Shown here: piece by piece, positions 1 through 64,000 of the stretch
How positions within the stretch are numbered: position 1 is the stretch's first letter
Layout of the letters: each line of letters starts with the position of its first letter
NCBI GenBank assembly: GCA_002788675.1
Contig: PFRS01000008.1
Location: forward strand, 70,848 to 134,847
Reading direction: 5' to 3'
Length of the DNA stretch: 64,000 bases
DNA from: Candidatus Pacebacteria bacterium CG_4_9_14_0_2_um_filter_40_15
Lineage (GTDB): Bacteria > Patescibacteriota > Microgenomatia > UBA1400 > PJMF01
Notes under the pieces: generated by a model
The model's input: only the letters and a program-made list of their open reading frames with translations
Database searches by the model: none
Told to the model about the DNA's origin: nothing
Position numbers and translations under genes: made by a program

Positions 1-1139
1 CTGTTCACTACATTCATCACTACAGCATGCCTCCATACGCATCTGGTGAAGCTGGCCGATTTGGATTCCCAAAGCGTCGTGAAATTGGTCATGGTGCACT
101 CGCCGAGCGAGCGCTCTTGCCAATGATTCCATCACAGGAAGTATTCCCTTATACAATTCATGTGGTTTCAGAAATTATGAGCTCAAATGGTTCAACATCT
201 CAAGCTTCAGTGTGTGGTTCAACCCTCTCACTTATGGCTGCAGGCGTGCCAATTAAGCGCCCAGTTTCTGGTATTGCCATGGGTCTGATGTCTGATGGTG
301 AAAAATACATTGTTCTCTCTGATATTCAAGGTCTTGAAGATCACGTGGGCGACATGGACTTTAAAGTTGCTGGTACTACCGAAGGTATTACGGCAATTCA
401 GATGGATATTAAGCTTAAAGGTATTCCTCATGAAGTCTTAGAGCGAGCACTCGAGCAAGCTCGAACTGGTCGTCTCCACATTATGGAGCAAATGCTTAAA
501 GCTCTCCCTGAAAAGAGAACTGAACTTAGTGCCTATGCACCAAAAGTGAAGCAGATTACCATTCCAGCCAACCGTATTGGTGAACTGATTGGACCAGGTG
601 GAAAAGTTATTAAAGGAATTATTGAACGCACTGGCGCTGACATTAATGTCGAAGAAGACAGTGAAAACGAAGTTGGGTTGGTTAACATTTCATCTTCAGA
701 TCAAGCTCAAATCGATGCTGCGTACAACACCATCACAAACATGATGCGCGTTATCGAAGTTGGCGAAGAGTTTGATGGCACCGTTACTCGAGTTGAAAGC
801 TACGGAGCATTTGTTGAGTATCTTCCAGGTCGCGAAGGTCTAGTACACGTGAGTGCTATGAGCACAGAGTATGTACAAGATGCTGCCGAAATGGTTAAAA
901 TAGGAGACGCTGCACACGTGCGCATTTCTGAAATTAAAGATGACGGTAAGATTGGCCTAAGCATGCTCACTGCCGAGCAGGAAGCTGAAGTGAAAGCTAA
1001 AAAAGCTGAACGAGGTGACCGAGGTGGAGATCGTGGAGGCAGCCGAGGTGGCAGTCGCTTTGGAGGAGGAGACCGTGGAGGTCGCCGCTTCGGAGGAAGA
1101 GACAGCCGCGGAGGTGACAGACGTCCTTCTAGAGACTAA
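1..1139 (+). CDS. pnp: Polynucleotide phosphorylase, C-terminal part (second RNase PH domain, KH, S1, RGG-rich tail); 5' end lies outside the window
   Basis: The frame is open from nt 3. HYSMPPYASGE matches the conserved PNPase HYNFPP(F/Y)SVGE motif. GIAMGLMSDGE...DMDFKVAGT and an S1 domain (VHVSAMSTEYV) follow. The C-terminus is a DRGG/SRGG repeat tail. Confidence 0.85.
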   Translation, partial: VHYIHHYSMPPYASGEAGRFGFPKRREIGHGALAERALLPMIPSQEVFPYTIHVVSEIMSSNGSTSQASVCGSTLSLMAAGVPIKRPVSGIAMGLMSDGEKYIVLSDIQGLEDHVGDMDFKVAGTTEGITAIQMDIKLKGIPHEVLERALEQARTGRLHIMEQMLKALPEKRTELSAYAPKVKQITIPANRIGELIGPGGKVIKGIIERTGADINVEEDSENEVGLVNISSSDQAQIDAAYNTITNMMRVIEVGEEFDGTVTRVESYGAFVEYLPGREGLVHVSAMSTEYVQDAAEMVKIGDAAHVRISEIKDDGKIGLSMLTAEQEAEVKAKKAERGDRGGDRGGSRGGSRFGGGDRGGRRFGGRDSRGGDRRPSRD

Positions 1140-1170
1140 GTCTATCGATCGTTCTTAATTGAAAGTAGAA

Positions 1171-1199
1171 GCGCCAGGCAAATTGCCTGGCGCTTTTTG
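1171..1199 (+). terminator. Rho-independent terminator after pnp
   Basis: Hairpin gcgccaggcaaattgcctggcgc followed by TTTTT. Confidence 0.7.
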
Positions 1200-1243
1200 T
1201 TATACGTAGTTTAATAATAAGCACTATATCTACAAATTTAATA

Positions 1244-1789
1244 TTAGAGATTATCAGCAAGTACCTTACTTTGAAAGAGACTAAAAAGAGTAGCAAACCA
1301 TAGAATGACGATATGTAAAAAATAACAAACCAGAGCTAGTGCCCAAAAGAAAATAAGAATACCCACCAATTTAGTTGTTCCAGTATTGAGTATAGTGATC
1401 TGGGATATAATCATGAGAATCGTTAAAATACTACTTATAATTAGTATTTTTTTCTTGTTAGAAAAAGAAAGACGGTCGGAATACTGTTTTTTAGTTAAGA
1501 ATTGAAATACTACCGCAATGGATGAAAAAAAGAATGACATTTTTGAAAACAGCATAAGAATATCGCTTTCAGTTAAGGATATATCTTCAATTTGAGAAAA
1601 TAGTGGGTGCAAAGTAAGTATGTTTTCTCCACCTTGAAGTAATGAGAATACTGGAATGACACAGAAAACAAATGATATCAACACGAAAGCTGAAAGTGGA
1701 ATATAAGCAAGGTAAAGAATTGTGTAGTGCAGTATTTGAAAAATGATAGTGACTATGATTTTGTCAGTTGTTGTAATTTTTTTTTGCAT
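1244..1789 (-). CDS. Hypothetical polytopic membrane protein
   Basis: 181-aa ORF that is highly hydrophobic with several predicted TM helices. It is co-directional with the downstream ABC-2 genes. Confidence 0.4.
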   Translation of the reverse strand: MQKKITTTDKIIVTIIFQILHYTILYLAYIPLSAFVLISFVFCVIPVFSLLQGGENILTLHPLFSQIEDISLTESDILMLFSKMSFFFSSIAVVFQFLTKKQYSDRLSFSNKKKILIISSILTILMIISQITILNTGTTKLVGILIFFWALALVCYFLHIVILWFATLFSLFQSKVLADNL

Positions 1790-1803
1790 CTACAGTGCTT
1801 ACA

Positions 1804-2598
1804 TTAATTAAACCGCCCCAACCCTAGCTTCGTACTATACGCAAAACTCCTCATAAAGAACCAAAAAGCAAATCCTAAGAAGACAATGTTAAGTCCAAAA
1901 CTTATGGCCAAATAGTCAGGACGGACCATGCCTCCCTGAATTAACGTTCTCATGGATTCAAAAATATAGGTAGTTGGAATAATTCTACTAATTGGTTGAA
2001 TAACTGCAGGAAGCTGTGAGAGTGGAAAGTAAATTGCACTAAAAGGCAATAAAATTCCAGGAAGAGTCCAGATAACGGTTTGAGCTTTTGGTCCGTAGCG
2101 CAGAACAATACCTGCTGAGATAAATCCAAGCCACCAACCAGTCATGGTAGTACTTAGGAAAAAGACAGGAATCCACCAGCCCAGTTGAAACACATTTACG
2201 GTATAAAGGAAGAAAACAGCAGGCACGAGTAACAGCAAGGTAATTGATGTTTTAATGACAGAAAGCAGAAGCACCGAAGTTACCCATTCATCAACTCGTA
2301 GTGGAGTAGAGAATAAATTAATCAGGTTATTGTTCCAAATTTCATCCATGAGATTACGGGATACTTCAGCCTGAGAACGCCAAATCACATTCCAGAAAAT
2401 AAGTCCCATCAGTATGGAAACAATCAAGATGCGTGCTTCGTCAGCATTTTGACCAGCACTACTCAGCCACTGTCCAGTTACTCCCCACAAGAGAGTGTCG
2501 ATCAGAGGCCAATAGATCATGTCGGAGAGCAAGTCAAAATCCCGTTTGAGCGGATACAAATGGCGGAGACAGAGGGCTTTTATTCTATGAAGTTTCAT
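1804..2598 (-). CDS. ABC-2 type transporter permease
   Basis: 264 aa with six hydrophobic segments. It overlaps the upstream ATPase gene by 4 nt (ATGA), typical for ABC-2 exporters. Confidence 0.6.
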   Translation of the reverse strand: MKLHRIKALCLRHLYPLKRDFDLLSDMIYWPLIDTLLWGVTGQWLSSAGQNADEARILIVSILMGLIFWNVIWRSQAEVSRNLMDEIWNNNLINLFSTPLRVDEWVTSVLLLSVIKTSITLLLLVPAVFFLYTVNVFQLGWWIPVFFLSTTMTGWWLGFISAGIVLRYGPKAQTVIWTLPGILLPFSAIYFPLSQLPAVIQPISRIIPTTYIFESMRTLIQGGMVRPDYLAISFGLNIVFLGFAFWFFMRSFAYSTKLGLGRFN

Positions 2599-3536
2599 GA
2601 TGTTGGAGTACTTACACTTAAGAAATAATCTTCGAGGGTTGGTGTATCTATAGCAATTTGTGAGTAGGTAATGCCTTCACTGGCAAGCAAAATAAGAAAG
2701 GTGGCAATTTGTTGCTCATCGATTGTGATACGTGCATCTCTTTTTGAAATTTCCACTTCCAAACTTTGTTCTTTGCAGAAGCGAGTAACTCGTTTTAATC
2801 CATCTTCAATGCGAAGCGTCATGTGTGCGGTGTTAAGAGATTGAGCCAATTTTTCTGGAGTATCGTTAGCAATAATTTTCCCTTCCTTTAAAAACAATAC
2901 CCGTTCACAGAGATCTGCAACTTCATCCATATTATGCGAGGTATACAGCACACTGGTGTTGTACTCGGCTTGTTGTTCTTTTACAAAAGCTCGTACCTGA
3001 TGGGCAATGTCAGGATCGAGCGAAGCAGTAGGCTCGTCGAGCAGCACAACTTTCGGATGCGGAATAAACGCCTTAGCCAACATAATTCGAGTAATTTGTC
3101 CGGCAGAGAGATTATTCATGGTTTTGTCACGTTGATTCCAAACGCCAAAAAACGTTAGAAATTTTTTAGCACGTGACTGAAATGTTTTTTCAGAAACACC
3201 ATACAAAAAAGCATAGATACGCAGATTTTCCATGACAGTTAATCTCCACGGCATTTTAATGTAGGTACTCGCAAACGTAACTTGATTTAAAACTTCTGAT
3301 CTATTCTCATTAAATTCTTTGCCAAAATAACTTATTTTCCCAGATGTTGCAGAAAGGTTTCCGAGTAGCATGGAGATGGTAGTAGATTTTCCAGCACCGT
3401 TTGGACCGAGTAACCCAATGATCTGCCCTTCGTCAATTGAAAACGAAATGTTATCTACCGCAGTGAAAGGCTTTTTACCTTTTTTTTCAGCTGGATAGAT
3501 TTTGGTGAGACCAGTTACTTCAAGAATTTTATTCAT
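2595..3536 (-). CDS. ABC transporter ATP-binding protein (ABC-2 / drug-exporter type)
   Basis: Walker A GPNGAGKSTT, ABC signature LSAGQ, Walker B LLDEPTASLD. Confidence 0.85.
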   Translation of the reverse strand: MNKILEVTGLTKIYPAEKKGKKPFTAVDNISFSIDEGQIIGLLGPNGAGKSTTISMLLGNLSATSGKISYFGKEFNENRSEVLNQVTFASTYIKMPWRLTVMENLRIYAFLYGVSEKTFQSRAKKFLTFFGVWNQRDKTMNNLSAGQITRIMLAKAFIPHPKVVLLDEPTASLDPDIAHQVRAFVKEQQAEYNTSVLYTSHNMDEVADLCERVLFLKEGKIIANDTPEKLAQSLNTAHMTLRIEDGLKRVTRFCKEQSLEVEISKRDARITIDEQQIATFLILLASEGITYSQIAIDTPTLEDYFLSVSTPTS

Positions 3537-3660
3537 GCCAAGACAAATATGATATCACATCTGAATTATCAAAAATAGTTGGACGATTCTAGAAAAGATA
3601 TACTGCCGAAAATGTTTTTTATTTGCTATCATGTGATTAGTATTTTCTAATAGAAAAATT

Positions 3661-5178
3661 ATGACAGAAGTTCCAACTCAGGAAAGAGGTATGATTGAAA
3701 AAACAGCAAAGAAAAGGTTTTCTTTGGCTGAGTTACAAAAAAAATGGCAATCTCTGTTCCATGGGGATGAAGATACAGATACAGATAAAGATAAAGAACC
3801 AAGTGATCCTTTTTTTGTTGATGATCTAACAGATATAGCAAATAGTTTAGAAATATCTACAAAATATCCAGGTGATGATTACGAAAAGAGAGATTTTACG
3901 AGGCTAGGATCAGAGTTATTACAAGGTAATAGACTCCTTTCTGTCTCCCAAAATCATACTCTTGATGCTTCTCCACTGTTAGTAGTTGCAAAGGATTCAT
4001 CGGGTGATAGCAGTGGTAAGAGAGCTATTAAAAGTGAGTCAGACCTTGCAGCTTTGTTTGAAACAGGCAGAGATCTAAGCGTACCATGCTATTTTGATCT
4101 TGAATCAAAAAAATTAGTTGTTTTTTTGGGTGATGTGTATGGACACGTGCATCATGGTGTTGAAGCTAATACTCATAGAGATACATACAAGGCAGTAATT
4201 TTAAGTAGGGCACTTGCTATTGCTTCATACGATTCACCAGAAACTGATCCCGAAAGTGAATCTGATGATGATTTGGAACACCAAAAAAAACTAAAAGCTG
4301 TGATCAAAAATCCAAGTGAATTTAAAGATGGAACGGTTCTGTCATGTAATATTTTTGAGAGTAATGGTAGGCGCGTCATTGATTTGTCTAGTAAGAGAGT
4401 TACTCCTGAGTTAATACAGATTCTTAAGAATCTTAATATTCTTCTTTTGGATGAGTATATTGATTTAATGAGTTCTGAAAATGGTGGGTTGCGTACTGCA
4501 ATTGAAGAAATATTAGGAGAAAAACTAACGAATGATTCCTTTATTCGTCGAGTACTTGCAGATTTCAACTATGCCAACCAAGCAGCATATTGGGCTGAAG
4601 ATCAAGGTGGTATCATTTTTTCACCAGGACTTTTTATAGGAACTTGTCCTGAGGAAGATTTAGGAGGTTGGGAACCGTTTAGAACGAGATCATTTAGAGA
4701 GATGAACAGTGATTCTTATGATATGTATGCTGACTTACTCTTAGCAGGACAATCTGTTCCCATATCAATGGTTGTATACAAGAACAGACAAAATGGCAAA
4801 TGTGCGTTTGTTGTCAGTGAAAGTCATCCAGATGCAGCACGTTATTTTTCTAGTGTAGCTAAGCCTGGGAGAATGGGTTTTAGTCACAGATATGCTGTGG
4901 CAGATTTAACAGGTGAAATTGCAATTGATATGGAAGGTTTGAGAGCACACGTCATGAATCTTGAGGACGATGAGATTAATCCAGAAACATTCCCTTTAAA
5001 AATTACAGTTACTGGGATAAATCGTGCTCCTCTAGAAGAAGATTTAATTTCAAAAGAGCATCTCTTCCCTACTAAGCCAAAACGAAAGGATTGGCCAGAA
5101 CACTTGGGAGATGAAAAGGATTTGACTGCTGGACATGTGAAGATGCAGGTGTCGCCAGATATCTTTATTGACTCTTAA
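3661..5178 (+). CDS. Hypothetical protein, 505 aa, acidic N-terminus (DTDTDKDKE), no recognisable domain
   Basis: Long uninterrupted ORF. The antisense LYLYLY ORF at 3659-3841 is an artefact of the gat-aca/gat-aaa repeat. Confidence 0.5.
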   Translation: MTEVPTQERGMIEKTAKKRFSLAELQKKWQSLFHGDEDTDTDKDKEPSDPFFVDDLTDIANSLEISTKYPGDDYEKRDFTRLGSELLQGNRLLSVSQNHTLDASPLLVVAKDSSGDSSGKRAIKSESDLAALFETGRDLSVPCYFDLESKKLVVFLGDVYGHVHHGVEANTHRDTYKAVILSRALAIASYDSPETDPESESDDDLEHQKKLKAVIKNPSEFKDGTVLSCNIFESNGRRVIDLSSKRVTPELIQILKNLNILLLDEYIDLMSSENGGLRTAIEEILGEKLTNDSFIRRVLADFNYANQAAYWAEDQGGIIFSPGLFIGTCPEEDLGGWEPFRTRSFREMNSDSYDMYADLLLAGQSVPISMVVYKNRQNGKCAFVVSESHPDAARYFSSVAKPGRMGFSHRYAVADLTGEIAIDMEGLRAHVMNLEDDEINPETFPLKITVTGINRAPLEEDLISKEHLFPTKPKRKDWPEHLGDEKDLTAGHVKMQVSPDIFIDS

Positions 5179-5240
5179 TGCATACATTTTATACCAAAGC
5201 TTAAATAGAGTTTATTGTCAAAATCAAGTATACTTACTCT

Positions 5241-6113
5241 ATGACTATCGACGCATTACGAACAGCCGAGGGTATGATTACGCTTCTTGAGCTCGACAGA
5301 GTACCCGTGTTGGCCGATGCATTAGAGCTGAGAATGTCGGTTCCAGAGCAAGCGCAAATTTTAGACGAACTTACTGGAGCTATGGTTTCATCATTTTCAC
5401 CTCATGTGGCAGGAGTGGTGTTTTCACCAGAACATACGTTTAATCATATTTCACAGTTAGCTGATCAAGCTACTCCTGTGTTGAGTTTAGAGAAAAAAAC
5501 AGCAGCAGTAGACCCACTTATTCCTCCAATATTTGTAGATAACTGGGGAGTTGAAAGTGTTTCAAACAATTATGGAGTTGCCAAGTTAGAGTTGTACTAT
5601 AATCCTGCCGAAGAGCAAGCTGCTCTAAAAAAACAGATTGTGGCTGAAATTCATGACTACTGTAAATACGAAGGTATTCACTTTATTTTAGAGTTACTGG
5701 TGTATCATCGTGCCAATGAAAAACCGTCACCACAGGGCTTGCTTGATACGCAACTGACTGCGGTTCAGGAATTCAGAGACAGTTGCGATGTATTGGCGCT
5801 TGAATACCTAGGAGACAGTTTAGCTGCAGTTACGATTACAGCCGAGTTAGATATCCCTTGGATTCTTACCGGCAGAGATCAAGATTATGAGCAAACGAAA
5901 CTAGATTTGCGAGCTGCTCTAGAAGGTGGCGCCCAAGGGTTTTTACTTGGTGATATTTTTTGGCCACATATTGATCATGCCCAACATGATAGTGGTGAAG
6001 TTTCCGTCTCCATGTTAGTTGCAGAAATTCAAAAACAGGGCAGAGACCACGTGATTGAACTCAGTCGTATTACAAAAGAATTTGCTTCGGCAAATGGAGA
6101 ACAAACTACGTAG
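5241..6113 (+). CDS. Class I aldolase of the LacD (tagatose-1,6-bisphosphate aldolase) family, putative
   Basis: [13 protein letters not shown]...[28 protein letters not shown] aligns with LacD KFLLYYDIDGD...[36 protein letters not shown] matches VLKVEVP. Confidence 0.45.
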   Translation: [290 protein letters not shown]

Positions 6114-6126
6114 AAGAAAGGATCCT

Positions 6127-6429
6127 ATGAGCGGACTTATCCAAAAAATGACGTATTTATTAGTTTCACTGATTGAGCTTATGCTCTCACTTCGCTTTGT
6201 GGCGAGACTATTTGGGGCAAGTTCCCAGGCTCCTTTTATTGCTTGGCTCTATGAGAACACCGCTCCTTTGTTAGCTCCATTCTTGTATGTGTTTCCTTCT
6301 CCAAGTGTTAAGGGACGATTTGTACTCGAATTTTCAACATTGTTCGCAATTTTTGTGTACTCATTTGGTGCCTATCTCATTCTTGAAGTTATGAGCATGC
6401 TGGGAAGTTTTGAAAATAAGAAAAAATAA
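6127..6429 (+). CDS. Small hypothetical membrane protein
   Basis: The ORF-track start at 6055 overlaps the preceding gene. The ATG at 6127 (MSGLIQKM) removes the overlap. The product has two hydrophobic helices. Confidence 0.4.
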   Translation: MSGLIQKMTYLLVSLIELMLSLRFVARLFGASSQAPFIAWLYENTAPLLAPFLYVFPSPSVKGRFVLEFSTLFAIFVYSFGAYLILEVMSMLGSFENKKK

Positions 6430-6432
6430 ATT

Positions 6433-6912
6433 ATGAAAATAACTGTTACTAAAGTTTTACCGATTGCCATCAGCTTAATAGTTGCATCAATACAGCGTGC
6501 GGCCTTAGTACTTGTTGTGGCAGTGTTCGGTGTAGCATTTTTACTCGCTGCCATGCAAATTTTACCCGAAAGCTCAATACAGCCTGTTGCCTTTGCAATT
6601 GGAAGTATAGTTTTACTTGCTTATTGGATGGCTAAAGTAATTGATGCTTCACTTCAAGCTAAAGGAAGTTATATGGAACTTTCAACGTCACAACTTTCTG
6701 GAGCAACTACTGGATTTAGCAGTAATAGTTTTACCGTTCCCATTAAAAAAATTGCCACTATATATATACATCAGGATTTTGTTGATAAGTTATTTGGCGT
6801 ATCTGCTATAGTGTTTACACAGATGAACTCAACAGTGAGTGTGTATGGTTTTGATCACGTCGATGCACAAGAGTTTGTTAAAAAGTTTGCCGATCTACAA
6901 AGTAAAAAATAA
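6433..6912 (+). CDS. Membrane protein with a bacterial PH (bPH_2/YdbT-like) domain, putative
   Basis: Two N-terminal TM helices followed by a C-terminal segment ([29 protein letters not shown]) typical of bPH_2 domains. Confidence 0.4.
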
Positions 6913-6926
6913 TACGAAGGACATAT

Positions 6927-7526
6927 ATGTTTACCCTCCCAAAACTTCCGTACGAATTTGCAGCCCTCGAGCCACACATCGACGCTAAAACAATGGAAAT
7001 TCATTATGGAAAGCACCATCAAGGTTATACCGATAAGTTAAACGCAGCAATTGAAGGTTCAGCATTGGCGGATCAAACAATTGAAGAGATTCTTGCTCAT
7101 GTTTCAGAAGAATCAACAGCAGTGCGTAATAATGGTGGAGGTTTTTATAACCACAGTCTATTCTGGTCCATTCTTAGCCCAAAGTCGGGTGTACCAACTG
7201 GAGCACTTGCTTCTGCAATAGATGATTCATTTGGCTCATTTGAAGAGTTTAAAACTCAATTCAGCAATGCTGCTGCCACACAATTTGGTTCTGGCTGGGC
7301 ATGGTTAGTTGTTCAAGATGGAAAGTTATCAGTAGGTTCAACACCTAACCAGGATAATCCTCTTATGGACACTACTGGTCTTGATGGTACGCCAATTCTT
7401 GGTTTAGATGTATGGGAACATGCCTATTATCTTAACTACCAAAATCGCCGACCAGACTATATCGCTGCATTCTGGAATGTTGTAAACTGGGATGAGGTCG
7501 CTCGTCGATTTGAAGCTGCCAAGTAG
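6927..7526 (+). CDS. sodA: Superoxide dismutase (Fe/Mn family)
   Basis: [31 protein letters not shown], and the DVWEHAYY motif. Confidence 0.9.
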
Positions 7527-7592
7527 TTCTACTCAGGTATATCACTAAAATTATTTTGCCCGTAAGGGCCGCAACTTGCTTAGGAAGGTCTA

Positions 7593-8177
7593 ATGTTACA
7601 GGTTATTCTTGATGTTGAAACCAAGAAAACATTTGATGAAGTCGGTGGTTTTTTTCCAGAAAAACTCGGCATCTCATTTGTTGGGGTATGTGTTCGTGAA
7701 GGTTTCACAGGAAAAGGTGAGATGCAAAGTTATTTTGAAAAAGATCTCCCAAATTTATTTCCCTTGCTTGAAAAAGCTGATGTCGTAATTGGATTCAATA
7801 TTGATAACTTTGACATGCCAACGTTTACCAATTACTACAATGCCGATATCAGTAAAATTCCAACACTCGATGTTATGAATCGCATTAAAGATAGTGTTGG
7901 TCATCGTATTGGTCTGGATGCAGTTGCTCAGGAAACACTGGGAATTGGTAAAACTGGTGATGGTCTGGATGCTATTAAGTACTTCAATAATAAGGAGTGG
8001 GAAAAGCTGGAAAAGTACTGTCTGCAAGATGTCGCAGTAACGCGAGACGTCTATGATTATGGTTTGCAAAAAGGCCATGTAAAGTTTAAAAATAAATGGA
8101 ATCGTCTTATCGAAGCGCAGGTTGATTTTAGTTTTACGCCTCAAAAAGATGCTGGGGTGCAGATGAGTCTTTTATAA
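7593..8177 (+). CDS. RNase H-like 3'-5' exonuclease (DEDDy type), putative
   Basis: The ILDVETK exo I-like motif and a C-terminal YCLQDV (YxxxD) motif. Confidence 0.45.
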   Translation: MLQVILDVETKKTFDEVGGFFPEKLGISFVGVCVREGFTGKGEMQSYFEKDLPNLFPLLEKADVVIGFNIDNFDMPTFTNYYNADISKIPTLDVMNRIKDSVGHRIGLDAVAQETLGIGKTGDGLDAIKYFNNKEWEKLEKYCLQDVAVTRDVYDYGLQKGHVKFKNKWNRLIEAQVDFSFTPQKDAGVQMSLL

Positions 8178-8322
8178 CACATGTATGTTTTGACCCGGTT
8201 GAGGCATGTAGTGATATATTAAAGAATTTGGTTTCAACCTACACAAAATTACGCGTGCTGTGAGCTTATTTTATGTAACAAATGTAATTTTGTAGTGTCA
8301 AAACATACATGTGTTATAAAAG
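8169..8322. repeat. Perfect 26-bp inverted repeat (8169-8194 and 8297-8322) enclosing 102 bp of intergenic DNA
   Basis: cttttataacacatgtatgttttgac is the exact reverse complement of gtcaaaacatacatgtgttataaaag. Smaller nested inverted repeats lie inside. Confidence 0.8.
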
Positions 8323-8348
8323 TGGGTAATGTTAGAATAAACAGAACT

Positions 8349-8888
8349 ATGACACTAAACACTTCAACTCCCAAACTTTGTTATACCGCAGGCGGCATGC
8401 TCATCCACGAAGGCAAAGTCTTGCTAGTTAAACACAAAAAGCTCGGCATTTGGCTCAATCCAGGTGGTCACATCGAAGAAGATGAGCTTCCACATCAGGC
8501 CGCAGAACGTGAATTTTGGGAAGAGACTGGCGTAAAAGTTTGCGCGATAGATCCGTACAATGATTCATTGGTGGGAAAAGGTACTGATTCTGAGTTTTTT
8601 CCAAATCCCATTTCAACCAATGTGCACTGGGTGAACCGTGAGAGTTATGATTTGCGTATGCAGGCAGAAGACTCCTTGAAACGTGTTCCAACAAAAAAAT
8701 GGAAAAGAGGTTGTGAGCAACATGTAGGTTTCTTCTATTTACTCGCATCAGTTGGTAGCGTTGAGTTCACACAAAATGTTGAAGAAACAGATGGTATAGC
8801 TTGGTTTTCTAACGAAGAAATTTCAACACTAGAGACTACAGAAGATATTCGCACAGAAATTTTGCGTGGGTTTGCCTTAAAAAAATAG
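8349..8888 (+). CDS. NUDIX hydrolase
   Basis: Nudix box GGHIEEDELPHQAAEREFWEETGV. The start was moved to the ATG at 8349 (MTLNT), downstream of the inverted repeat. Confidence 0.75.
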   Translation: MTLNTSTPKLCYTAGGMLIHEGKVLLVKHKKLGIWLNPGGHIEEDELPHQAAEREFWEETGVKVCAIDPYNDSLVGKGTDSEFFPNPISTNVHWVNRESYDLRMQAEDSLKRVPTKKWKRGCEQHVGFFYLLASVGSVEFTQNVEETDGIAWFSNEEISTLETTEDIRTEILRGFALKK

Positions 8889-8999
8889 TACTCACTTTGC
8901 TACAAAATTACTTTGATTCTTTCAGGTTTCTCTCAGTATTTTTTAATACACTACTTCCTGTTATAAGAGCATATACTATGAATAAAGAAAGTAAGTCAT

Positions 9000-9464
9000 A
9001 TGAAAGACGCAGAAGAATCAAAAGGTAAAAAGTTGGACGCAGTTTCAGATTCGCAGATTACTCCACATTCCCCAAAAAAGAAAAAAACCGAAAAACGGAT
9101 GGTACTGAAAGTTGCTTTAGGTGTATTGGCAGTTATTGTGGCACTTAGTGCATTTCAATATTTCAGTTATCAAGCTCAGGCTGCAAAACGTCGTGAAGCT
9201 CAAATTAAGCAAGAAGAAATTCTGGTGTCTCACTGGACCGAGCAAGGTCTAAGCGACGAAGAAATTCAAACAAAACTAACAGAAACCCGCCGAGAAAGTT
9301 TTAATCCTGATGATGCTCCGTTGATGTTCCAAATTCTTCGTACCGTGCGCCATGCAACCGGCACTGGTCCAGGTACAGGTGGTGGCCCTGGTTCTGGAAT
9401 GGGTGATGGTCTTACCGGTGGTACTCCTGGAACAGGTATGGGTGGAGGGCAACAAGCTCGCTAA
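9000..9464 (+). CDS. Hypothetical membrane-anchored protein with a Gly-rich C-terminal tail
   Basis: N-terminal TM helix and a TGTGPGTGGGPGSGMGDG tail. Confidence 0.4.
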   Translation: MKDAEESKGKKLDAVSDSQITPHSPKKKKTEKRMVLKVALGVLAVIVALSAFQYFSYQAQAAKRREAQIKQEEILVSHWTEQGLSDEEIQTKLTETRRESFNPDDAPLMFQILRTVRHATGTGPGTGGGPGSGMGDGLTGGTPGTGMGGGQQAR

Positions 9465-9486
9465 TCTGAAAATTTAGAAAGAACGT

Positions 9487-10710
9487 ATGAAAAAAGTCAT
9501 GATTAAAGTGAGTTCTCTTTGGAAGGCATTCCTTTCCCTCTCAGTATTCAAAAAAGCACTATTGGTAGTAGTTATTATTGCGATAGGATTATTTATTAAT
9601 TCTAGACTGAATACAACTGAAGACATTGCCTACAAAACAAGTATGGTTTCAACAGGAAATGTGGCAGATATTATTTCTGAAACAGGTGAAATTTCATCTA
9701 CATCTCAAGTCTCAGTTACTTCAACAATCACTGGTTTTGTTACAGAAGTGTATGTTGACAATGGTGACCAAGTAAAGAGAGGTCAAAAATTATTTTACGT
9801 ACAGAGTAGTGCTACTTCGGCAGAACGAGCGGCAGCATACTCAAATTATCTTAAAGCAAAAGACTCTCTCGAAGCAGCAAAGAGTACTGCCTACAGTTTA
9901 GAATCAAGCATGTGGAAGGCTCATGAAACCTTTGAAGCAGATTCACTCGACACTGATTTGTCGGTTGATGATCCAATCTATATTCAAACAGATCGTGACT
10001 GGCAAGCTGCAGAACAAAAATATATTGATCAAAAAGCAGTTATTTCACAAGCTGAAGCGAGTGTATCAAGTGCTTGGTTGGCTTATCAAGCAACCATTGA
10101 TGGAGCAGTAACTGCGCCAATTGATGGCACCGTTGCTAACTTTGCAGTTGCAAAGGGTCAGCAAGTGGCGAGTTCACAAGCAGCTTTGTTGATAAAAAGT
10201 GATTCAGAAACTTGGGTCACGCTAGCAATTAGTGAAACCGATATTCCTGACATTAAACCAGGGCTTGCCGCAACTGTGTCGATTGATGCATTGGATGGCA
10301 GAGAAATTGAAGGCACTGTGCAGCGTGTAGATGAAGTGGGAACAGTTAGTTCTGGAGTCGTTACCTATACGGCTTATATTTCATTACACGATTCCCAAAA
10401 CACGGAGGTGAATGAACTCTCCGGCGTATTGCCAGCAATGACGGTCCAGGTTGATATTCAAACAAAGAGTGCCGAAAATGTTGTCGTAGTTCCTAATGGT
10501 GCAATTAAACCATACAAAGGCGGTAAAGCAGTGCAAGTTGTTGATGCCAGTTCTGGTGAGTTACTCTATGTGCCTGTCGAAGTAGGTATTGTTGGTTTAA
10601 CTGAATCGGAAATTCTTTCAGGAGTTTCGGAAGGTCAAGAAATTGTGACTTCTAGTACTTCATCTAGCTCGTCCGACAAACAAGGTGGTTTATTAAATCC
10701 AGGTAGATAG
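9487..10710 (+). CDS. Efflux transporter periplasmic adaptor subunit (HlyD/MacA-like membrane fusion protein)
   Basis: N-terminal TM anchor, long coiled-coil region, and a C-terminal beta-barrel-type sequence. It sits immediately upstream of MacB-type ATPase and permease genes. Confidence 0.65.
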   Translation: MKKVMIKVSSLWKAFLSLSVFKKALLVVVIIAIGLFINSRLNTTEDIAYKTSMVSTGNVADIISETGEISSTSQVSVTSTITGFVTEVYVDNGDQVKRGQKLFYVQSSATSAERAAAYSNYLKAKDSLEAAKSTAYSLESSMWKAHETFEADSLDTDLSVDDPIYIQTDRDWQAAEQKYIDQKAVISQAEASVSSAWLAYQATIDGAVTAPIDGTVANFAVAKGQQVASSQAALLIKSDSETWVTLAISETDIPDIKPGLAATVSIDALDGREIEGTVQRVDEVGTVSSGVVTYTAYISLHDSQNTEVNELSGVLPAMTVQVDIQTKSAENVVVVPNGAIKPYKGGKAVQVVDASSGELLYVPVEVGIVGLTESEILSGVSEGQEIVTSSTSSSSSDKQGGLLNPGR

Positions 10711-10712
10711 CT

Positions 10713-11444
10713 ATGTCTTCAAATAACAAAAAGAACGATAAAACGGCTACTATCTCATTTCGGGATGTGACCAAAACGTATATTACTGGTCCAGTTACCT
10801 ACCAGGCTCTTAAAGGCATCAGCTTCGATATTTTTCCTGGAGACTTTGTCGCAATCATGGGTCCTTCTGGAAGTGGTAAGTCGACTATAATGAACATTAT
10901 TGGAGCGCTTGATACGCCTACTAGTGGTCAGTACTTGCTGAAAGGTCGTGACATCAGTTCATACGAAGAGGATGATTTATCTGAAATTAGAAACGAAGAG
11001 ATTGGATTTATTTTTCAGTCATTTAACCTGTTACCTCGCACTTCAGTGCTTAAGAATGTTGAGCGTCCTATGATGTACGCAGGAGTTCCAGCCGCTGAGC
11101 GAACCAAGCGAGCGCTGCAGAGTTTAGCAGTTGTTGGACTAGAAGATAAAGCACACAATCTTTCAAATCATATTTCAGGCGGTCAGATTCAACGTGTGGC
11201 AATTGCTCGAGCATTGGTTATGAATCCCGCATTACTACTGGCAGATGAACCTACTGGTAACTTAGATAGTGTGACGGCCTATGAAATTATGGATTTTTTA
11301 ACTGATTTAAATAAAAAGGGCAGCACTATTGTTTTGATTACGCATGAAGATGACATTGCAGAATATGCCGATCGTATTATTCACATTAAAGATGGAGAAA
11401 TTCTTCGCGAAGTACATGGCAAAAAAAATAAGAGTAGAAAGTAG
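10713..11444 (+). CDS. ABC transporter ATP-binding protein, MacB/LolD family
   Basis: Walker A GPSGSGKST, signature ISGGQIQRVAIARAL, Walker B LLLADEPTGNLD. Confidence 0.85.
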   Translation: MSSNNKKNDKTATISFRDVTKTYITGPVTYQALKGISFDIFPGDFVAIMGPSGSGKSTIMNIIGALDTPTSGQYLLKGRDISSYEEDDLSEIRNEEIGFIFQSFNLLPRTSVLKNVERPMMYAGVPAAERTKRALQSLAVVGLEDKAHNLSNHISGGQIQRVAIARALVMNPALLLADEPTGNLDSVTAYEIMDFLTDLNKKGSTIVLITHEDDIAEYADRIIHIKDGEILREVHGKKNKSRK

Positions 11445-11447
11445 CAT

Positions 11448-12638
11448 ATGGATTTTACAGAACTTTTTATATTAGCGATTGATGCACTCAAAGCAAATTT
11501 GGTTCGTACGTTACTGACCATGCTGGGAATAATAATTGGAATCGCATCAGTGATAGCTATTATTTCTTTAGGGTCAGGTTCGACTGCTTCGATTGTGAAT
11601 GAAATTTCATCATTTGGGGCTACAATTGTGACCGTGTCACCAGGAAGAAATGTACGTGGGCCCGGCCAGAGTTCTGGTTCAGTCACAACATTAGTTGCGG
11701 ACGATGTTGATGCACTCACAAAAATTCCTACTGTTATTCGCGCTGGTGGAATAGTTTCCAAAAATATCTCAGTAACAGCTAATGGTGAAATTACCAGTGC
11801 TTCAGTTAAAGGGGTGACAGATGCCTACGACGATATGCATATCTTATCGTTGACGTATGGTTCATTTTTAGAGGAAAGTGATATCTTAGGAGCAACGCGT
11901 GACGTTGTAATGGGTGATGGAGTTGTAGAAGAGTTGTTTGGTGAAGGCGCTGAAGAATTCGTAATTGGTGAAGCAGTTCGCATTGATGCCCGCATTTTTC
12001 ATATTATTGGTGTGATTGATGATAGCAGTGATGTTTTAATTCCGCTGAGTACTGCTCAAAAAGTATTGTATGGTCAATCTAACTTAGACAGCATTGAAGT
12101 TGAAATAGTTGATGCGGACTCGGTTGAAGCTGCCACCACAACAATCGAAGAAACTATGCTGTTACAACACGATATTCTCAACGCAGATGATGCCGACTTT
12201 TCAGTACGAAGTTCACAAGCCATGACCGATAGCATTAGTAGTGTGACTGGTACGCTCACAGCAGTTATTTCTAGTATTGCAGCAATTTCTTTGTTGGTTG
12301 GAGGCATTGGAATTATGAATATCATGTTGGTTACCGTTACAGAGCGAACCCGCGAAATTGGTTTGCTCAAAGCCATTGGGGCAAAGCGAAAAGATATTTT
12401 AACGCAATTTTTAATTGAGTCAGTGGTCTTGACATTATTTGGTGGGTTTATTGGTATGGTCTTAGGTATGCTGTTTGCATATGTGGGATCTTCACTTTTA
12501 AGTATTCCGTATATTGTGAGTATCCAATCGATTGTGTTGGCACTAAGTGTTTCAACTGCAATTGGAGTCTTGTTCGGTTGGTATCCTGCCAATCAGGCTG
12601 CAAAGCTTAATCCTATTGATGCGTTGCGGTATGAGTAA
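11448..12638 (+). CDS. ABC transporter permease, FtsX/MacB type
   Basis: An N-terminal TM helix, a large periplasmic domain, then four C-terminal TM helices. It is operonic with the MacB-type ATPase. Confidence 0.75.
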   Translation: MDFTELFILAIDALKANLVRTLLTMLGIIIGIASVIAIISLGSGSTASIVNEISSFGATIVTVSPGRNVRGPGQSSGSVTTLVADDVDALTKIPTVIRAGGIVSKNISVTANGEITSASVKGVTDAYDDMHILSLTYGSFLEESDILGATRDVVMGDGVVEELFGEGAEEFVIGEAVRIDARIFHIIGVIDDSSDVLIPLSTAQKVLYGQSNLDSIEVEIVDADSVEAATTTIEETMLLQHDILNADDADFSVRSSQAMTDSISSVTGTLTAVISSIAAISLLVGGIGIMNIMLVTVTERTREIGLLKAIGAKRKDILTQFLIESVVLTLFGGFIGMVLGMLFAYVGSSLLSIPYIVSIQSIVLALSVSTAIGVLFGWYPANQAAKLNPIDALRYE

Positions 12639-12699
12639 GGCGTATTTAAACACATTTTAGCAGAATCACATTCAATTTTTCTGATGGTATACTCACTCT

Positions 12700-14007
12700 A
12701 TGTCTGAAAAGCAAAAACCAAAGCAAGATGAGGAAGTTCAGCAGTCTAGACTAGAAACATGGCACGCTAAAGTAGAAAGAGCTAGTGAAGTGTTGGATAA
12801 GCTGTTTTCAGTGTCTAGCATCCCGGAATCAGAACTTTCAGAGCCACAACGTCTTGTTCGTGAGGCTGTTCTAGGTGCAACTCAAGACGTTGAAACTTTT
12901 TTATTACGGGAATCGTTTCATATTTCTGAAAAAACAAAAAATTATTTCAATTTTTCAAATTTTGCTGATGCTATCCATGATAACCCCTCCCAGTTATATG
13001 AGAATGAAAATGTTAAGGTAGATCAAGAGGATGTTTTTGCGGCATTTTCAGTTTCTCCTCGTCTCGAAGCCGTTTTAAAAGAATTAGAATATTTTACAGT
13101 TGAAGATGTATTAGTTATTATTCGTGAGCAAATTATAAGTCAAATTTTTGCAGAAAGAGTGACTGAGATAGCCTTGGAAATGATTAAGTCAATGGTCCCA
13201 GATTTTGCTCCTCAAACTCAAACGGTAGTACTAGTTTGCCCAGTATCTGAAGGATTTGCCGAAGACGCTGCATATGATGGATTAATAGATGGAGTGGGAA
13301 ATGTTATTGAACTTGATGTCACGCTAGATCCCTACAGGAATATCCTCAATGAAGAAGCATCTTTAGAGTTTGTTACTGCTATTTCTTCTGCTGTGCATGA
13401 ACTTTTTCATGCACGGCATGGTGAATTAATAAATGAAGGAATAAGTGAAGAGGAACCAGCTCTGACAAGTAATGGCCCCTATATTGATGTAGCCGTTCAG
13501 ACACGTGAGTCCTTTGAATTTTGGTGTGAAGAAAACTTTGGTGTTGATTATACGGAAGATGCCATTTACTATGTTGAAGATTCGGTGTCTGAAGGTATAG
13601 CCCTTTTTTTTGAGATCTATATACTTGCTCAATGGAAGAAGCAGGTGTATCAGGAAACACCAGATCTTGTCATGTTAATTCAGAATTATTTGAATGATAG
13701 GTTTGAAGGTTTGCGTCAGAAAAGTGATTCTGAAGATAACAACATAGAAGACTTTTACTATATAGGTTTGCAAATGATGCGTCAGTTAATGGCTCAATTT
13801 TCTTTTTCAGAGGTAATTGCAATTATAAAAGACATTGACATCTCGGCATGCATGACAATTCCAAATGACTCTCCTCAGGCAATTCAGATGCAAAAAGATG
13901 CTCGGTTATTACCTGGCTTGGAGAAAAATGTTGCTGTGCAAAAGTCATTAGGACTTGAGCAGAGGAATAGTTTGATGTCTCTGAAACAGAGACTAGATCT
14001 TCCCTAG
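12700..14007 (+). CDS. Hypothetical cytoplasmic protein carrying an HExxH motif (putative zinc metallopeptidase-like)
   Basis: AVHELFHARHGE. No signal peptide and no other recognisable domain. Confidence 0.4.
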   Translation: MSEKQKPKQDEEVQQSRLETWHAKVERASEVLDKLFSVSSIPESELSEPQRLVREAVLGATQDVETFLLRESFHISEKTKNYFNFSNFADAIHDNPSQLYENENVKVDQEDVFAAFSVSPRLEAVLKELEYFTVEDVLVIIREQIISQIFAERVTEIALEMIKSMVPDFAPQTQTVVLVCPVSEGFAEDAAYDGLIDGVGNVIELDVTLDPYRNILNEEASLEFVTAISSAVHELFHARHGELINEGISEEEPALTSNGPYIDVAVQTRESFEFWCEENFGVDYTEDAIYYVEDSVSEGIALFFEIYILAQWKKQVYQETPDLVMLIQNYLNDRFEGLRQKSDSEDNNIEDFYYIGLQMMRQLMAQFSFSEVIAIIKDIDISACMTIPNDSPQAIQMQKDARLLPGLEKNVAVQKSLGLEQRNSLMSLKQRLDLP

Positions 14008-14040
14008 TCATCAAACTGTTTTCCGTTATAATACGGGAGT

Positions 14041-14805
14041 ATGACGCAACAACTTGAACTTACCAACCTCCATGTTTCAATCGAAGAAAAGGAAATTCTC
14101 AAAGGTATTTCCCTAAGTGTAAAGCCAGGAGAAATCCATGCTATCATGGGCCCAAATGGGTCGGGTAAGTCGACAACGGCCGCAACTTTAGCAGGGCATC
14201 CGACCTACTCTGTAACCAGTGGCGATATGCTTCTTGATGGTGAGTCATTACTTGAAAAATCACCTGATGAACGTGCCCAAATGGGACTCTTTTTAGCCTT
14301 TCAGTATCCGGTTGAAGTACCTGGTGTTAAGGTGCAAAATTTCCTTCGCCATGCCCATCAAGCTCGATTTGCTGATGAGCCAAAGAAATTGTTTGCAAAA
14401 GTTATTGACTTTAGAAAACATTTAAAAGCTCTTGCAGCTGAATTGCAAATTAATCCCGAACTGCTTACCCGTGGCCTCAATGAAGGTTTTAGTGGCGGAG
14501 AAAAGAAACAGCTTGAAATTCTTCAAATGGCAGTATTAGAACCAAAGTATGCCATTTTAGATGAAACAGACTCTGGCTTAGACATCGATGCAATTAAAAA
14601 AGTTTCGGCTGGTGTTGTTAAAGTTGCCAAAAAACATGGCACAGGAGTGCTTGTTATTACGCACTACAAACGTATTTTAGAGTTTCTTAAACCAGGCTTT
14701 GTGCATGTGATGGTTAAAGGCAAAATTGTTAAAAATGGCGGTCCAGAATTAGTTGATACATTAGAGGCCGAAGGATATAAAGACTGGGTCGGTGAAGAGA
14801 ATTAA
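14041..14805 (+). CDS. sufC: Fe-S cluster assembly ATPase SufC
   Basis: KGISLSVKPGEIHAIMGPNGSGKST..., FSGGEKK and ILDETDSGLD. Confidence 0.9.
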   Translation: MTQQLELTNLHVSIEEKEILKGISLSVKPGEIHAIMGPNGSGKSTTAATLAGHPTYSVTSGDMLLDGESLLEKSPDERAQMGLFLAFQYPVEVPGVKVQNFLRHAHQARFADEPKKLFAKVIDFRKHLKALAAELQINPELLTRGLNEGFSGGEKKQLEILQMAVLEPKYAILDETDSGLDIDAIKKVSAGVVKVAKKHGTGVLVITHYKRILEFLKPGFVHVMVKGKIVKNGGPELVDTLEAEGYKDWVGEEN

Positions 14806-14824
14806 TTTTTCTCGAAAGGAATGT

Positions 14825-15316
14825 ATGGCAGTAAGAAATCCACATCAACTTACCGATTCGGTAAAATTGTTGCAAAAAGTTGTCATTGTTCATAAAGGAA
14901 AAGTCTTGTTACTGCAACGTGATAGTAACTCTGCCACTCGCCCAGAGAAGTGGGATCTTCCTGGAGGTAACTCAGAATGGCCTTCAGAAGAAAAACTTGG
15001 AAGCCGTGGGCTGCATCAAGAAGATGTGGCTCGAGAGATAATGGAAGAAACAGGTATCACTGTAGTTCCAGGGCACTTTGCACTTGATAAGCTGGTGTAT
15101 TTTGACACAACTTTTTTTAACGACGTTTTTACTGTTTTATCTGGGTGGATGGTGGAACTTCCGCATGATTTTGAGATTGATTCGGTTGAATTATCACACG
15201 AACATACGGCATACGAATGGGTTTCATTTGATGAAGCTCGAGAGTATGATTTTGGATTTGCCAAAGAATTTATTGTACCTATGATTCGAACTACCCAGGA
15301 TACCTTTTCTGCATAG
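14825..15316 (+). CDS. NUDIX hydrolase inserted between sufC and sufB
   Basis: Nudix box LPGGNSEWPSEEKLGSRGLHQEDVAREIMEETGI, which carries an insertion. The start was placed at the ATG at 14825 to remove the overlap with sufC. Confidence 0.6.
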   Translation: MAVRNPHQLTDSVKLLQKVVIVHKGKVLLLQRDSNSATRPEKWDLPGGNSEWPSEEKLGSRGLHQEDVAREIMEETGITVVPGHFALDKLVYFDTTFFNDVFTVLSGWMVELPHDFEIDSVELSHEHTAYEWVSFDEAREYDFGFAKEFIVPMIRTTQDTFSA

Positions 15317-15331
15317 AAAGATTACTCACTA

Positions 15332-17890
15332 ATGGCTCGTTTTGCGCAAAAAACCACCACCGATTATGAGGCTGCCGATAGCTATGAGCACGGCTATGCC
15401 TTTCCAACATCAACATATAGTCATATCACCAAGCCAGGTATTTCTGAAGGTGTCGTTCGTGAAATTTCAGATATGAAGGGTGAGCCTGAATGGATGCTTA
15501 ACTATCGTCTAAAGGCTTTCAAACAGTTCGAAGCAAAAATGAATCCTCTATGGGGAGCTGATCTGAGCGAAATTCACTTCGATAAAATTCATTACTATCT
15601 TAAAGCTTCCAGTGGTGAAGGTAAAAGTTGGGATGATGTTCCTAAAGATGTGAAAGAAACCTTTGATCGTTTGGGTATTCCTGAAGCAGAGCGAGGTATT
15701 CTTGCTGGGGTTAAAGCGCAGTACGATAGTGAAGTTGTGTACGGTTCACTCAAAGATGTATGGGCAAAAGATGGCGTAGTTTTTTTGTCGATGGATGAAG
15801 GACTCAAACAGTATCCCGATTTAATTAAAGAATATTTTGGTAAAGCAATTCCTAGTGGAGATAATAAATACTCAGCACTCAATACTTCAGTGTGGAGTGG
15901 TGGATCATTTGTGTATATTCCCAAAGGTGTAGACGTAAAAATGCCGCTGCAAACGTATTTTAGAATAAATGCAGAAAATGCTGGTCAGTTTGAGCGCACT
16001 CTGATTATCGTTGATGAAGGCGCGAGTGTGCACTATATCGAAGGATGCTTTACTGAGGGGACTCAAATTTCAACAAGTGATGGTTTAGTTGCAATAGAAG
16101 ACATTACTAAGGAATCAAAAGTTCTGACACATAAGGGAATCTATAAATCTGTGTATCATACTCAGGTTAGACCGTATTCAGGGCAACTCTATACCGTTGT
16201 TGTTACTGGACAGCCAAGTGAAACAATTGAAGCAACAGAGGAACATCCGTTCTTAGTTGTGAAAAGAAAGTACCGAAAAGATCGAAACAAAGAATGGAAG
16301 AGTGAATGGCTACCTGTAAAAGAGCTAAAAAAAGGTGATTATGTTTGTACTCCGATTGATCAAACAGAGAATATACAAGATACCCTTATCTATGAAGTCC
16401 CGGTGGGAAATGGCAGGCATGGTTGGCAGTTAGAAAAGCTAGAAATTCCTTGCACTACAGATTTATTTAAGTTGATAGGTTACTATCTTGCTGAAGGTAG
16501 TATAAGTGCTGGCTCATACCTAAACTTTTCCTTTAACAGCTCAGAACGAGAATATATCGAAGAGGTTAAAAAATTATTTTTTACCGTTTTTGGAGAGACA
16601 AGAGTTCGCGAGTCACACCATGAAAAAAACAATGGAATAAACGTCGTAGTCAGTTCAGTGAGGTTATGTCGATTTTTCGAACAATTTGGAACACACTCAA
16701 GCAGTAAAATCATGCCAGAATGGGTGCTTCAAGAATCTAGTGAGAAGCAGGCAGCACTTGTGTCAACTTGGTATAAGGGAGATGGAAATTACTACCGTAA
16801 GCAGACAAAGCATGGGTTTAAAGAAATGTTCAGGGTTTCTACGACTTCGAGAACATTAGCGTTTCAGGGGAGAATGGTACTAGCTCGATTAGGTATTGCT
16901 AGTTCGTTAAATAGCCAAGATAGAAGATCAACACAGAGACAGACTATGTATAACCTAGTGATTGGCGGAGAATACATGATTCCATTTGGAACCATTGTTG
17001 ATCAGCCGATCCAACCACAAGTATGGAACAAGAAGCGAGCAACACCTTATTTTGTTGATAAAAACTATTTATATGCCCCAGTTAGGAGCATCACTTCGAA
17101 AACTGTGGAAAATATTTCTGTGTATAACTTCAGTGTTACAGATGACGAAAGTTATGTTGCGGATGGGGTTGCCGTTCACAACTGCACCGCCCCAAACTTT
17201 AGTAGTGGTTCCTTGCACTCAGCAGTGGTTGAAATCTTCGTTAAAAAAGGAGCACGCTGCCAATACACCACGGTCCAAAATTGGTATAAAAATGTTTACA
17301 ATTTAGTTACCAAGCGTGCCTATGTGGAAGAAGAAGGTCAGATGATTTGGACAGACTTTAACATGGGATCAAAAGTGACTATGAAGTATCCCGGCTTTAT
17401 TTTGGCAGGAAAAGGAGCTCGTGGTGAGACCTTGTCTATGGCTTTAGCAGGTGCAGGACAGCACCAGGATACGGGTTCTAAGGCGATTCACTTAGCTCCA
17501 TACACAAGTTCTACAATTATTTCTAAGTCGATTAGTAAAGATGGCGGTCGCACTAGTTACCGCGGGCTGGTGAGTGTGGGTCCAAATGCACATCACTCAA
17601 AAAATACCGTTATTTGTGACGCGCTGTTGCTTGATGGTCAGTCGCGCTCCGATACCTACCCTGTAGATAAAATCTTTAACTCGCATGTTGAAGTGCAGCA
17701 CGAAGCAACTGTTTCAAAAATTGGAGATGATCAATTATTTTACTTAATGAGTCGTGGTGTGACGGAAGAAAATGCTCGCAAAATGATTGTAAATGGCTTT
17801 ATTGAAGACTTAGTGCGCAAACTTCCACTGGAATATGCTGTAGAAATGAATCGTTTGATTGATCACGAGATGGAAGGGAGTATTGGCTAA
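15332..17890 (+). CDS. sufB: Fe-S cluster assembly protein SufB, interrupted in frame by a 379-aa intein (852-aa precursor; about 473-aa mature SufB)
   Basis: The N-extein ends ...ASVHYIEG and the C-extein resumes CTAPNFSSGSLHSAVVEI..., matching E. coli SufB ...YIEGCSAPV...LHAAVVEV. The C-terminus DDQLFY...MIVNGFIEDL is conserved. Confidence 0.9.
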   Translation: MARFAQKTTTDYEAADSYEHGYAFPTSTYSHITKPGISEGVVREISDMKGEPEWMLNYRLKAFKQFEAKMNPLWGADLSEIHFDKIHYYLKASSGEGKSWDDVPKDVKETFDRLGIPEAERGILAGVKAQYDSEVVYGSLKDVWAKDGVVFLSMDEGLKQYPDLIKEYFGKAIPSGDNKYSALNTSVWSGGSFVYIPKGVDVKMPLQTYFRINAENAGQFERTLIIVDEGASVHYIEGCFTEGTQISTSDGLVAIEDITKESKVLTHKGIYKSVYHTQVRPYSGQLYTVVVTGQPSETIEATEEHPFLVVKRKYRKDRNKEWKSEWLPVKELKKGDYVCTPIDQTENIQDTLIYEVPVGNGRHGWQLEKLEIPCTTDLFKLIGYYLAEGSISAGSYLNFSFNSSEREYIEEVKKLFFTVFGETRVRESHHEKNNGINVVVSSVRLCRFFEQFGTHSSSKIMPEWVLQESSEKQAALVSTWYKGDGNYYRKQTKHGFKEMFRVSTTSRTLAFQGRMVLARLGIASSLNSQDRRSTQRQTMYNLVIGGEYMIPFGTIVDQPIQPQVWNKKRATPYFVDKNYLYAPVRSITSKTVENISVYNFSVTDDESYVADGVAVHNCTAPNFSSGSLHSAVVEIFVKKGARCQYTTVQNWYKNVYNLVTKRAYVEEEGQMIWTDFNMGSKVTMKYPGFILAGKGARGETLSMALAGAGQHQDTGSKAIHLAPYTSSTIISKSISKDGGRTSYRGLVSVGPNAHHSKNTVICDALLLDGQSRSDTYPVDKIFNSHVEVQHEATVSKIGDDQLFYLMSRGVTEENARKMIVNGFIEDLVRKLPLEYAVEMNRLIDHEMEGSIG
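16046..17182 (+). mobile_element. Intein with LAGLIDADG homing-endonuclease domain inside sufB
   Basis: Block A CFTEGTQISTSDG. Block B TEEHPFLV. LAGLIDADG-like LIGYYLAEGS and WYKGDGNYY. Blocks F/G VYNFSVTDDESYVADGVAVHN followed by the +1 Cys of CTAP. Confidence 0.85.
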
Positions 17891-18384
17891 TGCAATCAGT
17901 ACAAACCTTTACCATTGGTCGTGATATGCACGAAACTATTACTTTAGAAAAACCAGGTAAGTACCTAGTAGAATTAGTTGGTCCCGGGGCAGAAGCCACT
18001 ATAACTGGTGTGTGGGATGCAAAGGGCAACGATGATGTTTCTGTTGAAGTAGTTATTCATCACAAAGCTCCGAATACTTTGGCAAATACAACTATGCATG
18101 GTGTTGGTCGAGACAAAGCTACTGTTCGTTTTGTTGGCCGAATTATTATTGATCCTGAGTGTGGAAACAGTAACTCATTTTTAACCGAAAGAGTGCTCCT
18201 TCTTTCTGACCAAGCAAAAGCCGAAACAGTTCCAGACCTCGAAATTCTCACAGACGATGTGAAGTGTTCACATGCTGCCAGCATCAGTCGTATTCCTGAA
18301 GAACAGTTGTTCTATCTGCAGAGCCGTGGCATTATGCGCACTACTGCAGAAGATATGATTGTTGAGGGATTTTTGGCGATTTAA
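17890..18384 (+). CDS. sufD: Short SufD-like protein (SufBD family, 164 aa)
   Basis: The C-terminus EEQLFYLQSRGIMRTTAEDMIVEGFL resembles the SufB/SufD C-termini. It overlaps the sufB stop (TAATG). It has only about 40% of canonical SufD length. Confidence 0.6.
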   Translation: MQSVQTFTIGRDMHETITLEKPGKYLVELVGPGAEATITGVWDAKGNDDVSVEVVIHHKAPNTLANTTMHGVGRDKATVRFVGRIIIDPECGNSNSFLTERVLLLSDQAKAETVPDLEILTDDVKCSHAASISRIPEEQLFYLQSRGIMRTTAEDMIVEGFLAI

Positions 18385-18395
18385 AGGTGTGTTAA

Positions 18396-18842
18396 TTAGA
18401 AGAGCCACAGTTTAACATACGCTAACGTAGCAATTCCCGATAGCATCATCACAACTTGCCAAAAAGTCTGGTATCCAAAGTAAATAGCTTCACCTTCAAA
18501 AAACTGATGTCCCCATAAGTCCTTAGGTTTATTTCTGTGTTTGCTCGTAAACTGCTCGGCTATCCAGTACTGTACTTCTCCCTGCGCTCTAACAAACCAA
18601 AATAGAGAGATAAGTGCATAGAAGAGATGCACATCTTGAAGAATGCCTGAAAGGAGGGCAACAAGTATCCAGTACGGACCAATCGTGAGTGCATCACCCC
18701 AGACAAAGATGCCGAGTGGAAACAAACCACGGGTTACTTTAAACGAGTTTTTGAGTTGGGCAGATTGGTAGTAGCCCTTTAAAGTTATTAGAAAACCAGT
18801 GCTGCCAACTAAACACATGAGCGGGACAAAGATGGTAATCAT
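18396..18842 (-). CDS. Hypothetical membrane protein
   Basis: 148 aa with four hydrophobic helices. Confidence 0.4.
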   Translation of the reverse strand: MITIFVPLMCLVGSTGFLITLKGYYQSAQLKNSFKVTRGLFPLGIFVWGDALTIGPYWILVALLSGILQDVHLFYALISLFWFVRAQGEVQYWIAEQFTSKHRNKPKDLWGHQFFEGEAIYFGYQTFWQVVMMLSGIATLAYVKLWLF

Positions 18843-18851
18843 AGTGTACTT

Positions 18852-19544
18852 TTATACGTTTTCGATTGGATCAATGGCACCTGCTTCGTCGAAGTGTCCG
18901 ATGATTATTTCTGTAAATTGTGATTGACCGTATTTTCCTGGGTAAGGCGATTCCATACTTACGTATAACTCATTTCCTTTTCCATAAAAAGGTACTGGGC
19001 TGTTCTTTTTAAGCAGTCCGATTTTTACGATTTTTGGCACTTGTAGTGTATCTGCTTGAAAGAAATGAGTGTCGCTTCCAAATTGTTTTGAAGGATTGTG
19101 TAAGATCATTACCTCAACAGTATTAGAATCTGTAATGCGTGCCCCGAGTATTTCCATGTCTGCTGTAGTACTAAATGTTCCAGCTAGAAAACTTTTTAGT
19201 GATTGGGCATGATTATTGATTTGTTCTGTTTTAACTGCTGCGAGAATAGTTTCATCAATGAGAAAATCTGGATACTGTACAAAGCTTGGTGAATCAATGA
19301 ATTCTGAAATTTCTGTTTGAAGTCTATCTGCCTCTGACGTGTTGTAGTCTAAGACTTGGTTTAAAGTGATAACGCGAATCGCTGTCAGAGCATCTGCATC
19401 TGGGTGGGTTTGAATGAGTTCCCAATTTTCTTCTGTATATTCACCCGCAACAGCTGCTAACATTTCGGGGGTAAGTGAATTGACGAGCGCCAGTTTTTGA
19501 GGATCGTGTAACTTTGAAGTAAGTTTTTCTTTGAGATATGACAT
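18852..19544 (-). CDS. Hypothetical protein
   Basis: The start was trimmed to the ATG at 19544 (MSYLKEKL). The longer track ORF starts in the sufS promoter and start region. Confidence 0.4.
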   Translation of the reverse strand: MSYLKEKLTSKLHDPQKLALVNSLTPEMLAAVAGEYTEENWELIQTHPDADALTAIRVITLNQVLDYNTSEADRLQTEISEFIDSPSFVQYPDFLIDETILAAVKTEQINNHAQSLKSFLAGTFSTTADMEILGARITDSNTVEVMILHNPSKQFGSDTHFFQADTLQVPKIVKIGLLKKNSPVPFYGKGNELYVSMESPYPGKYGQSQFTEIIIGHFDEAGAIDPIENV

Positions 19545-19654
19545 GCATCCTTTCGAGCTGGGCAGAGGTCGAACTATAACAAATATGTAGCCAAAGTATA
19601 TACTATTTTGTCTTTTAGACAAGAAGAGTCTAGAGAAAATGATACAATAAGCAC

Positions 19655-20878
19655 ATGAATAGTGATTTACAACTGACCAAAGATTTTCCAATATTAGATC
19701 GAAAAGTGCACAACACCAGGCTTGTGTATTTTGACAACGCCGCCACAACTCAAAAACCAGAAGCAGTCATGTCTGCAATGACTCAGTATTATCAAACGAG
19801 TAATGCAAATGTGCATCGAGGAGTTCACACACTCAGCGATGAAAGTACATTGGCGGTAGAAAAAGCTCGAAAGACTATTTCTTCCTTTTTAGGTGCAGAT
19901 GCTTCTGAACTTATTTTAGTGCGAAACACAACAGAAGCATTAAATGGCATTCTCTATGGTTGGGCGCTGCACAATTTGGCTGAAGGTGATGTGGTTATCA
20001 CATCACAACTTGAGCATCACTCAAACTTTGTGGTTTGGCAGGAAGCGTGTAAGCACACAGGAGCAGAGCTTAAAGTAATACCCGTTTTGGAAGATAGTAC
20101 GCTTGATTATAAGTGGCTTGAAGCAAATGTTGCTCATGCTAAGTTGATTGCTCTTACCTATGTTTCAAATGCTGTTGGCTCAGTGCTTGATGTAGAGCGA
20201 GTAGTTACTGTGGCAAAGAAGGTGGGTGCGCGAGTGGCTATAGATGGAGCTCAAGCAGTTGCGCATATGCCAGTTTCTTTCAAAAGTTTAGGAGTAGATT
20301 TTTTTGCCTTCAGTGGACATAAAATGTACGGCCCAATGGGAAGCGGCGGATTGTTAGTTCGCTCTGAACTTTTTAAATCAAATGAAATGCAGCCGTGGCT
20401 CTTTGGTGGCGGTATGATTGCAGAAGTCTATGAAAATAAGACAAAGTTTCATGACGATCCAATCGAGCGATTTACTGCGGGTACACCGGACGTAGCAAGT
20501 GCAGTCGGATTAGCTGCAGCATGTGAATATCTTTCGAAAATAGGAATGAAAACAGTTGAAAAGCATGACGAAGAGCTAGTCGCGTATGCGTTCGAAAAAT
20601 TACAAGCCATCCCACAAGTAACGATTGTTGGTCCGACATCAAAAAGAGTTGGATCAGTCAGTTTTCTCTATGAAGGTGTTCACTCACACGATGTAGCCCA
20701 GGTATTAGATAGCCAGGGAATTGCTGTCAGGTCGGGACATCACTGCACTATGCCACTACATGTTGCTAACAATTGGATAGCTACCACTAGAGCAAGTTTT
20801 GCTGTCTATAATTCTAAAGAAGATATTGATTTATTGGTGTTAGGATTACAAAAAGTAGCAGAAGTATTTGGAAAATAG
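19655..20878 (+). CDS. sufS: Cysteine desulfurase SufS
   Basis: FDNAATTQKP, TSQLEHHSN, and the SGHKMYGP PLP-lysine motif. Confidence 0.9.
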   Translation: MNSDLQLTKDFPILDRKVHNTRLVYFDNAATTQKPEAVMSAMTQYYQTSNANVHRGVHTLSDESTLAVEKARKTISSFLGADASELILVRNTTEALNGILYGWALHNLAEGDVVITSQLEHHSNFVVWQEACKHTGAELKVIPVLEDSTLDYKWLEANVAHAKLIALTYVSNAVGSVLDVERVVTVAKKVGARVAIDGAQAVAHMPVSFKSLGVDFFAFSGHKMYGPMGSGGLLVRSELFKSNEMQPWLFGGGMIAEVYENKTKFHDDPIERFTAGTPDVASAVGLAAACEYLSKIGMKTVEKHDEELVAYAFEKLQAIPQVTIVGPTSKRVGSVSFLYEGVHSHDVAQVLDSQGIAVRSGHHCTMPLHVANNWIATTRASFAVYNSKEDIDLLVLGLQKVAEVFGK

Positions 20879-20879
20879 T

Positions 20880-21248
20880 ATGACAGAAGATCTCTACCAA
20901 GAAGTACTCCTTGAAGCTGCAGAAAATCCACAAAATTTTGGAACCTTATCTAATTTTACGCATGAGTTCGATGGCTTTAACGCTTCGTGCGGAGATAAAA
21001 TTCATGTGCAGTTGCAGGTTGATGTCGCAGGCACAATCTCAGACATCGCTTGGCAAGGTGACGGCTGTATTATTTCGCAAGCGGCGATGAGTGCAGTTTC
21101 TGAATTTGTGAAGAACAAGCCGGTTGCAGATCTGGAAGAGCTTTCATTAGCAGATATACTTGAGCTTTTGCATTTCGATACCATCTCCCCAGGTCGAATT
21201 AAATGTTGTATGCTAGGTCTTGAGTCTGTGCGAAAAGCATTGGGCTAA
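20880..21248 (+). CDS. sufU: SufU/IscU-like Fe-S assembly sulfur-acceptor protein
   Basis: NPQNFG, ASCGDKI, DGCIISQAA, and a C-terminal Cys (IKCC). The start was moved to the ATG at 20880, just after the sufS stop. Confidence 0.75.
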   Translation: MTEDLYQEVLLEAAENPQNFGTLSNFTHEFDGFNASCGDKIHVQLQVDVAGTISDIAWQGDGCIISQAAMSAVSEFVKNKPVADLEELSLADILELLHFDTISPGRIKCCMLGLESVRKALG

Positions 21249-21256
21249 CCCCAACT

Positions 21257-21922
21257 ATGATAGAACAACGCGAACAACAACCTTTCCCCCTTCAATATGA
21301 AAATGTGACAGACGATGAGTTAGCATTATCAACCAGTAATATTATGGATTTACTTGATAAAGCACTGCGTGGGGTAAAAGGTCCAGATGGAAAGACGCTA
21401 GAAGAATTTTCAGCTGCTGTTGAAGCAGAAAAAAAGAGAAAAGCAGATGAAGTAGCGTATGCTCCTATCAAAGAGCGAGCAGAAAAAGAATGGCAGATAA
21501 GAGCACTAGAAAAGGCAAGTGAAGCAATGATTACTCGGGCAATGGAATTACTTAAGCGTAAAAATGTTTCAGAACTTATCTTTCAAGAATTTGATAGAGA
21601 CAATCAACCTCGTAAAGAGTCTCTGAAAATCATTAAACTCAGAGCTGGTGATATGCCTGAAATTAGGTTTAAATACAATTCGGGGAATGAAGAATTGGAC
21701 ATCGTGCTCTCACTTGATACAGATAAAAAAATAATATTCAGACAGTATTACTTAGCTGATACACTTTGGAGAAAAGTGCCGACTAGCCCTGGAAATTCGA
21801 TTGATGATACGCAATTTAGAGGTGAAAACTTGTTAGCAGTTGCATCTGAGCTCAGTGCTCTAAGCCAAGCGTTAGAAACGTTGGTTGATTTTAGTTCGGA
21901 TCTTACTCCAACATTGGAATAA
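21257..21922 (+). CDS. Hypothetical protein
   Basis: 221-aa ORF with a charged coiled-coil-like N-terminus and no recognisable motif. Confidence 0.4.
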   Translation: MIEQREQQPFPLQYENVTDDELALSTSNIMDLLDKALRGVKGPDGKTLEEFSAAVEAEKKRKADEVAYAPIKERAEKEWQIRALEKASEAMITRAMELLKRKNVSELIFQEFDRDNQPRKESLKIIKLRAGDMPEIRFKYNSGNEELDIVLSLDTDKKIIFRQYYLADTLWRKVPTSPGNSIDDTQFRGENLLAVASELSALSQALETLVDFSSDLTPTLE

Positions 21923-21964
21923 GATTGCTTTTCAGGCAGTAAATATGATACAAAAGGCACTACA

Positions 21965-22531
21965 ATGCACATCTTCGTAGGTTCCCACAATCCAGTAAAA
22001 ATCAATGCAGTTACCATTGCTGCTTCAGAAACTTGGCCAGATGCAACTCTGGTTGGCTATGACGTTCCCAGTGGGGTTGATGAACAGCCCGTTGGTGACG
22101 ATATGACCCGGAATGGGGCTATAAACAGAGCTCAAGCAGCATTGCACGATGGTTTGGTTGCTCACGATCAATTATCTGAGATCGACGAAGTTCTCGGTGT
22201 TGGTTTGGAAGGTGGAGTCATGGAGTTTGGCACTGAAATGTGGTCAACCGTTTGGGTTGCAGTTGTTGATAATTCAGGCAATGTATGTGAAAGCAATGGA
22301 GCTCGTTTTAGAGTTCCAGAAATTGTTGCAGAAAAAATTCGAGCAGGTGAAGAGATGGGTCCAATTGTGGCCAAAATTTCTGGTGTGTCGGATGTAAGAA
22401 AGAAACAAGGATTTATTGGAGTACTCACAGACGGTTTTGTTGATAGAACAGAAGAGTATTCTGGAATCGCCAAGATGGCACTGGGTGTTTGGTATGGAAG
22501 AAACTGGCAGGATAGGCTGCAAACTGAATAG
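21965..22531 (+). CDS. Inosine/xanthosine triphosphatase (YjjX/DUF84 family), putative
   Basis: Collinear similarity to E. coli YjjX: SHNPVKINAV..., VPSGVDEQPVG, RVPEIVAEKIRAGEEMGPIVAK, KQGFIGVLTDG. Confidence 0.55.
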   Translation: MHIFVGSHNPVKINAVTIAASETWPDATLVGYDVPSGVDEQPVGDDMTRNGAINRAQAALHDGLVAHDQLSEIDEVLGVGLEGGVMEFGTEMWSTVWVAVVDNSGNVCESNGARFRVPEIVAEKIRAGEEMGPIVAKISGVSDVRKKQGFIGVLTDGFVDRTEEYSGIAKMALGVWYGRNWQDRLQTE

Positions 22532-22550
22532 TCTAGTAAAATAAGGAAGG

Positions 22551-23267
22551 ATGAGGAGTATGCCTCCACAACAATTTAAAGCAAGAATCGAAGACAGAGT
22601 TATTCAAAATGATAAGTTTTTTACTATTTCATTTGAATTAATTGAGCCTGGAGCAATGGAATTTAAGGCTGGTCAGTATGTATCAATTAAAGTTGATGCA
22701 GCTGGTACACGTAGAAGCTATTCTATCGCAAGTCGACCAGATATTAACCATGGCTTTGAGTTGGCAATAGACGTTACTCCAGGTGGAGTCGGCACAACAT
22801 TTTTGCGTGACATGCCAATAGGAACTGAGGTTGAAGTTTTGGGTCCACTTGGGTCATTTGTGATCGCCGACGATCCAACTGAAAAAGCTATAGTGTTGGT
22901 TGGCACAGGTTCAGGCATTGCTCCACTTCGCTCAATGCTTTTAGACCTGCTTCAGGTTAAACAGGACACACGCCCTATTATTTTACATTGGGGTATTCGG
23001 TTTGTTGAATCTTTGTTTTGGGAGAATGAGTTCCAAGATATTGTTGAGCGATTCCCTAATTTTAAATTTCATCCAGTCGTTTCAAAAGCTATTGACGGGT
23101 GGACACTCTGCCGTGGTAGAGTAACAGACTGTTTATCTACACATGAATTACCAACAGAAGCTGGTTACTATTTATGTGGTGGTAAACCAATGATTGAATC
23201 CGTGGTGAAATTATTAGGAGAACGAGGCATTGCTCCAGAGCATATTCATCATGAAAAGTTTTTCTAA
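22551..23267 (+). CDS. FAD/NAD(P)-binding oxidoreductase of the ferredoxin-NADP reductase family
   Basis: The RSYSIAS FAD-binding motif and the GTGSGIAPLRSML NAD(P)-binding motif. Confidence 0.7.
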   Translation: MRSMPPQQFKARIEDRVIQNDKFFTISFELIEPGAMEFKAGQYVSIKVDAAGTRRSYSIASRPDINHGFELAIDVTPGGVGTTFLRDMPIGTEVEVLGPLGSFVIADDPTEKAIVLVGTGSGIAPLRSMLLDLLQVKQDTRPIILHWGIRFVESLFWENEFQDIVERFPNFKFHPVVSKAIDGWTLCRGRVTDCLSTHELPTEAGYYLCGGKPMIESVVKLLGERGIAPEHIHHEKFF

Positions 23268-23290
23268 ATTTCTAAATAAGGGTTGCTGCA

Positions 23291-23980
23291 ATGAATGAAC
23301 AAAAGCCAGTGCAAAAAAAGAATTCAAAGCTTGTTGCTTTGCTCATGTTCGTTTTTGGGATAGTTATTTTTTGGATGATTTTAAATTGGAAGACCGTTTC
23401 AAGACAAGTTACGTTGCTGTTGAAAAGTGGTGCAGTGACCTCTGATCAATCTGAGGTCATCACTGAAATGAAGTCAAGATATCCAGAGTATAGTGTAGAT
23501 AAGGAGCCGCTTGTGCTTCTAGGTTCAGTAGGAGATCTATCTGAAACATACTCCACTGATTTGTTTTCAATTTCATATCCGCAAGATACATATGCATATA
23601 ACGCAAATACTGCTGAATTATCTGGTTTTGGTTTTTGTCCGGGAGGACAACAAGATTGTCAGTATCCCAAAATGGTAGTTATTCCGATGAAAACAACCAC
23701 GCTGATGGAGTGGTTACAACAGGATGCGGGGTATCATGAGAAGGCATACTGGAATTACTCAACGGTACAAGACCAGTATTTGGTAGTGGTTCGACCACTA
23801 CAGCTCAATGAGTATCCAGGTGTCTATTTAGAAGTAACCTGTAAATCAGGAGAGGATTGTACTTCTGAGGATGTTGCTTTAGGTGCATTTGTAGCTAACG
23901 GCAGAACGTATATTTTCCAGTATGGTTTAGGTGGGGATGAAAAGTATAGGCAAATTCTACAAAGTTTTTCACTTCAATAA
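23291..23980 (+). CDS. Hypothetical membrane-anchored protein
   Basis: An N-terminal TM helix followed by a Cys-containing extracytoplasmic domain. Confidence 0.4.
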   Translation: MNEQKPVQKKNSKLVALLMFVFGIVIFWMILNWKTVSRQVTLLLKSGAVTSDQSEVITEMKSRYPEYSVDKEPLVLLGSVGDLSETYSTDLFSISYPQDTYAYNANTAELSGFGFCPGGQQDCQYPKMVVIPMKTTTLMEWLQQDAGYHEKAYWNYSTVQDQYLVVVRPLQLNEYPGVYLEVTCKSGEDCTSEDVALGAFVANGRTYIFQYGLGGDEKYRQILQSFSLQ

Positions 23981-24025
23981 TAATGGTATAGTAACTAATA
24001 GTTAGAAACACATAAGGAGAAAGAT

Positions 24026-24349
24026 ATGACCGACGATCAAAACGCAGCAGTTGCAACCGCTCCAGCAACTATAGATGGTGTAACAACAGAACACGTCGAA
24101 GATAAAACTGTCCAGACTAAAATGGCAGGAAAGTATAAAGTTGAAGTTATTCGAGACAAGTGTATAAGTGCTGGTAGCTGTGTTGCCATTGCTCCAGGAG
24201 TATTTGAACTTGATGAAGAACAAATTGCTGTTATTATTTCTCAGGATGGTGATGACGATCAAACCAAGTTGCTAGCTGCGCAAAGTTGCCCGACAGCTGC
24301 TGTTATTGTGACCGACATCGAGACAGGTCAACAAGTCTGGCCACAGTAG
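24026..24349 (+). CDS. Ferredoxin (single [3Fe-4S]/[4Fe-4S] cluster type)
   Basis: CISAGSCVAIAP...CP spacing as in Pyrococcus/Thermotoga-type ferredoxins. It lies adjacent to the FNR-like reductase. Confidence 0.55.
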   Translation: MTDDQNAAVATAPATIDGVTTEHVEDKTVQTKMAGKYKVEVIRDKCISAGSCVAIAPGVFELDEEQIAVIISQDGDDDQTKLLAAQSCPTAAVIVTDIETGQQVWPQ

Positions 24350-24437
24350 CTGCTGCTTGTTTCTCAAGTAACTATACTTGCTGCCTGAAATTACCAGGTG
24401 ACATCTTTAGTAATTGTATGATATACAAGGATAACGT

Positions 24438-25121
24438 ATGAAAAATATGCCCCTCTTAATCGGCACCATTGTTGTTTCACTCATAATGATTGTGGGAGTA
24501 GCCTTTATGTTTTCAGGTGATAGCACCCCAACTGCTGATCAACTTGTTCCGCTAGATGAAGTGATCTTAGTCCCCGAAAATCCACATGTTAAAGGAGCGC
24601 CCGAAGCTGCCATTACAGTTGTCGAGTTTAGCGACTTCCAATGTCCAGCATGTAGTGCAGCTCAGCCGCTTGTAAATGAATTACTTGCTCAGTATGGTGA
24701 TTCTGTTAGATTTATTTACAGACATTACCCACTTATCAGTATTCATAAAAATGCACAGGCAGCATCAATTTTTGCGCAGGCAGCAACAGAACAAGATAAA
24801 TTCTGGGAAGTGCATGACATGCTTTTCCAGACTCAACCTGAGTGGAGTACCATCACAAACGATGATGACCTTCAGGCTAAATTTATGACGTATGCAGAAG
24901 CATTGCAGCTTGATACTGCTCTGCTTGAAGAAAAAATGAAAGATACATCAGTACTTGAGGCAATTCAGAGAGACGTGACCGATGGCAACACTGCCAAGAT
25001 CGCGGGAACGCCAACATTCTACGTGAATGGAGTACTTACCCCTGCCCCTCAGTTACTCTCAACTGTAGAAAAATTAGTAGTAACTACACCGGAGACAGAT
25101 GTACTTGATTCCGGTAAGTAA
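24438..25121 (+). CDS. DsbA-like thiol:disulfide oxidoreductase
   Basis: N-terminal TM anchor and the thioredoxin-fold motif FQCPAC. Confidence 0.75.
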   Translation: MKNMPLLIGTIVVSLIMIVGVAFMFSGDSTPTADQLVPLDEVILVPENPHVKGAPEAAITVVEFSDFQCPACSAAQPLVNELLAQYGDSVRFIYRHYPLISIHKNAQAASIFAQAATEQDKFWEVHDMLFQTQPEWSTITNDDDLQAKFMTYAEALQLDTALLEEKMKDTSVLEAIQRDVTDGNTAKIAGTPTFYVNGVLTPAPQLLSTVEKLVVTTPETDVLDSGK

Positions 25122-25139
25122 TAGGAAAGAAGGGGCATA

Positions 25140-25646
25140 ATGAAAAAGCTTTCTCCGTATATATTCCCAGCAATTGTTTTGGGATTAGTGTTTTTGCTGG
25201 TTTTCAGATGGTACACCATGCGTACCGATCGAGTAGAGTCTGGACTGCTTAGCGAGGGCGTGATTATAGAGAATCTCTCAGAAGATGAAGTGCAGGCACT
25301 CGACTCAGTTGCAGATTTTCAGGCTGCTGAAATGGTTTCAACATCTGAAGATGCTACTGGAACAGTTAAATATGAAGTTAAGGACGATAAAGTAACCTTT
25401 ACCGTTTCTGCTGTGTTACCAGAAGAGGAAACAGAGTATCAAGTTTGGTTACAAGAAGTAGATTCTGAAACTACTCGACATGCTTTTGATCTTGAAATGA
25501 AAAAAGGTGGATACATAGGAAGTGCAGCATTCTCTGCAGACTTACTACCACTAAAAGTAGTGGTTCGCAATGGAGCAAATCTTACAGGTGACGGGGCAGG
25601 TGTCTTGCTTGAAACAACAATTGAAGCTCCAGAGGCAATGGAATAA
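25140..25646 (+). CDS. Hypothetical membrane-anchored protein
   Basis: An N-terminal TM helix and an acidic extracytoplasmic domain. Confidence 0.4.
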   Translation: MKKLSPYIFPAIVLGLVFLLVFRWYTMRTDRVESGLLSEGVIIENLSEDEVQALDSVADFQAAEMVSTSEDATGTVKYEVKDDKVTFTVSAVLPEEETEYQVWLQEVDSETTRHAFDLEMKKGGYIGSAAFSADLLPLKVVVRNGANLTGDGAGVLLETTIEAPEAME

Positions 25647-25791
25647 ATTGCTTCTTGAAGTGGCCGCCGAGTGTGCTAGACTGTTAAAAAGTGATGTGCC
25701 AGGCACACAGCAAAAATTGCAAAAAAATGACACGACACTTAAAAAGTAGTAAATATCTTGCCAGAGGCAAGAAAGAATAAAAAGGAGCATT

Positions 25792-26007
25792 ATGAACGCA
25801 TTCAGTTACACAAATGCTAAAGGACAACAATACTACCTCCACACAAAAGAGGTTACTCTTAAGAATGGTCGAGTTCAAAGAATTTATTTCTTTGCACGCG
25901 ATATCCGAGAAGGCTCTCTTGAAGCAGTTCCAGAAGGCTACGAAGTCATGGAAACAAAGAGAACAAACATGCCAGTTCTTAAACGTTCAAACAAGCCAGC
26001 TAAATAA
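25792..26007 (+). CDS. Small hypothetical protein (71 aa)
   Basis: A good SD (aaaaggag) sits 7 nt upstream of the ATG, and a terminator follows. Confidence 0.4.
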   Translation: MNAFSYTNAKGQQYYLHTKEVTLKNGRVQRIYFFARDIREGSLEAVPEGYEVMETKRTNMPVLKRSNKPAK

Positions 26008-26037
26008 ATCTAGCTCGCTCATTTTAAAATAAAATCT

Positions 26038-26071
26038 GAAATCCCCTCGAGAAATTCTCGGGGGGATTTTA
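26038..26071. terminator. Bidirectional rho-independent terminator
   Basis: aaatcccctcgagaaattctcggggggatttt: a hairpin flanked by an A-run and a T-run. Confidence 0.65.
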
Positions 26072-26111
26072 GTACCAGATACATTCATTTATGCGGTAAA
26101 ATAAAGGGGTC

Positions 26112-26468
26112 ATGTTACTAGAGTCAACACATACCACTATCACAGAAAAAGATGTCATGGATTGTCTAACTACTGTTATTGATCCTGAACTGCATATCGA
26201 TATTGTGAGTATGGGTCTGGTGTATGGCATTGATATCAGAGATATCCAAACAGATACAGGAACACGACCCTGGATTCATGTTCTGCTAACACTTACAACC
26301 CCGGGGTGTCCGTTGGCTGCCATGTTTGACACCATGATTAAAGATGCACTCGCAGGATTACCAGGAGTAGATGTGCAGAAGGATATCACCGTTGAACTTA
26401 CCTTTGATCCGCCATGGGTTCCTGATATGATGACTGAAGAAGCACGAGCAGAACTTGGTTTTGACTGA
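26112..26468 (+). CDS. DUF59/SufT (MIP18-like) Fe-S assembly protein
   Basis: VIDPELHIDIVSMGLVYGIDI...TLTTPGCP. Confidence 0.6.
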   Translation: MLLESTHTTITEKDVMDCLTTVIDPELHIDIVSMGLVYGIDIRDIQTDTGTRPWIHVLLTLTTPGCPLAAMFDTMIKDALAGLPGVDVQKDITVELTFDPPWVPDMMTEEARAELGFD

Positions 26469-26505
26469 TTTGCTTCAAAATAGGATGTAGATGAGAAAGG
26501 GATGA

Positions 26506-26955
26506 ATGACTATTCACATAGCAACTGATCACCGTGGTTTTGAGTTAAAAGAATCACTCAAACCGTTTATTTCTGCACTTGGTCACACTATTGTTGACCA
26601 TGGAAGTGATTCCTATAACCAGGATGATGATTATCCAGATACAGCTGTAAAGGCTTCTAAAGCAGTAGCAACTGACCCGGAATCTAGAGGAATTGTTCTT
26701 TGTGGATCAGGAGTTGGAGTAAGTGTGGTGGCAAATAAAGTTTTGGGAGTTCGTTGTGTGTTAGGTTTTTCTAACATGCAAGTGGTTCACGCAAGAGAGT
26801 CTGATAACTGCACGATGCTCGCATTGCCAGCAGACTTTGTTGATAGGAATACAGCAGAACAACTCGTTACCTATTTTTTGGAGACTCCATTTAAAGGTGA
26901 AACTGAAGATGTTAGACGTATTGAAAAAGTAGCCAACATTGAAAGAGAAAAATAA
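26506..26955 (+). CDS. rpiB: Ribose-5-phosphate isomerase B (RpiB/LacAB family)
   Basis: MTIHIATDHRGFELKE...GIVLCGSGVGVSVVANKV... Confidence 0.75.
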   Translation: MTIHIATDHRGFELKESLKPFISALGHTIVDHGSDSYNQDDDYPDTAVKASKAVATDPESRGIVLCGSGVGVSVVANKVLGVRCVLGFSNMQVVHARESDNCTMLALPADFVDRNTAEQLVTYFLETPFKGETEDVRRIEKVANIEREK

Positions 26956-26959
26956 AGCT

Positions 26960-27658
26960 ATGAATATAATTCCAAGCATATTATCAGACGAACGTGAGGT
27001 TGTTGCCAAGCAACTAGCGAGTATTCTTTCTTCAGGTGAAGACTATGAGATAGAGCGTGTTCAAATGGATATTATTGATGGTGAGTTTGCCGACAATATT
27101 ACCGTTACACCACTCGATTTACCTGATTTTGAGTTTGGAGGACTAGAAGTTGATTTGCACCTTATGACTCAAGAGCCTCTCGATTTTGTGTATGAGGCAA
27201 AAGAGACAACACATTTTGTGCCAATAAAACGAGTCATAGGTCAGATTGAGAAAATGAGTAACCAAGAGGCATTTGTGGAAGAAGTAAAGAAGCAGCACTG
27301 GTTACCAGGTTTGTGTCTTGATCTCTACACACCATTGAGTGAGTTATCACTTGATGCATTGGAGGATGTGCGCGTGCTTCAGGTTATGGGCATTCAAGCT
27401 GGTTTTCAGGGACAGCAATTTAATGAGCATACCTATCAGGTCATTTCAGAGCTTCGGGAACTTATCGAAAGAGTCAATCCAAAAATAGAATTAATTGTCG
27501 ACGGTGGAGTGAAGCCAGAACATCTTGGCAAGTTACTTGAACTGGGTGTTGATAGCGTGGTCGTTGGCAGTGTATTGTGGAAGGCGGCATCGATTGAAGA
27601 AGGTTTGGATAGCTTATATGACGAATTAGCTAACTCCGAGTCGGAGGAAACATTTTAA
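26960..27658 (+). CDS. rpe: Ribulose-phosphate 3-epimerase, putative
   Basis: MNIIPSILS, VDLHLM, VLQVMGIQAGFQGQQF and IVDGGV follow the Rpe motif order. The start was moved to the ATG at 26960. Confidence 0.55.
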   Translation: MNIIPSILSDEREVVAKQLASILSSGEDYEIERVQMDIIDGEFADNITVTPLDLPDFEFGGLEVDLHLMTQEPLDFVYEAKETTHFVPIKRVIGQIEKMSNQEAFVEEVKKQHWLPGLCLDLYTPLSELSLDALEDVRVLQVMGIQAGFQGQQFNEHTYQVISELRELIERVNPKIELIVDGGVKPEHLGKLLELGVDSVVVGSVLWKAASIEEGLDSLYDELANSESEETF

Positions 27659-27679
27659 GTACATAAAAGTAAGGATCTA

Positions 27680-28324
27680 ATGAAGACAGAAGTTCACGTA
27701 CCAAAGCCACAGATGCACTGTACGATTAAAAATATTGCAATTTTTGGAAGTGCTGACGTTGATGAAGAGCATCCACTCTATAAAGATGTCTTTAATGTGG
27801 CTCGTTACTTGGCTTATCACAACTACACCATTGTGAATGGTGGAGGCCCAGGTGTTATGGATGCAGCTACACAGGGTGCCGAATCTGCAGATGGTGAAAC
27901 ATTAGTAGTTACTTTTTATCCAAAGGACATGCCAGAGTTTGAGGGTCGCTTTACTAAAAATACTGCTGATAAAGAAATTAAAACCAAAAATTATATTGAA
28001 CGAATGTTTGGTCTTATGGAACATGCAGACGCATTTGTGTGTTTCGAAGGTGGTACCGGTACGCTCAGTGAATGGGCAACTGCCTGGCTCTTAGCTCATC
28101 TTTACTATGGAAATCATAAACCGCTTATTCTTTACGGTGAGTTTTGGGAGAAGCTGATGCGAGTGGTCAACGACCACTTCTTTATTGGTGAAAAAGAACT
28201 CAGTGTCTATCGCATTGTTAAGAATGAAGAAGAAATGATCACTGCATTGAACGAATTTTCAGCTGAGCTTGCCGATCGTTGTGGTTTGCCTGAACGCACT
28301 AAAGAAGTAGCGACTGAAAGTTAA
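27680..28324 (+). CDS. LOG family protein (TIGR00730 Rossmann-fold nucleotide-binding protein)
   Basis: IAIFGSA, GGGPGVMDAATQGA, FVCFEGGTGTLSEW. Confidence 0.6.
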   Translation: MKTEVHVPKPQMHCTIKNIAIFGSADVDEEHPLYKDVFNVARYLAYHNYTIVNGGGPGVMDAATQGAESADGETLVVTFYPKDMPEFEGRFTKNTADKEIKTKNYIERMFGLMEHADAFVCFEGGTGTLSEWATAWLLAHLYYGNHKPLILYGEFWEKLMRVVNDHFFIGEKELSVYRIVKNEEEMITALNEFSAELADRCGLPERTKEVATES

Positions 28325-28395
28325 GAAAAAACATAGTACAATAAAATAAGCGTCGCAATTGCCAATGTAGGTGAGCGACCAACGAGTACCTGCCC

Positions 28396-29334
28396 ATGTA
28401 CGACATTATTACTATCGGTTCATCTGTTGTAGACATCTTTGTCTTGTCTAACCAGTTCCAACTCGAACATTCAAAAGAAGGAGTGCGGCTTTGTCAGGAG
28501 TATGGGGCCAAGATTGATGTCGATAGTTTCCAAGTGCATAGCGGTGGCGGTGGTGGAAATACTGCCGTTGGATTTGCTCGCTTAGGTTTTGCAGTCGGAG
28601 TGGTGACAGAGACAGGTAAAGATTCATTTGCCAACATTGTTCTGGAAGATTTTCATACAAATAAAGTATCAACAAACCTTGTTATTCAAGAAAAAAGAGA
28701 AGAAACAGGTGGTTCTGTTGCTTTGATTGGTAAAGATGGTGGTCGCTCAATTTTAGTTCATCGAGGGGCTTCTTCTGAACTTGATCCCAAAGACCTTCCC
28801 GTGGGTCATCTCTCTCGAGCACGATGGGTGCATCTTTCAAGTATTGCTGGCAGGGAAGATACGCTTCGTAAACTTTTTGAAATTCTCAGCAGATCAAACA
28901 GACGATACAAACTTTCTTGGAACCCTGGAAGGAGTGAATTGGTCCTGTTAAAAAATAGACAGTTACACATTGCTCATGTACCGTGCGAAGTCTTTTCAGT
29001 GAATCGAGATGAGTGGAATTTATTAGAAGGCGTACGGGATCAAATAATGGCTAATGTGCCTCAAATTGTAATTACTGAAGGCAACAAGGGATGCGAAGTA
29101 ATTATCAAAGGTTTCAATAGACATTTCTCTACTAAAAAGGTTACCTCTATTGATGACACTGGTGCTGGTGATGCGTTCATCACTGCGTACATTGCTGCTC
29201 AGCTGAAGGGACAACTTCCAGAGACAGCGGTTCAGTGGGGAATTGAAAATGCTACATCTGTAGTTCAACACGTAGGAGCTAGAGCCGGGCTATTGCGCTT
29301 AGGCGATATGGAAAAAGTAGAAAATGTGTCATAA
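28396..29334 (+). CDS. PfkB-family carbohydrate kinase (ribokinase-like)
   Basis: The N-terminus IITIGSSVVDIF and the C-terminus DDTGAGDAFITAYIAA (DTxGAGD motif). Confidence 0.75.
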   Translation: MYDIITIGSSVVDIFVLSNQFQLEHSKEGVRLCQEYGAKIDVDSFQVHSGGGGGNTAVGFARLGFAVGVVTETGKDSFANIVLEDFHTNKVSTNLVIQEKREETGGSVALIGKDGGRSILVHRGASSELDPKDLPVGHLSRARWVHLSSIAGREDTLRKLFEILSRSNRRYKLSWNPGRSELVLLKNRQLHIAHVPCEVFSVNRDEWNLLEGVRDQIMANVPQIVITEGNKGCEVIIKGFNRHFSTKKVTSIDDTGAGDAFITAYIAAQLKGQLPETAVQWGIENATSVVQHVGARAGLLRLGDMEKVENVS

Positions 29335-29344
29335 TGGAAAATAT

Positions 29345-29878
29345 ATGAAAAAAGGCTTATTATCTCTTGCATTCTCTCTCGTATTTTTAGGGGCTTCATT
29401 GAGTACATCTCATGATGTTTTTGCTGCTGGTTTATCTGTTACTTCGATTGGCGGAGTTTCTACTGGCGGCACGGTAACTACCTGGGCAAATGAAGGATAC
29501 AATCCACTTCTGGTGGGTACCGCCTCACCATCAGCAAGTATTTCTATTGATATCGATTCAGTTGTAGCATCAACAATGTCTGCGACTGATGGGTCATGGT
29601 CATACAAGCCAACGACACTTTCATCTGCTGGCTCGTATGAAGTTGCACTGTCTTCTGGCTCAGAAAGTGTTCTGTTTACACTCACGATTGCTCAGGCAGC
29701 TAGTGCTGCAACAACAGCGACTACTTCTGCTGCAACAACAAGTGCAGTGACAACACCAACAACACTTCCACAAACTGGTTCGGACGACATTCTGTTATTA
29801 CTAGCAGGCGGTGTGTTCCTGATGATTAGTGGTGCCTATGCAGGAGCTCACATGCTGGGGTATTTCTCAGAGAGTTGA
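29345..29878 (+). CDS. LPXTG-anchored cell-surface protein
   Basis: A signal peptide, a Thr/Ala/Ser-rich stalk, the LPQTG motif, then a hydrophobic helix. The start is at the ATG at 29345, after the kinase stop. Confidence 0.65.
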   Translation: MKKGLLSLAFSLVFLGASLSTSHDVFAAGLSVTSIGGVSTGGTVTTWANEGYNPLLVGTASPSASISIDIDSVVASTMSATDGSWSYKPTTLSSAGSYEVALSSGSESVLFTLTIAQAASAATTATTSAATTSAVTTPTTLPQTGSDDILLLLAGGVFLMISGAYAGAHMLGYFSES

Positions 29879-29917
29879 TTTTCTTTTTCAAACTAACAGG
29901 CACAGACAACATACCGT

Positions 29918-30979
29918 ATGAGTGATTACACAGCTATTCTCGAGCAAGAAATTCAAAGTCTCAAAGACAAAATTGCGGCAGCAAATGACATGCCTCCAGA
30001 GTTACGTTCTAAAGTTGACAAAGACATTGTTGCCCTCGAAAGAAGTGTGGCTTTGGGTAGCTATGACGAAAAGTATGAAAAAGTTTCTCGGTATATTGAG
30101 TGGGTACTTAAGGTGCCATGGAATAAAGAAACAGAAGATACTCTAGATATTGAAAAAACAAAACAAATTTTTGAAAAACATCACTATGGCATGCAGGATG
30201 TAAAAGAGCGTTTTCTCGAGTATGTTTCAGTTTTGAAACTTCGCAAGCAAAACTTTGGAGATGGTGAGTTTAAAGCTCCTATCTTATTACTCGTTGGATT
30301 GGTTGGTACGGGAAAAACTACTTTTGCAATTTCACTTTCAGAAGCGCTTGGTCGTGAACTGGTCCGTATTCCTTTTGGTGGTATGGGTTCTGCAAAAGAA
30401 CTCCGTGGGGCCTCGCGTTTAGTATTGGGTGCTGAACCAGGTAAAATTATAAAAGGTGTTTGTGAAGCTGGAGTGCGTAATCCAGTAATTCTTTTAGACG
30501 AGATCGACCGTGGTAGCGAAGATGCAAATAAAGATATTATGGGTGTGCTTGTTGAGTTGCTCGACCCAAATCAGAATGTTGCGTTCCGTGATGAATTTAT
30601 CGATTACCCAATAAATCTTTCTCATGCTATTTTCTTAGCAACTGCAAATAATACTGTAGCAATTGCTACAGCTGTAATGGACCGTATGGAAAAAATTACC
30701 ATGCCTTCATACACTGACCACGAGAAAATTGTTATTGCTCAAAAGTATATTCTTCCAGGACTGCTCAAAGAAGCTGGTTTAAAACCAGACCAACTGGTTA
30801 TTGCGGATGATGTCTGGGCAAGTGTGACCAGACCTTTGGGCTATGATGCTGGTATTCGTACTTTGCAGAGAACTTTGCAAGGTGCTGTGCGTAAGGCTGC
30901 TCGTATCATTGTTGAGCGTGGGTATACAGAAGTTGTGATTAATTTAGATAATAAAAAGATTTTCCTGCCTCAATATTAA
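29918..30979 (+). CDS. Lon-derived AAA+ ATPase module lacking both the Lon N-domain and the protease domain
   Basis: Collinear with E. coli Lon residues ~240-590: YIEWVLKVPWNK matches YLDWMVQVPW; HYGMQDVKERFLEY matches HYGLERVKDRILEY; Walker A LVGLVGTGKTT; Walker B ILLDEID; VLVELLDPNQNVAFRDEF matches LLEVLDPEQNVAFSDHY. The ORF stops where the protease domain should begin, and the next gene is unrelated. Confidence 0.7.
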   Translation: MSDYTAILEQEIQSLKDKIAAANDMPPELRSKVDKDIVALERSVALGSYDEKYEKVSRYIEWVLKVPWNKETEDTLDIEKTKQIFEKHHYGMQDVKERFLEYVSVLKLRKQNFGDGEFKAPILLLVGLVGTGKTTFAISLSEALGRELVRIPFGGMGSAKELRGASRLVLGAEPGKIIKGVCEAGVRNPVILLDEIDRGSEDANKDIMGVLVELLDPNQNVAFRDEFIDYPINLSHAIFLATANNTVAIATAVMDRMEKITMPSYTDHEKIVIAQKYILPGLLKEAGLKPDQLVIADDVWASVTRPLGYDAGIRTLQRTLQGAVRKAARIIVERGYTEVVINLDNKKIFLPQY

Positions 30980-31066
30980 TTTTCATTTTTCTTCATTTTG
31001 TTTGTGATTTCAACTTGGGTAGTTCACCAGATACTGATATACTTTGATGGTAAAAGAGAATATGAC

Positions 31067-31783
31067 ATGAAAAAATCTCATCAAGATACAGTACAAGTAG
31101 TATTTAATGGTAGTGTTGAAAAAAGAGCTTCAATTTTTGGTGCCGTTGAGAAATTTTTGACCCGCGAAATTGTGCCCAAAATCCCCAAGCAGATTGAAAC
31201 GTATCACTTAACACTTGCAACGCTTCCATTAAGCCTCTGTGTTTTGGTTTTTAGTTATCTCTCAAAGAGTTCAATGTATTGGCTCATTGGTGTCTGTGCA
31301 TGTATTTTATTTCAATACCTAACAGATTTATTTGATGGATCTGTTGGCAGACAGAGAAATACCGGTTTGGTAAAGTGGGGGTTTTTGATGGATCACTTTC
31401 TTGATTATATTTTTTTCATTTCTCTTGTGTTTGGGTGGTCATACTTAGTAAAGCCAGAGTATTTTACGTACATTTTTATAAGTATGGCTAGCTGGGGAGG
31501 GGCAATGATTAATTCATTTCTCTATTATGGTGCTGCTAACACCTTTAAAATTTCGTATGCCCAACTGGGGCCAACTGAATTTAGAGTCCTGCTTATTATT
31601 GCATATCTCATTGCGATTCTTTGGGGACCGTCGTTTTTTTCAACTTTTGTACCATTAATTGCCATAGGATCAGTAGTGGTTCTTATTGCTGTGGTATACA
31701 GTTCTCATAGAAGTTTGTGGGCACTAGACATGCAGCGAAAGTCGCGCCAAAGGAATCTTCAGAAGAATGATATGATAGGATAG
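31067..31783 (+). CDS. CDP-alcohol phosphatidyltransferase family protein
   Basis: DGSVGRQRNTGLVKWGFLMDHFLDYIF fits the DGx2ARx8Gx3Dx3D motif. A TTG at 30998 would extend the N-terminus, so the start is uncertain. Confidence 0.55.
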   Translation: MKKSHQDTVQVVFNGSVEKRASIFGAVEKFLTREIVPKIPKQIETYHLTLATLPLSLCVLVFSYLSKSSMYWLIGVCACILFQYLTDLFDGSVGRQRNTGLVKWGFLMDHFLDYIFFISLVFGWSYLVKPEYFTYIFISMASWGGAMINSFLYYGAANTFKISYAQLGPTEFRVLLIIAYLIAILWGPSFFSTFVPLIAIGSVVVLIAVVYSSHRSLWALDMQRKSRQRNLQKNDMIG

Positions 31784-31789
31784 AGCTTG

Positions 31790-32428
31790 ATGCAGAAATT
31801 ATTACATGACGCAACAACATTGGCAAAACTCAGAGATACACTAGAAGATTCTTTTAGTGCTTTACCACTGGTTGCTTCTAAAGCTGAAGTTATACCTGGA
31901 GAGGGTCCAGAGAATGCCAAAGTCTTTTTTATAGGTGAAGCTCCTGGTCAACAAGAGACAATTGAAAGAAGACCTTTTGTAGGTCGCTCTGGTAAGTTGT
32001 TTAGAAAAACACTCGCAGAGGTTGGTATCGATGAAAAAACAGTGTATATCACCAATATTGTGAAAGCTCGGCCACCTGAGAATCGTGATCCATCAGTCGA
32101 AGAAATACTTGCGTACAAACCTTTTCTTGATAAAGAAATTGAAATACTTAAGCCACAGCTTATTGTCACGTTAGGACGATTTAGTATGGCCAAATTCTTG
32201 CCAGATGTAAAAATTTCACAAGTCCATGGCAGATTGCACAAAGTAAAGTGGAATGATGTTACACAGTATGTGTTGCCAATGTACCATCCAGCTGCTGCAC
32301 TCAGGTCAACTAAAATGAAGGAGTCTTTTGTCGAAGATTTTGGTAAAATAGACAAGATCATTGATTGGGTGGGTGAGCAGCAGCAAAACAGACAGTTCTC
32401 AGAAGAAGTTGTAGCTCATCTCTTCTAG
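31790..32428 (+). CDS. Uracil-DNA glycosylase, family 4
   Basis: GEAPGQQETIERRPFVGRSGKLF and a C-terminal HPAAALR motif. Confidence 0.75.
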   Translation: MQKLLHDATTLAKLRDTLEDSFSALPLVASKAEVIPGEGPENAKVFFIGEAPGQQETIERRPFVGRSGKLFRKTLAEVGIDEKTVYITNIVKARPPENRDPSVEEILAYKPFLDKEIEILKPQLIVTLGRFSMAKFLPDVKISQVHGRLHKVKWNDVTQYVLPMYHPAAALRSTKMKESFVEDFGKIDKIIDWVGEQQQNRQFSEEVVAHLF

Positions 32429-32443
32429 TTCTCTCAAAAAAAT

Positions 32444-33247
32444 ATGAAACTGTTATTATTCTCAATCCCTATTATTACTACCCTTGTTGGTTTTGGTATC
32501 TATCGTTTCCAAGACGGAAAACAACGTGAGCTGTTTAAATTGGATTTAGTTCAGTTTATGTACCTCTTTGTGTTGACCCCGACACTGTATGTCTGGTTAA
32601 AGTCATTTTTATTCTTTTTCTTGAGGAACGAATTAACAGTAACACTGAGCCTAACTGATATTTTTGTGATAGATACGGTATTCTCCGTTGTTGCATTTTT
32701 TACATTTGCAGCCCTGGCAATTCATTCGCTTACCAAAACCTTTTGGCTCAAGCGGCATCATGATCCAGACTTTGATCTTTTTCATTTGTCAGAATATTTT
32801 CATCTGTACTGGACGCATGTCGTCATTTGGACTGGTGGAGTGGCATTGGTTTCGTTAGTATCCTTTATAAATGTCTTTATACCAATCCAAGTTGTGCATC
32901 AGTCTTTACAGTTTTATAGTGTGCTGGGAATTGCTGCTATTACGGGATTATTCACTTTCATGGGCATTTGGGGTTCTGATCCTGGGCAGGGGAACTTCAT
33001 GCGCATTATGAAGTTAGAGTTAATGCTAGCATTTGTTGGCCATGTATTGATGTATTTTCTTTTTGACCCTAATTTTAAGATGCCATTTGGAGCGTTCTGG
33101 TTTTCACTTTTCTGTTTTCTCTTTGCTTCAGTAGCATCATTCTTCTTTGATAAGTCATCTAGAGTAGAGAAAATGCGCGGCCTCTGGTTGCATGTCGGCT
33201 GGGGTGAGAATATCCAATTATTTCCAATTCAAAAAAGAAAAAAGTAA
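32444..33247 (+). CDS. Hypothetical polytopic membrane protein
   Basis: 267 aa with 6-7 hydrophobic helices. Confidence 0.4.
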   Translation: MKLLLFSIPIITTLVGFGIYRFQDGKQRELFKLDLVQFMYLFVLTPTLYVWLKSFLFFFLRNELTVTLSLTDIFVIDTVFSVVAFFTFAALAIHSLTKTFWLKRHHDPDFDLFHLSEYFHLYWTHVVIWTGGVALVSLVSFINVFIPIQVVHQSLQFYSVLGIAAITGLFTFMGIWGSDPGQGNFMRIMKLELMLAFVGHVLMYFLFDPNFKMPFGAFWFSLFCFLFASVASFFFDKSSRVEKMRGLWLHVGWGENIQLFPIQKRKK

Positions 33248-33277
33248 CAAGTAGTTCATACAAAGAAAGATTTAATT

Positions 33278-34936
33278 ATGAATACACTAAAAATTGTACC
33301 TCTAGGAGGTATGGGACACGTCACACAAAACATGTTCCTCTATGAATATCAGGACGAAATTATGATCGTCGACTGTGGAATTGGATTTCCTGACACACAA
33401 ATGCCAGGAGTTGATATCTTAATCCCCGATATATCTTATTTATTAAAGCGACTCGATGAAGGTGCAAAAATTGTGGGAATGATTCTGAGTCATGGTCATG
33501 ATGACCATATTGCTGCAACACCATACATTTTGCCAAATCTTCCCGAGTTTCCAATTTATGCATCCCCTCTGACAGCAGGTTTTGCTGAGCAGCGCATGAG
33601 TGATGGCAAGGTAATTAGAAGTATTACTACAATTAGCAACTCTAATGAATTCAGTATTGGTTCATTTTTTAAGGCATATTTAATTCCTGTTACTCATTCA
33701 GTTCCAGATACACGTCACATTGTGATTGATACGCCCGAAGGCATTGTGTACCACGGTAGTGACTTTAAACTTGATCAAGCTCCAGTTGATGGTATCAAGA
33801 CAGATATGCACGCAATTGAGGCTCTTAAAGACAAGCATGTCATGCTCATGTTACTCGACTGTCTTCGTGTTGAGTACGACGAGTGGGTTGAGTCTGAATC
33901 AACCGTTGGTCCAGCCATTCTAGAAATCATGGAAGCAACCAAAGGTAAACTGGTTATGACACTCATGAGTTCTCATATCCACAGAATTCAGCAAACCATA
34001 CATGCTGCCGAAAAGACTGGTCGCAAAGTGGTTTTCATTGGTCGTTCAGTTGAACAAAATGTCGAAGTCGCTCTAAGACTTGGCAAACTCACCATGCCAG
34101 ATGGTATGAAAGTTGATAAAAAACACATCGAACAGGTCGCAGATAGTGAATTATGTGTGATTGTTGCTGGAAGTCAGGGACAAGAAGGATCTTCATTAGT
34201 TCGAGCTATTTATGGCGAACACAGAATTTTACAGATTAAAGCCCACGACACAGTGGTATTCTCAGCTGATGCAATCCCTGGTAATGAGACAAACTTTTAT
34301 GCTGCTATCGACGAACTTTCTCGCAATAATGTCCACGTTGTCTATCCAGCCATCAACCATTACCTCCATCAGTCTGGTCATGCAAGTTGGCCTGAACAGA
34401 AAGCAATGGTTGAAGCGGTTCGTCCAAAATTCGTTATGCCTGTAGGCGGAGCAGATCGTCACAGAGTACTGTTTTCTCAGCATGTTTCGAAAGAACTTGG
34501 CTATAATGAGTCAACTACACTTTTACCAAATGACGGTGAGGTTCTTGGCTTTTCTGGAGGTTCATGGAAGATTGTCGATCAGTTAACCATTAAGCCACAA
34601 ATTATTGATGGTTTGGGTGTTGGTGACGTTGGTCCAACAGTTCTGTCTGACAGACGCTCACTGAGCCAAGCAGGAATTGTAGTTGTAGTTCTCCCTAGAG
34701 TTAAGTCTCAATTTGATCTTAAGCATATGCAAGTCATTTCTAAAGGATTCGTCTTTATGAAAGATGCTGAAGATGTTGTGCAGTTTATCGAGTCACAAAC
34801 AGCTAAAATTGTTTCCGATGGTGAGTACAAAAATGACGAGCAGCTGAAACGAAACATCGAAAAACGTCTATCTCGCAAGCTTTTTAAGATAATTCGTAGA
34901 GAACCACTTATCGTTCCGGTTATTCTTGATATGTAA
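33278..34936 (+). CDS. rnj: Ribonuclease J
   Basis: Metallo-beta-lactamase motif LSHGHDDHI, a beta-CASP region, and the typical N-terminus KIVPLGGMGHV. Confidence 0.85.
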   Translation: MNTLKIVPLGGMGHVTQNMFLYEYQDEIMIVDCGIGFPDTQMPGVDILIPDISYLLKRLDEGAKIVGMILSHGHDDHIAATPYILPNLPEFPIYASPLTAGFAEQRMSDGKVIRSITTISNSNEFSIGSFFKAYLIPVTHSVPDTRHIVIDTPEGIVYHGSDFKLDQAPVDGIKTDMHAIEALKDKHVMLMLLDCLRVEYDEWVESESTVGPAILEIMEATKGKLVMTLMSSHIHRIQQTIHAAEKTGRKVVFIGRSVEQNVEVALRLGKLTMPDGMKVDKKHIEQVADSELCVIVAGSQGQEGSSLVRAIYGEHRILQIKAHDTVVFSADAIPGNETNFYAAIDELSRNNVHVVYPAINHYLHQSGHASWPEQKAMVEAVRPKFVMPVGGADRHRVLFSQHVSKELGYNESTTLLPNDGEVLGFSGGSWKIVDQLTIKPQIIDGLGVGDVGPTVLSDRRSLSQAGIVVVVLPRVKSQFDLKHMQVISKGFVFMKDAEDVVQFIESQTAKIVSDGEYKNDEQLKRNIEKRLSRKLFKIIRREPLIVPVILDM

Positions 34937-35014
34937 TTATCACCTCTTTGGTTGAAGTCGGGATTGTATCCTGGCTTCAACTTGAGGTATAGTAGAGATG
35001 TCTACAGAGTTGTT

Positions 35015-35041
35015 GACAAAAAGCAAGATATCCTATAATAT
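35015..35041 (+). promoter_or_regulatory. Putative sigma-70 type promoter upstream of ftsK
   Basis: ttgaca at 35015-35020 and tataat at 35036-35041, separated by a 15-nt spacer. Confidence 0.35.
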
Positions 35042-35071
35042 TTATATACATATGCTTCACTGATTGGTCCT

Positions 35072-37243
35072 ATGGGAAGAAAAAAGAAGAGTAAATTATT
35101 AAAACTGGCACTTAAACCTGAAACTACACATACGGTTTTGGGTACGATCTTTGTATTGATTGGTGTCTTAATTATTGTTTCATTTACTGGGCAAGGTGCC
35201 CTCATGATGCAAATCAATGAGTTTCTTAAGTTGAAAATTGGTTTTTCAGCGCTCTTTGTACCTTTCGTTTTTGTCTCTGCAGGCATGATGTTGTTTAAAG
35301 CAAAGTGGGCATGGTCTCGTCCTAATGTATTTTTAGGAGCAATGCTCATGTTACTTGGAGTGCTCGGCGCATTCAAGACTGGTGAGATTGGAGCACAGAC
35401 TTTTGCAAATGTAGCTGACCTTATTTCGCCTGTAGGCACATTTATTTTGTTTTTCACTATTGCCGTAATTGGTTTCTTTATTTTGAGCCAATTTTCACTG
35501 AATGAACTTGCTGAACTCAAAGGCATTCTTTTCCCTGAAAAAAACTCAAGTGGAGCCAAGAAAAAAGAAATCACTCCAGTTACTCCTGATGATATCGATG
35601 ATGCAAAAGGCTTTTCACTGCCTAAATTATCTTTCTTTGGAAAGAAAGACAAACCTGGATTTAGTATTAATTCAGGAAATGAAATAAGTCAGGCAGAAGA
35701 AGCTGAAGTTGGTACAGCCATTGCTTCAGATAAGCCAAATGTCTCAGATGACACAACTTCAGAAATTTCACTAACAGATTCAACACTTCAGCCGAATGCT
35801 GACACGCTTGTATGGGAATATCCTCCACTCTCACTGCTTTCAAATTCTGAAGGTGGAGAAGCTAACCGAGGCGATGTAAAGCAAAATGCTGACATTATTG
35901 AGCAAACACTAGCCTCATTTGGGATAAAAGCTGAAGTCAAGGAAGTTAACTATGGTCCAGCCGTTACACAGTATGCACTACAAATCTCTCAAGGAACCAA
36001 ACTTTCTAAAATTACGGGATTATCAACAGATTTAGCGCTTGCTCTGGCATCTCCTGGTGGACAGGTCCGTATTGAAGCTCCAATTGCGGGTAGATCGTTG
36101 GTAGGTGTTGAAGTGCCAAACTATTCAGCACAGTACGTGACTCTCAAGAAAATGCTTGGCAGTAAAGCGATGAAGAAGCACCCTTCAAAATTAGCAACAG
36201 CACTTGGCATTAATGTGGCAGGTCAGCCAGTGATTATGGACATTGCTAAGATGCCACATATTTTGATTGCAGGAGCAACAGGTTCAGGAAAATCTGTGGC
36301 TGTAAACACGTTTATTACTTCAATTTTATATCGTTCAAGCCCTAGTGAAGTGAAGTTTATTCTTGTTGATCCAAAGCGTGTTGAGTTAACAGGGTATAAC
36401 GACATTCCACATTTGCTCACGCCTGTTATTGTTGAACCTAAAAAAGTTGTTTCTGCACTTAAATGGGCAACTGATGAAATGGATCGTCGCTACAAACAGT
36501 TGGCTGAAGTAGGTGTGCGTAATATCACAGGCTTTAATGAGTTAGCCGGCTACGCAGCCATGCCAAACATTGTGATTGTGATTGATGAGTTGGCCGATAT
36601 CATGCTCTTTGCTCCTGGTGAAGTTGAAGAATCAATTACTCGTATTGCCCAGATGGCTCGTGCTGTTGGTATTCACTTAGTGCTTGCGACTCAGCGTCCT
36701 TCAGTTGACGTTATTACTGGTCTAATCAAAGCTAATATTCCTGGTCGTATTTGTTTCAACGTTTCGTCTATGACAGACTCTCGTGTGGTATTGGATAGTC
36801 CCGGTGCTGAGAAGCTCTTGGGCAAAGGTGATATGTTGTTCCAACCACCAGATCAAGCAAAGCCACTTCGTGTGCAGGGAACGTATGTTTCTGACCAAGA
36901 AATTAAGTCCTTAATTGATTTTATTAAATCTCAAGGCCAGGCTCCAAGTTATGAAGAAAATATTACAAAATATAAAGTAAACGTTGGGGGTGGTAGTGGT
37001 GTAGCAGGTTCAGCTGACGATAGAGACGAGCTTTTTGATGAAGTGGTCCACTATGTTGCTCAACAGCAAAAAGGTTCTTCTTCAATGATTCAGCGAAAGT
37101 TCTCGGTTGGTTATAATAGAGCAGCACGAATTTTAGATCAGCTCTATGCTTCTGGACTTGTTGGCCCTCAAGAGGGCAGCAAACCACGTGACGTAAATAT
37201 GCAACAAATTTCAGAATATATGACGCAAAGAAGCGCTGAATAA
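35072..37243 (+). CDS. ftsK: DNA translocase FtsK/SpoIIIE
   Basis: N-terminal TM helices, an acidic linker, Walker A GATGSGKS, and a C-terminal gamma winged-helix region (SMIQRKFSVGYNRAARIL). Confidence 0.9.
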   Translation: MGRKKKSKLLKLALKPETTHTVLGTIFVLIGVLIIVSFTGQGALMMQINEFLKLKIGFSALFVPFVFVSAGMMLFKAKWAWSRPNVFLGAMLMLLGVLGAFKTGEIGAQTFANVADLISPVGTFILFFTIAVIGFFILSQFSLNELAELKGILFPEKNSSGAKKKEITPVTPDDIDDAKGFSLPKLSFFGKKDKPGFSINSGNEISQAEEAEVGTAIASDKPNVSDDTTSEISLTDSTLQPNADTLVWEYPPLSLLSNSEGGEANRGDVKQNADIIEQTLASFGIKAEVKEVNYGPAVTQYALQISQGTKLSKITGLSTDLALALASPGGQVRIEAPIAGRSLVGVEVPNYSAQYVTLKKMLGSKAMKKHPSKLATALGINVAGQPVIMDIAKMPHILIAGATGSGKSVAVNTFITSILYRSSPSEVKFILVDPKRVELTGYNDIPHLLTPVIVEPKKVVSALKWATDEMDRRYKQLAEVGVRNITGFNELAGYAAMPNIVIVIDELADIMLFAPGEVEESITRIAQMARAVGIHLVLATQRPSVDVITGLIKANIPGRICFNVSSMTDSRVVLDSPGAEKLLGKGDMLFQPPDQAKPLRVQGTYVSDQEIKSLIDFIKSQGQAPSYEENITKYKVNVGGGSGVAGSADDRDELFDEVVHYVAQQQKGSSSMIQRKFSVGYNRAARILDQLYASGLVGPQEGSKPRDVNMQQISEYMTQRSAE

Positions 37244-37263
37244 TTTCAGCAGAAAGGTGTAGT

Positions 37264-38265
37264 ATGCAAAAACAAAAAAAGATACTTTTTGTTGGTTTTA
37301 TTGCAATCCTTGTCTTGGCAGGTGCCACGACTTATTTCAAGGCTAATCGAAATCGGTGGCAGTACATGATAGAGTATGGTACGGATGCTCAAATGCTACG
37401 TGAACCAATGATGGCTGACAGTGCTGGTGGCTTTGGCGGTGGCATGATGGAAGCTGGCGTTGCTACCAGTAAAATAGCAGTTGATTCTATGCCAAGTAAT
37501 GGTGGCATGATGCCTCCCTATTACTATGGTGATGATTCAGCAGGACTCGATGCTGAGTACCGTTTATACGATAGATCAGCTAACTATGATGTGATTGTTA
37601 AGGATGTGCAAACCTACCTACGTTCGATGCGCGAGTATGTTTTGAGCATTGATGGTGTTGTACTTAATGATTCATTTAATCAAGGCGATGATTGGAAGGC
37701 AGGATCTCTTTATGTGAAGGTTCCTGTTGCTAAGTTCTCTGAAGCTAGTGATCGAGCTGTTGAAGGCGTAAAAGAAGTCTTTGGTAGTTCAAGCAATTCT
37801 GCAGATATCACAGGCTCACATGTCACAGCAACAGATAGAGTAGCAGAAGTTGAAACGATGATTGCTGACACAAAAGCATCTCTCGAGGCATCTCAAGCAC
37901 TTTTGGATCAGGCAGAAGCAGGTACAACCGAATGGAGACAGTATCGTAGTGAAGTACTTCAACTTGAAAACAGACTTTCCTCATACGAGAGACAGCTTGA
38001 GCAGTACCAGAAAAATGTTGATAGTGTTGAAGGTCAAGCAGAGTACGCATCTATCATGATTAATGCATCAGATAGCAAACGCTACTTTGATCCAAACACT
38101 GATTTGCCACTCTCTGAGCATATAAAACGAGCACTTGCTTCACTTGGTGAAAGTGGGTATCTCGTAGCTTCATTCCTTATCTGGGTTGTTGTGTACTCAG
38201 TCATTTGGCTACCAATCCTTGGGGTCTACCTTTGGCTCACTGGTAGAGGTGGTAAGAAGAAATAG
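37264..38265 (+). CDS. Hypothetical membrane protein (DUF4349-like architecture)
   Basis: An N-terminal TM helix, a coiled-coil middle, and a C-terminal TM helix. Confidence 0.4.
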   Translation: MQKQKKILFVGFIAILVLAGATTYFKANRNRWQYMIEYGTDAQMLREPMMADSAGGFGGGMMEAGVATSKIAVDSMPSNGGMMPPYYYGDDSAGLDAEYRLYDRSANYDVIVKDVQTYLRSMREYVLSIDGVVLNDSFNQGDDWKAGSLYVKVPVAKFSEASDRAVEGVKEVFGSSSNSADITGSHVTATDRVAEVETMIADTKASLEASQALLDQAEAGTTEWRQYRSEVLQLENRLSSYERQLEQYQKNVDSVEGQAEYASIMINASDSKRYFDPNTDLPLSEHIKRALASLGESGYLVASFLIWVVVYSVIWLPILGVYLWLTGRGGKKK

Positions 38266-38283
38266 TAATTAGAATGGATTTTG

Positions 38284-38312
38284 GTATGGCCGCGCGCAGC
38301 GCGGCCATATTG
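38284..38312. repeat. GC-rich palindromic hairpin (terminator-like)
   Basis: atggccgcgc-gca-gcgcggccat forms a 10-bp stem. Similar elements occur at 39351 and 60700. Confidence 0.6.
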
Positions 38313-38336
38313 TTTCTTCACATAGAAAAAAATTAA

Positions 38337-38732
38337 ATGAAAAAGAGAACAACAATTATTGATGCTTTTTACCACACACCAACATGGCGAAAAGTGCTGA
38401 GCGCACCATTTATTTATGGAATGGTTATTCCTTCAATTGCACTTCATTTTTTTGCTGAGGTGTATCATCAGGTATGCTTTCGACTCTATGGTCTGAAGCT
38501 TTTGAATGTTGCACATTTTATTGTGATTGATCGACACAAGCTAAGTAAACTTTCACCAATGGAAAAAATAAATTGTATGTACTGTGGGTATATTAATGGC
38601 TTGTATGCATACTTAGTTGCATTAGCACGGAGTACAGAAGAGTACTGGTGCGCCGTGAAACATGAAGTGGGTCCTGCACAAAAGTCGCAGCGACAGCAGG
38701 CTTTTTTCTTGTCGAGAGATTCATTCAAATAA
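38337..38732 (+). CDS. Hypothetical membrane protein
   Basis: 131-aa ORF with two hydrophobic helices and CxxC and CxxxH pairs. Confidence 0.35.
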   Translation: MKKRTTIIDAFYHTPTWRKVLSAPFIYGMVIPSIALHFFAEVYHQVCFRLYGLKLLNVAHFIVIDRHKLSKLSPMEKINCMYCGYINGLYAYLVALARSTEEYWCAVKHEVGPAQKSQRQQAFFLSRDSFK

Positions 38733-38777
38733 AAAAACTGAATCAAAATGAGTACATGCTAGGATGTAGTATTGTTT

Positions 38778-39281
38778 TTATTCCTGAAAAGCTTTATTTG
38801 TATACAAAAAACCATGTCGATCAGTAACTTTAATAGGATACTTAATGGCACCGACAGTTTCTTCCCACCAATCTTGAGTTCCTTCTAATGCACCTATATT
38901 GGCAGTAAATAATAAAGAATCGTCAGCATCAATAATTCTAATGTCCGAGCTACCGAGTGTTTCTACGTTGGTATTTATTTGACGCATTATTTGGTCATTA
39001 GCACCAGTAGGATAGAGCGGTACTCTCATCCAGGTAAAAACCTCATAGAATTCTCCATAAGGGACGGGAATGAAATTTTTATCAAGTAAATTCTGTGTAG
39101 AGCCATTTTGCCAATTAATTTCCCACCTGCGTCCATCCTCATTATTGTCGTTTGATTCTAGGTTGGCTACATTTTTTAAAAATAGAATAATTGCTTTTTC
39201 TTTGTTTTCTAATTCATTCCCAAATTCATCTTCGACTGAGGTGGTGAATTGAGAAATAGGTCGTTCAGTAGTTTCGTTCAT
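38778..39281 (-). CDS. Hypothetical protein
   Basis: 167-aa ORF with no recognisable motif. Confidence 0.4.
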   Translation of the reverse strand: MNETTERPISQFTTSVEDEFGNELENKEKAIILFLKNVANLESNDNNEDGRRWEINWQNGSTQNLLDKNFIPVPYGEFYEVFTWMRVPLYPTGANDQIMRQINTNVETLGSSDIRIIDADDSLLFTANIGALEGTQDWWEETVGAIKYPIKVTDRHGFLYTNKAFQE

Positions 39282-39350
39282 ACTAAATGCTCATTATTTC
39301 TTTAATTGTATTTTCTATAAAAAAGTATATACGATTTTTCATGTATGGAA

Positions 39351-39383
39351 AGGGAAAGACCGCGCACTGCGCGGTCTTTTTTT
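39351..39383. terminator. GC-rich hairpin followed by T7 (rho-independent terminator)
   Basis: agaccgcgc-act-gcgcggtct followed by ttttttt. Confidence 0.6.
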
Positions 39384-39402
39384 GTGTTACTCAAATAAAA
39401 AA

Positions 39403-39729
39403 TTATCCATCCCCACCAGTATCAAACTGATTGTACATTCTACACACCAGTGGTTGAAACCACCCATTGGTGCAGCGACCGCTCATATGACGGCCGTTAA
39501 CAATTAGTTCGAAGGTGACATCGTGGGGGTCACCAAACACCACATTTGTACTGGTCTGTCTTACAACTGTTACATTTTCAACAGTTGTTTCAGCAAACTC
39601 AGCAAAGCGCTGTGTCGCATCTTCGACTCGCACAAAAGACTTGTCCGCATAGGCTTAACAACCACCTAGGAACAAAAGCGCGAGAATTACTGCAATTGCA
39701 CCGGTTAAGATGTTACTTTTCAAGGCCAT
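39403..39729 (-). pseudogene. Lipoprotein gene interrupted by an in-frame TAA directly after the lipobox cysteine
   Basis: Minus strand: ggaggt ATG codes MALKSNILTGAIAVILALLFLGGC, then TAA (39657-39655). The same frame continues AYADKSFVRVEDATQRF... to the stop at 39403. Confidence 0.5.
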
Positions 39730-40358
39730 ACCTCCAAGTAGAATAAAAATAGTTCCTGGATCAAAGTTTAGGAACTATTTATTTTTCTACTTGAAGCTAC
39801 TTTATTTGAGTATATAAAAGAACATCACTCAAAATGAGCAAACGAAGTGTTTGCACAGAGTGATTTTGTGGAGATGGCGAAGAGTGACCTCGCGTCCGAA
39901 ATAGCAGCATGAATATCATCTACAGATTTAGTCTATCCTTGTTAATGCAGTAGAGGGAAAATAGACAAGCCTTCATACTACAATCTCCGTCTAAAAGTCT
40001 TAGAATAGTTCCGACGAACGAGAACTACCTGTCACACTAGCTGGGTTGATCACATACTCCCTCACACCAGTGAGATGAAAAGAGTACATGCCTTTTTCTA
40101 AGCTTAAGCAGCTATGAAAGAAGGAGCAAAGCTCATTGAAGGAGCTAAGTCAGCGATTGCTTTCTTAGTGTTCAGGAGAATGCTTTTTGCAGTATTATTT
40201 GCAATTATGTTTTTGACTCTGTTTTGCGTCTGTTAGTCAAAGACGATCTGCAGATATTAATGAGCGTATCCCGTCAAAGCAGTTCATCCCCACTTTAACA
40301 AATGTTATAAGATTATTATAGTATACTGCGACTAGAATCACAATTGCGAACTTGTGAA

Positions 40359-41249
40359 CTAAAGATAGCGGTCTACTAATTCCTGAACTAATGAGACAGA
40401 TGTATGCACTGATTCAAATCCTTTGAAACCAGGAAAAGCATTTACTTCCGTTAAGTAGTAGTTTTTTTGATCATCAACAAGAAAGTCAATTCCAGCAAAA
40501 TTAACGCCAAGTACTGAAGCAATTTTTTTCGATAATTTGATGAGCTTTTCGTCCGTTGGATACAAGGTAGCTGAGCCTCCTTGTTTCAAATTTGCCTTAA
40601 ATGAATGGCCTGGATTAGTTCTTTTTATTGCTCCAATTACAGTACCATGTGAGATGATCACTCGTATATCCGTGCCCTTACTTGCCACAATTGCTTGCTG
40701 TACAAGAAGTTGCGATTCTTTTGAAGAAACCGAGTAGGAAAAAGAAAGTAGATCTTCAAGTTCCCGATAATTTTCAATCCAGTACACTCCATTTCCGAGT
40801 GAGCCTTCAGGAGTTTTAACTACAACAGGAAAGCTAAAGTCTGAAAAGTCAGATTCTGAATATACTTCTGATAGAGTGATAAGTCGAGTATGGGGAACTG
40901 GAATACCTGCATGAGCAAGGATACTGTTTGTGAGCCATTTATCCGCCATAATTTCAATAGCATCTGGTGAGTTGACCAGCTTTACTCCAGATGATTGAAA
41001 AAAATGAAGAATATAGCGTGTTTTTTCTTTTCTAGTTTCACTTTTAACTACAGAGAGTAAGAAGTCACCTTTTCCTGGAAGGTTTTTTTTGGAAGCAGTT
41101 GTATCTAACACAATATCTTCAATATAAATTACTTCGTACGGAAGATTCTTTTTCTTTGCATATGCAACACTGCCAGAAATTTTGTCACGTTTAGTTTGAG
41201 AGAGTGCCTGATCAGAGCGATTTGCAAGAATCCAAAGTTTTTTTGACAT
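40359..41249 (-). CDS. RimK-like ATP-grasp ligase (alpha-L-glutamate ligase family)
   Basis: PVVVKTPEGSLGNGVYWI; GTDIRVIISHGTVIGAIKRTNPGHSFKANLKQGGSA; VNFAGIDFLVDDQKNYYLTEVNAFPGF. AAGGA lies 9 nt upstream of the ATG at 41249. The gene starts 1 nt after the upstream gene's stop. Confidence 0.75.
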   Translation of the reverse strand: MSKKLWILANRSDQALSQTKRDKISGSVAYAKKKNLPYEVIYIEDIVLDTTASKKNLPGKGDFLLSVVKSETRKEKTRYILHFFQSSGVKLVNSPDAIEIMADKWLTNSILAHAGIPVPHTRLITLSEVYSESDFSDFSFPVVVKTPEGSLGNGVYWIENYRELEDLLSFSYSVSSKESQLLVQQAIVASKGTDIRVIISHGTVIGAIKRTNPGHSFKANLKQGGSATLYPTDEKLIKLSKKIASVLGVNFAGIDFLVDDQKNYYLTEVNAFPGFKGFESVHTSVSLVQELVDRYL

Positions 41250-41250
41250 A

Positions 41251-42693
41251 TTATTTTTCCTTAAACAGCTCATTAAGTAACGTCTCATCATCATTGAGCG
41301 AAGTGAATAACTTTCTTCTAAATGTTTTTTTAGTGGTTACCAATCGCTTTGCCATTTTATCGATAGCAATCATTGCTAAGACAGATTGCACATAGCCCTC
41401 AATTAAGTCATCAAGGCTTAAGCCAAGTTTGTTGAAATCACGTTGGTCCATGAGGAGAAGGCGACTTGTGTCACTATCCCATTCATGTTCACCTTTTTTG
41501 ACTGAAAGATTGGTCATTAAGATATTTTTTGAGTCTTTGCCAGCAATGTTGGCAGTTAATGGCTCTTCAGCTTTTCTACTGTACAGTCCAAGAGGTCTAA
41601 GGCCATTTTCAGTAGTATGCACTAGCATTCGTAAGTCGAATACGTAACTATTTTGTCTTTTACTCGGAATTGTTCCTACCTGGAATAACAGCTCGTTCTC
41701 ATGGTAAGTACTCCAAGCATAGTGACCAACCAAACGTTGGATAATAAATTTCTGGTAGGGAATATCCAGGTCCATAAAGGCTTCAAGTTCTTTTTCATTA
41801 ATGATGGTAAACACACCCTGTCCAGCATTACTGTATGGAATTTTTATTACTCCTTTGTAACCAAATTTTTCCAGCCAAAGAGGAATCTCGTTTTTATTGA
41901 CGTCCCAGATTGTTGTCGGAGTTTTAATCTCGAGTCCAGCCTCGGCAACCTCAGCGTTTAAAAAATCATAGGCTTTTGCTGCCATCAGTTTATTTCGTCC
42001 ACCAGCAAGACAAGCAATAATGGGGTTAAAGATACGAGTTTTTGAAAAGAGTGGTAGTCGATTCCAAGGTTTTTGGGTTACATAGCGAAAGATCGTCCGC
42101 ACTGGGGTCCATTTATCATTAATAAGTAATTCGATTGCTCGTGTTTCAGAATTGAATCGTATACACTTGCCATAATCCTCTTCATGATACTCAACCAAAT
42201 ACACATCTTTTTTGATGAGATCGGCTATCGTAGCTGCGTAGCCTGAGTTTTCCATGGGATTTTTATCATACACGACACAAGTGACACCTTTTTTGAGAGG
42301 GCTTTTTTTCCAGATAGGTAAAAAAGTCTTGCTAATGAGTTCTTCGTACCCGCCTTTTTCATTATTTTCATCAAGTAATGGAAATGATTTTTGACCTGAA
42401 GGACAAGAGTTCGTTTCAATAACAACCATTTGTTTCATGCCTTCGGTTGTGGTTGTATGCATGAGGTCAGTACCAGCCCACTTGAAATATTTTGGTGTGT
42501 ATTTAAGTAAGTCTCTTAAATATTCAGCGTCTATAGATGGATTCAGATACGAGAATCGCTGAATAATACGCTCGTTATCCATGTTCATAAAGAACGAGAC
42601 AACAGGGTGTATTTGGGCATTGAGTGCCTTTGAGTACCAATGTTTATGGGGTGAGAAGCTTTGTGGTTTAACGACAACGATAGATGAGTTCAT
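41251..42693 (-). CDS. Tubulin-tyrosine-ligase (TTL)-like ATP-grasp protein
   Basis: TTL-family motifs in canonical order: the P-loop-like KIPYSNAGQGVF; QKFIIQRLV matching QKYI; YVFDLRMLVHT matching FDxRxYVLV; ILMTNLSVKK matching HLTNYSxQK. The start is uncertain: GTG at 42789 or ATG at 42693. Confidence 0.6.
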   Translation of the reverse strand: MNSSIVVVKPQSFSPHKHWYSKALNAQIHPVVSFFMNMDNERIIQRFSYLNPSIDAEYLRDLLKYTPKYFKWAGTDLMHTTTTEGMKQMVVIETNSCPSGQKSFPLLDENNEKGGYEELISKTFLPIWKKSPLKKGVTCVVYDKNPMENSGYAATIADLIKKDVYLVEYHEEDYGKCIRFNSETRAIELLINDKWTPVRTIFRYVTQKPWNRLPLFSKTRIFNPIIACLAGGRNKLMAAKAYDFLNAEVAEAGLEIKTPTTIWDVNKNEIPLWLEKFGYKGVIKIPYSNAGQGVFTIINEKELEAFMDLDIPYQKFIIQRLVGHYAWSTYHENELLFQVGTIPSKRQNSYVFDLRMLVHTTENGLRPLGLYSRKAEEPLTANIAGKDSKNILMTNLSVKKGEHEWDSDTSRLLLMDQRDFNKLGLSLDDLIEGYVQSVLAMIAIDKMAKRLVTTKKTFRRKLFTSLNDDETLLNELFKEK

Positions 42694-42763
42694 ATGTGTA
42701 GAGTAAACTTGTAATCTCGCTATTATAGTCCAAGTTTTTGGCTCGCATACCGGTAATTTATCA

Positions 42764-43423
42764 TTAGACACGGATGCAAAATACGGCACAGTGACACCCC
42801 AGTGAGAGTTTTTGTAGCTCGTACACGCATTCTCTCAGAGTTGAGCCAGTAGTGCAAACATCATCAACAAGAAGCACCTTTTTGTGTGCAAGTGTCTGTT
42901 GCACGGTAAGCTGTGGTAAAAGTGAAAACCGATGCTCAGCATTCTTGAGTCTTTCTTTTCGAGAGTTCGTTTTTGCTTGTGCACCACTCTGAGTGTTTTT
43001 TTTGAGTGTGGTGATGTAAGGTTTGTTCAGAAGCGTGGCAAGGTTTTGGGCTATAAGTTGTGTATGGTCAAAACCTCTGCGTTTTTTTCTGACTGGATCT
43101 GGAGGAACTGATGTTATGAAGTCTATTGAGGGTAGTGAGGCGTGATGAAAGAGGAGTTCTGCAATTCTTTTTCCAAACGCAGGTATTCCACGGTATTTAA
43201 ATGTATGAATAATTCTTCTTGAGTCCTGATTAAATCGGCACACAGCAACCAGTGAAAGATCAGGATAGTACACTGGAGCCTCAATCTGTGTACAAAAATC
43301 CAACTTATGACTGCAGCGAGTACAGAGTACAGTTCCAGGCCATTCACAGAAAAGACAACAGTGGGGGAAGAGTACTGCAACTAAGAGAGTTCCAATAGTT
43401 TTGAGAGGGGTGAGTGGGGTCAC
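42764..43423 (-). CDS. comF: ComF family protein (ComFC-like phosphoribosyltransferase)
   Basis: An N-terminal zinc ribbon CLFC...CTRC and the C-terminal PRTase motif VLLVDDVCTTGSTL. Confidence 0.7.
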   Translation of the reverse strand: MTPLTPLKTIGTLLVAVLFPHCCLFCEWPGTVLCTRCSHKLDFCTQIEAPVYYPDLSLVAVCRFNQDSRRIIHTFKYRGIPAFGKRIAELLFHHASLPSIDFITSVPPDPVRKKRRGFDHTQLIAQNLATLLNKPYITTLKKNTQSGAQAKTNSRKERLKNAEHRFSLLPQLTVQQTLAHKKVLLVDDVCTTGSTLRECVYELQKLSLGCHCAVFCIRV

Positions 43424-43435
43424 CTAGTAAGTTAA

Positions 43436-45124
43436 TCATTTTGAAATGACAGGAGTTGTAGCGTCTTTTCTTGAAAGATCTAGGAGTCTCTTGAGTTGTT
43501 GTACGACAGTTGAAGCAGGCGCTTTTTTTTCAAGCGTGGTGAGGTATTCTTCAGCGAGATCATATTTTTGCTCGGAAATAAGAAGTTGTATAAGGTTTGG
43601 GTATGAAACCAAAAAGTTGGGGTTCATTGAGAGAGCAGTGGAAAATTCTTGGAATGCCATATCATTGTTTCCTTGTGCTTGATACGCCCGAGCTAAATTA
43701 TGGTGTGTTTGTGGATAGGTATCGGCAATTTCAATTGCACGTTTGTAGTGGGTAATAGCATCTGATAGTTTATTTTCATCAGCGTACGCCATGGCAAGAT
43801 TATTGTGGATGCGTGCTGTTTCTTGGTACTGAAGAATGTAGGGATAGAATCTGGTGGCTCTTCCCCAGATGAAGTTTTGACGAAGGGTGAGCAGTATGCA
43901 GATTGTGGCCAAAATACTGAGTGCTTGTTTTGTGTATTTTGGCCAAGAAATGTGTAGTGTATGCACTAATAGCTGTAGCAGTCCATAGAGCATGATCAAA
44001 AAGCCAATGAGCGGGACGTACAACCAGTGTTCATACATAATATCGTTAATGGGCACTAATCCTGAAACTGGAAGTAACATTATTAAAAACCAGAGTAATC
44101 CAAAGTGAATCCAGTTACTCTTAGTTTTCTTTTTTTCTTGAAAACCAATAAAAGTAATTGTTCCTATCAGCAGCACACTTAAAAAAGTATAGGGTGAAAG
44201 CAGCGAAGTCACAATTTCTGTAGTTCGCTCCATATGCAAATTAACAGGTACAAAAATGAGCGAAATATAAATAAGGAACACTTTTGCAAAAGTCGCGATT
44301 CGCACAAAAATACTGTCTCCATAAGCAGAGCCTTCGAACATATTTACTTGTTCTTGAAAGAGTAATGTTGTTGCCCTGAGTGAGACGTATATGCCCAGTG
44401 ATATGAATACACTTGTTAGGGTGAGTAACCCAAGTCTGAGCGTTTTCTTTGTTTGAGTTGTGTTTCGTAGAAAGAAAAAAAGTAAGAGATACAGTAATAG
44501 ACTACCGACAGCTATTTCCTTAGCTAAAACACTTGCAATAAAAAACAGTGGAACAAGGATAGCAAAAATAACTGGAGTTAGTGTTGCAGATACATTATAG
44601 ATTTGCCAAGTATATTTCTTTTCTTGTAATAGAGCACTAAAACAGAGTAAACCCAGCAACATATAAAAAGTGAAGTGTGAATCGCCACGGGAGTTTGCAT
44701 ATACAACTGCTTCTGTTTGCAGTGGATGGATTAAGAAAAAGCCAGCAATTACTGCGGCAGCTTTTTTGTTCATACTAAGTGATAGCAGTAGCAAAAAGAG
44801 CAACACTCCAGCTAAACTATGTAAGAGTGTATTGGTTAGATGAAAACCAATGGGATTGAGTCCCCAAGTGGCATGGTCCATTGCAAATGAAAGCGTGGTG
44901 AGAGGTCGGTAATAGTTACTTGATTCACCAGCCCCAGCCAAAGTATTGGTAGTGAAGATTTTTTGGACATTAAATTCTTTAACATATTGGTTGTTATAAA
45001 TAAATTGTTCATCATCCCAAAACAGTTGATTATTAAGTGATGGTGCATAGGTGAAAAATCCAAGGCAAAAAATGCCAATTACTAGCAGGTGTTTTTTGGT
45101 GAATTCTTTGAGAGTTTCAGTCAC
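43436..45124 (-). CDS. GT-C fold membrane glycosyltransferase-like protein (PMT/TMTC-like) with C-terminal TPR repeats
   Basis: About 11 TM helices with a WDDEQFI motif in the first loop. The C-terminus has TPR-like repeats (AMAYADENKLSDAITHYKRAIEI..., AYQAQGNNDMAFQEF). Confidence 0.55.
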   Translation of the reverse strand: MTETLKEFTKKHLLVIGIFCLGFFTYAPSLNNQLFWDDEQFIYNNQYVKEFNVQKIFTTNTLAGAGESSNYYRPLTTLSFAMDHATWGLNPIGFHLTNTLLHSLAGVLLFLLLLSLSMNKKAAAVIAGFFLIHPLQTEAVVYANSRGDSHFTFYMLLGLLCFSALLQEKKYTWQIYNVSATLTPVIFAILVPLFFIASVLAKEIAVGSLLLYLLLFFFLRNTTQTKKTLRLGLLTLTSVFISLGIYVSLRATTLLFQEQVNMFEGSAYGDSIFVRIATFAKVFLIYISLIFVPVNLHMERTTEIVTSLLSPYTFLSVLLIGTITFIGFQEKKKTKSNWIHFGLLWFLIMLLPVSGLVPINDIMYEHWLYVPLIGFLIMLYGLLQLLVHTLHISWPKYTKQALSILATICILLTLRQNFIWGRATRFYPYILQYQETARIHNNLAMAYADENKLSDAITHYKRAIEIADTYPQTHHNLARAYQAQGNNDMAFQEFSTALSMNPNFLVSYPNLIQLLISEQKYDLAEEYLTTLEKKAPASTVVQQLKRLLDLSRKDATTPVISK

Positions 45125-45282
45125 GAATTGAGTATAGCATTGAGAGTGACACTTTTTCTTTATCTAAATAAACAGCAGACGTGTACAATTTGGATATGCA
45201 GCAATCTCAAAATAGTTCAATGTTACTTTTTTTAAAGTTACTGAGAACTTTTTTTACTACTCTTTTTTCTAGAAATGTAAAA

Positions 45283-46047
45283 ATGGCTTTTGGAGTGATA
45301 CTTTTTTTGGTAGTGCTGGTGATGGCAAATAGAGATATGTATGGAACAGAGCTTATTAACTCAGTTTTAGACACGACAGTCCAGGAAGTCGACCCCAAAG
45401 TAGAGCAATCTACAAATAATTCATCCAGTCCCAAATATATAGTTGTGAGCGTAACAGATGGTGATACCTTTAAGGTCGATATTGATGGAAAGACGGAGAC
45501 GGTGCGCCTTGTTGGAGTAAATACTCCTGAATCTGTCGATCCGCGCAAACCAGTTGAGTGTTTTGGTAGAGAGGCATCTAACAAATTAAAAGCATTACTT
45601 GAAGGGCAACAAGTTGCTCTGCAAGCGGATGCAGCTCAGAGTGATCGAGACCGGTATGGTCGGTTACTTCGTTTTGCTCAGTTAGAAAATGGCCAGGATG
45701 TAGGGTTATTGCTTGTTGCTGAAGGTTTTGCTCAAGAGTCACTGTATAGTGACACACCACACATTTACAGAGATGAGTATGTACAAGCGCAACAGGAAGC
45801 TCAAGGTGCAAAACTAGGGTTGTGGGCAGACGATGCGTGTCGTGTGGTAACGGAAAGTTCAACTTCAAAACTAAATGTACAAACAGATAAAAGTTGTACA
45901 GGTCCTGACTTTGATTGTGCAGATTTTGTGTCTCATGCAGCGGCTCAGTTATTCTTTGATGGCTGTGGATTTACTGCTGAAAATGATCCGATGAACTTGG
46001 ATGGAGTTAAAGTGGGTGATGGCGTGGCGTGTGAGAGTTTGCCGTAG
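45283..46047 (+). CDS. Thermonuclease (SNase-like) family protein with C-terminal Excalibur calcium-binding domain
   Basis: An SNase core (VTDGDTFKV...VRLVGVNTPE...RYGRLL) and a C-terminal CTGPDFDCADF Excalibur motif. The start was placed at MAFGVILF. Confidence 0.6.
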   Translation: MAFGVILFLVVLVMANRDMYGTELINSVLDTTVQEVDPKVEQSTNNSSSPKYIVVSVTDGDTFKVDIDGKTETVRLVGVNTPESVDPRKPVECFGREASNKLKALLEGQQVALQADAAQSDRDRYGRLLRFAQLENGQDVGLLLVAEGFAQESLYSDTPHIYRDEYVQAQQEAQGAKLGLWADDACRVVTESSTSKLNVQTDKSCTGPDFDCADFVSHAAAQLFFDGCGFTAENDPMNLDGVKVGDGVACESLP

Positions 46048-46081
46048 GGATTTTTTGAAGAGAGAAAAAGTTGAAATTTTG

Positions 46082-46155
46082 TGGTCGCACCTGGACTCGA
46101 ACCAGGGACCTCACGAATGTGAATCGTGCGCTCTAACCAACTGAGCTATACGACC
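46082..46155 (-). tRNA. tRNA-Val (anticodon CAC)
   Basis: The reverse complement GGTCGTATAGCTCAGTTGGTTAGAGCGCACGATTCACATTCGTGAGGTCCCTGGTTCGAGTCCAGGTGCGACCA folds as a cloverleaf: a 7-bp acceptor, GTTCGAGTC T-loop, anticodon loop TTCACAT. CCA is not encoded. Confidence 0.8.
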
Positions 46156-46163
46156 ATCTCTAA

Positions 46164-47240
46164 CTAGAGCAAATTATACTCCATGAAGATTGATTTTACA
46201 TCAGCGGCAGAGTTTGCTTGAAAGAGTTTAATGCGAACTTCTTTAGCACTTTCAAAGCCTTTAACATACCATCCGAGGTGTTTGCGCATAGGCATAAAGG
46301 TATATTTTTCATCGTCTTTGTATGTTTTTTCAAATAATTCACTATGTTCTAATGCAATTTTAACAAGCGAAGGGGCATCAACAGGTGTGTTTTTCGTAAA
46401 AATAAAGGGATCACCAAAGCTCCCTCGGCCAATTAAAACACCATCCACACTGTATGTCGCAATTTTATCAAGCGCATCTTGATGAGTAGCTATATCTCCA
46501 TTACCAAGGATAAGTGTGTTAGTGTGTTTTGCTAAACTTGCTGCGAGTGCAATTTCTTCCCAGCTTGCGAGTCCTCCGTACTGCTGTTTAAGTGTCCGGC
46601 CATGCAGTGCAATGACAGCAGGTTCGAGTTCAAGTAAAAAGCTGATCCATTCGGTAGTGACGGGTTGGTGATAGCCAACACGAGTTTTGACTGAAACAGG
46701 AATATGCGTTCTCTCATGGATGCTACCCGGAACAGTTTTTGCTCGTTGGGCAACTTCAGCAGCAATTTTGGGAGAAATATCGGTACAGTCACTGGCACGT
46801 TTGCCATTTAGATAGTCTTGTACACCAGCTTTAGTCGCAAGAATGATTTTTTTTGCCAGTTCTGGATTTTCAATGAGTGCGGCACCTGAGCCGGAGTTGG
46901 AAACATTTTTTGCAGGGCAACCCATGTTAATATCAACGCCGTCGAATCCGAGTTCGCACACGACAGTTGCAACTTGTTGAAAGTATTCGGGTGTAGTGCC
47001 ATAAATTTGGGCAACAATATTTCGTTGGGATTCATCATAGAGAAAGTCTTTAAGCAAACGTGTTGCGCCATGACACATACCCTCTACATTGGTGAATTCA
47101 GTGTAAAGCACGTCAGGGTTACCATATTTCTTTTGAATGGCACGGGTGGGCTGGTCGGTGACTCCGTCCATAGGAGAGAGACCAATAAGAGGCTTGTCGT
47201 AGGTATACCAAAATGTTGGGCCGGACTTTTTCATCTGCAT
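46164..47240 (-). CDS. dus: tRNA-dihydrouridine synthase
   Basis: IGLSPMDGVTD, DINMGCPAKNV, and a TIM-barrel Dus signature. Co-directional with tRNA-Val. Confidence 0.85.
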   Translation of the reverse strand: MQMKKSGPTFWYTYDKPLIGLSPMDGVTDQPTRAIQKKYGNPDVLYTEFTNVEGMCHGATRLLKDFLYDESQRNIVAQIYGTTPEYFQQVATVVCELGFDGVDINMGCPAKNVSNSGSGAALIENPELAKKIILATKAGVQDYLNGKRASDCTDISPKIAAEVAQRAKTVPGSIHERTHIPVSVKTRVGYHQPVTTEWISFLLELEPAVIALHGRTLKQQYGGLASWEEIALAASLAKHTNTLILGNGDIATHQDALDKIATYSVDGVLIGRGSFGDPFIFTKNTPVDAPSLVKIALEHSELFEKTYKDDEKYTFMPMRKHLGWYVKGFESAKEVRIKLFQANSAADVKSIFMEYNLL

Positions 47241-47248
47241 AGTATACC

Positions 47249-49051
47249 TTAAAAGAGCGCAATTTTGGCTTGTAGATAGGCAAAAGCTTGATCAGAAACA
47301 GAAAGCTTTGATGCAATGAGCAACGAGACAAATTCCTCTTTGAGCAACTGTTTCTGGTTGGGATAGTTCTTGGTTAAGGACAGCAATCGAGTAAGCTCAT
47401 ACCACAAAAAGTGAGATGCAATCTCACCTTCAGCGAATAAGTAACTTACATCTGAAAGTAATAAGTCTGGATCATTCTGAAGCACAATCTCAGATAGACC
47501 AGAATTTTTTGTAAATGAGAGTAAGTAGGTTGTTGGTTGACTGCTAAGTATTCCATCTAAGCTGTGTTTCGTGCTTTCACCAGTTAGAGAGTAAGTAAAA
47601 AATTGTAAATGATATGACGTGCCAAAACTGCCCGTGACAGTGATACGATAGTCACCGGATTCAGGTTTGGCTAGGTATTGTAAGAAAGTTTCTTTTGATT
47701 GTGACTGATCCTTGGTACTTAAATATGAGTAATTCTGATCGAGTTGAAAGGTTTGGAGCTCGTTAGCAACCTCCACTGTAGCATCTGAAGACTCAGAAGT
47801 TATAAGGAAATAACTTAAATCTGTAAAACTGGGAGTAAAAAAACGAAGTGATTGTGGTTCATCGGTATGTTGGCTGAGCTGTGTGTATGTGTACGCTGGA
47901 TCTTGAATGTAAAAATCAAGGGGATCACTCTGCGGAACTACTCCTTCTGCGACTAGAAAATGTCCTGGAATGTTTACAATGGCAGGTCTTTGATGTGTTT
48001 CAATTTCTGTTTGCAGACTAGTGGTGATATCTGTATTGATTAAATTAAACTCGAGGTTGGGAGTTTGATATGTCTCTGATATCTGATTAGTTAGTCGAGT
48101 AACTGCGAGCCAATTAAGCAAACCATCGCCAATATACCCATCAGGTTGTGTAGTAAGCCACATGTTGAGTGTTTCCGGCGTAATAGTAGTACCATCTGCG
48201 AACTGAGTGATGTCATGGTAATTAAGGATCATAACCATTGAGGAGAGTGCACAGCCCCATGCACCAATGCTTGGATCTTCAGGAGCCCACTCTGCTGCGG
48301 TGTCGTACTCTGTGGCTGACCATGCATCATCGAGCTGTGATACACGCTCAACACCTAAGTGATGTGGATCAGAAAGCAAAGAAACTACTATATTATCAAT
48401 AACAATATGAGTTGGAGCAATACTTCCAGTACCAACTTTAAGTCCAACTTTTCCATAGTTATTCGTGAAGGTGGGATCGATATCATCAAAGATAAGTTGG
48501 TCATCTACGTAGAGTGTTATCTGTCCTTCGTTAAGTTCCAAGGTGATGTGATACTGCACATTATTTTGAAGTGTTGTGGGGCGGTGTGCTTGCCATGGGA
48601 CGAAGCCATCTTGCAGTCTAAGAATTTCCATACCAGCTGAATTAAAATGTATTTCGTACCAGTTGGTAAGATTTTCAAAATGAAAGGAAATGTTTTTGTC
48701 TGCGCCCGAGAGCGAAAGATACTCAAACTCATAACGGATATTATGCCAATCGGTATTCCAGCTTGCATCATTTGGAATGAGTTCCGAAATAGTATAGCCA
48801 TCGGACACATATCCATGTAGCTGCTCGTTATGAATGCTCCAGAAAGTGCCATCGTCGCGGGTTGGCTCCCATTTTTCGAATCCAGAATCAAAAGAGTCAG
48901 CAAACACAACCGTTTGTGCTTGAATACTTTTGGGAAAAGAAAAAAGTAAGAAAGTGCAAAAAACCAGCGTTTGGAAAAATATTCTTAAAAAATGAGTTAG
49001 CTTGGGTGTAAGCGTTCGAACGCTCCTGTAGTACAATGCAACCATACGCAT
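47249..49051 (-). CDS. Secreted protein with lectin/LamG-like N-domain and C39-like papain-fold peptidase domain, putative
   Basis: Signal peptide ...FSFPKSIQAQT. GAWGCALSSMVMILNYHDIT resembles the peptidase C39-like catalytic Cys region. The start was moved to an internal Met to avoid overlap. Confidence 0.45.
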   Translation of the reverse strand: MRMVALYYRSVRTLTPKLTHFLRIFFQTLVFCTFLLFSFPKSIQAQTVVFADSFDSGFEKWEPTRDDGTFWSIHNEQLHGYVSDGYTISELIPNDASWNTDWHNIRYEFEYLSLSGADKNISFHFENLTNWYEIHFNSAGMEILRLQDGFVPWQAHRPTTLQNNVQYHITLELNEGQITLYVDDQLIFDDIDPTFTNNYGKVGLKVGTGSIAPTHIVIDNIVVSLLSDPHHLGVERVSQLDDAWSATEYDTAAEWAPEDPSIGAWGCALSSMVMILNYHDITQFADGTTITPETLNMWLTTQPDGYIGDGLLNWLAVTRLTNQISETYQTPNLEFNLINTDITTSLQTEIETHQRPAIVNIPGHFLVAEGVVPQSDPLDFYIQDPAYTYTQLSQHTDEPQSLRFFTPSFTDLSYFLITSESSDATVEVANELQTFQLDQNYSYLSTKDQSQSKETFLQYLAKPESGDYRITVTGSFGTSYHLQFFTYSLTGESTKHSLDGILSSQPTTYLLSFTKNSGLSEIVLQNDPDLLLSDVSYLFAEGEIASHFLWYELTRLLSLTKNYPNQKQLLKEEFVSLLIASKLSVSDQAFAYLQAKIALF

Positions 49052-49088
49052 AGTAAACAAGATAAAAATGACATACAGCTGACAGGAT

Positions 49089-49832
49089 ATGAAATCACCA
49101 AAGTTACTCACTTTCTATAACTCGTATCATCAAAAAAATGATGTGTATAGTAAACCAATTTCAGATGGCAACTTTACCTATTTCTATTTCATTAAATACT
49201 TTGCAAAACATTTTAAAGGTAGGTACACAGTAAACACCACGGTGTTGGATGTCGGGTGTGGGGTAGGGAGTCTCTCATTTTATCTTGCCTCTAAAGGTAT
49301 GCTTGTGCATGGTATTGATATTTCTACCCGTGCTATTGCACTTTGCAAGGAAGTTAGGAAACGTTCTGGTCTAACCCATGCAAGTTTTAGTAGAAAAGTT
49401 CTTGATGAGATACCAGAAAAAAATGATATTGTAATTTGTTCAGAAATAATCGAGCATATTCCTGATGAGGCTGCATTTGCTCAAATGCTTAGTATAAAGT
49501 TAAAGAAAAATGGCTATCTTTTTTTAAGCACTCCTAGCAAAGCAAACATGTTTTATCCAATGGGGATTTTTGCAAAATTTGATACCGAAGTGGGGCATGT
49601 GCGCCGCTATACTGAAGAGTCGCTTAGAAAAGTTCTAGAACAGCACGGTTTTCGCATTGAGGCCTTGTATCGGATTGAAGGAATTCTTAGAAATGTATTG
49701 TATACAACAAAATTAGGTTTTTTGATTAAATATATTCGCGGTCCGCTCGTACCACTTTTCCATTTTATAGATTCGCTTTTTATCCGTATCTTTGGTCCAT
49801 GTAATTATTTTGTTGTGGCACGAAAAAAATGA
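49089..49832 (+). CDS. Class I SAM-dependent methyltransferase
   Basis: Motif I VLDVGCGVGSL and motif post-I VHGIDIS. Confidence 0.75.
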   Translation: MKSPKLLTFYNSYHQKNDVYSKPISDGNFTYFYFIKYFAKHFKGRYTVNTTVLDVGCGVGSLSFYLASKGMLVHGIDISTRAIALCKEVRKRSGLTHASFSRKVLDEIPEKNDIVICSEIIEHIPDEAAFAQMLSIKLKKNGYLFLSTPSKANMFYPMGIFAKFDTEVGHVRRYTEESLRKVLEQHGFRIEALYRIEGILRNVLYTTKLGFLIKYIRGPLVPLFHFIDSLFIRIFGPCNYFVVARKK

Positions 49833-50869
49833 AAGTAGTTCACCTTGCTCAGTTATATTGGCCGCATGTTGGAGGCATAGAAAAACATATTGAGTTGCTC
49901 GCATCGGCACTTAAAAAAAAGAACTGTGAAACGGTTGTAGTAACCAAAAAATATGACGTATCTTTGCCATCATTCGAGCGTAAGGGCAGTACCACTATTC
50001 ATCGTTTTGATGTGAGTGAATCATCTCCATTTCAGCATAAACTTTCGGTTTGGAAAGGTATTTGGAACTCTAGAAATGTTCTTTTTCAGGCAGACGTTAT
50101 TCACGTGCATGATGTTTTCTGGTGGTTATTACCTCTCTTACCATTCTTACTACTTAAAAATAAAAAAGTATTTATGACATTTCATGGCTATGAGGGCAGC
50201 GAAGCTCCACAGTGGAAGCAAAAGTTTTGGCACAAGTCTGCTGAAGCATGGAGCAACGGTAACTTGTGTATTGGTGGTTTTCATACCAAGTATTATGGTA
50301 TACAGCCAACCTTGGTATCTTTTGGTGCTGTTGAATCAAAGATAAAACAGAGAGCAAAGTCTGCAACAAAAAGAACTGCTATTTTTATTGGTCGATTACA
50401 ACAAGATACTGGATTTTTAGAGTATGTAGAAGCAATTAAGGTCCTGCGTGATCGAGGTGAAGTTTGGCAGTTGGATGTATACGGAGAGGGTTCACAGCTG
50501 ACACAGGCTCAAGCATTTTGTGAAGAGAACGCACTTACTAAGCAAGTACATTTTCATGGCTTTGTGGCAAATGCAGATAGATTCTTGCCTAAATACTCGG
50601 TAGCGTTTGTTTCACGCTATCTGGCTCTTTTAGAAGCACTTTCAGCTGGTGTTCCTGTCGTAGCCCAGTATACTAATAATATTAAGAAAGATTATTTAGT
50701 GTTGGATTCACCTTTTGCAGAGTGGATTTCAGTTGCACGAACTCCTAAACAGATTGCTGATTGTGTTCAAGAAAAAAGAAAAGGAATGAGTAAGGCACAA
50801 AAATGGGCAGATTCTCAGACTTGGAGCAAAATGGCAGACACGTATCTTACACTCTGGACACAAAGCTAG
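49829..50869 (+). CDS. Glycosyltransferase family 4
   Basis: N-terminus MKVVHLAQLYWPHVGGIEKHI, and a C-terminal GT-B Rossmann region with the EX7E-like motif LALLEALSAGVPVV. Confidence 0.7.
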   Translation: MKVVHLAQLYWPHVGGIEKHIELLASALKKKNCETVVVTKKYDVSLPSFERKGSTTIHRFDVSESSPFQHKLSVWKGIWNSRNVLFQADVIHVHDVFWWLLPLLPFLLLKNKKVFMTFHGYEGSEAPQWKQKFWHKSAEAWSNGNLCIGGFHTKYYGIQPTLVSFGAVESKIKQRAKSATKRTAIFIGRLQQDTGFLEYVEAIKVLRDRGEVWQLDVYGEGSQLTQAQAFCEENALTKQVHFHGFVANADRFLPKYSVAFVSRYLALLEALSAGVPVVAQYTNNIKKDYLVLDSPFAEWISVARTPKQIADCVQEKRKGMSKAQKWADSQTWSKMADTYLTLWTQS

Positions 50870-50870
50870 T

Positions 50871-52511
50871 ATGAAAGCATCAAAAAAAACAATAAAATTA
50901 AATCTTGGGTGCGGCATGGATCATCGTAATGGGTATATAAATATTGATGCTGTTTCAGCTGTGAATCCAGATTTAGTACACGATATTTCAAAAACACTGC
51001 CGTACAAAGACGGAACTGTTCAAGAAGTTATTGCTCAGGATATTCTTGAACACTTTATCTTCGATGATTTTATTTTTGTTATAAGTGAAATCGCTCGAGT
51101 GCTTAAAGATGGTGGCACGTTACACGTGCGTACTCCAAATGTTGATGCCATACTGCATCAGTTTGAAGATGACAAAGAAGTGCGCAATATATTTCTCTAT
51201 GGTAGTACGGCACACAGAACTGATACTGGTGTTTTTGGAGCACATAAAATTGGTTTTACACGAACACGGCTCATTGCTGAGTTACTAGTGTATGGCTTAG
51301 AAGTTACTTCTATTGGAACCAATGAAACCAACTTTGAAGCTTCATTTGTAAAATCAACGCCTCTCAAAGCAGAAAGTATTTTATTTTTAAATCAAGCGTT
51401 AAGTATTGGAGGTGCTGAAGTTTTTGATACAGATCTTTTTTCTTCACTAAAGCAACAAGGTGTCCGAGTAGCCGCTTATACAAACAACACTATCTTTGCA
51501 CATATGTTGCATTTTAGTGAAATTTCTACACTTTCAGTTCCTTGGGTCGTAGATTTTATTGGAAATGTAAAAGGTTTAATAAAAGCTCTAGTATATGGAC
51601 CACTGTTATTTTTTTGGTATGGGAAAACGGTGTATGCTCATCGGTCAGTGGATGTGATGGTGGTATCAGGTTTCACTGAGAAGATACTTGCATCCTTTTG
51701 GGCATATGTTTTTGACATACCAATGGTTTGGATTGAGTTTGGGCCACTCACAACAGTACTAAATAAATGTATGCAGTTGCCTAAATTATTGTATAGATTG
51801 GTTGCCGACCTTCCTGAAAGAGTGATTGTGCCATCGCAAAACACCGCCGCCGATTTGTTAAGGAGTGCACGAATTTCATTAGCAAAAATTGAGTACATAC
51901 CTTGTGGAACAAGTCAACAAAGTAGTAAGAAATTTTCTGATGTGGCGCAACCAGTGATAGTCTGTCCCTCTCGACTTGAAAAGGGAAAAGGTCAGGATAT
52001 TTTGCTTGAAGCATTTGCTCAGGTCTTGAAAGATATTCCAAAGGCTCATTTGCAAATTATTGGTGTCGGAGACTTTATTACTGAACTCGAAGCATTAGTA
52101 ACTAAGTTGGGGATACAAAAATCAGTTAGTTTTTTGGGTAGAGTTCGCGACGTTGATGAATACCTGCAAAAGGCACAGCTTGTTGTTTTTCCTTCAGTTT
52201 GGGAGTTAGAAGGATTTGGATTGGTTACCATTGAAGCTATGGCTTTGGCAAAGCCGGTAGTGGCATTTAATAGAGGTCCAACAAATGAGATTGTTGTAGA
52301 TGGCGAGACCGGAGTGTTAGCAGAGCCCGGTGATTCTGGGGCTCTTGCTGAAGCGATAGTAAAGGTAATGCACTCTTCGAAACTTCGTATGAAATTAGGA
52401 ACTGGTGGCTTAAAACGATTTAATGATCTCTACCGTATTGATTTGGTTGCAGAGCAGTACCAGCTAGCTTTTAGGCGTGCTATTGCTTGGCATAGGGCAG
52501 GAAAAAAGTAA
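50871..52511 (+). CDS. Fusion protein: N-terminal SAM-methyltransferase-like domain plus C-terminal GT4 glycosyltransferase
   Basis: N-terminus KLNLGCGMDHRNGYINID...DILEH (Methyltransf_11/23-like). C-terminus EGFGLVTIEAMALAKPVVAFNRGPTNEIVVDGETG (GT4 EX7E motif). Confidence 0.6.
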   Translation: MKASKKTIKLNLGCGMDHRNGYINIDAVSAVNPDLVHDISKTLPYKDGTVQEVIAQDILEHFIFDDFIFVISEIARVLKDGGTLHVRTPNVDAILHQFEDDKEVRNIFLYGSTAHRTDTGVFGAHKIGFTRTRLIAELLVYGLEVTSIGTNETNFEASFVKSTPLKAESILFLNQALSIGGAEVFDTDLFSSLKQQGVRVAAYTNNTIFAHMLHFSEISTLSVPWVVDFIGNVKGLIKALVYGPLLFFWYGKTVYAHRSVDVMVVSGFTEKILASFWAYVFDIPMVWIEFGPLTTVLNKCMQLPKLLYRLVADLPERVIVPSQNTAADLLRSARISLAKIEYIPCGTSQQSSKKFSDVAQPVIVCPSRLEKGKGQDILLEAFAQVLKDIPKAHLQIIGVGDFITELEALVTKLGIQKSVSFLGRVRDVDEYLQKAQLVVFPSVWELEGFGLVTIEAMALAKPVVAFNRGPTNEIVVDGETGVLAEPGDSGALAEAIVKVMHSSKLRMKLGTGGLKRFNDLYRIDLVAEQYQLAFRRAIAWHRAGKK

Positions 52512-52515
52512 CTGT

Positions 52516-53412
52516 ATGCCAAACGTTTCACTTATTTGCACTGTTTTAAATGAAGAAAATTCTATATTTTCATTACTACAGAGTATGAGTGATCAAACTC
52601 GTATTCCCAATGAAGTGCTTTTTGTTGATGGCGGTTCAACCGACAAGACTGTTTCAAAACTAAAGAAAGCAAAAAAACAGTTTCCACAGTTGAATATAAA
52701 AATAATTGTTCAAAAATCTAATCGCAGTGAAGGTAGAAATATCGCAATCAAAAACGCCAAGTATGAAAGTATCGCAATTACCGATGCGGGTTGCACACTT
52801 GATCCTCAGTGGCTGTATGAGCTGGTTAAAAAACAATTGCAAACAGGAGCAGATGTAATAGCTGGATATTATCGTGCTGAACCGAAGACCCCATTTGAAG
52901 AAGCTGTAATCCCGTACACACTGGTAATGCCAGACAGAGTAGACCCTCTTAATTTTCTACCAGCAACACGCTCAATGCTTATTTCAAAAAAGGCATTTAA
53001 AAAAGCTGGAGGTTTTAATTCGAATTTAAATGTAAGTGAAGATTACGAGTTTGCTCATCGATTAAAAGCTGGTGCGTTTTCAATAGTGTTTGCTCATGAA
53101 GCCACGGTTGTTTGGTATCCAAGGAAAACCGTGAGCTCATTTTTTACTATGGTTGCCAGTATGGCAGCTGGAGACGCAAAAGCCAATGTGATTCGTCCAA
53201 AAGTGTATTTAGTGTTCATGCGATATTTTGTTTTCACCTCGTTATACTTTGTGAATTTTTCTTTGTTGATAGTTCTGCTTTTGATCTATACTTTTTGGGC
53301 GATCTATAAAAACCACACTTATGTGTCTGTCCGCGCGTTACCATGGTTAGGTGTACTTCAGTACGTAGCAGATGTTGGTGTAGTTCTGGGTACCTTAGGA
53401 ATTATCAAATAG
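52516..53412 (+). CDS. Glycosyltransferase family 2 with C-terminal TM helices
   Basis: VSLICTVLNEE...FVDGGSTDKT...ITDAGC (DxD region). The start was placed at the ATG at 52516, after the previous stop. Confidence 0.75.
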   Translation: MPNVSLICTVLNEENSIFSLLQSMSDQTRIPNEVLFVDGGSTDKTVSKLKKAKKQFPQLNIKIIVQKSNRSEGRNIAIKNAKYESIAITDAGCTLDPQWLYELVKKQLQTGADVIAGYYRAEPKTPFEEAVIPYTLVMPDRVDPLNFLPATRSMLISKKAFKKAGGFNSNLNVSEDYEFAHRLKAGAFSIVFAHEATVVWYPRKTVSSFFTMVASMAAGDAKANVIRPKVYLVFMRYFVFTSLYFVNFSLLIVLLLIYTFWAIYKNHTYVSVRALPWLGVLQYVADVGVVLGTLGIIK

Positions 53413-53419
53413 TGGTTGT

Positions 53420-53722
53420 ATGCAAAAGACGTTTACTTTTTCTGAGCAAATTTTCATATATCCTGGAAAAGCTGCCTGGCATTTTGTGACTGTACCAACA
53501 AAAATAGCTTCGGAAATTGATTATTATTTTGAACACGCAAAACGCGGTTGGGGGTCTTTAAGGGTTTCTGTATTAGTTGGTAGAACTACCTGGGAGACGT
53601 CAATCTTTCCTAATAAAAAAACGAAAACATATCTATTGCCGCTTAAAGCAGCAGTGCGTACTACAGAAAATCTTGTAGCAGGTGAGAACTGTACTATTGC
53701 ACTCACTCTTGCAGACAATTAA
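53420..53722 (+). CDS. DUF1905 domain protein
   Basis: The pattern WHFVTVP...GWGSLRVSVLVGRTTWETSIFP...LPLKAAVR is characteristic of DUF1905. Confidence 0.55.
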   Translation: MQKTFTFSEQIFIYPGKAAWHFVTVPTKIASEIDYYFEHAKRGWGSLRVSVLVGRTTWETSIFPNKKTKTYLLPLKAAVRTTENLVAGENCTIALTLADN

Positions 53723-53725
53723 TAC

Positions 53726-54475
53726 TTATTCTTTTGGTGGAAATGGGAAGAAGACGCTGGTTTTCTTTTTGTATACCTCAAAGTCAGCTCTTCCTGAATA
53801 TTTTTTTTCCAGAAGTGGCACTCCAGAAACAAAAAGAATAAAAAAGGTAATCGTTAGCGGACCAATGATTGTTTGCCAACCCATTGGCATTGAGAGTGCC
53901 AGAATATATATTCCCCACCACATGGTGACCTCACCAAAATAATTAGGGTGTCGTGAGTATGCCCAAAGTCCTGACTTCATAATTTTTCCTTTGTTTTTTG
54001 GATTTGATATAAACTTTTTTAGTTGTGCATCGCCTACAACTTCAAAATAAAAGCCAATGAGCCAAATAGTCAGACCGGCAACATCACGTGCTGAAAATGA
54101 AACGCTTGGATTAAGTGTCACAAACCATACAGGATAGGAAACAACAGCTATCAAAAAAGTTTGCAGGACATAGACTTGAAGGAAGGATCGTGGAATAACC
54201 CACTTGCCCCAGTCTCTTCGCCATGCTGCATATCGCCTATCTTCTGGGCCATTTTTAATGCGAGTAAAAATATGCCAGCTGAGTCGTGCACCCCAAATAG
54301 TTACGAGTACTACTATGAGAAGAGCTCGAAGAGAGGTGTTTTGTCCAAGCAGTAGGCTTGAGACAGCAACGAGAATAAAGCCAATTCCCCATGCAAGGTC
54401 AGCAACATCATTTCTTTTGTAGATTACAGAAATAAAAAACCAAACTAAGATATGTAAAATCAGAATGGCAATCAT
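53726..54475 (-). CDS. DUF1295 / steroid 5-alpha-reductase-like membrane methyltransferase-fold protein
   Basis: A polytopic membrane protein with the GLWAYSRHPNYFGEV motif of ICMT/DUF1295 proteins. Confidence 0.55.
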   Translation of the reverse strand: MIAILILHILVWFFISVIYKRNDVADLAWGIGFILVAVSSLLLGQNTSLRALLIVVLVTIWGARLSWHIFTRIKNGPEDRRYAAWRRDWGKWVIPRSFLQVYVLQTFLIAVVSYPVWFVTLNPSVSFSARDVAGLTIWLIGFYFEVVGDAQLKKFISNPKNKGKIMKSGLWAYSRHPNYFGEVTMWWGIYILALSMPMGWQTIIGPLTITFFILFVSGVPLLEKKYSGRADFEVYKKKTSVFFPFPPKE

Positions 54476-54485
54476 TTTTAGTCTC

Positions 54486-54953
54486 CTATGTTTGTTTTGA
54501 CATGAACTCTAAAACTTCTTGGTCATGATTTTTAGGACTTACTTTCTCCCAAGTTTTTATGATGGTCCCTTTAGGATCAATGATAAAGGTAGATCGAATA
54601 ATTCCCATATAGATTTTGCCAAACATTTTTTTCTCACCCCATGCACCAAAGGCAGAAAGTAGTTTGTGGTCGGGATCTGACCATAAAGGAAAGGTGAGAT
54701 TATGCTGTTCTTTGAACTTTTTATGAGATTCAGGTGAGTCTTTACTCACGCCAATTACCATCACACCTAATTTTTTTAGTTCTGAGTTTGCATCACGGAA
54801 ATTACAGGCTTCTTGTGTACAGCCTGGGGTATTATCTTTTGGATAGAAATAGAGTACAACGTACTTTCCCAAAAGAGATTTGAGATTAGTTTGTTGACCA
54901 TTTTCATCAGTTACTGAAACTGTGAGTGGGGCGGGAGAACCGGAAGTTAACAT
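54486..54953 (-). CDS. bcp: Thioredoxin-dependent thiol peroxidase (Bcp peroxiredoxin)
   Basis: YFYPKDNTPGCTQEACNFRD. Confidence 0.85.
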   Translation of the reverse strand: MLTSGSPAPLTVSVTDENGQQTNLKSLLGKYVVLYFYPKDNTPGCTQEACNFRDANSELKKLGVMVIGVSKDSPESHKKFKEQHNLTFPLWSDPDHKLLSAFGAWGEKKMFGKIYMGIIRSTFIIDPKGTIIKTWEKVSPKNHDQEVLEFMSKQT

Positions 54954-55047
54954 ACTCTAATTGTATACTATTGGTAGCGGTAATTGTATTTAGGTTGTAA
55001 CAATGGAATAATCTAGTGAAATCGTACTCTATTTGAATAAAGGATAG

Positions 55048-55635
55048 ATGAATTATTTTATTTCAGCGCTAAAAAAATATGCAGTATTTTCAGGAAGAGC
55101 TTCACGTGCTGAATATTGGTATTACACATTGTTCCTTATCATTATAAGTTTTTTCATGGGTATGTTAGATGCCATTATGAATGCTATTGGCGGGGTGCCT
55201 TTTCTAAGTTTAATCTTTGGATTGGGAACCTTTATTCCAAGTATTGCAGTTTCTATTAGAAGACTGCACGATGTTGATAAAAGTGGTTGGAATAATTTGT
55301 TACCATTTATTCCATTATTTGGCTCGTTGATTTTGTTCTACTTTTTCATTAAAAAAGGTGATGAACATGAAAATAAGTATGGGCCGATTCCAACATATTC
55401 TGATGATGACTCAGAGTATGAGGTTGGTGTAGCTCGGACTTCAGCATCACAAGTAGTTTCAACACCTCAAGCAGTGCCACAACCAGTTATACCTGCCGTT
55501 CAGACAGGGTTTCCTGAACCAATGGCTCAGCCTGTAGGAATGCCAGTTCCTCAACAAACACCACCATCTCCTTCTCAACCAGTGGAATCCATTACGGTAC
55601 CAGAAACAACACTACAAACAGAAACGATCCAATGA
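55048..55635 (+). CDS. DUF805 membrane protein with Pro/Gln-rich C-terminal tail
   Basis: GRASRAEYWYY...IRRLHDVDKSGW is a DUF805 signature. Confidence 0.65.
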   Translation: MNYFISALKKYAVFSGRASRAEYWYYTLFLIIISFFMGMLDAIMNAIGGVPFLSLIFGLGTFIPSIAVSIRRLHDVDKSGWNNLLPFIPLFGSLILFYFFIKKGDEHENKYGPIPTYSDDDSEYEVGVARTSASQVVSTPQAVPQPVIPAVQTGFPEPMAQPVGMPVPQQTPPSPSQPVESITVPETTLQTETIQ

Positions 55636-57332
55636 AACAAGGACAGATTCTTTTTAAATATGTAACCCTACTATTGCTGAGTGCCATCTTGATCGTTGCA
55701 ATTGGATTTAGATTTTGGAAGTTAGATCTCTTCCCCTACGGCCTAAACTGGGATGAAGCAGCCTATGGGTATAATGCCTACAGTTTGTTGCAGACGGGTA
55801 AAGATGAATGGGGATTTCAGTATCCACTTTTCTTGAAATCATTTGGAGATTATAAACCTGCCTTACTTAGTTATTTACAAATTCCTTTCATTCAGTTTTT
55901 TGGTTTGGGAATAGTCGCACTTCGGTTGCCAGTGGCTATTTTGAGTGTTTTGAGCATTGGGGGATGGATGAGTATCCAAAGGAAACTAGAACTATTTGAA
56001 TCTAAGAAGTTCGGAAAACTCTTCCAATTGTTTGGAGTGATAGTATTTGCAACTGCTCCTTGGTTAATACACTACAGTAGGGCAGCAATGGATCCAATTG
56101 TTTCTTTTGGTTTTCTGCTTGTTGGATTTGCTCTCTTTATACAAAAGAATCAAGCACCTCGATGGTTTGGTGTTATTTCTTTAGTTCTTTCAATGTATAC
56201 GTATAATTCAGCTCGAATTTTTGTGCCTATGCTGGTCATTATTTACTTTTGTATACTTGAATGGCAAGGTTTTAAAAAAATTCAGAAAGATATTCAGAGA
56301 GTTTTGCAACTCATTGTTATACTTGTGGGCTTTGGATTAGTGGTTACAACTTCATTTTCTTCGACGGCAGGGGCTCGTGCACAGGCAGTATTTATTTTGA
56401 ATAATCCGATTATTAAAGATCAAACAAATGAATCGCTGTATAGGCATGTAGTTTTGGGATTAAATGGGGAGCGAGTATTTTCAAATAAAGCGATTACGAG
56501 CATATATATTCTATCAAAAAATTATTTGTCGCATTTTGATCCAATGTTTATATTTTTTGATAATACCCTCAGCGCTAGGCATGGTTTTAATCGTCATGGA
56601 AATTTGTTGTTAATTACTTTACCTTTTTTACTTTTTGGTTTGTTTAGTGTGGGCAAGAGGTCAAAACAAGATACGTTTTTCTTATTTTGGTTGTTACTGG
56701 CACCAGTTGCATCAGCATTAACAGATGATGTGCCTCATTCTGGAAGAACACTCATTATGTTACCAGCGTTTATATACTTCATAACTAGAGGAGTAGAAAA
56801 AATAATTCATGTTTTAGCAGACACAAAGTGGACTAAATTAGTTCCATCATATTTGTTTGTTTTTTTAATTGCGGTAGCTGTAGCATTTAATACATCACTT
56901 TATTTTGTGGATATGTTTAGATATTTTCCTGAAGAGTCGTATTTGCCATGGCAGGGTGATGCCCGGACTATTGTGGAATATTTAGATACTGCTCAAGTAG
57001 CATCATATGATTCTGTGTATGTTTCTGATCTCATTTTAGAAAATTACTTGTTCTATGCTCTCTACACTCAGCAGGATCCGCTCCATATACAACAGCTGCA
57101 TGTAGATGAAAAAATTGATACATTTGGAAATGTGCAGCTTACTGAAGTACAACAATGTGTGCTAAAAGACGGAGCAGTACTGGCAATTACTGAGGTTGAT
57201 TATTCTGGTTTATACACCGATATACTCTATCCATTTGATCGATTTAATCAAGAAAAACACCTCGCGTACGTCTATGACACAACCAAGATGACTAAAGAAG
57301 CTCGTCTTTTCTTGACTGCTAGCTGTAACTAA
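55632..57332 (+). CDS. GT-C fold glycosyltransferase (ArnT/PMT-like, GT39/GT83 family)
   Basis: About 12 TM helices. The first periplasmic loop has GLNWDEAAYGYNAYSLL (the DE motif). A large C-terminal soluble domain follows. Confidence 0.6.
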   Translation: MKQGQILFKYVTLLLLSAILIVAIGFRFWKLDLFPYGLNWDEAAYGYNAYSLLQTGKDEWGFQYPLFLKSFGDYKPALLSYLQIPFIQFFGLGIVALRLPVAILSVLSIGGWMSIQRKLELFESKKFGKLFQLFGVIVFATAPWLIHYSRAAMDPIVSFGFLLVGFALFIQKNQAPRWFGVISLVLSMYTYNSARIFVPMLVIIYFCILEWQGFKKIQKDIQRVLQLIVILVGFGLVVTTSFSSTAGARAQAVFILNNPIIKDQTNESLYRHVVLGLNGERVFSNKAITSIYILSKNYLSHFDPMFIFFDNTLSARHGFNRHGNLLLITLPFLLFGLFSVGKRSKQDTFFLFWLLLAPVASALTDDVPHSGRTLIMLPAFIYFITRGVEKIIHVLADTKWTKLVPSYLFVFLIAVAVAFNTSLYFVDMFRYFPEESYLPWQGDARTIVEYLDTAQVASYDSVYVSDLILENYLFYALYTQQDPLHIQQLHVDEKIDTFGNVQLTEVQQCVLKDGAVLAITEVDYSGLYTDILYPFDRFNQEKHLAYVYDTTKMTKEARLFLTASCN

Positions 57333-57826
57333 ATTTTCGAAAGAATAAGTTGTGTTCGTTCTAATACATATCTAACAGGCACAAAATTTTCATTAGTGTT
57401 TTTAACTTCACAAGTAAAACTGAGTTTCTTTCTGTCGTCTGATTCATATTCTCCCCCGTATGATCGATATTTCATGCTGTTGTAATGCATGCCATTTGAA
57501 ATTTTCATCTTGTACAGGTTAAAGACTTCTCGGAGGCCTGAGACATGAATAGTCTCGTGGGTCATAGTTATTTCTGAACCTTCTTGGGTGGATGATCGAC
57601 GTAAGTGCATAACACAGGAGAGTCCACCCCCTGATCGCATAATCGATACTTTTAGTTCACGTTTATCAGAGCTTTCAACAATATCAGTTAAGTCATAACT
57701 ATGTGAAACATAGAGGCCATCACGTCTATACTCAACACGCATAACACATTTTGAGACGACAGGATTTGAATAACTATTCCAGATAAATCCTGCTAGAGCT
57801 AGAGCGCACATTGAGTGAGGTTGCAT
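57329..57826 (-). CDS. Hypothetical protein (last gene of unknown six-gene operon)
   Basis: 165-aa ORF with a hydrophobic N-terminus. Confidence 0.4.
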   Translation of the reverse strand: MQPHSMCALALAGFIWNSYSNPVVSKCVMRVEYRRDGLYVSHSYDLTDIVESSDKRELKVSIMRSGGGLSCVMHLRRSSTQEGSEITMTHETIHVSGLREVFNLYKMKISNGMHYNSMKYRSYGGEYESDDRKKLSFTCEVKNTNENFVPVRYVLERTQLILSKI

Positions 57827-57851
57827 GGTGAGTGTATTGTACTACACTTAG

Positions 57852-58082
57852 TTATGCACCAATGAATTTGAGCAGTTCGTAGACGAGAAAACCGGGCCAG
57901 AGAAGAGCTTGTATAATCACTATGACTTTATTCATGAAACCTGGGTCAGAAGTTTGCCAAAAATAAATGAGTGAGCCAAACATCCCAATTGCGTACAGCG
58001 GATTACTGGAATCGCCTTTGCCATGATGGCAACACGTGTCTTTATCCATTTTTTTACAGAGGCTGAATAATTTTTTTAGCAT
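57852..58082 (-). CDS. Small hypothetical membrane protein with CCHH cluster
   Basis: 76 aa: a DTCCHHGKGD segment, then two hydrophobic helices. Confidence 0.35.
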   Translation of the reverse strand: MLKKLFSLCKKMDKDTCCHHGKGDSSNPLYAIGMFGSLIYFWQTSDPGFMNKVIVIIQALLWPGFLVYELLKFIGA

Positions 58083-58139
58083 AAGTATAGTGTATGAGAA
58101 GGAGTGAGAAAAGTAAATACTTGTGGGGTTATACGATAA

Positions 58140-58370
58140 CTAATTTATCTTAGTTCTGAAGTCATTTGGGTCGTAGATACAGTTCCACTGCATTGCAGGA
58201 AAAATTACTTCTCCACCAGTATATTTGCAGTATCGATCTCGGGTTGAAGGAGATGTTTTTAAAAAGTTGTTTGTTAGGAGGCCAATGGCTGCAGTAACAA
58301 AAATAATGCTGGAAATGACGAGAATAATTTTCTTTATATTAATTTTTTGTGTCATGATATTAGTATTCAT
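58140..58370 (-). CDS. Small hypothetical membrane-anchored protein
   Basis: 76 aa: an N-terminal TM helix, then a Cys-containing tail. Confidence 0.35.
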   Translation of the reverse strand: MNTNIMTQKINIKKIILVISSIIFVTAAIGLLTNNFLKTSPSTRDRYCKYTGGEVIFPAMQWNCIYDPNDFRTKIN

Positions 58371-58383
58371 GCTTCAACAAAGA

Positions 58384-58722
58384 TTATTTTGATGTTTTCA
58401 TTTTTTCTAGAAATTTTTTTAGAAGTTGCTCATATGTTGCTTCATATTCATCCATAACGTTTATTCCATCAGAAGAGAATAATGTATTTATTTCTTCAAC
58501 TGCCTTGTCGTACTCATCAATTGATGCACATGTTTTTAATGACTCAACGAGTTGCATTCCCTTGTCTTTATCTTCCTGAGAAAGCGCAGAAAAGTTTTTG
58601 CCTGTCCTTTTAGTTGCGGTCATAAATGCTGAACTTTGAAAAAAGCTCAACATCATTTCGACATGTATTGATTTGATGCCTTTTGATTGAGTAATTTGCT
58701 GTATTTCTTCTTGTAGTGTCAT
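58384..58722 (-). CDS. Hypothetical acidic soluble protein
   Basis: 112-aa ORF, tightly spaced in the operon. Confidence 0.4.
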   Translation of the reverse strand: MTLQEEIQQITQSKGIKSIHVEMMLSFFQSSAFMTATKRTGKNFSALSQEDKDKGMQLVESLKTCASIDEYDKAVEEINTLFSSDGINVMDEYEATYEQLLKKFLEKMKTSK

Positions 58723-58734
58723 ATTTACCTCGAA

Positions 58735-59364
58735 TTAGTTAATCAAGTTCTCAAGTAGCTGCATTAAATGATGCAGAGTTGCTTCAGCACCTTGAAATGC
58801 AGTAACTACAGTATAGGTAAGTTTTTGCATAGAGTTTATTGCCTGTCCACCCGTTGCAACTGGATTGTCAAAAAATTTCTGTATCTGAGTAAATGCAGCG
58901 AATCCCCCTATTGAAAAGATTACTCCCCAAGCCAGAGTTCTTTTACCGCTAGCTGTTTCTCTGGATTGTGTAATATGTTTTGCATTGGTAAGTCCAATGA
59001 CACTAGAAAATAATAAAAAGAGTATGATACCAAGTCCAACAAATACGATTGGGTCTGCATCAGCCATGCGTTGTAGATCATTGATAATATCAGCTGAGCC
59101 GGTGGCTACTTTTTGAATATCTGTTCCATTGGCAAGTGCTCCGAGTAGCCCAATACCTATGCTTGCCATTTTTTGGTGTTCCTCTGGTAAGGTGTGTAGT
59201 CCAGTCTGAAACATTTCCATTGTTTCAGGAGAAAATTCTCCAGTTTCTGGTGGGAGCAGAGTTGCGAGTTCTTCAAAAGAGGAATGAGATTCTTGATCTA
59301 GGGCTGGTGAGTGTGCTTCAATCATAAGTAGTCTCATTCTAGTATATTCTCCCAAATAATACAT
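58735..59364 (-). CDS. Hypothetical membrane protein
   Basis: 209 aa: an acidic N-terminus, then 2-3 TM helices. Confidence 0.4.
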   Translation of the reverse strand: MYYLGEYTRMRLLMIEAHSPALDQESHSSFEELATLLPPETGEFSPETMEMFQTGLHTLPEEHQKMASIGIGLLGALANGTDIQKVATGSADIINDLQRMADADPIVFVGLGIILFLLFSSVIGLTNAKHITQSRETASGKRTLAWGVIFSIGGFAAFTQIQKFFDNPVATGGQAINSMQKLTYTVVTAFQGAEATLHHLMQLLENLIN

Positions 59365-59423
59365 GATAAACTTGTTTTTTTGTTATGCAAATTGCCGCAG
59401 TATGTTTATACTAGGAGGAGTAT

Positions 59424-59612
59424 ATGCAAGAATCTGAAGTCGTAAAAATCAAAGAGCCTGAAACAACTTTCTGCTTGGATGTACCTCAATTTATTTCTGA
59501 GCTGCCAAAGATAGATCCACAAGATGCTTGCAATTTAGCAAGAGAACTTGCGTTGCCATTGGTAACTGGTACAGATGAAGAAACTGATACTCATATTGGT
59601 CTTCTTTTTTGA
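59424..59612 (+). CDS. Small acidic hypothetical protein (62 aa)
   Basis: A strong SD (aggagg) sits 6 nt upstream of the ATG. The gene lies between two minus-strand genes. Confidence 0.4.
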   Translation: MQESEVVKIKEPETTFCLDVPQFISELPKIDPQDACNLARELALPLVTGTDEETDTHIGLLF

Positions 59613-59622
59613 TGGTCATAAG

Positions 59623-60522
59623 TTAATACACAATTGGGCTATACTCAACCTTCAATATCTGGTCATTTTCATCAACAATCACAGTTGCAGTAGCTTCTTT
59701 TGACTGCAGAATAACTATAGAAACAGGTGTGACACTAACAGCGCTTGTTGAACTTTGAAATTGATTGAAAAATTTTTCAGCTAGTACTTGTTGTTGCTCA
59801 GTCACCCAAGATGCTTTCTTTTCAGCAAATACTTTATTTCTAGTTTGCACGCTTTCTTGAATGCTCTCTAAAATTAATGTTTCAATGCAGGAGTGCTCTT
59901 CTACACTTTTATTACTACAGAGTTTAGGATCGATTGATTCGTAATAATAAAAATATCCAATGGTGTCTTTTGGATTAGAGTCAAGGTAATCTGTGGTGAT
60001 ACAATCTTGAGTTTTATTTGTGCATATATCTGAAGGAAAAGAAATAAATGCAATGTATTGATCGCGATAGTTATAAGTAGTGATGTAGGCGTTAACTTGT
60101 TTTCTTATGACTTCTTCCCAGGATGTTTTTGCATTTTCAGAAATGATTTCAGAATCAATTTCATTTAACGGCTTATTCATTAGCTGTGTTAGAAGATATT
60201 CATTTAGGTTTTCTAACTTGAAATGGGGTTCATTCTGAAAGATAAAAAAATTGTCATTCTTTGCAAATTCATTACTATCCTTTTGAAGTGGTGTTTCTTC
60301 AACTTGTTCTGACAGTGATTCAAAGTTTTGATTTTCAATTACTGCTGCCTTATCTTTTTTGAAGAACAACATACATACGACAAGACCAGTCAGAATAAAA
60401 GCTCCACTAATAAGTAGTATGAGGAAAGGTGAGATTGAACGCACATTTTTTGATTCTCGAATATTTAGTTCTGAAAGATTTTCATTAGTTATTTCTGGAT
60501 TTATTGGCTGAATTGAATTCAT
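59623..60522 (-). CDS. Hypothetical single-pass membrane protein with Cys-containing extracytoplasmic domain (first gene of operon)
   Basis: 299 aa: a TM helix near residue 35 and six Cys residues in the C-terminal part. Confidence 0.4.
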   Translation of the reverse strand: MNSIQPINPEITNENLSELNIRESKNVRSISPFLILLISGAFILTGLVVCMLFFKKDKAAVIENQNFESLSEQVEETPLQKDSNEFAKNDNFFIFQNEPHFKLENLNEYLLTQLMNKPLNEIDSEIISENAKTSWEEVIRKQVNAYITTYNYRDQYIAFISFPSDICTNKTQDCITTDYLDSNPKDTIGYFYYYESIDPKLCSNKSVEEHSCIETLILESIQESVQTRNKVFAEKKASWVTEQQQVLAEKFFNQFQSSTSAVSVTPVSIVILQSKEATATVIVDENDQILKVEYSPIVY

Positions 60523-60778
60523 ATGTACTATACTAGCAGATTTTGCTTAGCTTATACTTAGAGAGAAGCTAAGACATACTACTAAATCCCGACCGTAAAA
60601 TTGTGGGAGTAGCTTCATGTTATTGGCTAAAATACTGCGGGGAGTGTGGGATTTACGACTCGCTACTATTTGTAACTACTTATGGAAGCTCGCATGCACT
60701 AGGGTGACTCGCGCAGCTGCGCTCGTGCGCCCGTCGCGAACTATCTTCTGCATACCTTTTGCCACTTGGTCATAAAAA

Positions 60779-60806
60779 AAATACCCAATTTGGGTATTTT
60801 TTTTAT
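60779..60806. terminator. Perfect palindromic bidirectional terminator
   Basis: aaaaaaaatacccaatttgggtattttttttt. Confidence 0.6.
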
Positions 60807-60807
60807 G

Positions 60808-60889
60808 GCGGAGAGCGAGGGATTTACCCTCGTCAGGCTCAAATTGTACATTGAGTGATGAGTTCGCTTGATCGGGCACAAGTCATCCC
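60808..60889. repeat. Repeat copy A: a 17-nt duplicate of the tRNA-Ser(TGA) 3' end plus a conserved ~65-bp segment X
   Basis: 60808-60824 gcggagagcgagggatt equals the tRNA 3' end at 60945-60961. 60821-60843 and 60858-60882 are identical to the inverted copy at 62807-62875. Confidence 0.75.
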
Positions 60890-60945
60890 TCACAATGCAA
60901 TTACCTAATAAAAAAACAAGCTAACGCTTGTTCTTTTATCAGGTG

Positions 60946-61028
60946 CGGAGAGCGAGGGATTCGAACCCACGGGCCCCGAAAGGCGCGGTTTTCAAGACCG
61001 ATGCAATTGACCACTCTGCCAGCTCTCC
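60946..61028 (-). tRNA. tRNA-Ser (anticodon TGA), type II with long variable arm
   Basis: The reverse complement GGAGAGCTGGCAGAGTGGTCAATTGCATCGGTCTTGAAAACCGCGCCTTTCGGGGCCCGTGGGTTCGAATCCCTCGCTCTCCG has acceptor GGAGAGC/GCTCTCC and anticodon loop CTTGAAA. There is one T-stem mismatch, and CCA is not encoded. Confidence 0.7.
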
Positions 61029-61140
61029 ACTTTGTATGTTAATGGTTTGTTTTTTGTTCTGGTACAAACACTAACCAGGTAGCTATTATATACTGACTTG
61101 CCTACTTTTTCGAGCAGTGAATATAGTGTACACTAAGTGC

Positions 61141-61983
61141 ATGACCGAAGATGGTATTCTCCCTACTAGCACACCAGCTCCACAGCCTGAAAAGACTGTG
61201 TTTCAACAGCCAACTTCTGGATTTGCAGCAGCAGGTGATGAACCCGTTATCTTTCCAGTGGCTCCAGTAGATCCGACAGTTTTTCAAAAAGCAGTGCAAG
61301 CAGAGCAGAAGAACACAGTAGTAATGGCACAAGTTGAGCCAAAAGAGGATTCTGTGCCAGTAACTCAAGTAGAGCCACCAATTCAAGCGCAACAACAGCA
61401 ACAACCTCGTATTCCAGAAGAGGAGCAGCAACAAGACTATGACGAGCAAGTTGAAGCGTATGATTATTCAGGTTATTTTCCAGATGCACTCAGACCACAA
61501 CCAGAAGAGTTACTCTATAGTTGGTCCGCTCCAAGTAGACCTTTTAAAAAACACAATAGAAATTACTACACTACCATAGCGGTGATTGTTTTGTTGATTT
61601 CACTTATTTTAGTCTTTGCAGGCCAATTTATCCCAATGGCGGTTGTTTGCGCTGTAGCATTTATGGTGTACGTAATTAACTCTGTACCACCTGAAGAAAT
61701 TCAATACGGTATTACGACATATGGTGTGCGAATTGGAGAAAAATTGTATTATTGGGATATGATGACTCGTTTTTGGTATGGAAGTAAGTATGATCAAAAA
61801 TTGCTCTATATCCAGATTGTTGAATTTCCTGATCGTCTGACTTTAGTTATTGGCGATGCGAAGCAAGAAATCTTAACAAGCATTTTTGCTGAGTTGCTTC
61901 TTCTTGAGAAACCTCCACTCACCACCTATGAAAAGATTGCTAAGTGGTTGCAAGATAAGTTTCCGTTAGATTTAGATTCCTAA
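61141..61983 (+). CDS. Hypothetical membrane protein with Pro/Gln-rich N-terminal region
   Basis: A PQPEKTVFQQPTSG...QQQQQP low-complexity N-terminus, two TM helices, and a C-terminal domain. The start is the ATG at 61141 or the GTG at 61117. Confidence 0.4.
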   Translation: MTEDGILPTSTPAPQPEKTVFQQPTSGFAAAGDEPVIFPVAPVDPTVFQKAVQAEQKNTVVMAQVEPKEDSVPVTQVEPPIQAQQQQQPRIPEEEQQQDYDEQVEAYDYSGYFPDALRPQPEELLYSWSAPSRPFKKHNRNYYTTIAVIVLLISLILVFAGQFIPMAVVCAVAFMVYVINSVPPEEIQYGITTYGVRIGEKLYYWDMMTRFWYGSKYDQKLLYIQIVEFPDRLTLVIGDAKQEILTSIFAELLLLEKPPLTTYEKIAKWLQDKFPLDLDS

Positions 61984-62037
61984 GTTTCTAGAGATACTCA
62001 AAAATAAGTATGTTTGATATAATACCTCACATCAAGT

Positions 62038-62111
62038 GCGCTCATAGCTCAGTTGGATAGAGCATCAGTTTGCGGAATTGAAGGTCGCAGGTTCGAGCCC
62101 TGCTGAGCGCA
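62038..62111 (+). tRNA. tRNA-Arg (anticodon GCG)
   Basis: GCGCTCATAGCTCAGTTGGATAGAGCATCAGTTTGCGGAATTGAAGGTCGCAGGTTCGAGCCCTGCTGAGCGCA is a standard 74-nt cloverleaf. It has A20, C35, G37 and A73; anticodon positions 34-36 are GCG. Confidence 0.7.
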
Positions 62112-62137
62112 CCCTGTCTGTCTTAGAAAATTTTATA

Positions 62138-62668
62138 ATGATCGAAAGAAGACAACCAACCCCTCTTGAATTAGAATTAGAAGCTTCACTCGAAGATAAT
62201 CACGTTGCGTCTTTAGAAGTATCACCTGATGATTTAGTTTCTGTTGTGCAGTTATTGTCACAGCAATTGTTGGAAAAAAATGGAGCTTCAAAAATTTCAT
62301 TTAAAAAAGTTGCAGTTGAAATTAAAAATCAATCAGCTGAAATTTCGATTGTTGTCAGTATTGCTCTTCCTGTTTCTGCCACATTTACTATTTCGTATGC
62401 ACTTTCAAACTCATATTCTCAACTAGGAACGCTGTCAGTTACAAACCTTAAGGTTGGGATTGAAGCAAGCAGACTAGCAAAGCTTTCTCTTAAGGTTCTA
62501 CAAGTTGAAAAACAGATTAAAGATACTTTGGCAAATCTTAACGAAGTGCTCGCGCTCAATCCACCACCACTAGTTACAGAGCGCGGTTTAGCTTTTACCA
62601 AGATACATCTCCATTTGGAAAATACACATTTGGCGGTACAATTAAGATCGACAAGCGTGTCAACGTAG
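62138..62668 (+). CDS. Hypothetical protein
   Basis: The start was trimmed to the ATG at 62138 (MIERRQP) so it does not overlap tRNA-Arg. Its stop overlaps the first nt of tRNA-Ser. Confidence 0.35.
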   Translation: MIERRQPTPLELELEASLEDNHVASLEVSPDDLVSVVQLLSQQLLEKNGASKISFKKVAVEIKNQSAEISIVVSIALPVSATFTISYALSNSYSQLGTLSVTNLKVGIEASRLAKLSLKVLQVEKQIKDTLANLNEVLALNPPPLVTERGLAFTKIHLHLENTHLAVQLRSTSVST

Positions 62669-62753
62669 GAAGGATGCCGGAGTGGTTTAACGGCCAGTTC
62701 TCGAAAAGCTTGGGAGACTCTGTCTCACGGGGGTTCGAATCCCCCTCCTTCCG
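62668..62753 (+). tRNA. tRNA-Ser (anticodon CGA), type II
   Basis: GGAAGGATGCCGGAGTGGTTTAACGGCCAGTTCTCGAAAAGCTTGGGAGACTCTGTCTCACGGGGGTTCGAATCCCCCTCCTTCCG has acceptor GGAAGGA/TCCTTCC, T-arm GGGGG-TTCGAAT-CCCCC and anticodon loop CTCGAAA. Confidence 0.75.
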
Positions 62754-62806
62754 CATGTATAAAAAACAGGCTGTAAGCCTGATTTTTATACATATGAGTA
62801 TGTAAG

Positions 62807-62888
62807 GGGATGTCTTGTGCCCGATCAAGCGAACTCATTAAGGTATATTAGTTTGAGCCTGACGAGGGTAAATCCCCCTCCTTCCGCA
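62807..62888. repeat. Repeat copy B (inverted relative to copy A): segment X plus an 18-nt duplicate of the tRNA-Ser(CGA) 3' end
   Basis: 62871-62888 aatccccctccttccgca equals the tRNA 3' end at 62738-62755. The X portion is about 85% identical to the reverse complement of copy A. Confidence 0.75.
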
Positions 62889-62925
62889 CGTAACTACTGA
62901 GCGAGCCATAGAAAAGAACGTCTGT

Positions 62926-64000
62926 ATGCTTCCAATTCAACCCCCATGCATCCCAAAATATTTTGATTTTTCACGAAAAGTAAAGACACCTCACAACGCA
63001 CACCTTTTTTCACGGTTTTGCCTTTCTTGGGAAGATGGTCTTTGGCATGTATTGAAAGTGCATGCTATTCCCAAAGGGTCAGTTGTATTGGTTCCCAGTT
63101 TTTTCTGCTGGGATGTAGTTAAAAATATGCAGCAGCATGGGTTAGTGCACAAAGTCTATGCAGTGGATAAAAACTTACAACCAATTGAAGCAGAGTTTAT
63201 AGCCCAACTTAAACAATGGAAACCAGCTGTGGTGATTATTTTTCATTCTGTTGGGATTACAAATAATCTCTTTAAAAACCCAAGTAAGTGGCTGCCTTTT
63301 GTGTCTATAGATGCTTTGATTATTGAAGATAGTGTGCACCGTGTTGTGGATTCTTCACGAATTTCTTTTATTACTAAGAATCACTATGTCATTGATAGTT
63401 TACGCAAAGTTGTTCCAATCCAAGGAAGTTGGATGTATGCAGGTCACCGTATTCCAAAAATTCCTGTTAGTGTTTCTGTGCGAACAGTTTGGTATAGAGT
63501 ATTAATACTTTTTTGGTGGTTAGTCATGCAGTTTTTTTTAGTCTTAGTGTACTATTCACGTGCCTCAAGCATCGAAAAAAAAGGAAATACTTTAGCTGAG
63601 TTGGCGATGTTGAGGGGATATGAAGCAGTTGGGGTTCATCTGCAGCCAAGTCCTGGTCACTCAATTATGGCATTTTTATCTAGAAAAATTGCTCTTCAAA
63701 AAAATTTCAGTATCAAAAAAAAACAGGCGCTGCGGTATGCTGAGCGCTTGCAGAGCTGTGCAGATTCTAAAAACTTTTTTTTCATTTCGATGCAGGCATC
63801 AGACGCACAAGAGCTACGTGGGTTTCCTCTTGGCATAGAGCTTAGGGTGGCTGATGATTTTCTTGCTTATCTGAGAGAACACACTCTGTCTGTACGTTTT
63901 GAACTCAACGATAGTATTTGGAGTTCTCGTCAAAAAATTGTGTATCTGCCAATGGGGCTGCATGTACAGGATACAGAAATTGATAGTGTTTGTGCGATTA
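62926..64000 (+). CDS. DegT/DnrJ/EryC1/StrS aminotransferase-family-like protein, 3' end outside the window (not in the ORF track)
   Basis: Frame 1 is open from 62872 to the window end. The first ATG is at 62926. VVLVPSFFCWDVVKNMQQHGL..VHKVYAVD resembles the DegT EVIVPSFTF...PVFVD region, and ALIIEDSVHRV resembles VIEDCAQA. Confidence 0.45.
   Translation, partial: MLPIQPPCIPKYFDFSRKVKTPHNAHLFSRFCLSWEDGLWHVLKVHAIPKGSVVLVPSFFCWDVVKNMQQHGLVHKVYAVDKNLQPIEAEFIAQLKQWKPAVVIIFHSVGITNNLFKNPSKWLPFVSIDALIIEDSVHRVVDSSRISFITKNHYVIDSLRKVVPIQGSWMYAGHRIPKIPVSVSVRTVWYRVLILFWWLVMQFFLVLVYYSRASSIEKKGNTLAELAMLRGYEAVGVHLQPSPGHSIMAFLSRKIALQKNFSIKKKQALRYAERLQSCADSKNFFFISMQASDAQELRGFPLGIELRVADDFLAYLREHTLSVRFELNDSIWSSRQKIVYLPMGLHVQDTEIDSVCAI

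What the first reader, a model, noticed from the sequence alone, without database searches (positions are those of the whole stretch)
15332..18384. SufB carries a full-size LAGLIDADG intein; the suf cluster also has a Nudix insert and a minimal SufD
The 852-aa SufB holds a 379-aa insertion after the conserved YIEG, and the extein resumes at CTAP. The insertion starts with Cys, has an N-terminal Hint block, two LAGLIDADG-like motifs, and ends ...VAVHN before the +1 Cys. That makes it a mobile protein-splicing element in an essential Fe-S assembly gene. A Nudix hydrolase sits between sufC and sufB. SufD is only 164 aa, the beta-helix C-terminal part alone.
Basis: partly seen in the sequence, partly recalled or inferred. 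Interest (0 to 1): 0.62.

Follow-up and report, generated by a model that had tools for sequence, protein, structure and literature searches.

The report
Homing-endonuclease intein inside patescibacterial SufB
The iron-sulfur assembly gene sufB of this Pacebacteria genome is interrupted by a complete self-splicing intein with a homing endonuclease, at the same site as the known Mycobacterium tuberculosis SufB intein, so it is a real but ordinary mobile element.

Summary
SufB (15332-17890, 852 aa) carries a 379-aa in-frame insertion (aa 239-617, DNA 16046-17182) between ...VHYIEG and CTAP.... The insertion has every class-1 intein signature: Cys1, block B TxxH, block F Asp, His-Asn, and Cys+1. 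It also has two LAGLIDADG motifs with their acidic residues. A confident AlphaFold model matches solved endonuclease-bearing inteins.

The insertion site is exactly that of the M. tuberculosis SufB (Pps1) intein, and the two inteins are homologous along their whole length (27% identity, E 1e-27). The +1 Cys aligns with E. coli SufB Cys254, the sulfur-entry residue.

Relatives show the typical pattern of a mobile intein. Two sister species carry the full intein, other relatives carry mini-inteins at the same site, and most have an empty site. The endonuclease domain is under strong purifying selection (dN/dS 0.05).

The Nudix gene between sufC and sufB is real and conserved in part of the clade. 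The 164-aa SufD is a conserved trait of Microgenomates-type Patescibacteria, and it retains the His360-equivalent residue.

Verdict: a new member of a known kind, of low to moderate interest. The half-size SufD is the least documented element.

The parts
14041..14805 (+). sufC (Fe-S assembly ATPase), first gene of the cluster
   Evidence: TIGR01978 sufC 324.6 bits, above the cut-off of 212.8.
14792..15316 (+). Nudix hydrolase gene between sufC and sufB. It is 174 aa from the GTG at 14792, or 163 aa from the ATG at 14825 as annotated by NCBI.
   Evidence: Pfam NUDIX 9.1e-10, 39.1 bits, above the cut-off of 21.1. The Nudix-box core REIMEETGI is invariant among orthologs. The closest solved structure is 3grn, 'MutT related protein', E 2e-14. 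The gene is present at this position in L005, L006, L007, L013, L086, L088, L090, L092 and L093, and absent in L008-L012 and L014-L016.
15332..17890 (+). sufB precursor ORF (852 aa including the intein)
   Evidence: [quoted passage not shown]
15332..16045 (+). N-extein (aa 1-238), ending ...VHYIEG, with His at position -5
   Evidence: It aligns to E. coli SufB up to Gly253.
16046..17182 (+). Intein, 379 aa (SufB aa 239-617)
   Evidence: Boundaries. Alignment with 12 same-site inteins is. AF2 model pLDDT 91.7, pTM 0.90. Foldseek top hits are TliVMA, PI-TkoII, PI-SceI and PI-PfuI.
16046..16084 (+). Splicing block A (CFTEGTQISTSDG), with the Cys1 nucleophile
   Evidence: C1 is invariant in alignment A1. 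Coordinates.
16229..16258 (+). Splicing block B (EATEEHPFLV), with the TxxH motif at T64 and H67
   Evidence: T64 and H67 are invariant in A1. Coordinates.
16361..17020 (+). LAGLIDADG homing-endonuclease domain (intein residues ~106-325)
   Evidence: This is the region precisely missing in the mini-inteins at the same site. Pfam LAGLIDADG_3 matches in two stretches. The domain matches I-DmoI structures. dN/dS is 0.051 against L090.
16463..16507 (+). LAGLIDADG motif 1 (LFKLIGYYLAEGSIS), with the acidic residue at intein Glu150
   Evidence: Conserved in all nine full-size homologs and in the Mtu intein, LAGYYLAEGH. Coordinates.
16745..16795 (+). LAGLIDADG motif 2 (KQAALVSTWYKGDGNYY), with the acidic residue at intein Asp246
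   Evidence: GDG is conserved in all full-size homologs and in Mtu, YVNGDGNV. Coordinates.
17120..17182 (+). Splicing blocks F and G (VYNFSVTDDESYVADG / VAVHN), with block F Asp367, penultimate His378 and terminal Asn379
   Evidence: D367, H378 and N379 are invariant in A1. TIGR01443 intein_Cterm scores above its cut-off.
17183..17890 (+). C-extein (235 aa plus stop), starting with Cys+1 of CTAP
   Evidence: Cys+1 aligns with E. coli SufB Cys254. All 80 intein-less SufBs examined have exactly 235 aa from this Cys to the C-terminus. The Mtu C-extein is given as 235 aa and starts with CTAP.
17890..18384 (+). Short sufD (164 aa), whose start codon overlaps the sufB stop codon
   Evidence: SUFBD_core 4.3e-44, covering profile positions 98-232 only. 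The DDVKCSH motif corresponds to E. coli SufD Cys358/His360. AF2 pLDDT 93.9. Foldseek hit to 5awg_B with TMq 0.89 and rmsd 2.4 A. 605 homologs were found, and the best 120 are all 152-206 aa.
19655..20878 (+). sufS cysteine desulfurase, after two minus-strand ORFs inserted between sufD and sufS
   Evidence: TIGR01979 502 bits, above the cut-off of 475.
20868..21248 (+). sufU-like sulfur-transfer protein
   Evidence: NifU_N 2.3e-19. TIGR01994 scores 73.7 bits, below its cut-off of 92.5.

Best explanation
The sufB gene of this Candidatus Pacebacteria (Patescibacteria) genome is interrupted by a canonical class-1 intein that houses a two-motif LAGLIDADG homing endonuclease. It is an allele of the intein family that occupies the HY(I/V)EG|C(T/S)AP site of SufB, the same site as the Mycobacterium tuberculosis SufB (Pps1) intein.

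Inferred mechanism: the 852-aa precursor is translated as one chain. Cys1 performs the N-S acyl shift, assisted by block B Thr64/His67. Cys+1 attacks to form the branched intermediate. Asn379 cyclises, assisted by His378 and block F Asp367. The 238-aa and 235-aa exteins are then ligated into a 473-aa SufB. That SufB assembles with SufC and the 164-aa SufD.

The excised 379-aa protein is expected to cut intein-less sufB alleles at the reconstituted ...CAYTAYATHGARGGN|TGYACNGCNCC... site and to copy itself in by recombinational repair (homing).

What is shown: anatomy, site identity, homology to the Mtu intein, fold, patchy distribution, and purifying selection on the endonuclease. What is inferred: actual splicing, actual DNA cleavage, and any redox sensitivity.
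For: Anatomy:
- Intein, Hint and LAGLIDADG models score above their cut-offs.
- The AF2 model has pLDDT 91.7 and pTM 0.90. Its top structural matches are endonuclease-bearing inteins: 7qsu at E 3e-18, then 2cw7, 1vde and 1dq3. The endonuclease domain matches I-DmoI.

Site:
- Cys+1 aligns with E. coli SufB Cys254, described as the sulfur-entry Cys in PMC6006206.
- The Mtu junctions VHYVEG/CLPAGE and FAVHN/CTAPIYK are identical in position (PMC8891592 supplement).
- The two inteins align over their whole length with 27% identity and E 1e-27.

Mobility pattern:
- The 11 nearest species representatives are intein-less.
- Sister species L088 and L090 carry 379-aa inteins. L092 and L093 are intein-less.
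- Mini-inteins occupy the same site in P0025, P0028, P0029 and P0038.
- Homologs at 40-50% identity occur in SufB of DPANN archaea, Curtissbacteria and Thermoflexales.
- Intein identity stays at about 46-49% while C-extein identity ranges from 56 to 80%.

Selection and integrity:
- Endonuclease-domain dN/dS is 0.051 (dN 0.071, dS 1.41) against L090. That equals the N-extein value of 0.051.
- The gene is intact and identical in 69 sample blocks.
Against: There is no experimental evidence of splicing or DNA cleavage for this allele. The block F His found in many inteins is absent here (DESY), as it is in the Mtu intein (PDSY). His-38 of the Mtu N-extein, reported to assist N-cleavage, is Asp here. 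dS is near saturation for most comparisons, so only the L090 comparison gives a usable ratio. Purifying selection on the endonuclease domain could reflect a role other than homing.
Confidence: 0.9

Rival explanations
1. The intein still splices, but its endonuclease no longer homes. On this view the domain is retained because it stabilises the splicing fold or has another role, and the intein persists by vertical inheritance alone.
For: The window species, L088 and L090 all carry a 379-aa intein with no indels. Intein divergence roughly tracks extein divergence between them, which is compatible with vertical descent in a small clade. The exact allele appears fixed, with 69 sample blocks and no intein-less variant in its 90% cluster.
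Against: Both LAGLIDADG acidic residues (Glu150, Asp246) are conserved in all nine full-size homologs and in Mtu. dN/dS of 0.051 is hard to explain for a useless domain. Relatives show that the domain can be deleted cleanly while the splicing blocks are kept, as in the mini-inteins, so it is not needed for the fold. The cross-domain spread of this intein lineage implies recent mobility.
Confidence: 0.2
2. The intein also acts as a conditional, redox-sensitive switch. Cys1 and Cys+1 would form a disulfide under oxidative stress and delay SufB maturation, as proposed for the M. tuberculosis SufB intein. This is compatible with the best explanation rather than exclusive of it.
For: It shares the site and the Cys1/Cys+1 pair with the Mtu intein, for which oxidative inhibition through a Cys1-Cys+1 disulfide is reported (review PMC8529194 citing Topilina 2015). 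The +1 Cys is the sulfur-entry residue. In relatives the suf cluster sits next to superoxide dismutase, Nudix and YjjX-type NTPase genes.
Against: Nothing in the sequence tests this. Most relatives manage without the intein, so any regulatory role is dispensable. A Cys1/Cys+1 pair is common among inteins.
Confidence: 0.25
3. The insertion is a lineage-specific SufB domain or a degenerate Hint-like remnant that stays in the mature protein and does not splice.
For: None beyond the lack of experimental data.
Against: All splicing residues are invariant. Closest relatives have an uninterrupted HY[IV]EGCTAP motif. The insertion splits the beta-helix at the residue aligned with the essential Cys254. 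In M. tuberculosis the unspliced precursor cannot bind SufC or SufD (PMC8529194 citing Huet 2006).
Confidence: 0.02

Closest known systems
Mycobacterium tuberculosis SufB (Pps1, Rv1461) intein
   Same: The insertion site is identical...VHY(V/I)EG | C...HN | CTAP, with His at -5, Cys1, Cys+1 and a 235-aa C-extein. Both have a Hint splicing domain split by a two-motif LAGLIDADG endonuclease. Homology runs over the whole length (27% identity, E 1e-27). Shared motifs include GYYLAEG, GDGN and VYN..V...(D)SY...G.AVHN.
   Different: The window intein is 379 aa and the Mtu intein 359 aa. They are strongly diverged. The host is a Patescibacteria MAG with SufU and a half-size SufD, not an actinobacterium. 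His-38 of the Mtu N-extein is Asp here. There are no biochemical data for this allele.
Same-site SufB inteins of Patescibacteria, DPANN archaea and Chloroflexi in metagenomes (P0001-P0018, L088, L090)
   Same: They share the site and the architecture, at 40-87% identity. These are the true allelic family of the window intein.
   Different: Most of these are unannotated or labelled only 'LAGLIDADG family homing endonuclease, partial' or 'SufB'. Some hosts carry a second intein at GNLG|S(K/R)xTMKYP (P0192, P0193, P0195, P0200), which the window lacks.
Mini-inteins at the same SufB site (P0025, P0028, P0029, P0038)
   Same: They share the site and the splicing blocks, which align with the window's (38-52% identity by the global alignment). 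P0025 sits in the same sufC-Nudix-sufB-short sufD cluster.
   Different: The endonuclease domain, about 215 aa, is deleted. They represent the degenerate stage of the homing cycle.
Solved endonuclease-bearing inteins: TliVMA (7qsu), PI-TkoII (2cw7), PI-SceI (1vde), PI-PfuI (1dq3)
   Same: They share the overall fold: a Hint horseshoe plus a LAGLIDADG domain (Foldseek E 3e-18 to 5e-12, TMq 0.55-0.70).
   Different: Sequence identity is only 11-16%, the host proteins differ, and several have extra DNA-recognition regions or stirrup domains. No sequence-level match to any PDB intein was found beyond a BIL domain.
E. coli SufD (423 aa; 1vh4, 5awf chain B)
   Same: The window SufD aligns to residues 304-395 by sequence, and the whole protein superposes on the distal beta-helix plus the first C-terminal helices (TMq 0.89, rmsd 2.4 A). 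Pro347, Cys358, His360, Tyr374, Arg378, Gly379, Ala385 and Phe393 equivalents are invariant or nearly so in the short family (residue list from PMC6006206).
   Different: It lacks the N-terminal helical domain, roughly half of the beta-helix, and the last ~27 residues of the C-terminal helical domain. Its TIGR01981 score of 157 is below the equivalog cut-off of 222.

Membership tests
Class-1 intein (Hint-fold protein-splicing element) | In-frame insertion in a conserved host protein whose flanks form a contiguous ortholog once the insertion is removed | tested here: met
   The spliced 473-aa sequence aligns end to end with E. coli SufB. The site is uninterrupted (HY[IV/L]EGC[TS]AP) in the 11 nearest relatives and in 69 further SufBs.
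Class-1 intein (Hint-fold protein-splicing element) | Block A N-terminal nucleophile (Cys/Ser) and block B TxxH | tested here: met
   Cys1, Thr64 and His67 are invariant in 13 same-site inteins. TIGR01445 scores above its cut-off.
Class-1 intein (Hint-fold protein-splicing element) | Block G His-Asn followed by a +1 Cys/Ser/Thr, and block F Asp | tested here: met
   His378, Asn379, Asp367 and Cys+1 are present. TIGR01443 scores above its cut-off. The block F His is absent, as in the Mtu SufB intein.
Class-1 intein (Hint-fold protein-splicing element) | Autocatalytic excision with extein ligation | not testable with these tools
   This needs expression followed by SDS-PAGE or mass spectrometry.
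LAGLIDADG homing endonuclease (single-chain, two-motif) | Two LAGLIDADG helices, each ending in a catalytic acidic residue | tested here: met
   The motifs are LIGYYLAEG (Glu150) and STWYKGDG (Asp246), conserved in all full-size homologs. Pfam LAGLIDADG_3 matches in two stretches at 1.3e-14.
LAGLIDADG homing endonuclease (single-chain, two-motif) | The alpha-beta-beta-alpha-beta-beta-alpha pseudo-dimer fold | tested here: met
   The AF2 model has pLDDT 91.7. The endonuclease domain matches I-DmoI and I-Tsp061I with TMt about 0.7.
LAGLIDADG homing endonuclease (single-chain, two-motif) | Site-specific cleavage of the intein-less allele | not testable with these tools
   Only indirect support is available: dN/dS of 0.051 on the domain and a patchy, cross-lineage distribution.
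SufB intein allele family at the M. tuberculosis (Pps1) site | Insertion between Gly and Cys of HY(V/I)EG|CTAP, equivalent to E. coli Gly253|Cys254 | tested here: met
   Established.
SufB intein allele family at the M. tuberculosis (Pps1) site | Sequence homology of the intein itself to the Mtu SufB intein | tested here: met
   BLASTP gives 27% identity over 404 columns spanning the whole intein, E 1e-27.
SufD (Fe-S assembly, SufBC2D complex) | SUFBD core beta-helix with the conserved His (E. coli His360) and a gene adjacent to sufB | tested here: met
   Pfam SUFBD_core 4.3e-44. The DDVKCSH motif is aligned and His128 is invariant. The start codon overlaps the sufB stop codon.
SufD (Fe-S assembly, SufBC2D complex) | Full-length architecture: N-terminal helical domain, nine-turn beta-helix and complete C-terminal helical domain, with a score above the TIGR01981 equivalog cut-off | tested here: not met
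   The protein is only 164 aa, with five turns and two helices. TIGR01981 scores 157.2, below the cut-off of 222. It is best called a truncated SufD-family paralog typical of Microgenomates.
Nudix hydrolase | Nudix fold and a Nudix box with the REx2EExGU core | tested here: met
   Pfam NUDIX scores above its cut-off. REIMEETGI is invariant among orthologs, and the box carries a lineage-specific insertion between the GG and the RE core. The substrate is unknown, and no NCBIfam equivalog cut-off is reached.

The most novel reading that the evidence does not exclude
Microgenomates-type Patescibacteria may run a structurally reduced SUF scaffold. In it a full-size SufB would pair with a half-size SufD (~160 aa) that lacks the N-terminal domain, half of the beta-helix and the last helices. 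In a few lineages, maturation of that scaffold would additionally be gated by an intein sitting on the sulfur-entry cysteine, so that splicing (possibly redox-sensitive through Cys1/Cys+1) controls when Fe-S assembly can start. The recurrent Nudix, YjjX-type NTPase and superoxide dismutase neighbours would then mark an oxidative-stress module. Nothing in my data excludes this. Only the conservation of the short SufD and of the gene neighbourhood is actually shown.
Probability: 0.2. Interest if true: 0.5.

Novelty: new member of a known kind. Interest (0 to 1): 0.3.

Why it matters
For intein biology, this adds a well-preserved allele of the medically studied M. tuberculosis SufB intein family. 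It has both active-site acidic residues, and its endonuclease is under strong selection. It comes from an uncultured, reduced-genome bacterium. Sister alleles in DPANN archaea and Chloroflexi document cross-domain spread at one of the most conserved motifs of SufB.

It also gives a natural series for studying the homing cycle at a single site: empty site, full intein, mini-intein and double intein.

For Fe-S biology, the conserved 160-aa SufD suggests that only the distal beta-helix turns, the conserved His and the first C-terminal helices are needed for SufD function. That could guide minimal-scaffold experiments.

None of this overturns current understanding.

Tried and rejected
- I first read the ~1.9-kb tblastn matches in the nearest genomes as mini-inteins. 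ORF analysis showed they were SufB matches running on into the paralogous SufD, and those SufBs are intein-less.
- The apparent truncation of SufB in L086 (P0002) looked like a pseudogene. It is a 100-N scaffold gap.
- Sequence search of the PDB with the intein found only a bacterial intein-like domain, so structure-based search was needed.
- dN/dS against P0001, P0002 and P0025 was useless because dS was saturated. Closer relatives had to be fetched through their SufD proteins.
- Key older papers (Topilina 2015, Huet 2006, the pps1 endonuclease paper) are not held. The Mtu site was instead established from the supplement of PMC8891592.
- Literature searches found nothing specific on inteins in the Candidate Phyla Radiation (CPR) or on short SufD in Patescibacteria.
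- I checked whether the missing half of SufD could be the unannotated 435-aa ORF upstream of sufC. It has no Pfam hit and no homolog in the relatives' clusters.
- The promoter and terminator scan was no better than chance.
- No second intein exists in the window.
Full report

Yes. The ORF table gives sufC at 14041-14805, a Nudix ORF at 14792-15316, sufB at 15332-17890 (852 aa), and sufD at 17890-18384 (164 aa, start overlapping the sufB stop). After two minus-strand ORFs come sufS (19655-20878) and a sufU-like gene (20868-21248).

Pfam and NCBIfam confirm each assignment. SufB hits TIGR01980 at 678 bits in two pieces that flank residues ~240-615. The gap between them is filled by Hint_2, PT-HINT, Intein_splicing, two LAGLIDADG_3 stretches, intein_Nterm and intein_Cterm, all above their curated cut-offs.

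The insertion is SufB residues 239-617 (379 aa, DNA 16046-17182). Its junctions are ...ASVHYIEG/CFTEGTQ... and ...DGVAVHN/CTAPNFSS. GC content of the intein (38.9%) is close to that of the exteins (41-43%) and the window (39.7%), so there is no compositional sign of very recent arrival.

**2. What the insertion is**

Deleting it gives a 473-aa protein that aligns from residue 18 to the C-terminus with E. coli SufB (5awf_A, E 8e-112). The junction falls between E. coli Gly253 and Cys254. Cys254 is described as the sulfur-entry residue that first accepts persulfide sulfur on SufB, and Glu252 as a residue lining the proposed sulfur tunnel (PMC6006206). So the intein's +1 nucleophile is itself a catalytic residue of the host. 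This fits the usual preference of inteins for the most conserved functional motifs.

I aligned the intein with eight other full-size and four mini-inteins found at the same site (alignment A1). Invariant residues are Cys1, Thr64 and His67 (block B TxxH), Asp367 (block F), and His378-Asn379 (block G).

The two LAGLIDADG motifs are LIGYYLAEGS (Glu150) and STWYKGDGNY (Asp246). They are conserved in every full-size member.

An AlphaFold2 model built on A1 is confident (pLDDT 91.7, pTM 0.90). Its best structural matches in the PDB are endonuclease-bearing inteins: TliVMA 7qsu at E 3e-18, then PI-TkoII 2cw7, PI-SceI 1vde and PI-PfuI 1dq3. These are followed by the free two-motif endonuclease I-DmoI for the central domain.

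A profile of A1 finds no other intein in the window.

**3. Organism and conservation**

[quoted passage not shown] The name does not mention the intein. The protein occurs in 69 sample blocks, including a contig of more than 1 Mb.

A scan of one genome per species shows that the eleven closest SufBs are all intein-less, at 475-498 aa. They come from Pacebacteria, Woesebacteria, Chisholmbacteria, the Microgenomates group and some mislabelled MAGs. My first impression that they carried mini-inteins was an artefact of tblastn running on into SufD.

I then fetched closer relatives through their SufD proteins, which gave a finer picture.
- Species with 90% and 83% SufD identity (L088, L090) have 852-aa SufBs with 379-aa inteins.
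- Species with 80% and 74% SufD identity (L092, L093) have intein-less SufBs of 473/474 aa.
- L005 (P0025) and P0028, from the same clade, carry 161- and 167-aa mini-inteins at the same site. In these the endonuclease domain is cleanly deleted.

Further homologs at 40-50% identity sit at the same site in SufB of DPANN archaea (Nanoarchaeota, Diapherotrites, 'archaeon'), Curtissbacteria and Thermoflexales. Intein identity stays near 46-49% while C-extein identity varies from 56 to 80%. This decoupling is expected if the intein moves horizontally.

An exhaustive profile search also turned up SufBs with two inteins. The second lies at GNLG|S(K/R)xTMKYP (P0192, P0193, P0195, P0200).

**4. Is the endonuclease alive?**

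Against distant alleles dS is saturated. Against L090, however, the endonuclease domain gives dN 0.071, dS 1.41 and dN/dS 0.051. That equals the N-extein value (0.051) and is only about fourfold higher than the very conserved C-extein (0.014).

The evidence therefore points to an endonuclease domain that is functional, not decaying:
- both acidic residues are conserved;
- no frameshifts or stop codons occur in three species;
- relatives exist in which the domain has been lost.

Cleavage itself is untested.

The presumed homing site is conserved at the protein level (HY[IVL]EG|C[TS]AP[NS]F). At the DNA level it differs mostly at third codon positions, with 28-43 of 48 bases identical to the window flanks.

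**5. Comparison with what is known**

SufB inteins are long known in mycobacteria and in Ferroplasma (PMC8891592). The supplement of that paper gives the M. tuberculosis domain sequences. The N-extein ends ...GSYVHYVEG, the intein runs CLPAGELITT...YGFAVHN, and the C-extein starts CTAPIYKSD. This is exactly the window's site.

Independently, all 80 intein-less SufBs I collected have exactly 235 residues from this Cys to the C-terminus. That equals the reported Mtu C-extein length.

The two inteins are homologous across both the splicing and endonuclease domains: 27% identity over 404 aligned columns, E 1e-27. They share GYYLAEG, GDGN and the block F/G string VYN..V...SY...G.AVHN.

The window element is therefore a diverged allele of a known intein family at a known site.

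Three small differences stand out.
- His-38 of the Mtu N-extein is Asp here.
- The host uses SufU, not SufE.
- The host's SufD is half-size.

For the Mtu protein, the unspliced precursor cannot bind SufC or SufD, and oxidants inhibit splicing through a Cys1-Cys+1 disulfide (review PMC8529194). The same chemistry is possible here, but that is inference only.

**6. The short SufD**

The 164-aa protein matches only the last 135 positions of SUFBD_core. By sequence it aligns to E. coli SufD residues 304-395, including DDVKCSH, which corresponds to Cys358 and His360.

605 homologs were retrieved. The best 120 are all 152-206 aa, and those that are labelled come from Patescibacteria or Microgenomates. 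All twelve relatives' clusters have a 151-187-aa SufD immediately after sufB.

In the family alignment, the equivalents of Pro347, His360, Tyr374, Arg378, Gly379, Ala385 and Phe393 are invariant, and the Cys358 equivalent is invariant or nearly so. These are the residues listed as highly conserved in E. coli SufD.

The AF2 model (pLDDT 93.9) has ten strands, forming five two-stranded turns, plus two helices. It superposes on E. coli SufD in the SufBCD crystal with TMq 0.89 and rmsd 2.4 A.

This is a lineage trait under selection and not a truncation artefact. It fails the TIGR01981 equivalog cut-off (157 against 222). I found no paper describing it.

**7. The Nudix gene**

It is a genuine Nudix protein with the REx2EExGI core. 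Its closest solved relative is a 'MutT related protein', 3grn.

It lies between sufC and sufB in the window and in L005, L006, L007, L013, L086, L088, L090, L092 and L093, but not in L008-L012 or L014-L016. Several relatives have a second Nudix gene upstream of sufC, preceded by an RNase-H-like gene and a superoxide dismutase gene. Downstream of sufU they have a YjjX-type NTPase, an FNR-like reductase, a ferredoxin and a DsbA-like gene.

An oxidative-stress or nucleotide-sanitising module is a reasonable inference. The substrate is unknown.

**8. Verdict**

Both the observation and the interpretation are correct. The element is a new member of a known kind: an allele of the SufB intein at the M. 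tuberculosis site, in a new host phylum, with an apparently functional endonuclease.

It would not surprise a specialist. The conserved half-size SufD and the natural series of empty, full, mini and double-intein alleles are useful but incremental. Interest: 0.3.

Noticed in passing
P0192, P0193, P0195, P0200; equivalent window position is SufB ...TDFNMG|SKVTMKYP (C-extein, about 17400-17440): Some SufB proteins from metagenomes carry two inteins. One is at the window's site. The second is a LAGLIDADG intein between GNLG and S(K/R)xTMKYP, with Ser as the +1 residue. The window has only the first.
   Followed up: partly
L005, L086, L088, L092, L093; window 21965-23267: A conserved extended neighbourhood is seen in this clade: SOD, RNase-H-like, Nudix, sufC, Nudix, sufB, short sufD, sufS, sufU, YjjX-type NTPase (NTPase_I-T), FNR-like reductase, ferredoxin, DsbA-like. 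The window keeps the NTPase (21965-22531) and the FNR-like gene (22551-23267). This suggests an oxidative-stress or nucleotide-sanitation module around suf.
   Followed up: partly
window 18396-19544 (minus strand): Two minus-strand ORFs with no Pfam hit (148 aa, which looks hydrophobic, and about 230 aa) are inserted between sufD and sufS. In L005, L009, L011, L012, L014, L016, L092 and L093, sufS follows sufD directly.
   Followed up: no
window 39866-40291 (-): Rfam detects a tmRNA here (104.7 bits, full model, 426 nt for a 374-position model). ARAGORN did not report it, possibly because of an insertion or an unusual structure.
   Followed up: no
window 12700-14007 (+): A 435-aa ORF immediately upstream of sufC has no Pfam hit and no counterpart in the relatives' suf neighbourhoods.
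   Followed up: partly
P0033, P0034, P0024, P0262: Related inteins (29-35% identity for P0024, P0033 and P0034) interrupt other Fe-S-related proteins in metagenomes: NifU_N/IscU-type scaffold proteins (P0033, P0034) and a NuoI/formate-hydrogenlyase-subunit-6-like ferredoxin (P0024). P0262 appears similar, with CxxCxxC motifs.
   Followed up: no
P0061 (PJA68505.1, PJC41346.1): Two NCBI records annotate the same SufB as a 649-aa protein starting at Met204 (MPLQTYF...). This is an N-terminally truncated gene call for an otherwise identical sequence.
   Followed up: no
L086 5876-5975: The MAG GCA_964509285.1 has a 100-N scaffold gap inside its intein-containing sufB. This makes the gene call look like a truncated 524-aa protein (P0002).
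   Followed up: yes
L006, L009, L012, L013, P0064 record titles: Several MAGs whose suf clusters are plainly Microgenomates-type are titled 'uncultured Pseudomonadales bacterium' in their public records. This looks like a taxonomic mislabel.
   Followed up: no

What the first reader, a model, noticed from the sequence alone, without database searches (positions are those of the whole stretch)
40359..43423. Operon pairing a tubulin-tyrosine-ligase-like ATP-grasp with a RimK-like glutamate ligase
The 480-512-aa protein carries TTL-family motifs in canonical order: KIPYSNAGQGVF, QKFIIQRLV, YVFDLRMLV and ILMTNLSVKK. TTL/TTLL enzymes are eukaryotic tubulin C-terminal amino-acid ligases and are rare in bacteria. 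Its stop lies 1 nt before the start of a classical RimK-like ligase, which suggests translational coupling. RimK adds Glu residues to the C-terminus of ribosomal protein S6. Two C-terminal amino-acid ligases in one operon suggests a protein C-terminal tailing system with an unknown substrate. ComF is co-directional upstream. About 580 bp of non-coding DNA follows downstream.
Basis: partly seen in the sequence, partly recalled or inferred. Interest (0 to 1): 0.78.

Follow-up and report, generated by a model that had tools for sequence, protein, structure and literature searches.

The report
Orphan ATP-grasp ligase with RimK partner
Two back-to-back amide-bond-forming enzymes are really there, but the large one is not a tubulin-tyrosine-ligase relative: it belongs to an unstudied, very conserved enzyme family, built like eukaryotic glutathione synthetase and shared by a few bacterial groups and scattered eukaryotes, whose product is still unknown.

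Summary
The genes exist as described. On the minus strand, ComF-like (42764-43423), a 480-aa protein "c0" (41251-42693) and a RimK-family ligase (40359-41249) follow each other. The c0 stop and the RimK start are 1 nt apart.

The TTL reading fails:
- No Pfam hit at E<=10 in c0 or in 23 relatives.
- TTL/TTLL rank only 28th and lower among fold matches.
- The Mg-binding ExN motif lies near the N-terminus (VVIETNSCPSG). c0 is therefore circularly permuted, like eukaryotic glutathione synthetase.

c0 belongs to an unnamed family (895 clusters at 50% identity). It is 55% identical between Patescibacteria and Bacteroidota and 39-48% identical to proteins of fungi, Naegleria, rotifers and nematodes.

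Its partners vary by lineage:
- A dedicated RimK-type ligase here.
- A GshB-like ligase plus an AstE/DoeB-like deacylase, often with polyamine and MscS genes, in Bacteroidota.
- A MATCAP-like peptidase with RloB/RloC-like genes in a sister lineage.

Most likely this is a two-step ATP-dependent synthesis of a small acidic peptide or amide. Protein C-terminal tailing remains a live rival. The "580 bp non-coding" stretch downstream is the tmRNA gene.

The parts
41251..42693 (-). c0: a 480-aa ATP-grasp ligase of an unnamed, highly conserved family. It is circularly permuted and resembles eukaryotic glutathione synthetase and GshA(3k1t). The coordinates include the stop TAA at 41253-41251. The alternative GTG start at 42789 (512 aa) is unlikely.
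   Evidence: - ORF. The start is supported by homologue N-termini and gene calls.
- No Pfam or PDB sequence hit.
- AF2 model with pLDDT 86 and pTM 0.90.
- Permutation shown by inverted order of matches to RimK-family models in 24/24 members.
- Invariant across bacteria and eukaryotes: E93, C97, G100, K235, K284, Q319, D353, R355, R411.
42397..42426 (-). Codons for VVIETNSCPS (residues 90-99). This is the start of the displaced E-x-N-x-x-P-G metal/phosphate-binding motif of the ATP-grasp fold, located near the N-terminus.
   Evidence: - NCBIfam MptN model positions 246-273/291, which is its C-terminal part, match c0 residues 72-102 in all 24 members.
- hhalign's only local alignment to human glutathione synthetase puts E93/N95 on E144/N146, though it is not significant.
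- E93 is invariant in bacteria and eukaryotes.
41812..41850 (-). Codons for VIKIPYSNAGQGV (residues 282-294). This is the ATP-binding Lys plus the Gly-rich flexible loop of the central domain.
   Evidence: - rimK_fam model positions 99-170/276 match c0 residues 255-322.
- K284 and G291 are invariant.
- The stretch lines up with VLKPxxxYGGKGI of the GshB-like proteins in hhalign, though that alignment is not significant.
40359..41249 (-). RimK-family ATP-grasp ligase, 296 aa from MSKKLW. It is the dedicated partner of c0. The coordinates include the stop codon.
   Evidence: - PF08443 E 8e-33. TIGR00768 rimK_fam scores 170.8 bits against a cutoff of 143.4. It is below the cutoffs of LysX, MptN, CofF and S6-Glu ligase.
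- Best solved relatives are ArgX/LysX and RimK.
- Only 33 homologues were found. The close ones are all next to c0.
- It is orthologous to the RimK-like gene downstream of c0 in L096/L097/L098.
41247..41265 (-). Gene junction: AAGGA (Shine-Dalgarno-like) inside the end of c0, stop TAA, 1 nt, then the ATG of the RimK-like gene. The arrangement is compatible with translational coupling.
   Evidence: Sequence read directly. Relatives have gaps of 9-11 nt.

Best explanation
The locus encodes a two-enzyme, ATP-dependent amide-bond assembly module.

c0 is a catalytically intact ATP-grasp ligase. Its domain order is circularly permuted like that of eukaryotic glutathione synthetase. Its closest solved fold is a chain deposited as glutamate-cysteine ligase GshA (3k1t).

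By the chemistry common to the superfamily (inferred), c0 phosphorylates a carboxylate to an acyl-phosphate and couples it to an amine, making a first amide: a dipeptide-like or N-acyl/aminoacyl compound with a free alpha-carboxylate. The translationally coupled RimK-family enzyme then activates that free carboxylate and adds one or more L-glutamate-type residues. MptN, CofF, RIMKLA/B and RimK do the same on their substrates.

The product is most likely a small, acidic, non-ribosomal peptide or amide rather than a modified protein. Its role is probably in ionic or osmotic balance (glutamate/polyamine). In Bacteroidota the same c0 is joined to a GshB-like second ligase and an AstE/AspA/DoeB-like deacylase, and often to arginine decarboxylase, agmatinase, a homospermidine-synthase-like gene and MscS. 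In the sister lineage it sits beside RloB/RloC-like genes, whose Pseudomonas counterparts are tied to hypo-osmotic stress.

Shown: the fold, the permutation, the intact motifs, the conserved pairings and the gene neighbourhoods. Inferred: the order of the two steps, glutamate as the added residue, the small-molecule nature of the product and the physiological role.
For: 1. ATP-grasp fold with small-molecule ligases on top.
- Foldseek: human, yeast and plant glutathione synthetase at E 4e-9 to 1e-7 over about 430-450 columns.

2. Permutation and intact catalytic motifs.

3. The second ligase is always a C-terminal-carboxylate-extending type, but it is not orthologous between lineages.
- RimK-type here and in L096-L098.
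- GshB-like in Bacteroidota, only 26% identical over 106 aa to the window's enzyme.
- This points to an extendable free carboxylate on the c0 product.

4. Among 63 species-level loci with at least 2.5 kb of downstream sequence:
- AstE-like deacylase within 5 kb in 46.
- GshB-like ligase in 37.
- Polyamine genes in 20.
- MscS in 16.
- The deacylase aligns full-length to DoeB and AstE/AspA, which are small-molecule N-acyl-amino-acid hydrolases.

5. L099 has ADC-agmatinase-DHS-MscS-c0-GshB-like-AstE as one co-directional block. The order of these genes differs between loci.

6. No acidic-tailed candidate substrate is encoded in the window.

7. RloB/RloC are linked to osmotic stress tolerance, and RloA cleaves polyglutamate substrates in vitro (PMC11957051).

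8. c0 also occurs alone in some bacteria and in eukaryotes, so it makes a product by itself.
Against: - No product or substrate is identified. Everything about chemistry is by analogy.
- c0 is unusually constrained: 83-88% identical where its RimK partner is 46-59%, and 39-48% identical to eukaryotic homologues. That would also fit a conserved macromolecular substrate.
- A MATCAP-family peptidase neighbours the pair in the sister lineage.
- A small protein with a poly-D/E tail recurs near c0 in 11 of the 63 tallied Bacteroidota loci (13 loci in all).
- The window has neither the deacylase, the polyamine genes, MscS nor the Rlo-like genes. The physiological inference is therefore imported from other lineages.
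- One close relative (L008) lacks the RimK-like gene.
Confidence: 0.45

Rival explanations
1. Protein C-terminal (or side-chain) amino-acid tailing system. c0 initiates and the RimK-like enzyme elongates an amino-acid tail on a conserved protein. Peptidases (AstE/M14-like, MATCAP-like) remove it. This would be functionally analogous to the RimK/RimB and TTL(L)/CCP/MATCAP cycles, without c0 being a TTL homologue.
For: - RimK-family partner, whose best solved relatives are ArgX/LysX and RimK, all of which act on protein C-termini.
- A MATCAP-family HExxH peptidase lies next to the pair in L096, L097 and L098, with up to four RimK-like paralogues.
- Very strong sequence constraint on c0 across domains of life.
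- A small protein with a long D/E tail recurs in Bacteroidota loci.
- Bacterial c0 proteins are mildly basic, median pI 8.8.
Against: - No candidate substrate gene is conserved next to c0. None with an acidic tail is in the window.
- The C-terminus of the acidic-tail protein is not conserved and its tail length varies.
- The commonest hydrolase partner is closest to small-molecule deacylases (DoeB, AstE/AspA), not to protein carboxypeptidases.
- The top fold neighbours of c0 are metabolite ligases.
- MATCAP adjacency is seen in one lineage only, on the opposite strand, and with shared synteny (mnmA, truB). It therefore counts as roughly one observation.
Confidence: 0.25
2. Polyamine-conjugating ligase. 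c0 works like glutathionylspermidine or trypanothione synthetase and couples a carboxylate (an amino acid or small peptide made or extended by the second ligase) to putrescine, agmatine or homospermidine. The deacylase is the matching amidase.
For: - Arginine-decarboxylase-like, agmatinase and homospermidine-synthase-like genes lie within 7 kb of c0 in 20 of 63 loci, in several different arrangements.
- Synthetase plus amidase logic is known from E. coli GspSA (established knowledge).
Against: - No polyamine genes are in the window or in the sister-lineage loci.
- GspS-type hits score lower than 3k1t.
- No sequence-level link to the GspS families.
- Eukaryotic carriers of c0 are not known for homospermidine (own knowledge).
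Confidence: 0.12
3. Glutathione-type thiol tripeptide synthesis. c0 is a divergent gamma-glutamylcysteine ligase of the rare ATP-grasp 'GshA' type, and the second enzyme adds the third residue.
For: - The next gene in Bacteroidota is GshB-like: PF02955 at 97 bits, and E. coli GshB is its best solved relative.
Against: - No match to any GshA or glutathione-synthetase model at sequence level in 24 members.
- The GshB-like partner scores 122-128 bits against cutoffs of 272-299 and lacks a GSH-S_N hit.
- The window's partner is RimK-type, not GshB-type.
- A deacylase partner and eukaryotic homologues, in organisms that already have canonical enzymes, are not explained.
Confidence: 0.08
4. One reading: c0 is a bacterial member of the TTL/TTLL family.
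For: - General ATP-grasp motifs are present (K plus Gly-loop, hinge, D-x-R).
Against: - No PF03133 hit at E<=10 in any of 24 members.
- 27 other ATP-grasp structures score better.
- The domain order is permuted relative to classical ATP-grasps.
Confidence: 0.02

Closest known systems
PDB 3k1t, 'glutamate-cysteine ligase GshA' of Methylobacillus flagellatus (rare ATP-grasp-type GshA; TIGR02049/PF08886 assignment is from my own knowledge)
   Different: No sequence-level relationship is detectable by phmmer, by the A1 profile against PDB, or by Pfam and NCBIfam at E<=10. c0 has its own invariant motifs (NSCPSGQK, FRYVTQKPW, GGRNK). Its substrates are unknown.
Eukaryotic glutathione synthetase (human 2hgs, yeast 1m0w, potato 5oes)
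   Same: These give the best Foldseek hits, at E 4e-9 to 1e-7 over about 430-450 aligned columns. They have the same permuted order of ATP-grasp elements: ExN first, then the Lys/Gly loop. By eye the motifs are colinear: IEINT/VIETN, LAGTKK/LAGGRNK, VLKPQREGGG/VIKIPYSNAGQG. The human sequence was verified against 2hgs.
   Different: TM-score is only about 0.42. hhalign is not significant, E 0.33. There is no PF03917 hit. The c0 family has a distinct phyletic pattern and distinct partners.
RimK family alpha-L-glutamate ligases (RimK, MptN, CofF, LysX/ArgX, mammalian RIMKLA/B)
   Same: The downstream 296-aa protein passes the TIGR00768 cutoff and has the classical, colinear ATP-grasp order. Family members extend a free carboxylate with glutamate.
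   Different: It is below the cutoffs of every characterised equivalog: S6-Glu ligase 71 vs 331, MptN 117 vs 350, CofF 74 vs 300, LysX 133 vs 276. It forms a small clade found only beside c0. c0 itself shows only marginal, permuted matches to these models.
TTL/TTLL tubulin amino-acid ligases, with MATCAP and CCP as erasers
   Same: They share the ATP-grasp chemistry. In the sister lineage the c0-RimK pair lies beside a MATCAP-family peptidase gene. The 'ligase plus carboxypeptidase' logic could therefore be analogous.
   Different: There is no TTL HMM hit, only low fold rank, and a permuted topology. No tubulin-like or other substrate has been identified.
Pseudomonas Rim (RimK/RimB) and Rlo (RloA/RloB/RloC) systems
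   Same: These are ATP-grasp ligases combined with peptidases that cut polyglutamate. The Rlo system is linked to hypo-osmotic stress (PMC11957051). RloB-like (7TM_transglut) and RloC-like (ATPgrasp_ST) genes lie beside c0 in L096-L098.
   Different: The window has no RloB-, RloC-, retropepsin- or MATCAP-like gene. c0 has no counterpart in the described Rim or Rlo operons.
Glutathionylspermidine/trypanothione synthetases and E. coli YgiC
   Different: They score lower than 3k1t. There is no sequence match. No polyamine genes lie near c0 in the window.

Membership tests
TTL/TTLL (Pfam PF03133) | Significant match to the TTL profile HMM | tested here: not met
   There is no Pfam family at E<=10 for c0. 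None of 24 family members hits TTL at E<=10.
TTL/TTLL (Pfam PF03133) | Classical (non-permuted) order of ATP-grasp elements, with the ExN motif C-terminal to the Lys/Gly-loop | tested here: not met
   In 24/24 members the C-terminal part of the MptN model (positions 246-273/291) matches residues 72-102. The central part of rimK_fam (positions 99-170/276) matches residues 255-322. That TTL has the classical order is established knowledge and was not tested here.
TTL/TTLL (Pfam PF03133) | TTL/TTLL structures are the nearest structural neighbours | tested here: not met
ATP-grasp superfamily (c0) | ATP-grasp fold | tested here: met
ATP-grasp superfamily (c0) | Conserved nucleotide/metal-binding residues: Lys before a Gly-rich loop, hinge, D-x-R, E-x-N | tested here: met
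   K284, G291, Q319, D353, R355 and E93 are invariant in bacteria and eukaryotes. N95 is invariant in 24 bacterial members. Their roles are assigned by analogy, not by a ligand-bound structure.
Eukaryotic-type (circularly permuted) glutathione synthetase, Pfam PF03917 | Permuted domain order | tested here: met
   One search shows the inverted order of matches. Foldseek gives full-length sequential alignments to 2hgs, 8fbz and 1m0w.
Eukaryotic-type (circularly permuted) glutathione synthetase, Pfam PF03917 | Significant sequence match to the family | tested here: not met
   There is no Pfam hit. hhalign of A1 against human GS gives E 0.33.
ATP-grasp-type glutamate-cysteine ligase GshA (3k1t; PF08886/TIGR02049) | Significant match to the family HMMs | tested here: not met
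   It is not among the Pfam or NCBIfam hits of 24 members at E<=10. HMMER filters may hide very weak matches.
ATP-grasp-type glutamate-cysteine ligase GshA (3k1t; PF08886/TIGR02049) | Glu + Cys ligase activity | not testable with these tools
   This needs an enzyme assay or gshA complementation.
RimK family alpha-L-glutamate ligase (TIGR00768), for the 296-aa partner | Score above the curated family cutoff | tested here: met
   170.8 bits against a cutoff of 143.4. PF08443 E 8e-33.
Ribosomal protein S6--L-glutamate ligase RimK proper (NF007764), for the 296-aa partner | Score above the equivalog cutoff | tested here: not met
   71.3 bits against a cutoff of 331.
Rlo-type system (7TM inactive transglutaminase + ATPgrasp_ST ligase + peptidase) | RloB-like and RloC-like genes present at the locus | tested here: not met
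   tblastn of the L096/L097 proteins against the whole 64-kb window finds only c0 and the RimK-like gene. These genes are present beside c0 in L096, L097 and L098.
Known anti-phage defence systems (PADLOC) | Match of c0 or of the RimK-like protein to a defence-system model | tested here: not met
   There are no PADLOC hits for either protein.

The most novel reading that the evidence does not exclude
c0 is the founding enzyme of a previously unrecognised, reversible amino-acid-ligation system that bacteria (Bacteroidota, some Patescibacteria and relatives) share with scattered eukaryotes (chytrids, Mortierellomycota, Naegleria, Foraminifera, rotifers, trichinellid nematodes, a red alga). It either writes a new kind of C-terminal or side-chain protein tail, with RimK/GshB-like elongators and MATCAP- or AstE-like erasers, or it makes a hitherto unknown widespread metabolite such as an acidic peptide or peptide-polyamine conjugate used in osmotic or ionic homeostasis.
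Probability: 0.2. Interest if true: 0.85.

Novelty: new variant of a known kind. Interest (0 to 1): 0.58.

Why it matters
- The large protein belongs to a sizeable family: 895 clusters at 50% identity, and more than 570 species-level bacterial genomes. The family has no Pfam or NCBIfam model, no solved structure and no paper that I could find.
- It is nevertheless conserved at 40-56% identity between candidate-phyla-radiation bacteria, Bacteroidota and several eukaryotic supergroups.
- Its gene partners give concrete, testable hypotheses for a new ATP-dependent peptide or amide product, or for a new protein modification. The partners are a second ligase of varying type, deacylase or MATCAP-like peptidases, polyamine synthesis genes, a mechanosensitive channel and Rlo-like genes.
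- For a genome-reduced patescibacterium, keeping about 2.3 kb for this pair implies a function worth knowing.
- The finding also corrects a tempting mis-annotation (TTL-like). It shows that the 'empty' downstream DNA is the tmRNA gene.

Tried and rejected
- Sequence searches of c0 and of the 24-member profile against PDB chains gave only chance hits at E>=0.1.
- hhalign of the c0 profile against the Bacteroidota GshB-like alignment (probability 1.5%) and against human glutathione synthetase (E 0.33) was not significant. I used these only as weak, consistent hints.
- The afdb50 fold library was unavailable.
- Pfam on ten long or multi-stretch homologues found no informative fusion. The only one was a Trichinella gene-model fusion to CTF18/AAA.
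- Literature searches found no paper on this family. I tried ATP-grasp with aspartoacylase, homospermidine, succinylglutamate desuccinylase, ferrooxidans GshA, MATCAP and DUF1704. Iyer et al. 2009 (PMC3268129) is not held.
- A metagenome scan with the RimK-partner alignment returned only the window's own copy and the L096 copy beside c0. The other 56 loci were generic RimK-like genes at or below 33% identity in unrelated contexts.
- A search for ORFs with acidic C-termini in the window found none convincing.
- Isoelectric points do not discriminate between the substrate classes.
- ARAGORN did not find the tmRNA that Rfam finds clearly.
- I considered ComF or tmRNA as functional partners and rejected both. 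They are syntenic only within the window's own clade and absent from L096-L098 and from Bacteroidota.
- I considered a defence-system role. There are no PADLOC hits for either ligase.


Full report
**What is in the sequence.**
On the minus strand there are three consecutive ORFs:
- a ComF-like phosphoribosyltransferase-type protein (42764-43423, 219 aa);
- a large ORF (41251-42789 from a GTG, 512 aa);
- a 296-311-aa ORF (40359-41249/41294).

Read directly, its stop TAA is at 41253-41251, then one base, then the ATG of the next gene at 41249. An AAGGA lies 8-12 nt upstream. Homologues and independent gene calls start the large protein at MNSSIVVV (42693), giving 480 aa. That leaves 70 nt after the ComF stop, so the ComF overlap of the 512-aa form is probably not real. 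I call the 480-aa protein c0.

**The downstream gene is RimK-family.**
- It matches PF08443 at E 8e-33.
- It passes the NCBIfam RimK-family cutoff (TIGR00768, 170.8 vs 143.4 bits).
- It stays far below the cutoffs of the characterised equivalogs: S6-Glu ligase, MptN, CofF and LysX.
- Its best solved relatives are ArgX/LysX and RimK.

**The TTL claim fails.**
- c0 has no Pfam hit even at E<=10.
- c0 has no NCBIfam hit of note and no sequence match in the PDB.
- Scanning all 24 members of an alignment of c0 homologues (A1) individually gives no TTL, glutathione-synthetase, GshA or permuted-ATP-grasp Pfam hit. Only marginal RimK and ATP-grasp hits appear.

An AlphaFold2 model built on that alignment is confident (pLDDT 86, pTM 0.90).

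By Foldseek:
- The top hits are human, yeast and potato glutathione synthetase, 3k1t and 3n6x (E 4e-9 to 1e-7, about 430-450 aligned columns).
- Classical ATP-grasps come at 1e-4 to 1e-3.
- No TTL is in the top 50.

**c0 is circularly permuted.**
- In all 24 members, the NCBIfam MptN model matches c0 residues 72-102 with its positions 246-273 of 291. That is the C-terminal E-x-N-x-x-P-G part.
- The RimK-family model matches c0 residues 255-322 with its positions 99-170 of 276.
- The order is inverted relative to a classical ATP-grasp.
- The window's own RimK-like protein matches the same MptN model colinearly (80-290 to 78-285).

So VVIETNSCPSG near the N-terminus is the metal/phosphate motif.

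This is the arrangement known for eukaryotic glutathione synthetase (established knowledge). By eye the human enzyme, whose sequence I verified against 2hgs, shows the same motif order:
- IEINTISASFGG against VIETNSCPSGQ;
- LAGTKK against LAGGRNK;
- VLKPQREGGG against VIKIPYSNAGQG.

The only hhalign local alignment puts E93/N95 on E144/N146, but it is not statistically significant.

Residues E93, C97, G100, K235, K284, Q319, D353, R355 and R411 are invariant across bacterial and eukaryotic members. The enzyme therefore looks catalytically competent.

**The family.**
- c0 has more than 3,600 homologues in the 90%-clustered database, all without Pfam domains and nearly all named 'hypothetical'.
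- An exhaustive HMM search finds 895 clusters at 50% identity, 668 of them at E<=1e-10.
- The exact protein is from Candidatus Pacebacteria (Patescibacteria).
- In GTDB species representatives there are at least 571 carriers. Most are Saprospiraceae, Lewinellaceae and Flavobacteriales, with a few Patescibacteria and others.

Unexpectedly, strong full-length homologues occur in eukaryotes: Podila and Haplosporangium, Ramicandelaber, the chytrid Rhizoclosmatium, Fonticula, Naegleria fowleri (two copies), Reticulomyxa, Cyanidium, the rotifer Rotaria, and Trichinella and Trichuris. Many lie on large contigs, and several have interrupted matches suggesting introns. There is also one giant-virus MAG.

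The window's c0 is 55-56% identical to Bacteroidota proteins and 39-48% identical to eukaryotic ones.

**Partners of c0.**
I clustered ORFs from 80 species-level loci and annotated the recurrent ones.

In Bacteroidota the core is three genes:
- c0;
- a GshB-like ATP-grasp (PF02955 97 bits; glutathione-synthase models 122-128 bits, below cutoffs of 272-299);
- an AstE/AspA-family deacylase, whose best matches are DoeB and 3na6.

Among 63 loci with enough downstream sequence:
- the deacylase is within 5 kb in 46;
- the GshB-like gene in 37, and immediately downstream in 33;
- both in 36;
- the deacylase without the ligase in 10;
- neither in 16.

Other genes within 7 kb in the same 63 loci:
- arginine-decarboxylase-like, agmatinase (above cutoff) or homospermidine-synthase-like genes in 20, in varying arrangements;
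- MscS in 16;
- a two-component system in 17;
- a small protein with a conserved roughly 90-aa domain and a variable poly-D/E tail in 11.

One Bacteroidota contig has all of these co-directional: ADC-agmatinase-DHS-MscS-c0-GshB-like-AstE (L099). c0 also stands alone in some bacteria and on a eukaryote-like contig.

**The window's own pairing.**
- The window's RimK-like protein is not the orthologue of the Bacteroidota GshB-like protein (26% identity over 106 aa).
- It has only 33 detectable homologues.
- Those at 46-59% identity all lie 9-11 nt downstream of a c0 gene, in the same TPR-ComF-c0-RimK arrangement.
- In those loci c0 is 83-88% identical. c0 is therefore far more constrained than its partner.
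- One relative (L008, c0 71%) has ComF-c0-tmRNA with no RimK-like gene.

A neighbour-joining tree puts the window's clade with a low-GC lineage (L096, L097, L098; c0 57-63%) at 100% bootstrap. Together they are sister to the Bacteroidota clade (97%). The eukaryotes lie outside and are unresolved.

In that sister lineage:
- c0 is again followed directly by a RimK-like gene that is the best match of the window's partner (30-32% identity, full length).
- The pair lies next to an opposite-strand block: MATCAP-family HExxH peptidase (PF08014), ATPgrasp_ST ligase, and 7TM inactive transglutaminase.
- L097 carries three further RimK-like paralogues.

The last two genes of that block correspond to RloC and RloB of Pseudomonas aeruginosa. 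There, loss of the cognate polyglutamate-cleaving proteases causes hypo-osmotic sensitivity, which is suppressed by rloB or rloC mutations (PMC11957051).

None of these extra genes is in the 64-kb window. This covers the deacylase, polyamine genes, MscS, MATCAP-like, RloB/C-like and acidic-tail protein genes.

**Interpretation.**

Shown:
- c0 is an intact, circularly permuted, glutathione-synthetase-like ATP-grasp ligase of an unnamed family.
- It is coupled here to a dedicated RimK-family ligase.
- Across lineages a second, non-orthologous 'carboxylate-extending' ligase and a hydrolase are recruited next to it.

Inferred:
- c0 makes a first amide with a free carboxylate.
- The RimK-like enzyme extends it with glutamate-type residues.
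- The product is a small acidic peptide or amide, tied to glutamate/polyamine/osmotic balance.

I favour the small-molecule reading (confidence about 0.45) for three reasons:
- the top fold neighbours are metabolite ligases;
- the commonest hydrolase partner is closest to N-acyl-amino-acid deacylases;
- no substrate protein gene is conserved, and no acidic-tailed ORF exists in the window.

It stays alive (about 0.25) for these reasons:
- the RimK/LysX affinities;
- the MATCAP-family neighbour;
- the D/E-tailed small protein;
- the extreme conservation of c0.

A polyamine-conjugating role (about 0.12) and a glutathione-like pathway (about 0.08) are narrower variants. TTL membership is essentially excluded.

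**Other points.**
tmRNA follows the pair in the relatives too. That is synteny within this clade, not evidence of function.
- Neither ligase matches PADLOC models.

**Novelty and score.**
The kind of enzyme (ATP-grasp amide ligase, two-ligase operon) is known. The family, its permuted GS-like build, its cross-domain distribution and its partner set are, as far as I could find, undescribed. I rate it a new variant of a known kind, with interest about 0.58.

Noticed in passing
window 39866-40291 (-): tmRNA (ssrA) gene immediately downstream of the RimK-like gene: Rfam RF00023, 104.7 bits, E 6e-41. ARAGORN did not report it. A promoter-like TTGTGA-17-TATAAT lies at 40343-40315. The same c0(-RimK)-tmRNA order is seen in L007 and L008.
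   Followed up: yes
window 39403-39729 (-): A lipoprotein-like signal peptide (MALKSNILTGAIAVILALLFLGGC) is followed by an in-frame TAA and then by the 76-aa ORF that gene callers annotate. This could be a disrupted gene, a sequencing error or read-through. The cause was not resolved.
   Followed up: partly
L046:7779-8216 (+), also L001:7584-7997 and 11 other Bacteroidota loci: A small protein with a conserved roughly 90-aa N-terminal domain (KPKVIKDYDKL...YYLIRMT) and a variable-length poly-Asp/Glu tail. It has no Pfam or NCBIfam hit. It recurs beside c0 and beside the arginine-decarboxylase-like gene. It might be a polyamine-binding protein or a substrate/carrier protein.
   Followed up: partly
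L099:3746-11495 (+): Seven co-directional genes on a Bacteroidota contig: arginine-decarboxylase-like, agmatinase, deoxyhypusine/homospermidine-synthase-like, MscS, c0, GshB-like ligase and AstE/AspA-like deacylase.
   Followed up: partly
L097:2773-11084; L096:6001-13443; L098:2336-8620: A nest of ATP-grasp genes around c0 in a low-GC (35%) lineage. It holds up to four RimK-like paralogues and an ATP-grasp_4 protein. It also holds a block of MATCAP-family (HEIGTHALR, EEGLA motifs) peptidase, ATPgrasp_ST ligase and 7TM inactive transglutaminase. The organism was not identified.
   Followed up: partly
P0154, P0158, P0164, P0171, P0178, P0186, P0198, P0216, P0309, P0325/P0326; L158: Full-length c0 homologues (39-48% identity where measured) occur in phylogenetically scattered eukaryotes: Mortierellomycota, Kickxellomycotina, a chytrid, Fonticula, Naegleria, Reticulomyxa, Cyanidium, a bdelloid rotifer and trichinellid nematodes. 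One is in a giant-virus MAG. All are unannotated.
   Followed up: partly
L008 (CAZKVV010000004.1) and L015 (JAGQLS010000006.1): The MAG labels look inconsistent with the content. L008 is labelled 'Pseudomonadales' but shares TPR-ComF-c0-tmRNA synteny and 71% c0 identity with the patescibacterial window. L015 is labelled 'Woesebacteria' but has a c0 only 54% identical and the response-regulator/histidine-kinase neighbours typical of Saprospiraceae loci. Mis-binning is possible.
   Followed up: no
window 42764-43423 (-): The ComF-like protein is below the ComF family cutoff (75.7 vs 233.6 bits). It gives PADLOC hits to phosphoribosyltransferase-type defence proteins (PsyrT E 1e-11, ShosT 5e-10). 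This is probably generic PRTase similarity.
   Followed up: no
L010:4708-5352 (+) and equivalents in L019, L030, L032, L064: A roughly 214-aa protein directly upstream of c0 in several Saprospiraceae loci. By eye it looks like a 2-oxoglutarate/Fe(II) prolyl-hydroxylase-type oxygenase. It was not run against Pfam.
   Followed up: no

Follow-up and report, generated by a model that had tools for sequence, protein, structure and literature searches.

Candidate miniature integrative elements at tRNA 3′ ends in Patescibacteria (Microgenomates)

Genomic islands and prophages that occupy the 3′ ends of tRNA genes are integrated by tyrosine integrases and are flanked by attL and attR sites carrying a duplicated tRNA 3′ segment (e.g. 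Williams 2002). The tycheposons of Prochlorococcus span kilobases, and their defining genes are those for a tyrosine recombinase and for replication (bioRxiv 10.1101/2020.12.28.424599). CIMEs, cis-mobilizable elements (PMC5704250, PMC6323972), are att-flanked, carry neither recombination nor conjugation genes, and are kilobase-sized derivatives of known ICEs or IMEs in Firmicutes. Here we describe a tRNA locus at which two unrelated short segments, X (~65 nt) and Y (~115 nt), are each followed by a copy of a tRNA 3′ end. We consider it likely, with a probability of about 65%, that X and Y are the bodies of two families of non-coding, non-autonomous miniature integrative elements of Patescibacteria (Microgenomates), which insert at tRNA 3′ ends by conservative site-specific recombination.

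The locus lies within a 64-kb window (the whole stretch of DNA analysed) and is built around two divergent tRNA-Ser genes, TGA and CGA, whose identification in the earlier note agrees with both ARAGORN and Rfam. Behind both genes the order is the one first reported: the tRNA, a long hairpin with a T-run, X, and an exact repeat of the tRNA 3′ end. The features are as follows.

60636..60653, minus strand: degenerate tRNA 3′-end tail of the Y unit, AATCCCACACTCCCCGCA; 13/16 match to tRNA-Ser(TGA); direct repeat D1
60654..60770, minus strand: Y element, second family, ~115 nt, GC-rich, ending ...AAATAGTAGCGAGTCGTAA; nhmmer E = 2e-45 against Y of L037 and L039
60771..60807, no strand assigned: terminator hairpin 2, with perfect 18-bp arms; inverted repeat I4
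60806..60824, minus strand: displaced original 3′ end of tRNA-Ser(TGA), attR core, ...CTCTCCGCCA; 17-nt exact repeat plus CA
60825..60893, minus strand: X copy 1, GTGAGGGATGACTTGTGCCCGATCAAGCGAAC to GAGCCTGACGAGGGTAA; inverted repeats I1 and I2; nhmmer E = 8e-27
60905..60942, no strand assigned: terminator hairpin 1, within the 137-bp insert; terminator-like site call
60945-60961: tRNA-side repeat, the last 17 nt of tRNA-Ser(TGA), AATCCCTCGCTCTCCGC; attL core
61028..60945, minus strand: tRNA-Ser(TGA); ARAGORN, Rfam tRNA 49.1 bits; direct repeat D1
62668..62754, plus strand: tRNA-Ser(CGA); ARAGORN, Rfam 43.8 bits; direct repeat D2
62738-62755, plus strand: tRNA-side repeat of tRNA-Ser(CGA), AATCCCCCTCCTTCCGCA
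62755..62793, no strand assigned: bidirectional terminator hairpin behind tRNA-Ser(CGA), terminator-like on both strands; inverted repeat I5
62804..62870, plus strand: X copy 2; nhmmer E = 1e-26
62871..62888, plus strand: exact 18-nt copy of the tRNA-Ser(CGA) 3′ end, attR core; direct repeat D2

Positions 60808-60824 repeat 60945-60961 exactly over 17 nt, and 62871-62888 repeat 62738-62755 exactly over 18 nt (22 nt at 95%), where the chance of a given 17-mer recurring inside 300 nt is ~2e-8. The two X cores, 64 nt each and inverted, are 84% identical, in line with the ~85% estimated previously, and include one 32-nt block at 97%; a 23-mer and an 18-mer taken from two X blocks each occur twice in the 64-kb window versus 0-0.03 expected. 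The T-arm-like hairpin that had been proposed for the repeat (CGAGGG-TAAAT-CCCTCG) is seen in minimum-energy folds. Both tRNA-Ser genes are kept intact at one junction, as judged by ARAGORN and by Rfam scores above the gathering threshold, and the X unit itself contains no ORF. A tRNA-Arg gene and two ORFs lie between the X copies, outside the feature. The TGA repeat extends to ...CCGCCA, with an encoded CCA, and is followed immediately by the second perfect terminator. The TGA side of the window reads as an array tRNA-X-tail-Y-tail, and of its attR-like sites the Y tail at 60636-60653 is the oldest. Four independent JGI metagenome assemblies carry the region at 100% identity, so it is no assembly artefact; these four copies of the species also gave no excised circle and no within-population empty site, the kind of evidence for which the earlier note had suggested looking. 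Source metagenomes include JGI 3300025805, 3300008001, 3300007985 and 3300003830.

Filled and empty sites were compared in an alignment (A5) of the window with related Microgenomates L037, L039 and L048, in which the protein neighbouring the tRNA is 58, 50 and 63% identical, respectively, to that of the window. In all three, tRNA-Ser(TGA) is joined straight to a terminator and Y, and X is absent. Between GGGTTCG and AATCCC the window is longer than these relatives by exactly 137 bp, a clean insertion bounded by the 17-bp repeat, and the empty site of the relatives differs from it by the element and one repeat. X copy 1 and hairpin 1, linked by a spacer at 60894-60904, both fall inside this insertion; hairpin 1, which is missing at the equivalent position in the three relatives, now terminates tRNA-Ser(TGA). 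X(TGA) came as a 137-bp unit beside a Y already in place. Further downstream, ...CCGCCA and the hairpin CATAAAAAAAATACCCA.. correspond to the native tRNA end and terminator of L037, with which the displaced end and hairpin 2 are colinear; hairpin 2 is identical at 36 of 37 nt to the hairpin directly 3′ of tRNA-Ser(TGA) in that relative. To judge from this colinearity, the so-called "duplicate" downstream is the tRNA's original 3′ end, still attached to its original terminator, and hairpin 2, by its sequence, is the terminator that tRNA-Ser(TGA) had before X as well as the terminator of the older Y unit. The present 3′ end of tRNA-Ser(TGA) would then have been supplied by the element.

An inserted unit consists of a copy of the last 17-18 nt of the tRNA, a terminator hairpin, and X or Y. 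The tRNA retains a correct 3′ end and a terminator after insertion, while its original 3′ end and original terminator are shifted by 133-142 bp (X) or ~170-185 bp (Y). The terminators adjoining X and Y resemble native tRNA terminators, and the exact extent of the inserted unit at the CGA copy is therefore not proven. Site-specific integration at a tRNA 3′ end, as originally proposed for this locus, is supported by the clean insertion relative to three relatives and by the matching tails, cargo-bearing versions and tandem versions found elsewhere.

X recurs in other metagenomes 3′ of tRNA-Cys and of further tRNA-Ser genes, in most cases with a tail that equals the local tRNA's 3′ end. Besides both window copies, the tail matches the local tRNA for X behind tRNA-Cys in L022 (18/18) and, at 16/16 each, for X behind Ser(CGA) in L039, Y behind Ser(CGA) in L037 and Y behind Ser(TGA) in L039; the X tail of L023 equals the 3′ end of the tRNA-Ser(GCT) found in L058. 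In L024, X lies behind tRNA-Ser(TGA), yet its tail differs from that tRNA and no matching repeat was found within 11 kb. Tails are degenerate in the window Y, at the TGA gene of L037 and in those labelled Z. In five of six X copies, covariation links the nucleotide before GGGAT to the tail's first tRNA-specific position (A-U, G-C twice, C-G and U-A), which fits cores adapted to each target. Between the organisms compared, X is kept far better than its surroundings, and its block B is identical at 22/22 positions between organisms whose orthologous protein is only 48% identical. Among representative genomes, a set from which the source species is evidently absent, an 18-mer from block A had no more than chance matches, in unrelated phyla.

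Y has no relationship to X and occupies the same position behind the tRNA (unit 60636-60770 in the window, including the tail). Orthologues stand behind tRNA-Ser(TGA) in L037, L039 and L048, giving ~90% conservation at an orthologous site in four species; such conservation could point to a cellular function instead of mobility. At the position equivalent to the window Y tail, L039 has an exact copy of the tRNA end. One relative's contig ends within Y on both sides, and X/Y units break metagenome assemblies.

Some units carry one gene. Newer units enter beside the tRNA and older ones are pushed outward, which results in tandem arrays separated by partial tRNA ends. One array in L039/L049 reads Ser(CGA), HEPN gene, tail, hairpin, X, exact repeat, Y remnant, tail; the other reads Ser(TGA), Y, exact repeat, 91-aa ORF and a tail with two mismatches. 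The tails of the window Y and of the L039 HEPN cassette read ATCCCAC(A/G)CTCCCCGCA; mismatched tails such as these might reflect a previous stay at a different tRNA. The identical HEPN protein was found always at one and the same locus, while homologues at 81% and 70% identity added one tRNA-adjacent case, directly behind another tRNA-Ser-like gene in L058 (81%), and one without a tRNA. In L024, a type I restriction-modification plus RhuM island follows X, and in L037 RhuM follows Y; at the far end of the L024 island, neither a second tRNA-end copy nor an integrase was found within 11 kb. The ORF cassettes end in a GTTCCAA..TCA motif, and the unrelated bodies (X, Y and ORF cassettes) have an identical junction to ATCCC plus tail, so that the common feature is the recombination junction and not the body. 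The 17-18 bp duplication always corresponds to a tRNA 3′ end, as expected of site-specific recombination and not of the staggered cuts made by a transposase.

We propose that strand exchange would take place inside the shared AATCCC...3′-end segment, through a recombinase, most likely a tyrosine integrase, that would be encoded elsewhere and act in trans. The conserved X blocks GGGATGaCTTGTGCCCGATCAAGCGAA and GAGCCTGACGAGGGTAA, and those of Y, are predicted to form the recombinase- or accessory-protein-binding arm of attP, and the element core would be matched to each target tRNA (Ser-TGA, Ser-CGA, a Ser-GCT-type tail and Cys). The predicted empty junction attB(TGA) is ...GGGTTCGAATCCCTCGCTCTCCGCCATAAAAAAAATACCC and the predicted circle junction attP(X-TGA) is ...CCTGACGAGGGTAAATCCCTCGCTCTCCGCACCTGATAAAAGAAC. 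Elements of this kind may seed small islands at tRNA genes. The absence of an integrase, already remarked on from the sequence, extends across ~30 ORFs of the window (Pfam), and neither an integrase nor any other recombinase was found beside any copy or in the Pfam annotation of ~25 related loci, where integrases next to tRNA-Ser genes had been thought worth seeking. Tyrosine recombinase and replication Pfam domains were likewise missing from every flanking gene of the loci examined. No autonomous relative bearing X or Y was found among the related loci or in IMG/VR, whose viral contigs, scanned with the X and Y blocks, returned chance matches only or nothing. The locus has the flanking repeats, intact tRNA and empty site of a tRNA-targeting integrative element, with no internal integrase, and the att sites on both sides without a recombination module that characterise CIMEs and other non-autonomous elements. 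A more ambitious and doubtful reading is tRNA-anchored cassette capture in Patescibacteria, whereby a recombinase that reads the T-loop-to-3′-end of tRNA-Ser and tRNA-Cys would stack tiny cassettes (X, Y, or one defence-type gene apiece, for example HEPN), with X and Y as dedicated sites, possibly as folded single strands.

X and Y might instead be small structured RNA genes or tRNA 3′-trailer RNAs, with a tail that copies the acceptor/T-arm strand and serves as a tRNA mimic or decoy, or pairs with the 5′ segment, making the repeat functional and not a scar. Such a role would suit the strong conservation between species with ~50% identical orthologues, the consensus fold of X in which blocks A and B pair (with one covarying pair among the six sequences), the five positions at which the Y helices have G-U pairs on the tRNA-sense strand, the different internal Y hairpin of L039 and the shifted helix of L048, both of which still pair, and the complementarity of some Y left edges to their own tails. 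We nonetheless regard an RNA role as unlikely, because no sigma-70-like promoter was found at X or Y, every element stands directly behind a strong intrinsic terminator, with X(TGA) between two bidirectional ones, and an Rfam search of 60300-63400 returned only three tRNAs above gathering scores and nothing convincing over X or Y at E <= 10. Folding energies were no better than those of shuffles for five of six X copies (z ~0) and for all Y on either strand, and cognate left-edge/tail duplexes were not consistently better than swapped pairs. Moreover, X, Y and the repeats are all missing from five of the ten lineages that share the tRNA island, the TGA copy in the window is a clean insertion, and three unrelated bodies have only the junction in common. 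Shuffle-like hairpins also count against an integron-like cassette system anchored at the T-loop/3′ end of the tRNA-Ser and tRNA-Cys genes, where X and Y would serve as attC-like sites, recognised as folded single strands, whose N-GGGAT / ATCCC-N' stem rebuilds a duplex copy of the target core. With no integrase beside the tRNA "attI", an X that, unlike attC sites, is conserved in sequence and not merely in structure, and a single covarying pair in six sequences, we find this quite improbable, despite the arrays of small cassettes (0.13 to 0.8 kb, with single ORFs) that each end in a site, ATCCC and a tail, the newest beside the tRNA, the covarying closing pair, and the inverted copy of the core's first 6-9 nt at the X left edge.

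The lack of a recombinase, the larger islands (restriction-modification, RhuM) at the same sites in relatives and the degenerate tails would all be expected if the units were inert, functionless leftovers of larger islands or prophages deleted down to attL and attR. However, independent deletions in separate organisms would not converge on one 64-nt X at four different tRNAs, blocks of 22-27 nt have stayed identical while neighbouring proteins fell to 48% identity, and X(TGA) in the window arrived as a compact unit next to a pre-existing Y; we therefore hold this to be very unlikely. Of the earlier description as remnants or miniature elements of one family, the miniature integrative part stands, whereas the elements are too well conserved for decaying remnants and make up at least two unrelated families, X and Y. 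Hardly credible is the alternative raised at the same time, that all 2 kb lying between the X copies form a single mobile or invertible unit with X as terminal inverted repeats. The X copies are indeed inverted and bracket the segment, but the order tRNA-Ser(TGA), 280-aa membrane ORF (conserved, without a Pfam match), tRNA-Arg(GCG), tRNA-Ser(CGA) is shared by ten related lineages, the majority of which lack X, the outer repeat on either side matches the tRNA next to it, and one X is a separate insertion.

Several candidate functions were considered and rejected. CUGACGAG and GCGAAC resemble boxes of a hammerhead ribozyme, but they stand in an order that, with no GAAA following stem II, fits no permutation, and Rfam is silent. 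A primer-binding site or retro-insertion was suggested by 18 nt that, read on the opposite strand, complement a tRNA 3′ end, and by the CCA in the TGA and L023 tails; it was discarded because the CCA of the TGA copy is the native encoded CCA, as in L037, the geometry is unlike tRNA-primed or target-primed synthesis, and the other tails have no CCA. A guide-RNA scaffold (a TnpB/Cas12-like 3′ guide or a delocalised CAST crRNA) was set aside because no protein of that type is encoded close by, the length of the unit is insufficient and a promoter is lacking.

Knowledge of mobile DNA in Candidate Phyla Radiation bacteria is poor, and such tiny genomes are generally assumed to hold little of it. 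Under the miniature-element reading, tRNA-Ser and tRNA-Cys genes are integration hot spots in Microgenomates, and inserted units can be ~135 bp and gene-less, with conservation that spans deep lineages and a match to several different tRNAs. Units this small would be invisible to integrase-based island finders, and they could mark sites of gain and loss of defence genes (HEPN, restriction-modification, RhuM). X and Y would be compact, ready-made att sites if a dedicated recombinase were found and, if cassette capture were true, would belong to an integron-like gene-capture platform on the tRNA genes of ultra-small genomes.

Among known systems, MITEs are similar in size class, in being gene-less, in presumed mobilisation in trans and in having multiple copies per genome and across genomes. 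The present units differ in lacking proper terminal inverted repeats, with only the imperfect 6-9 nt inverted match to the core's first nucleotides at the X left edge, and the combination of terminal inverted repeats and fixed-length arbitrary target duplication that marks MITEs and DDE transposons was not found. Integron cassettes are also small, non-coding or with a single ORF, and stacked at one site, each ending in an inverted-repeat-like recombination site. Here, by contrast, the anchor is a tRNA gene, with no IntI, attI, Pc or R'/R'' GTTRRRY core; adjacent intI and attI are lacking, as is an attC hairpin conserved in structure only with R''/R' cores, since X is conserved in sequence and its hairpin has no energetic support. 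CIMEs (PMC5704250, PMC6323972) likewise have attL and attR flanks and no integrase, and their movement is thought to need a related autonomous element in tandem, whereas the units here are non-coding, ~135 bp long and without a known parent element.

Tycheposons (bioRxiv 10.1101/2020.12.28.424599) share with these units the tRNA targets, the streamlined host genome, the older elements pushed outward between partial tRNAs, the remnants and partial tRNAs across small islands, and cargo that includes defence or adaptive genes. Their tandem integrations at tRNA genes with partial tRNAs between them are also seen in the window and in L039/L049; unlike tycheposons, these arrays showed none of the hallmark recombinase and replication genes, belong to another host phylum and have no sequence relation. 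As in classical tRNA islands, the direct repeat spans the T-loop through the 3′ end, sequence brought by the element, including a terminator, restores the tRNA, the former end is displaced, accretion is in tandem and Ser tRNAs are often the target. They differ from those islands in that the units are 133-190 bp and gene-less, with no integrase in or near them, and in that one short body is found at four different tRNAs, with a core matched to each.

Downstream of both tRNA-Ser genes the order is the same: a hairpin, a segment X of ~65 nt and an exact 17- or 18-nt copy of the end of the same tRNA. This order, proposed by the earlier note, is borne out by coordinates and exact repeats. All three tRNAs were called by both ARAGORN and Rfam.

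Features of the tRNA-Ser loci in the window
61028..60945, minus strand, tRNA-Ser(TGA)
62037..62114, plus strand, tRNA-Arg(GCG)
62668..62754, plus strand, tRNA-Ser(CGA)
60905-60942 and 62755-62793, long A/T-flanked hairpins with a T-run, directly 3' of the tRNA-Ser genes
60825-60893, minus strand, segment X, TGA copy
62804-62870, plus strand, segment X, CGA copy
60808-60824, exact 17-nt copy of the tRNA-Ser(TGA) 3' end (60945-60961)
62871-62888, exact 18-nt copy of the tRNA-Ser(CGA) 3' end (62738-62755)
60654-60770, segment Y, GC-rich, ~115 nt, ending ...AAATAGTAGCGAGTCGTAA, beyond a terminator hairpin at 60771-60807

The X cores (64 nt each, 84% identical) consist of two near-invariant blocks (A and B), GGGATGnCTTGTGCCCGATCAAGCGAAC and GAGCCTGACGAGGGTAA, flanking a diverged centre, and the blocks occur nowhere else in the 64-kb window. 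Four independent metagenome assemblies carry an identical tRNA-Ser/X region. The T-arm-like hairpin suggested earlier can be formed in folding from block B and the repeat.

The repeat of the TGA copy, ...CTCTCCGCCA, continues into another terminator hairpin, a perfect one (60771-60807), followed by Y and a third tRNA-like tail, AATCCCACACTCCCCGCA, with 13/16 matches to tRNA-Ser(TGA). This terminator, Y and the third tail were absent from the first description, which had envisaged elements of one family; that holds for X, found in both window copies, but Y is a second family in the same slot, between the tRNA terminator and a tRNA-end copy. Tails of the form ATCCCAC(A/G)CTCCCCGC (or CCCCATGCTCTCCGC) occur at 60637-60652 of the window and in two related contigs (L039, 2103-2118; L049, about 8025-8040). 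A matching tRNA was absent among the loci examined, and these tails could be the trace of a different tRNA's 3' end, perhaps that of one more tRNA-Ser.

The tRNA-Ser(TGA) locus was aligned with those of three relatives, L037, L039 and L048, whose neighbouring ORFs are 58%, 50% and 63% identical to that of the window, respectively. All three carry an identical tRNA-Ser(TGA) joined directly to a terminator and Y, whereas the window has exactly 137 extra bases between ...GGGTTCG and AATCCC..., comprising a new tRNA-3'-end copy, terminator 1 (60905-60942) and X. The downstream repeat and terminator 2 (...CCGCCATAAAAAAAATACCCAAATTGGG...) of the window are colinear with the native tRNA end and terminator of L037. 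The alignments thus identify the downstream 'duplicate' as the 3' end that tRNA-Ser(TGA) had originally, whereas the one now in use arrived with the insert. This is the attL/attR geometry known from textbooks for site-specific integration at tRNA genes (attL being the tRNA-side copy and attR the displaced outer one), and the 137-base insertion supports the earlier view of the duplicated 3' end as an integration signature.

A metagenome scan with block B plus a following base chosen to exclude the two window copies returned three true relatives. In L022, tRNA-Cys(GCA) and its terminator are followed by X and by a tail with 18/18 matches to the 3' end of this tRNA-Cys. In L024, where the orthologous ORF is 48% identical, X lies behind tRNA-Ser(TGA) with a tail that does not match that tRNA, and directly behind it (1443-11320) is a defence island of type I restriction-modification genes (HsdR, HsdM, HsdS), an embedded RhuM and a ResIII/helicase gene, terminating at a conserved DUF2779 gene. 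L039 and L049 carry X ~790 bp behind tRNA-Ser(CGA), past a gene for a 190-aa HEPN protein; the tail after X matches the end of that tRNA at 16/16 positions. For X in the third relative from the scan, L023, the available 1.1 kb of upstream contig holds no tRNA; its tail, ATCCCACCGCTTCCGC, equals the 3' end of tRNA-Ser(GCT) from another Patescibacterium. Block B is identical (22/22) across copies except for one with a single substitution, in hosts whose proteins are ~50% identical.

In L037, Y is found after both tRNA-Ser genes (tail 16/16 at CGA, with a single mismatch at TGA), and a RhuM gene (3965-4987) follows the Y unit; L039 and L049 have Y after tRNA-Ser(TGA) (tail 16/16). The contig of the closest relative, L048, has Y behind both tRNA-Ser genes and ends inside Y at both sides (1-54, 2029-2058), which suggests that repeats this short fragment metagenome assemblies around tRNA-Ser genes.

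Units also form tandem arrays, in which the repeat closest to the tRNA is the best preserved. In L049, tRNA-Ser(TGA) is followed by a terminator, Y, an exact repeat, a 91-aa ORF, a GTTCCAA..TCA motif and a two-mismatch tail. On the CGA side of L039 the tRNA is followed by the HEPN gene, a GTTCCAA..TCA motif with a foreign tail, a hairpin, X and its exact repeat, and outermost by the final 40 nt of a Y copy and another tail. L058 has a HEPN gene of 81% identity whose upstream region is also shared. It lies immediately after another, different tRNA-Ser-like gene, and a decayed GTTCCAA..TCA motif and tail come after it. This tRNA-like gene (5866-5953) was called with the unusual anticodon ACT (loop TTACTAA), and the HEPN gene starts 47 nt downstream. 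The arrays indicate that X, Y and the single-gene cassettes have unrelated bodies and share only the junction to ATCCC and the tRNA 3' end. X, Y, repeats and cassettes were all absent from five of ten lineages (L034, L042, L043, L044 and L062).

No integrase, transposase or other recombinase was found in or beside any X or Y unit, whether by Pfam scans of the neighbouring genes and ~30 window ORFs or in the precomputed annotation of the fetched loci, in agreement with the earlier statement that the locus lacks an integrase gene. Transposases were seen only as an IS30-family fragment at the contig end of L023 (3431-3844), ~0.7 kb upstream of its X, and as an IS256-like gene far from tRNAs in L045. 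Searches of IMG/VR with X and Y blocks gave no true match, and an 18-mer of block A gave only chance matches in the representative-genome collection.

The order tRNA-Ser(TGA) (minus strand), 280-aa ORF, tRNA-Arg(GCG), tRNA-Ser(CGA) is syntenic in all related contigs fetched (L024, L034, L037, L039-41, L042, L043, L044, L048, L049 and L062). The ORF (61117-61983, probable start 61141) always lies between tRNA-Ser(TGA) and tRNA-Arg in Microgenomates, has a Q/P-rich variable N-terminus and a conserved C-terminal membrane domain, and gave no Pfam match; it has 95 homologues at E < 1e-5. All annotations of its homologues point to Patescibacteria (Woesebacteria, Pacebacteria, 'Patescibacteria group'). 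The tRNA-Arg anticodon is GCG in every lineage examined (62037-62114 in the window; L024, 152-224; L034, 10791-10863; L037, 3537-3611; L039, 1242-1318); the usual bacterial anticodon for this codon box is ACG, read as ICG. ARAGORN 'tmRNA' calls in L034 (9859-10107) and L035 (1-248) overlap tRNA-Ser(TGA), extend into the neighbouring ORF and are almost certainly false positives. In all relatives, a methyltransferase and glycosyltransferase (GT4/GT2) cluster (window 49089-53412; conserved in L010, L039, L042 and L043) is located a few kb away from the tRNA island, separated from it by lineage-dependent genes.

The simplest account makes X and Y the bodies of two families of miniature non-autonomous integrative elements that carry no genes, an option already raised for X; of its steps, the contigs compared show the insertion geometry, matched tails, multiple families, arrays and patchy distribution. 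We infer the recombinase, exchange point and any current activity: an enzyme encoded elsewhere would exchange strands inside the core shared by the tRNA and a circular unit, which would comprise a core matched to the tRNA (from AATCCC to the 3' end), a terminator for the restored tRNA and, as conserved arm, X or Y. Repeated integration would generate tandem arrays, and excision between adjacent cores could explain why Y, which L037 and L048 have at this position, is missing behind the CGA copy of the window. Cassettes with one gene and larger islands of defence genes enter at these sites too. The earlier alternative, that the whole 2-kb segment between the inverted X copies is itself mobile or invertible, is ruled out by the synteny of the island in every fetched relative.

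A role for X and Y as structured RNAs was also weighed. Rfam at E ≤ 10 gave no convincing match for either, and neither strand of X or Y has a promoter-like site; a bidirectional terminator flanks X(TGA) on each side. In a consensus fold of X, block A pairs with block B above a closing stem, N-GGGAU/AUCCC-N', whose N/N' pair covaries with the first tRNA-specific base of the tail (A-U, G-C, C-G and U-A; five of six copies), and all other pairs are invariant. On the tRNA-sense strand the helices of Y include G-U pairs, in L039 and L048 the helices that have been replaced can still pair, and some Y left edges are complementary to their own tails, with an ambiguous result when left edge/tail pairs were swapped. 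Folded as single strands, X and Y reached energies no better than those of shuffled sequence, whichever strand and parameter set (DNA or RNA) was used, except for the TGA copy of the window. Given this and the lone covarying pair, secondary structure is unproven, and we read the conserved blocks primarily as putative sequence-specific protein-binding DNA. That covarying pair and the array architecture would also fit a system dedicated to capturing cassettes at tRNA genes, in which X and Y would serve as the recombination sites; we consider this unlikely.

As miniature integrative elements, X and Y would behave like tRNA-targeting integrative elements in general. The closest described cases are the Tycheposons of Prochlorococcus, tRNA-anchored islands built by successive integrations with partial tRNAs between them (bioRxiv 10.1101/2020.12.28.424599), and CIMEs, att-flanked elements without recombination genes (PMC5704250 and PMC6323972). 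X and Y fall outside both groups; they lack the hallmark recombinase and replication genes and any known parent element. They stand out by their size of ~135 bp without a gene, by an arm that is conserved across deep lineages and by the combination of this arm with at least four different tRNA cores in a phylum of ultra-small genomes.
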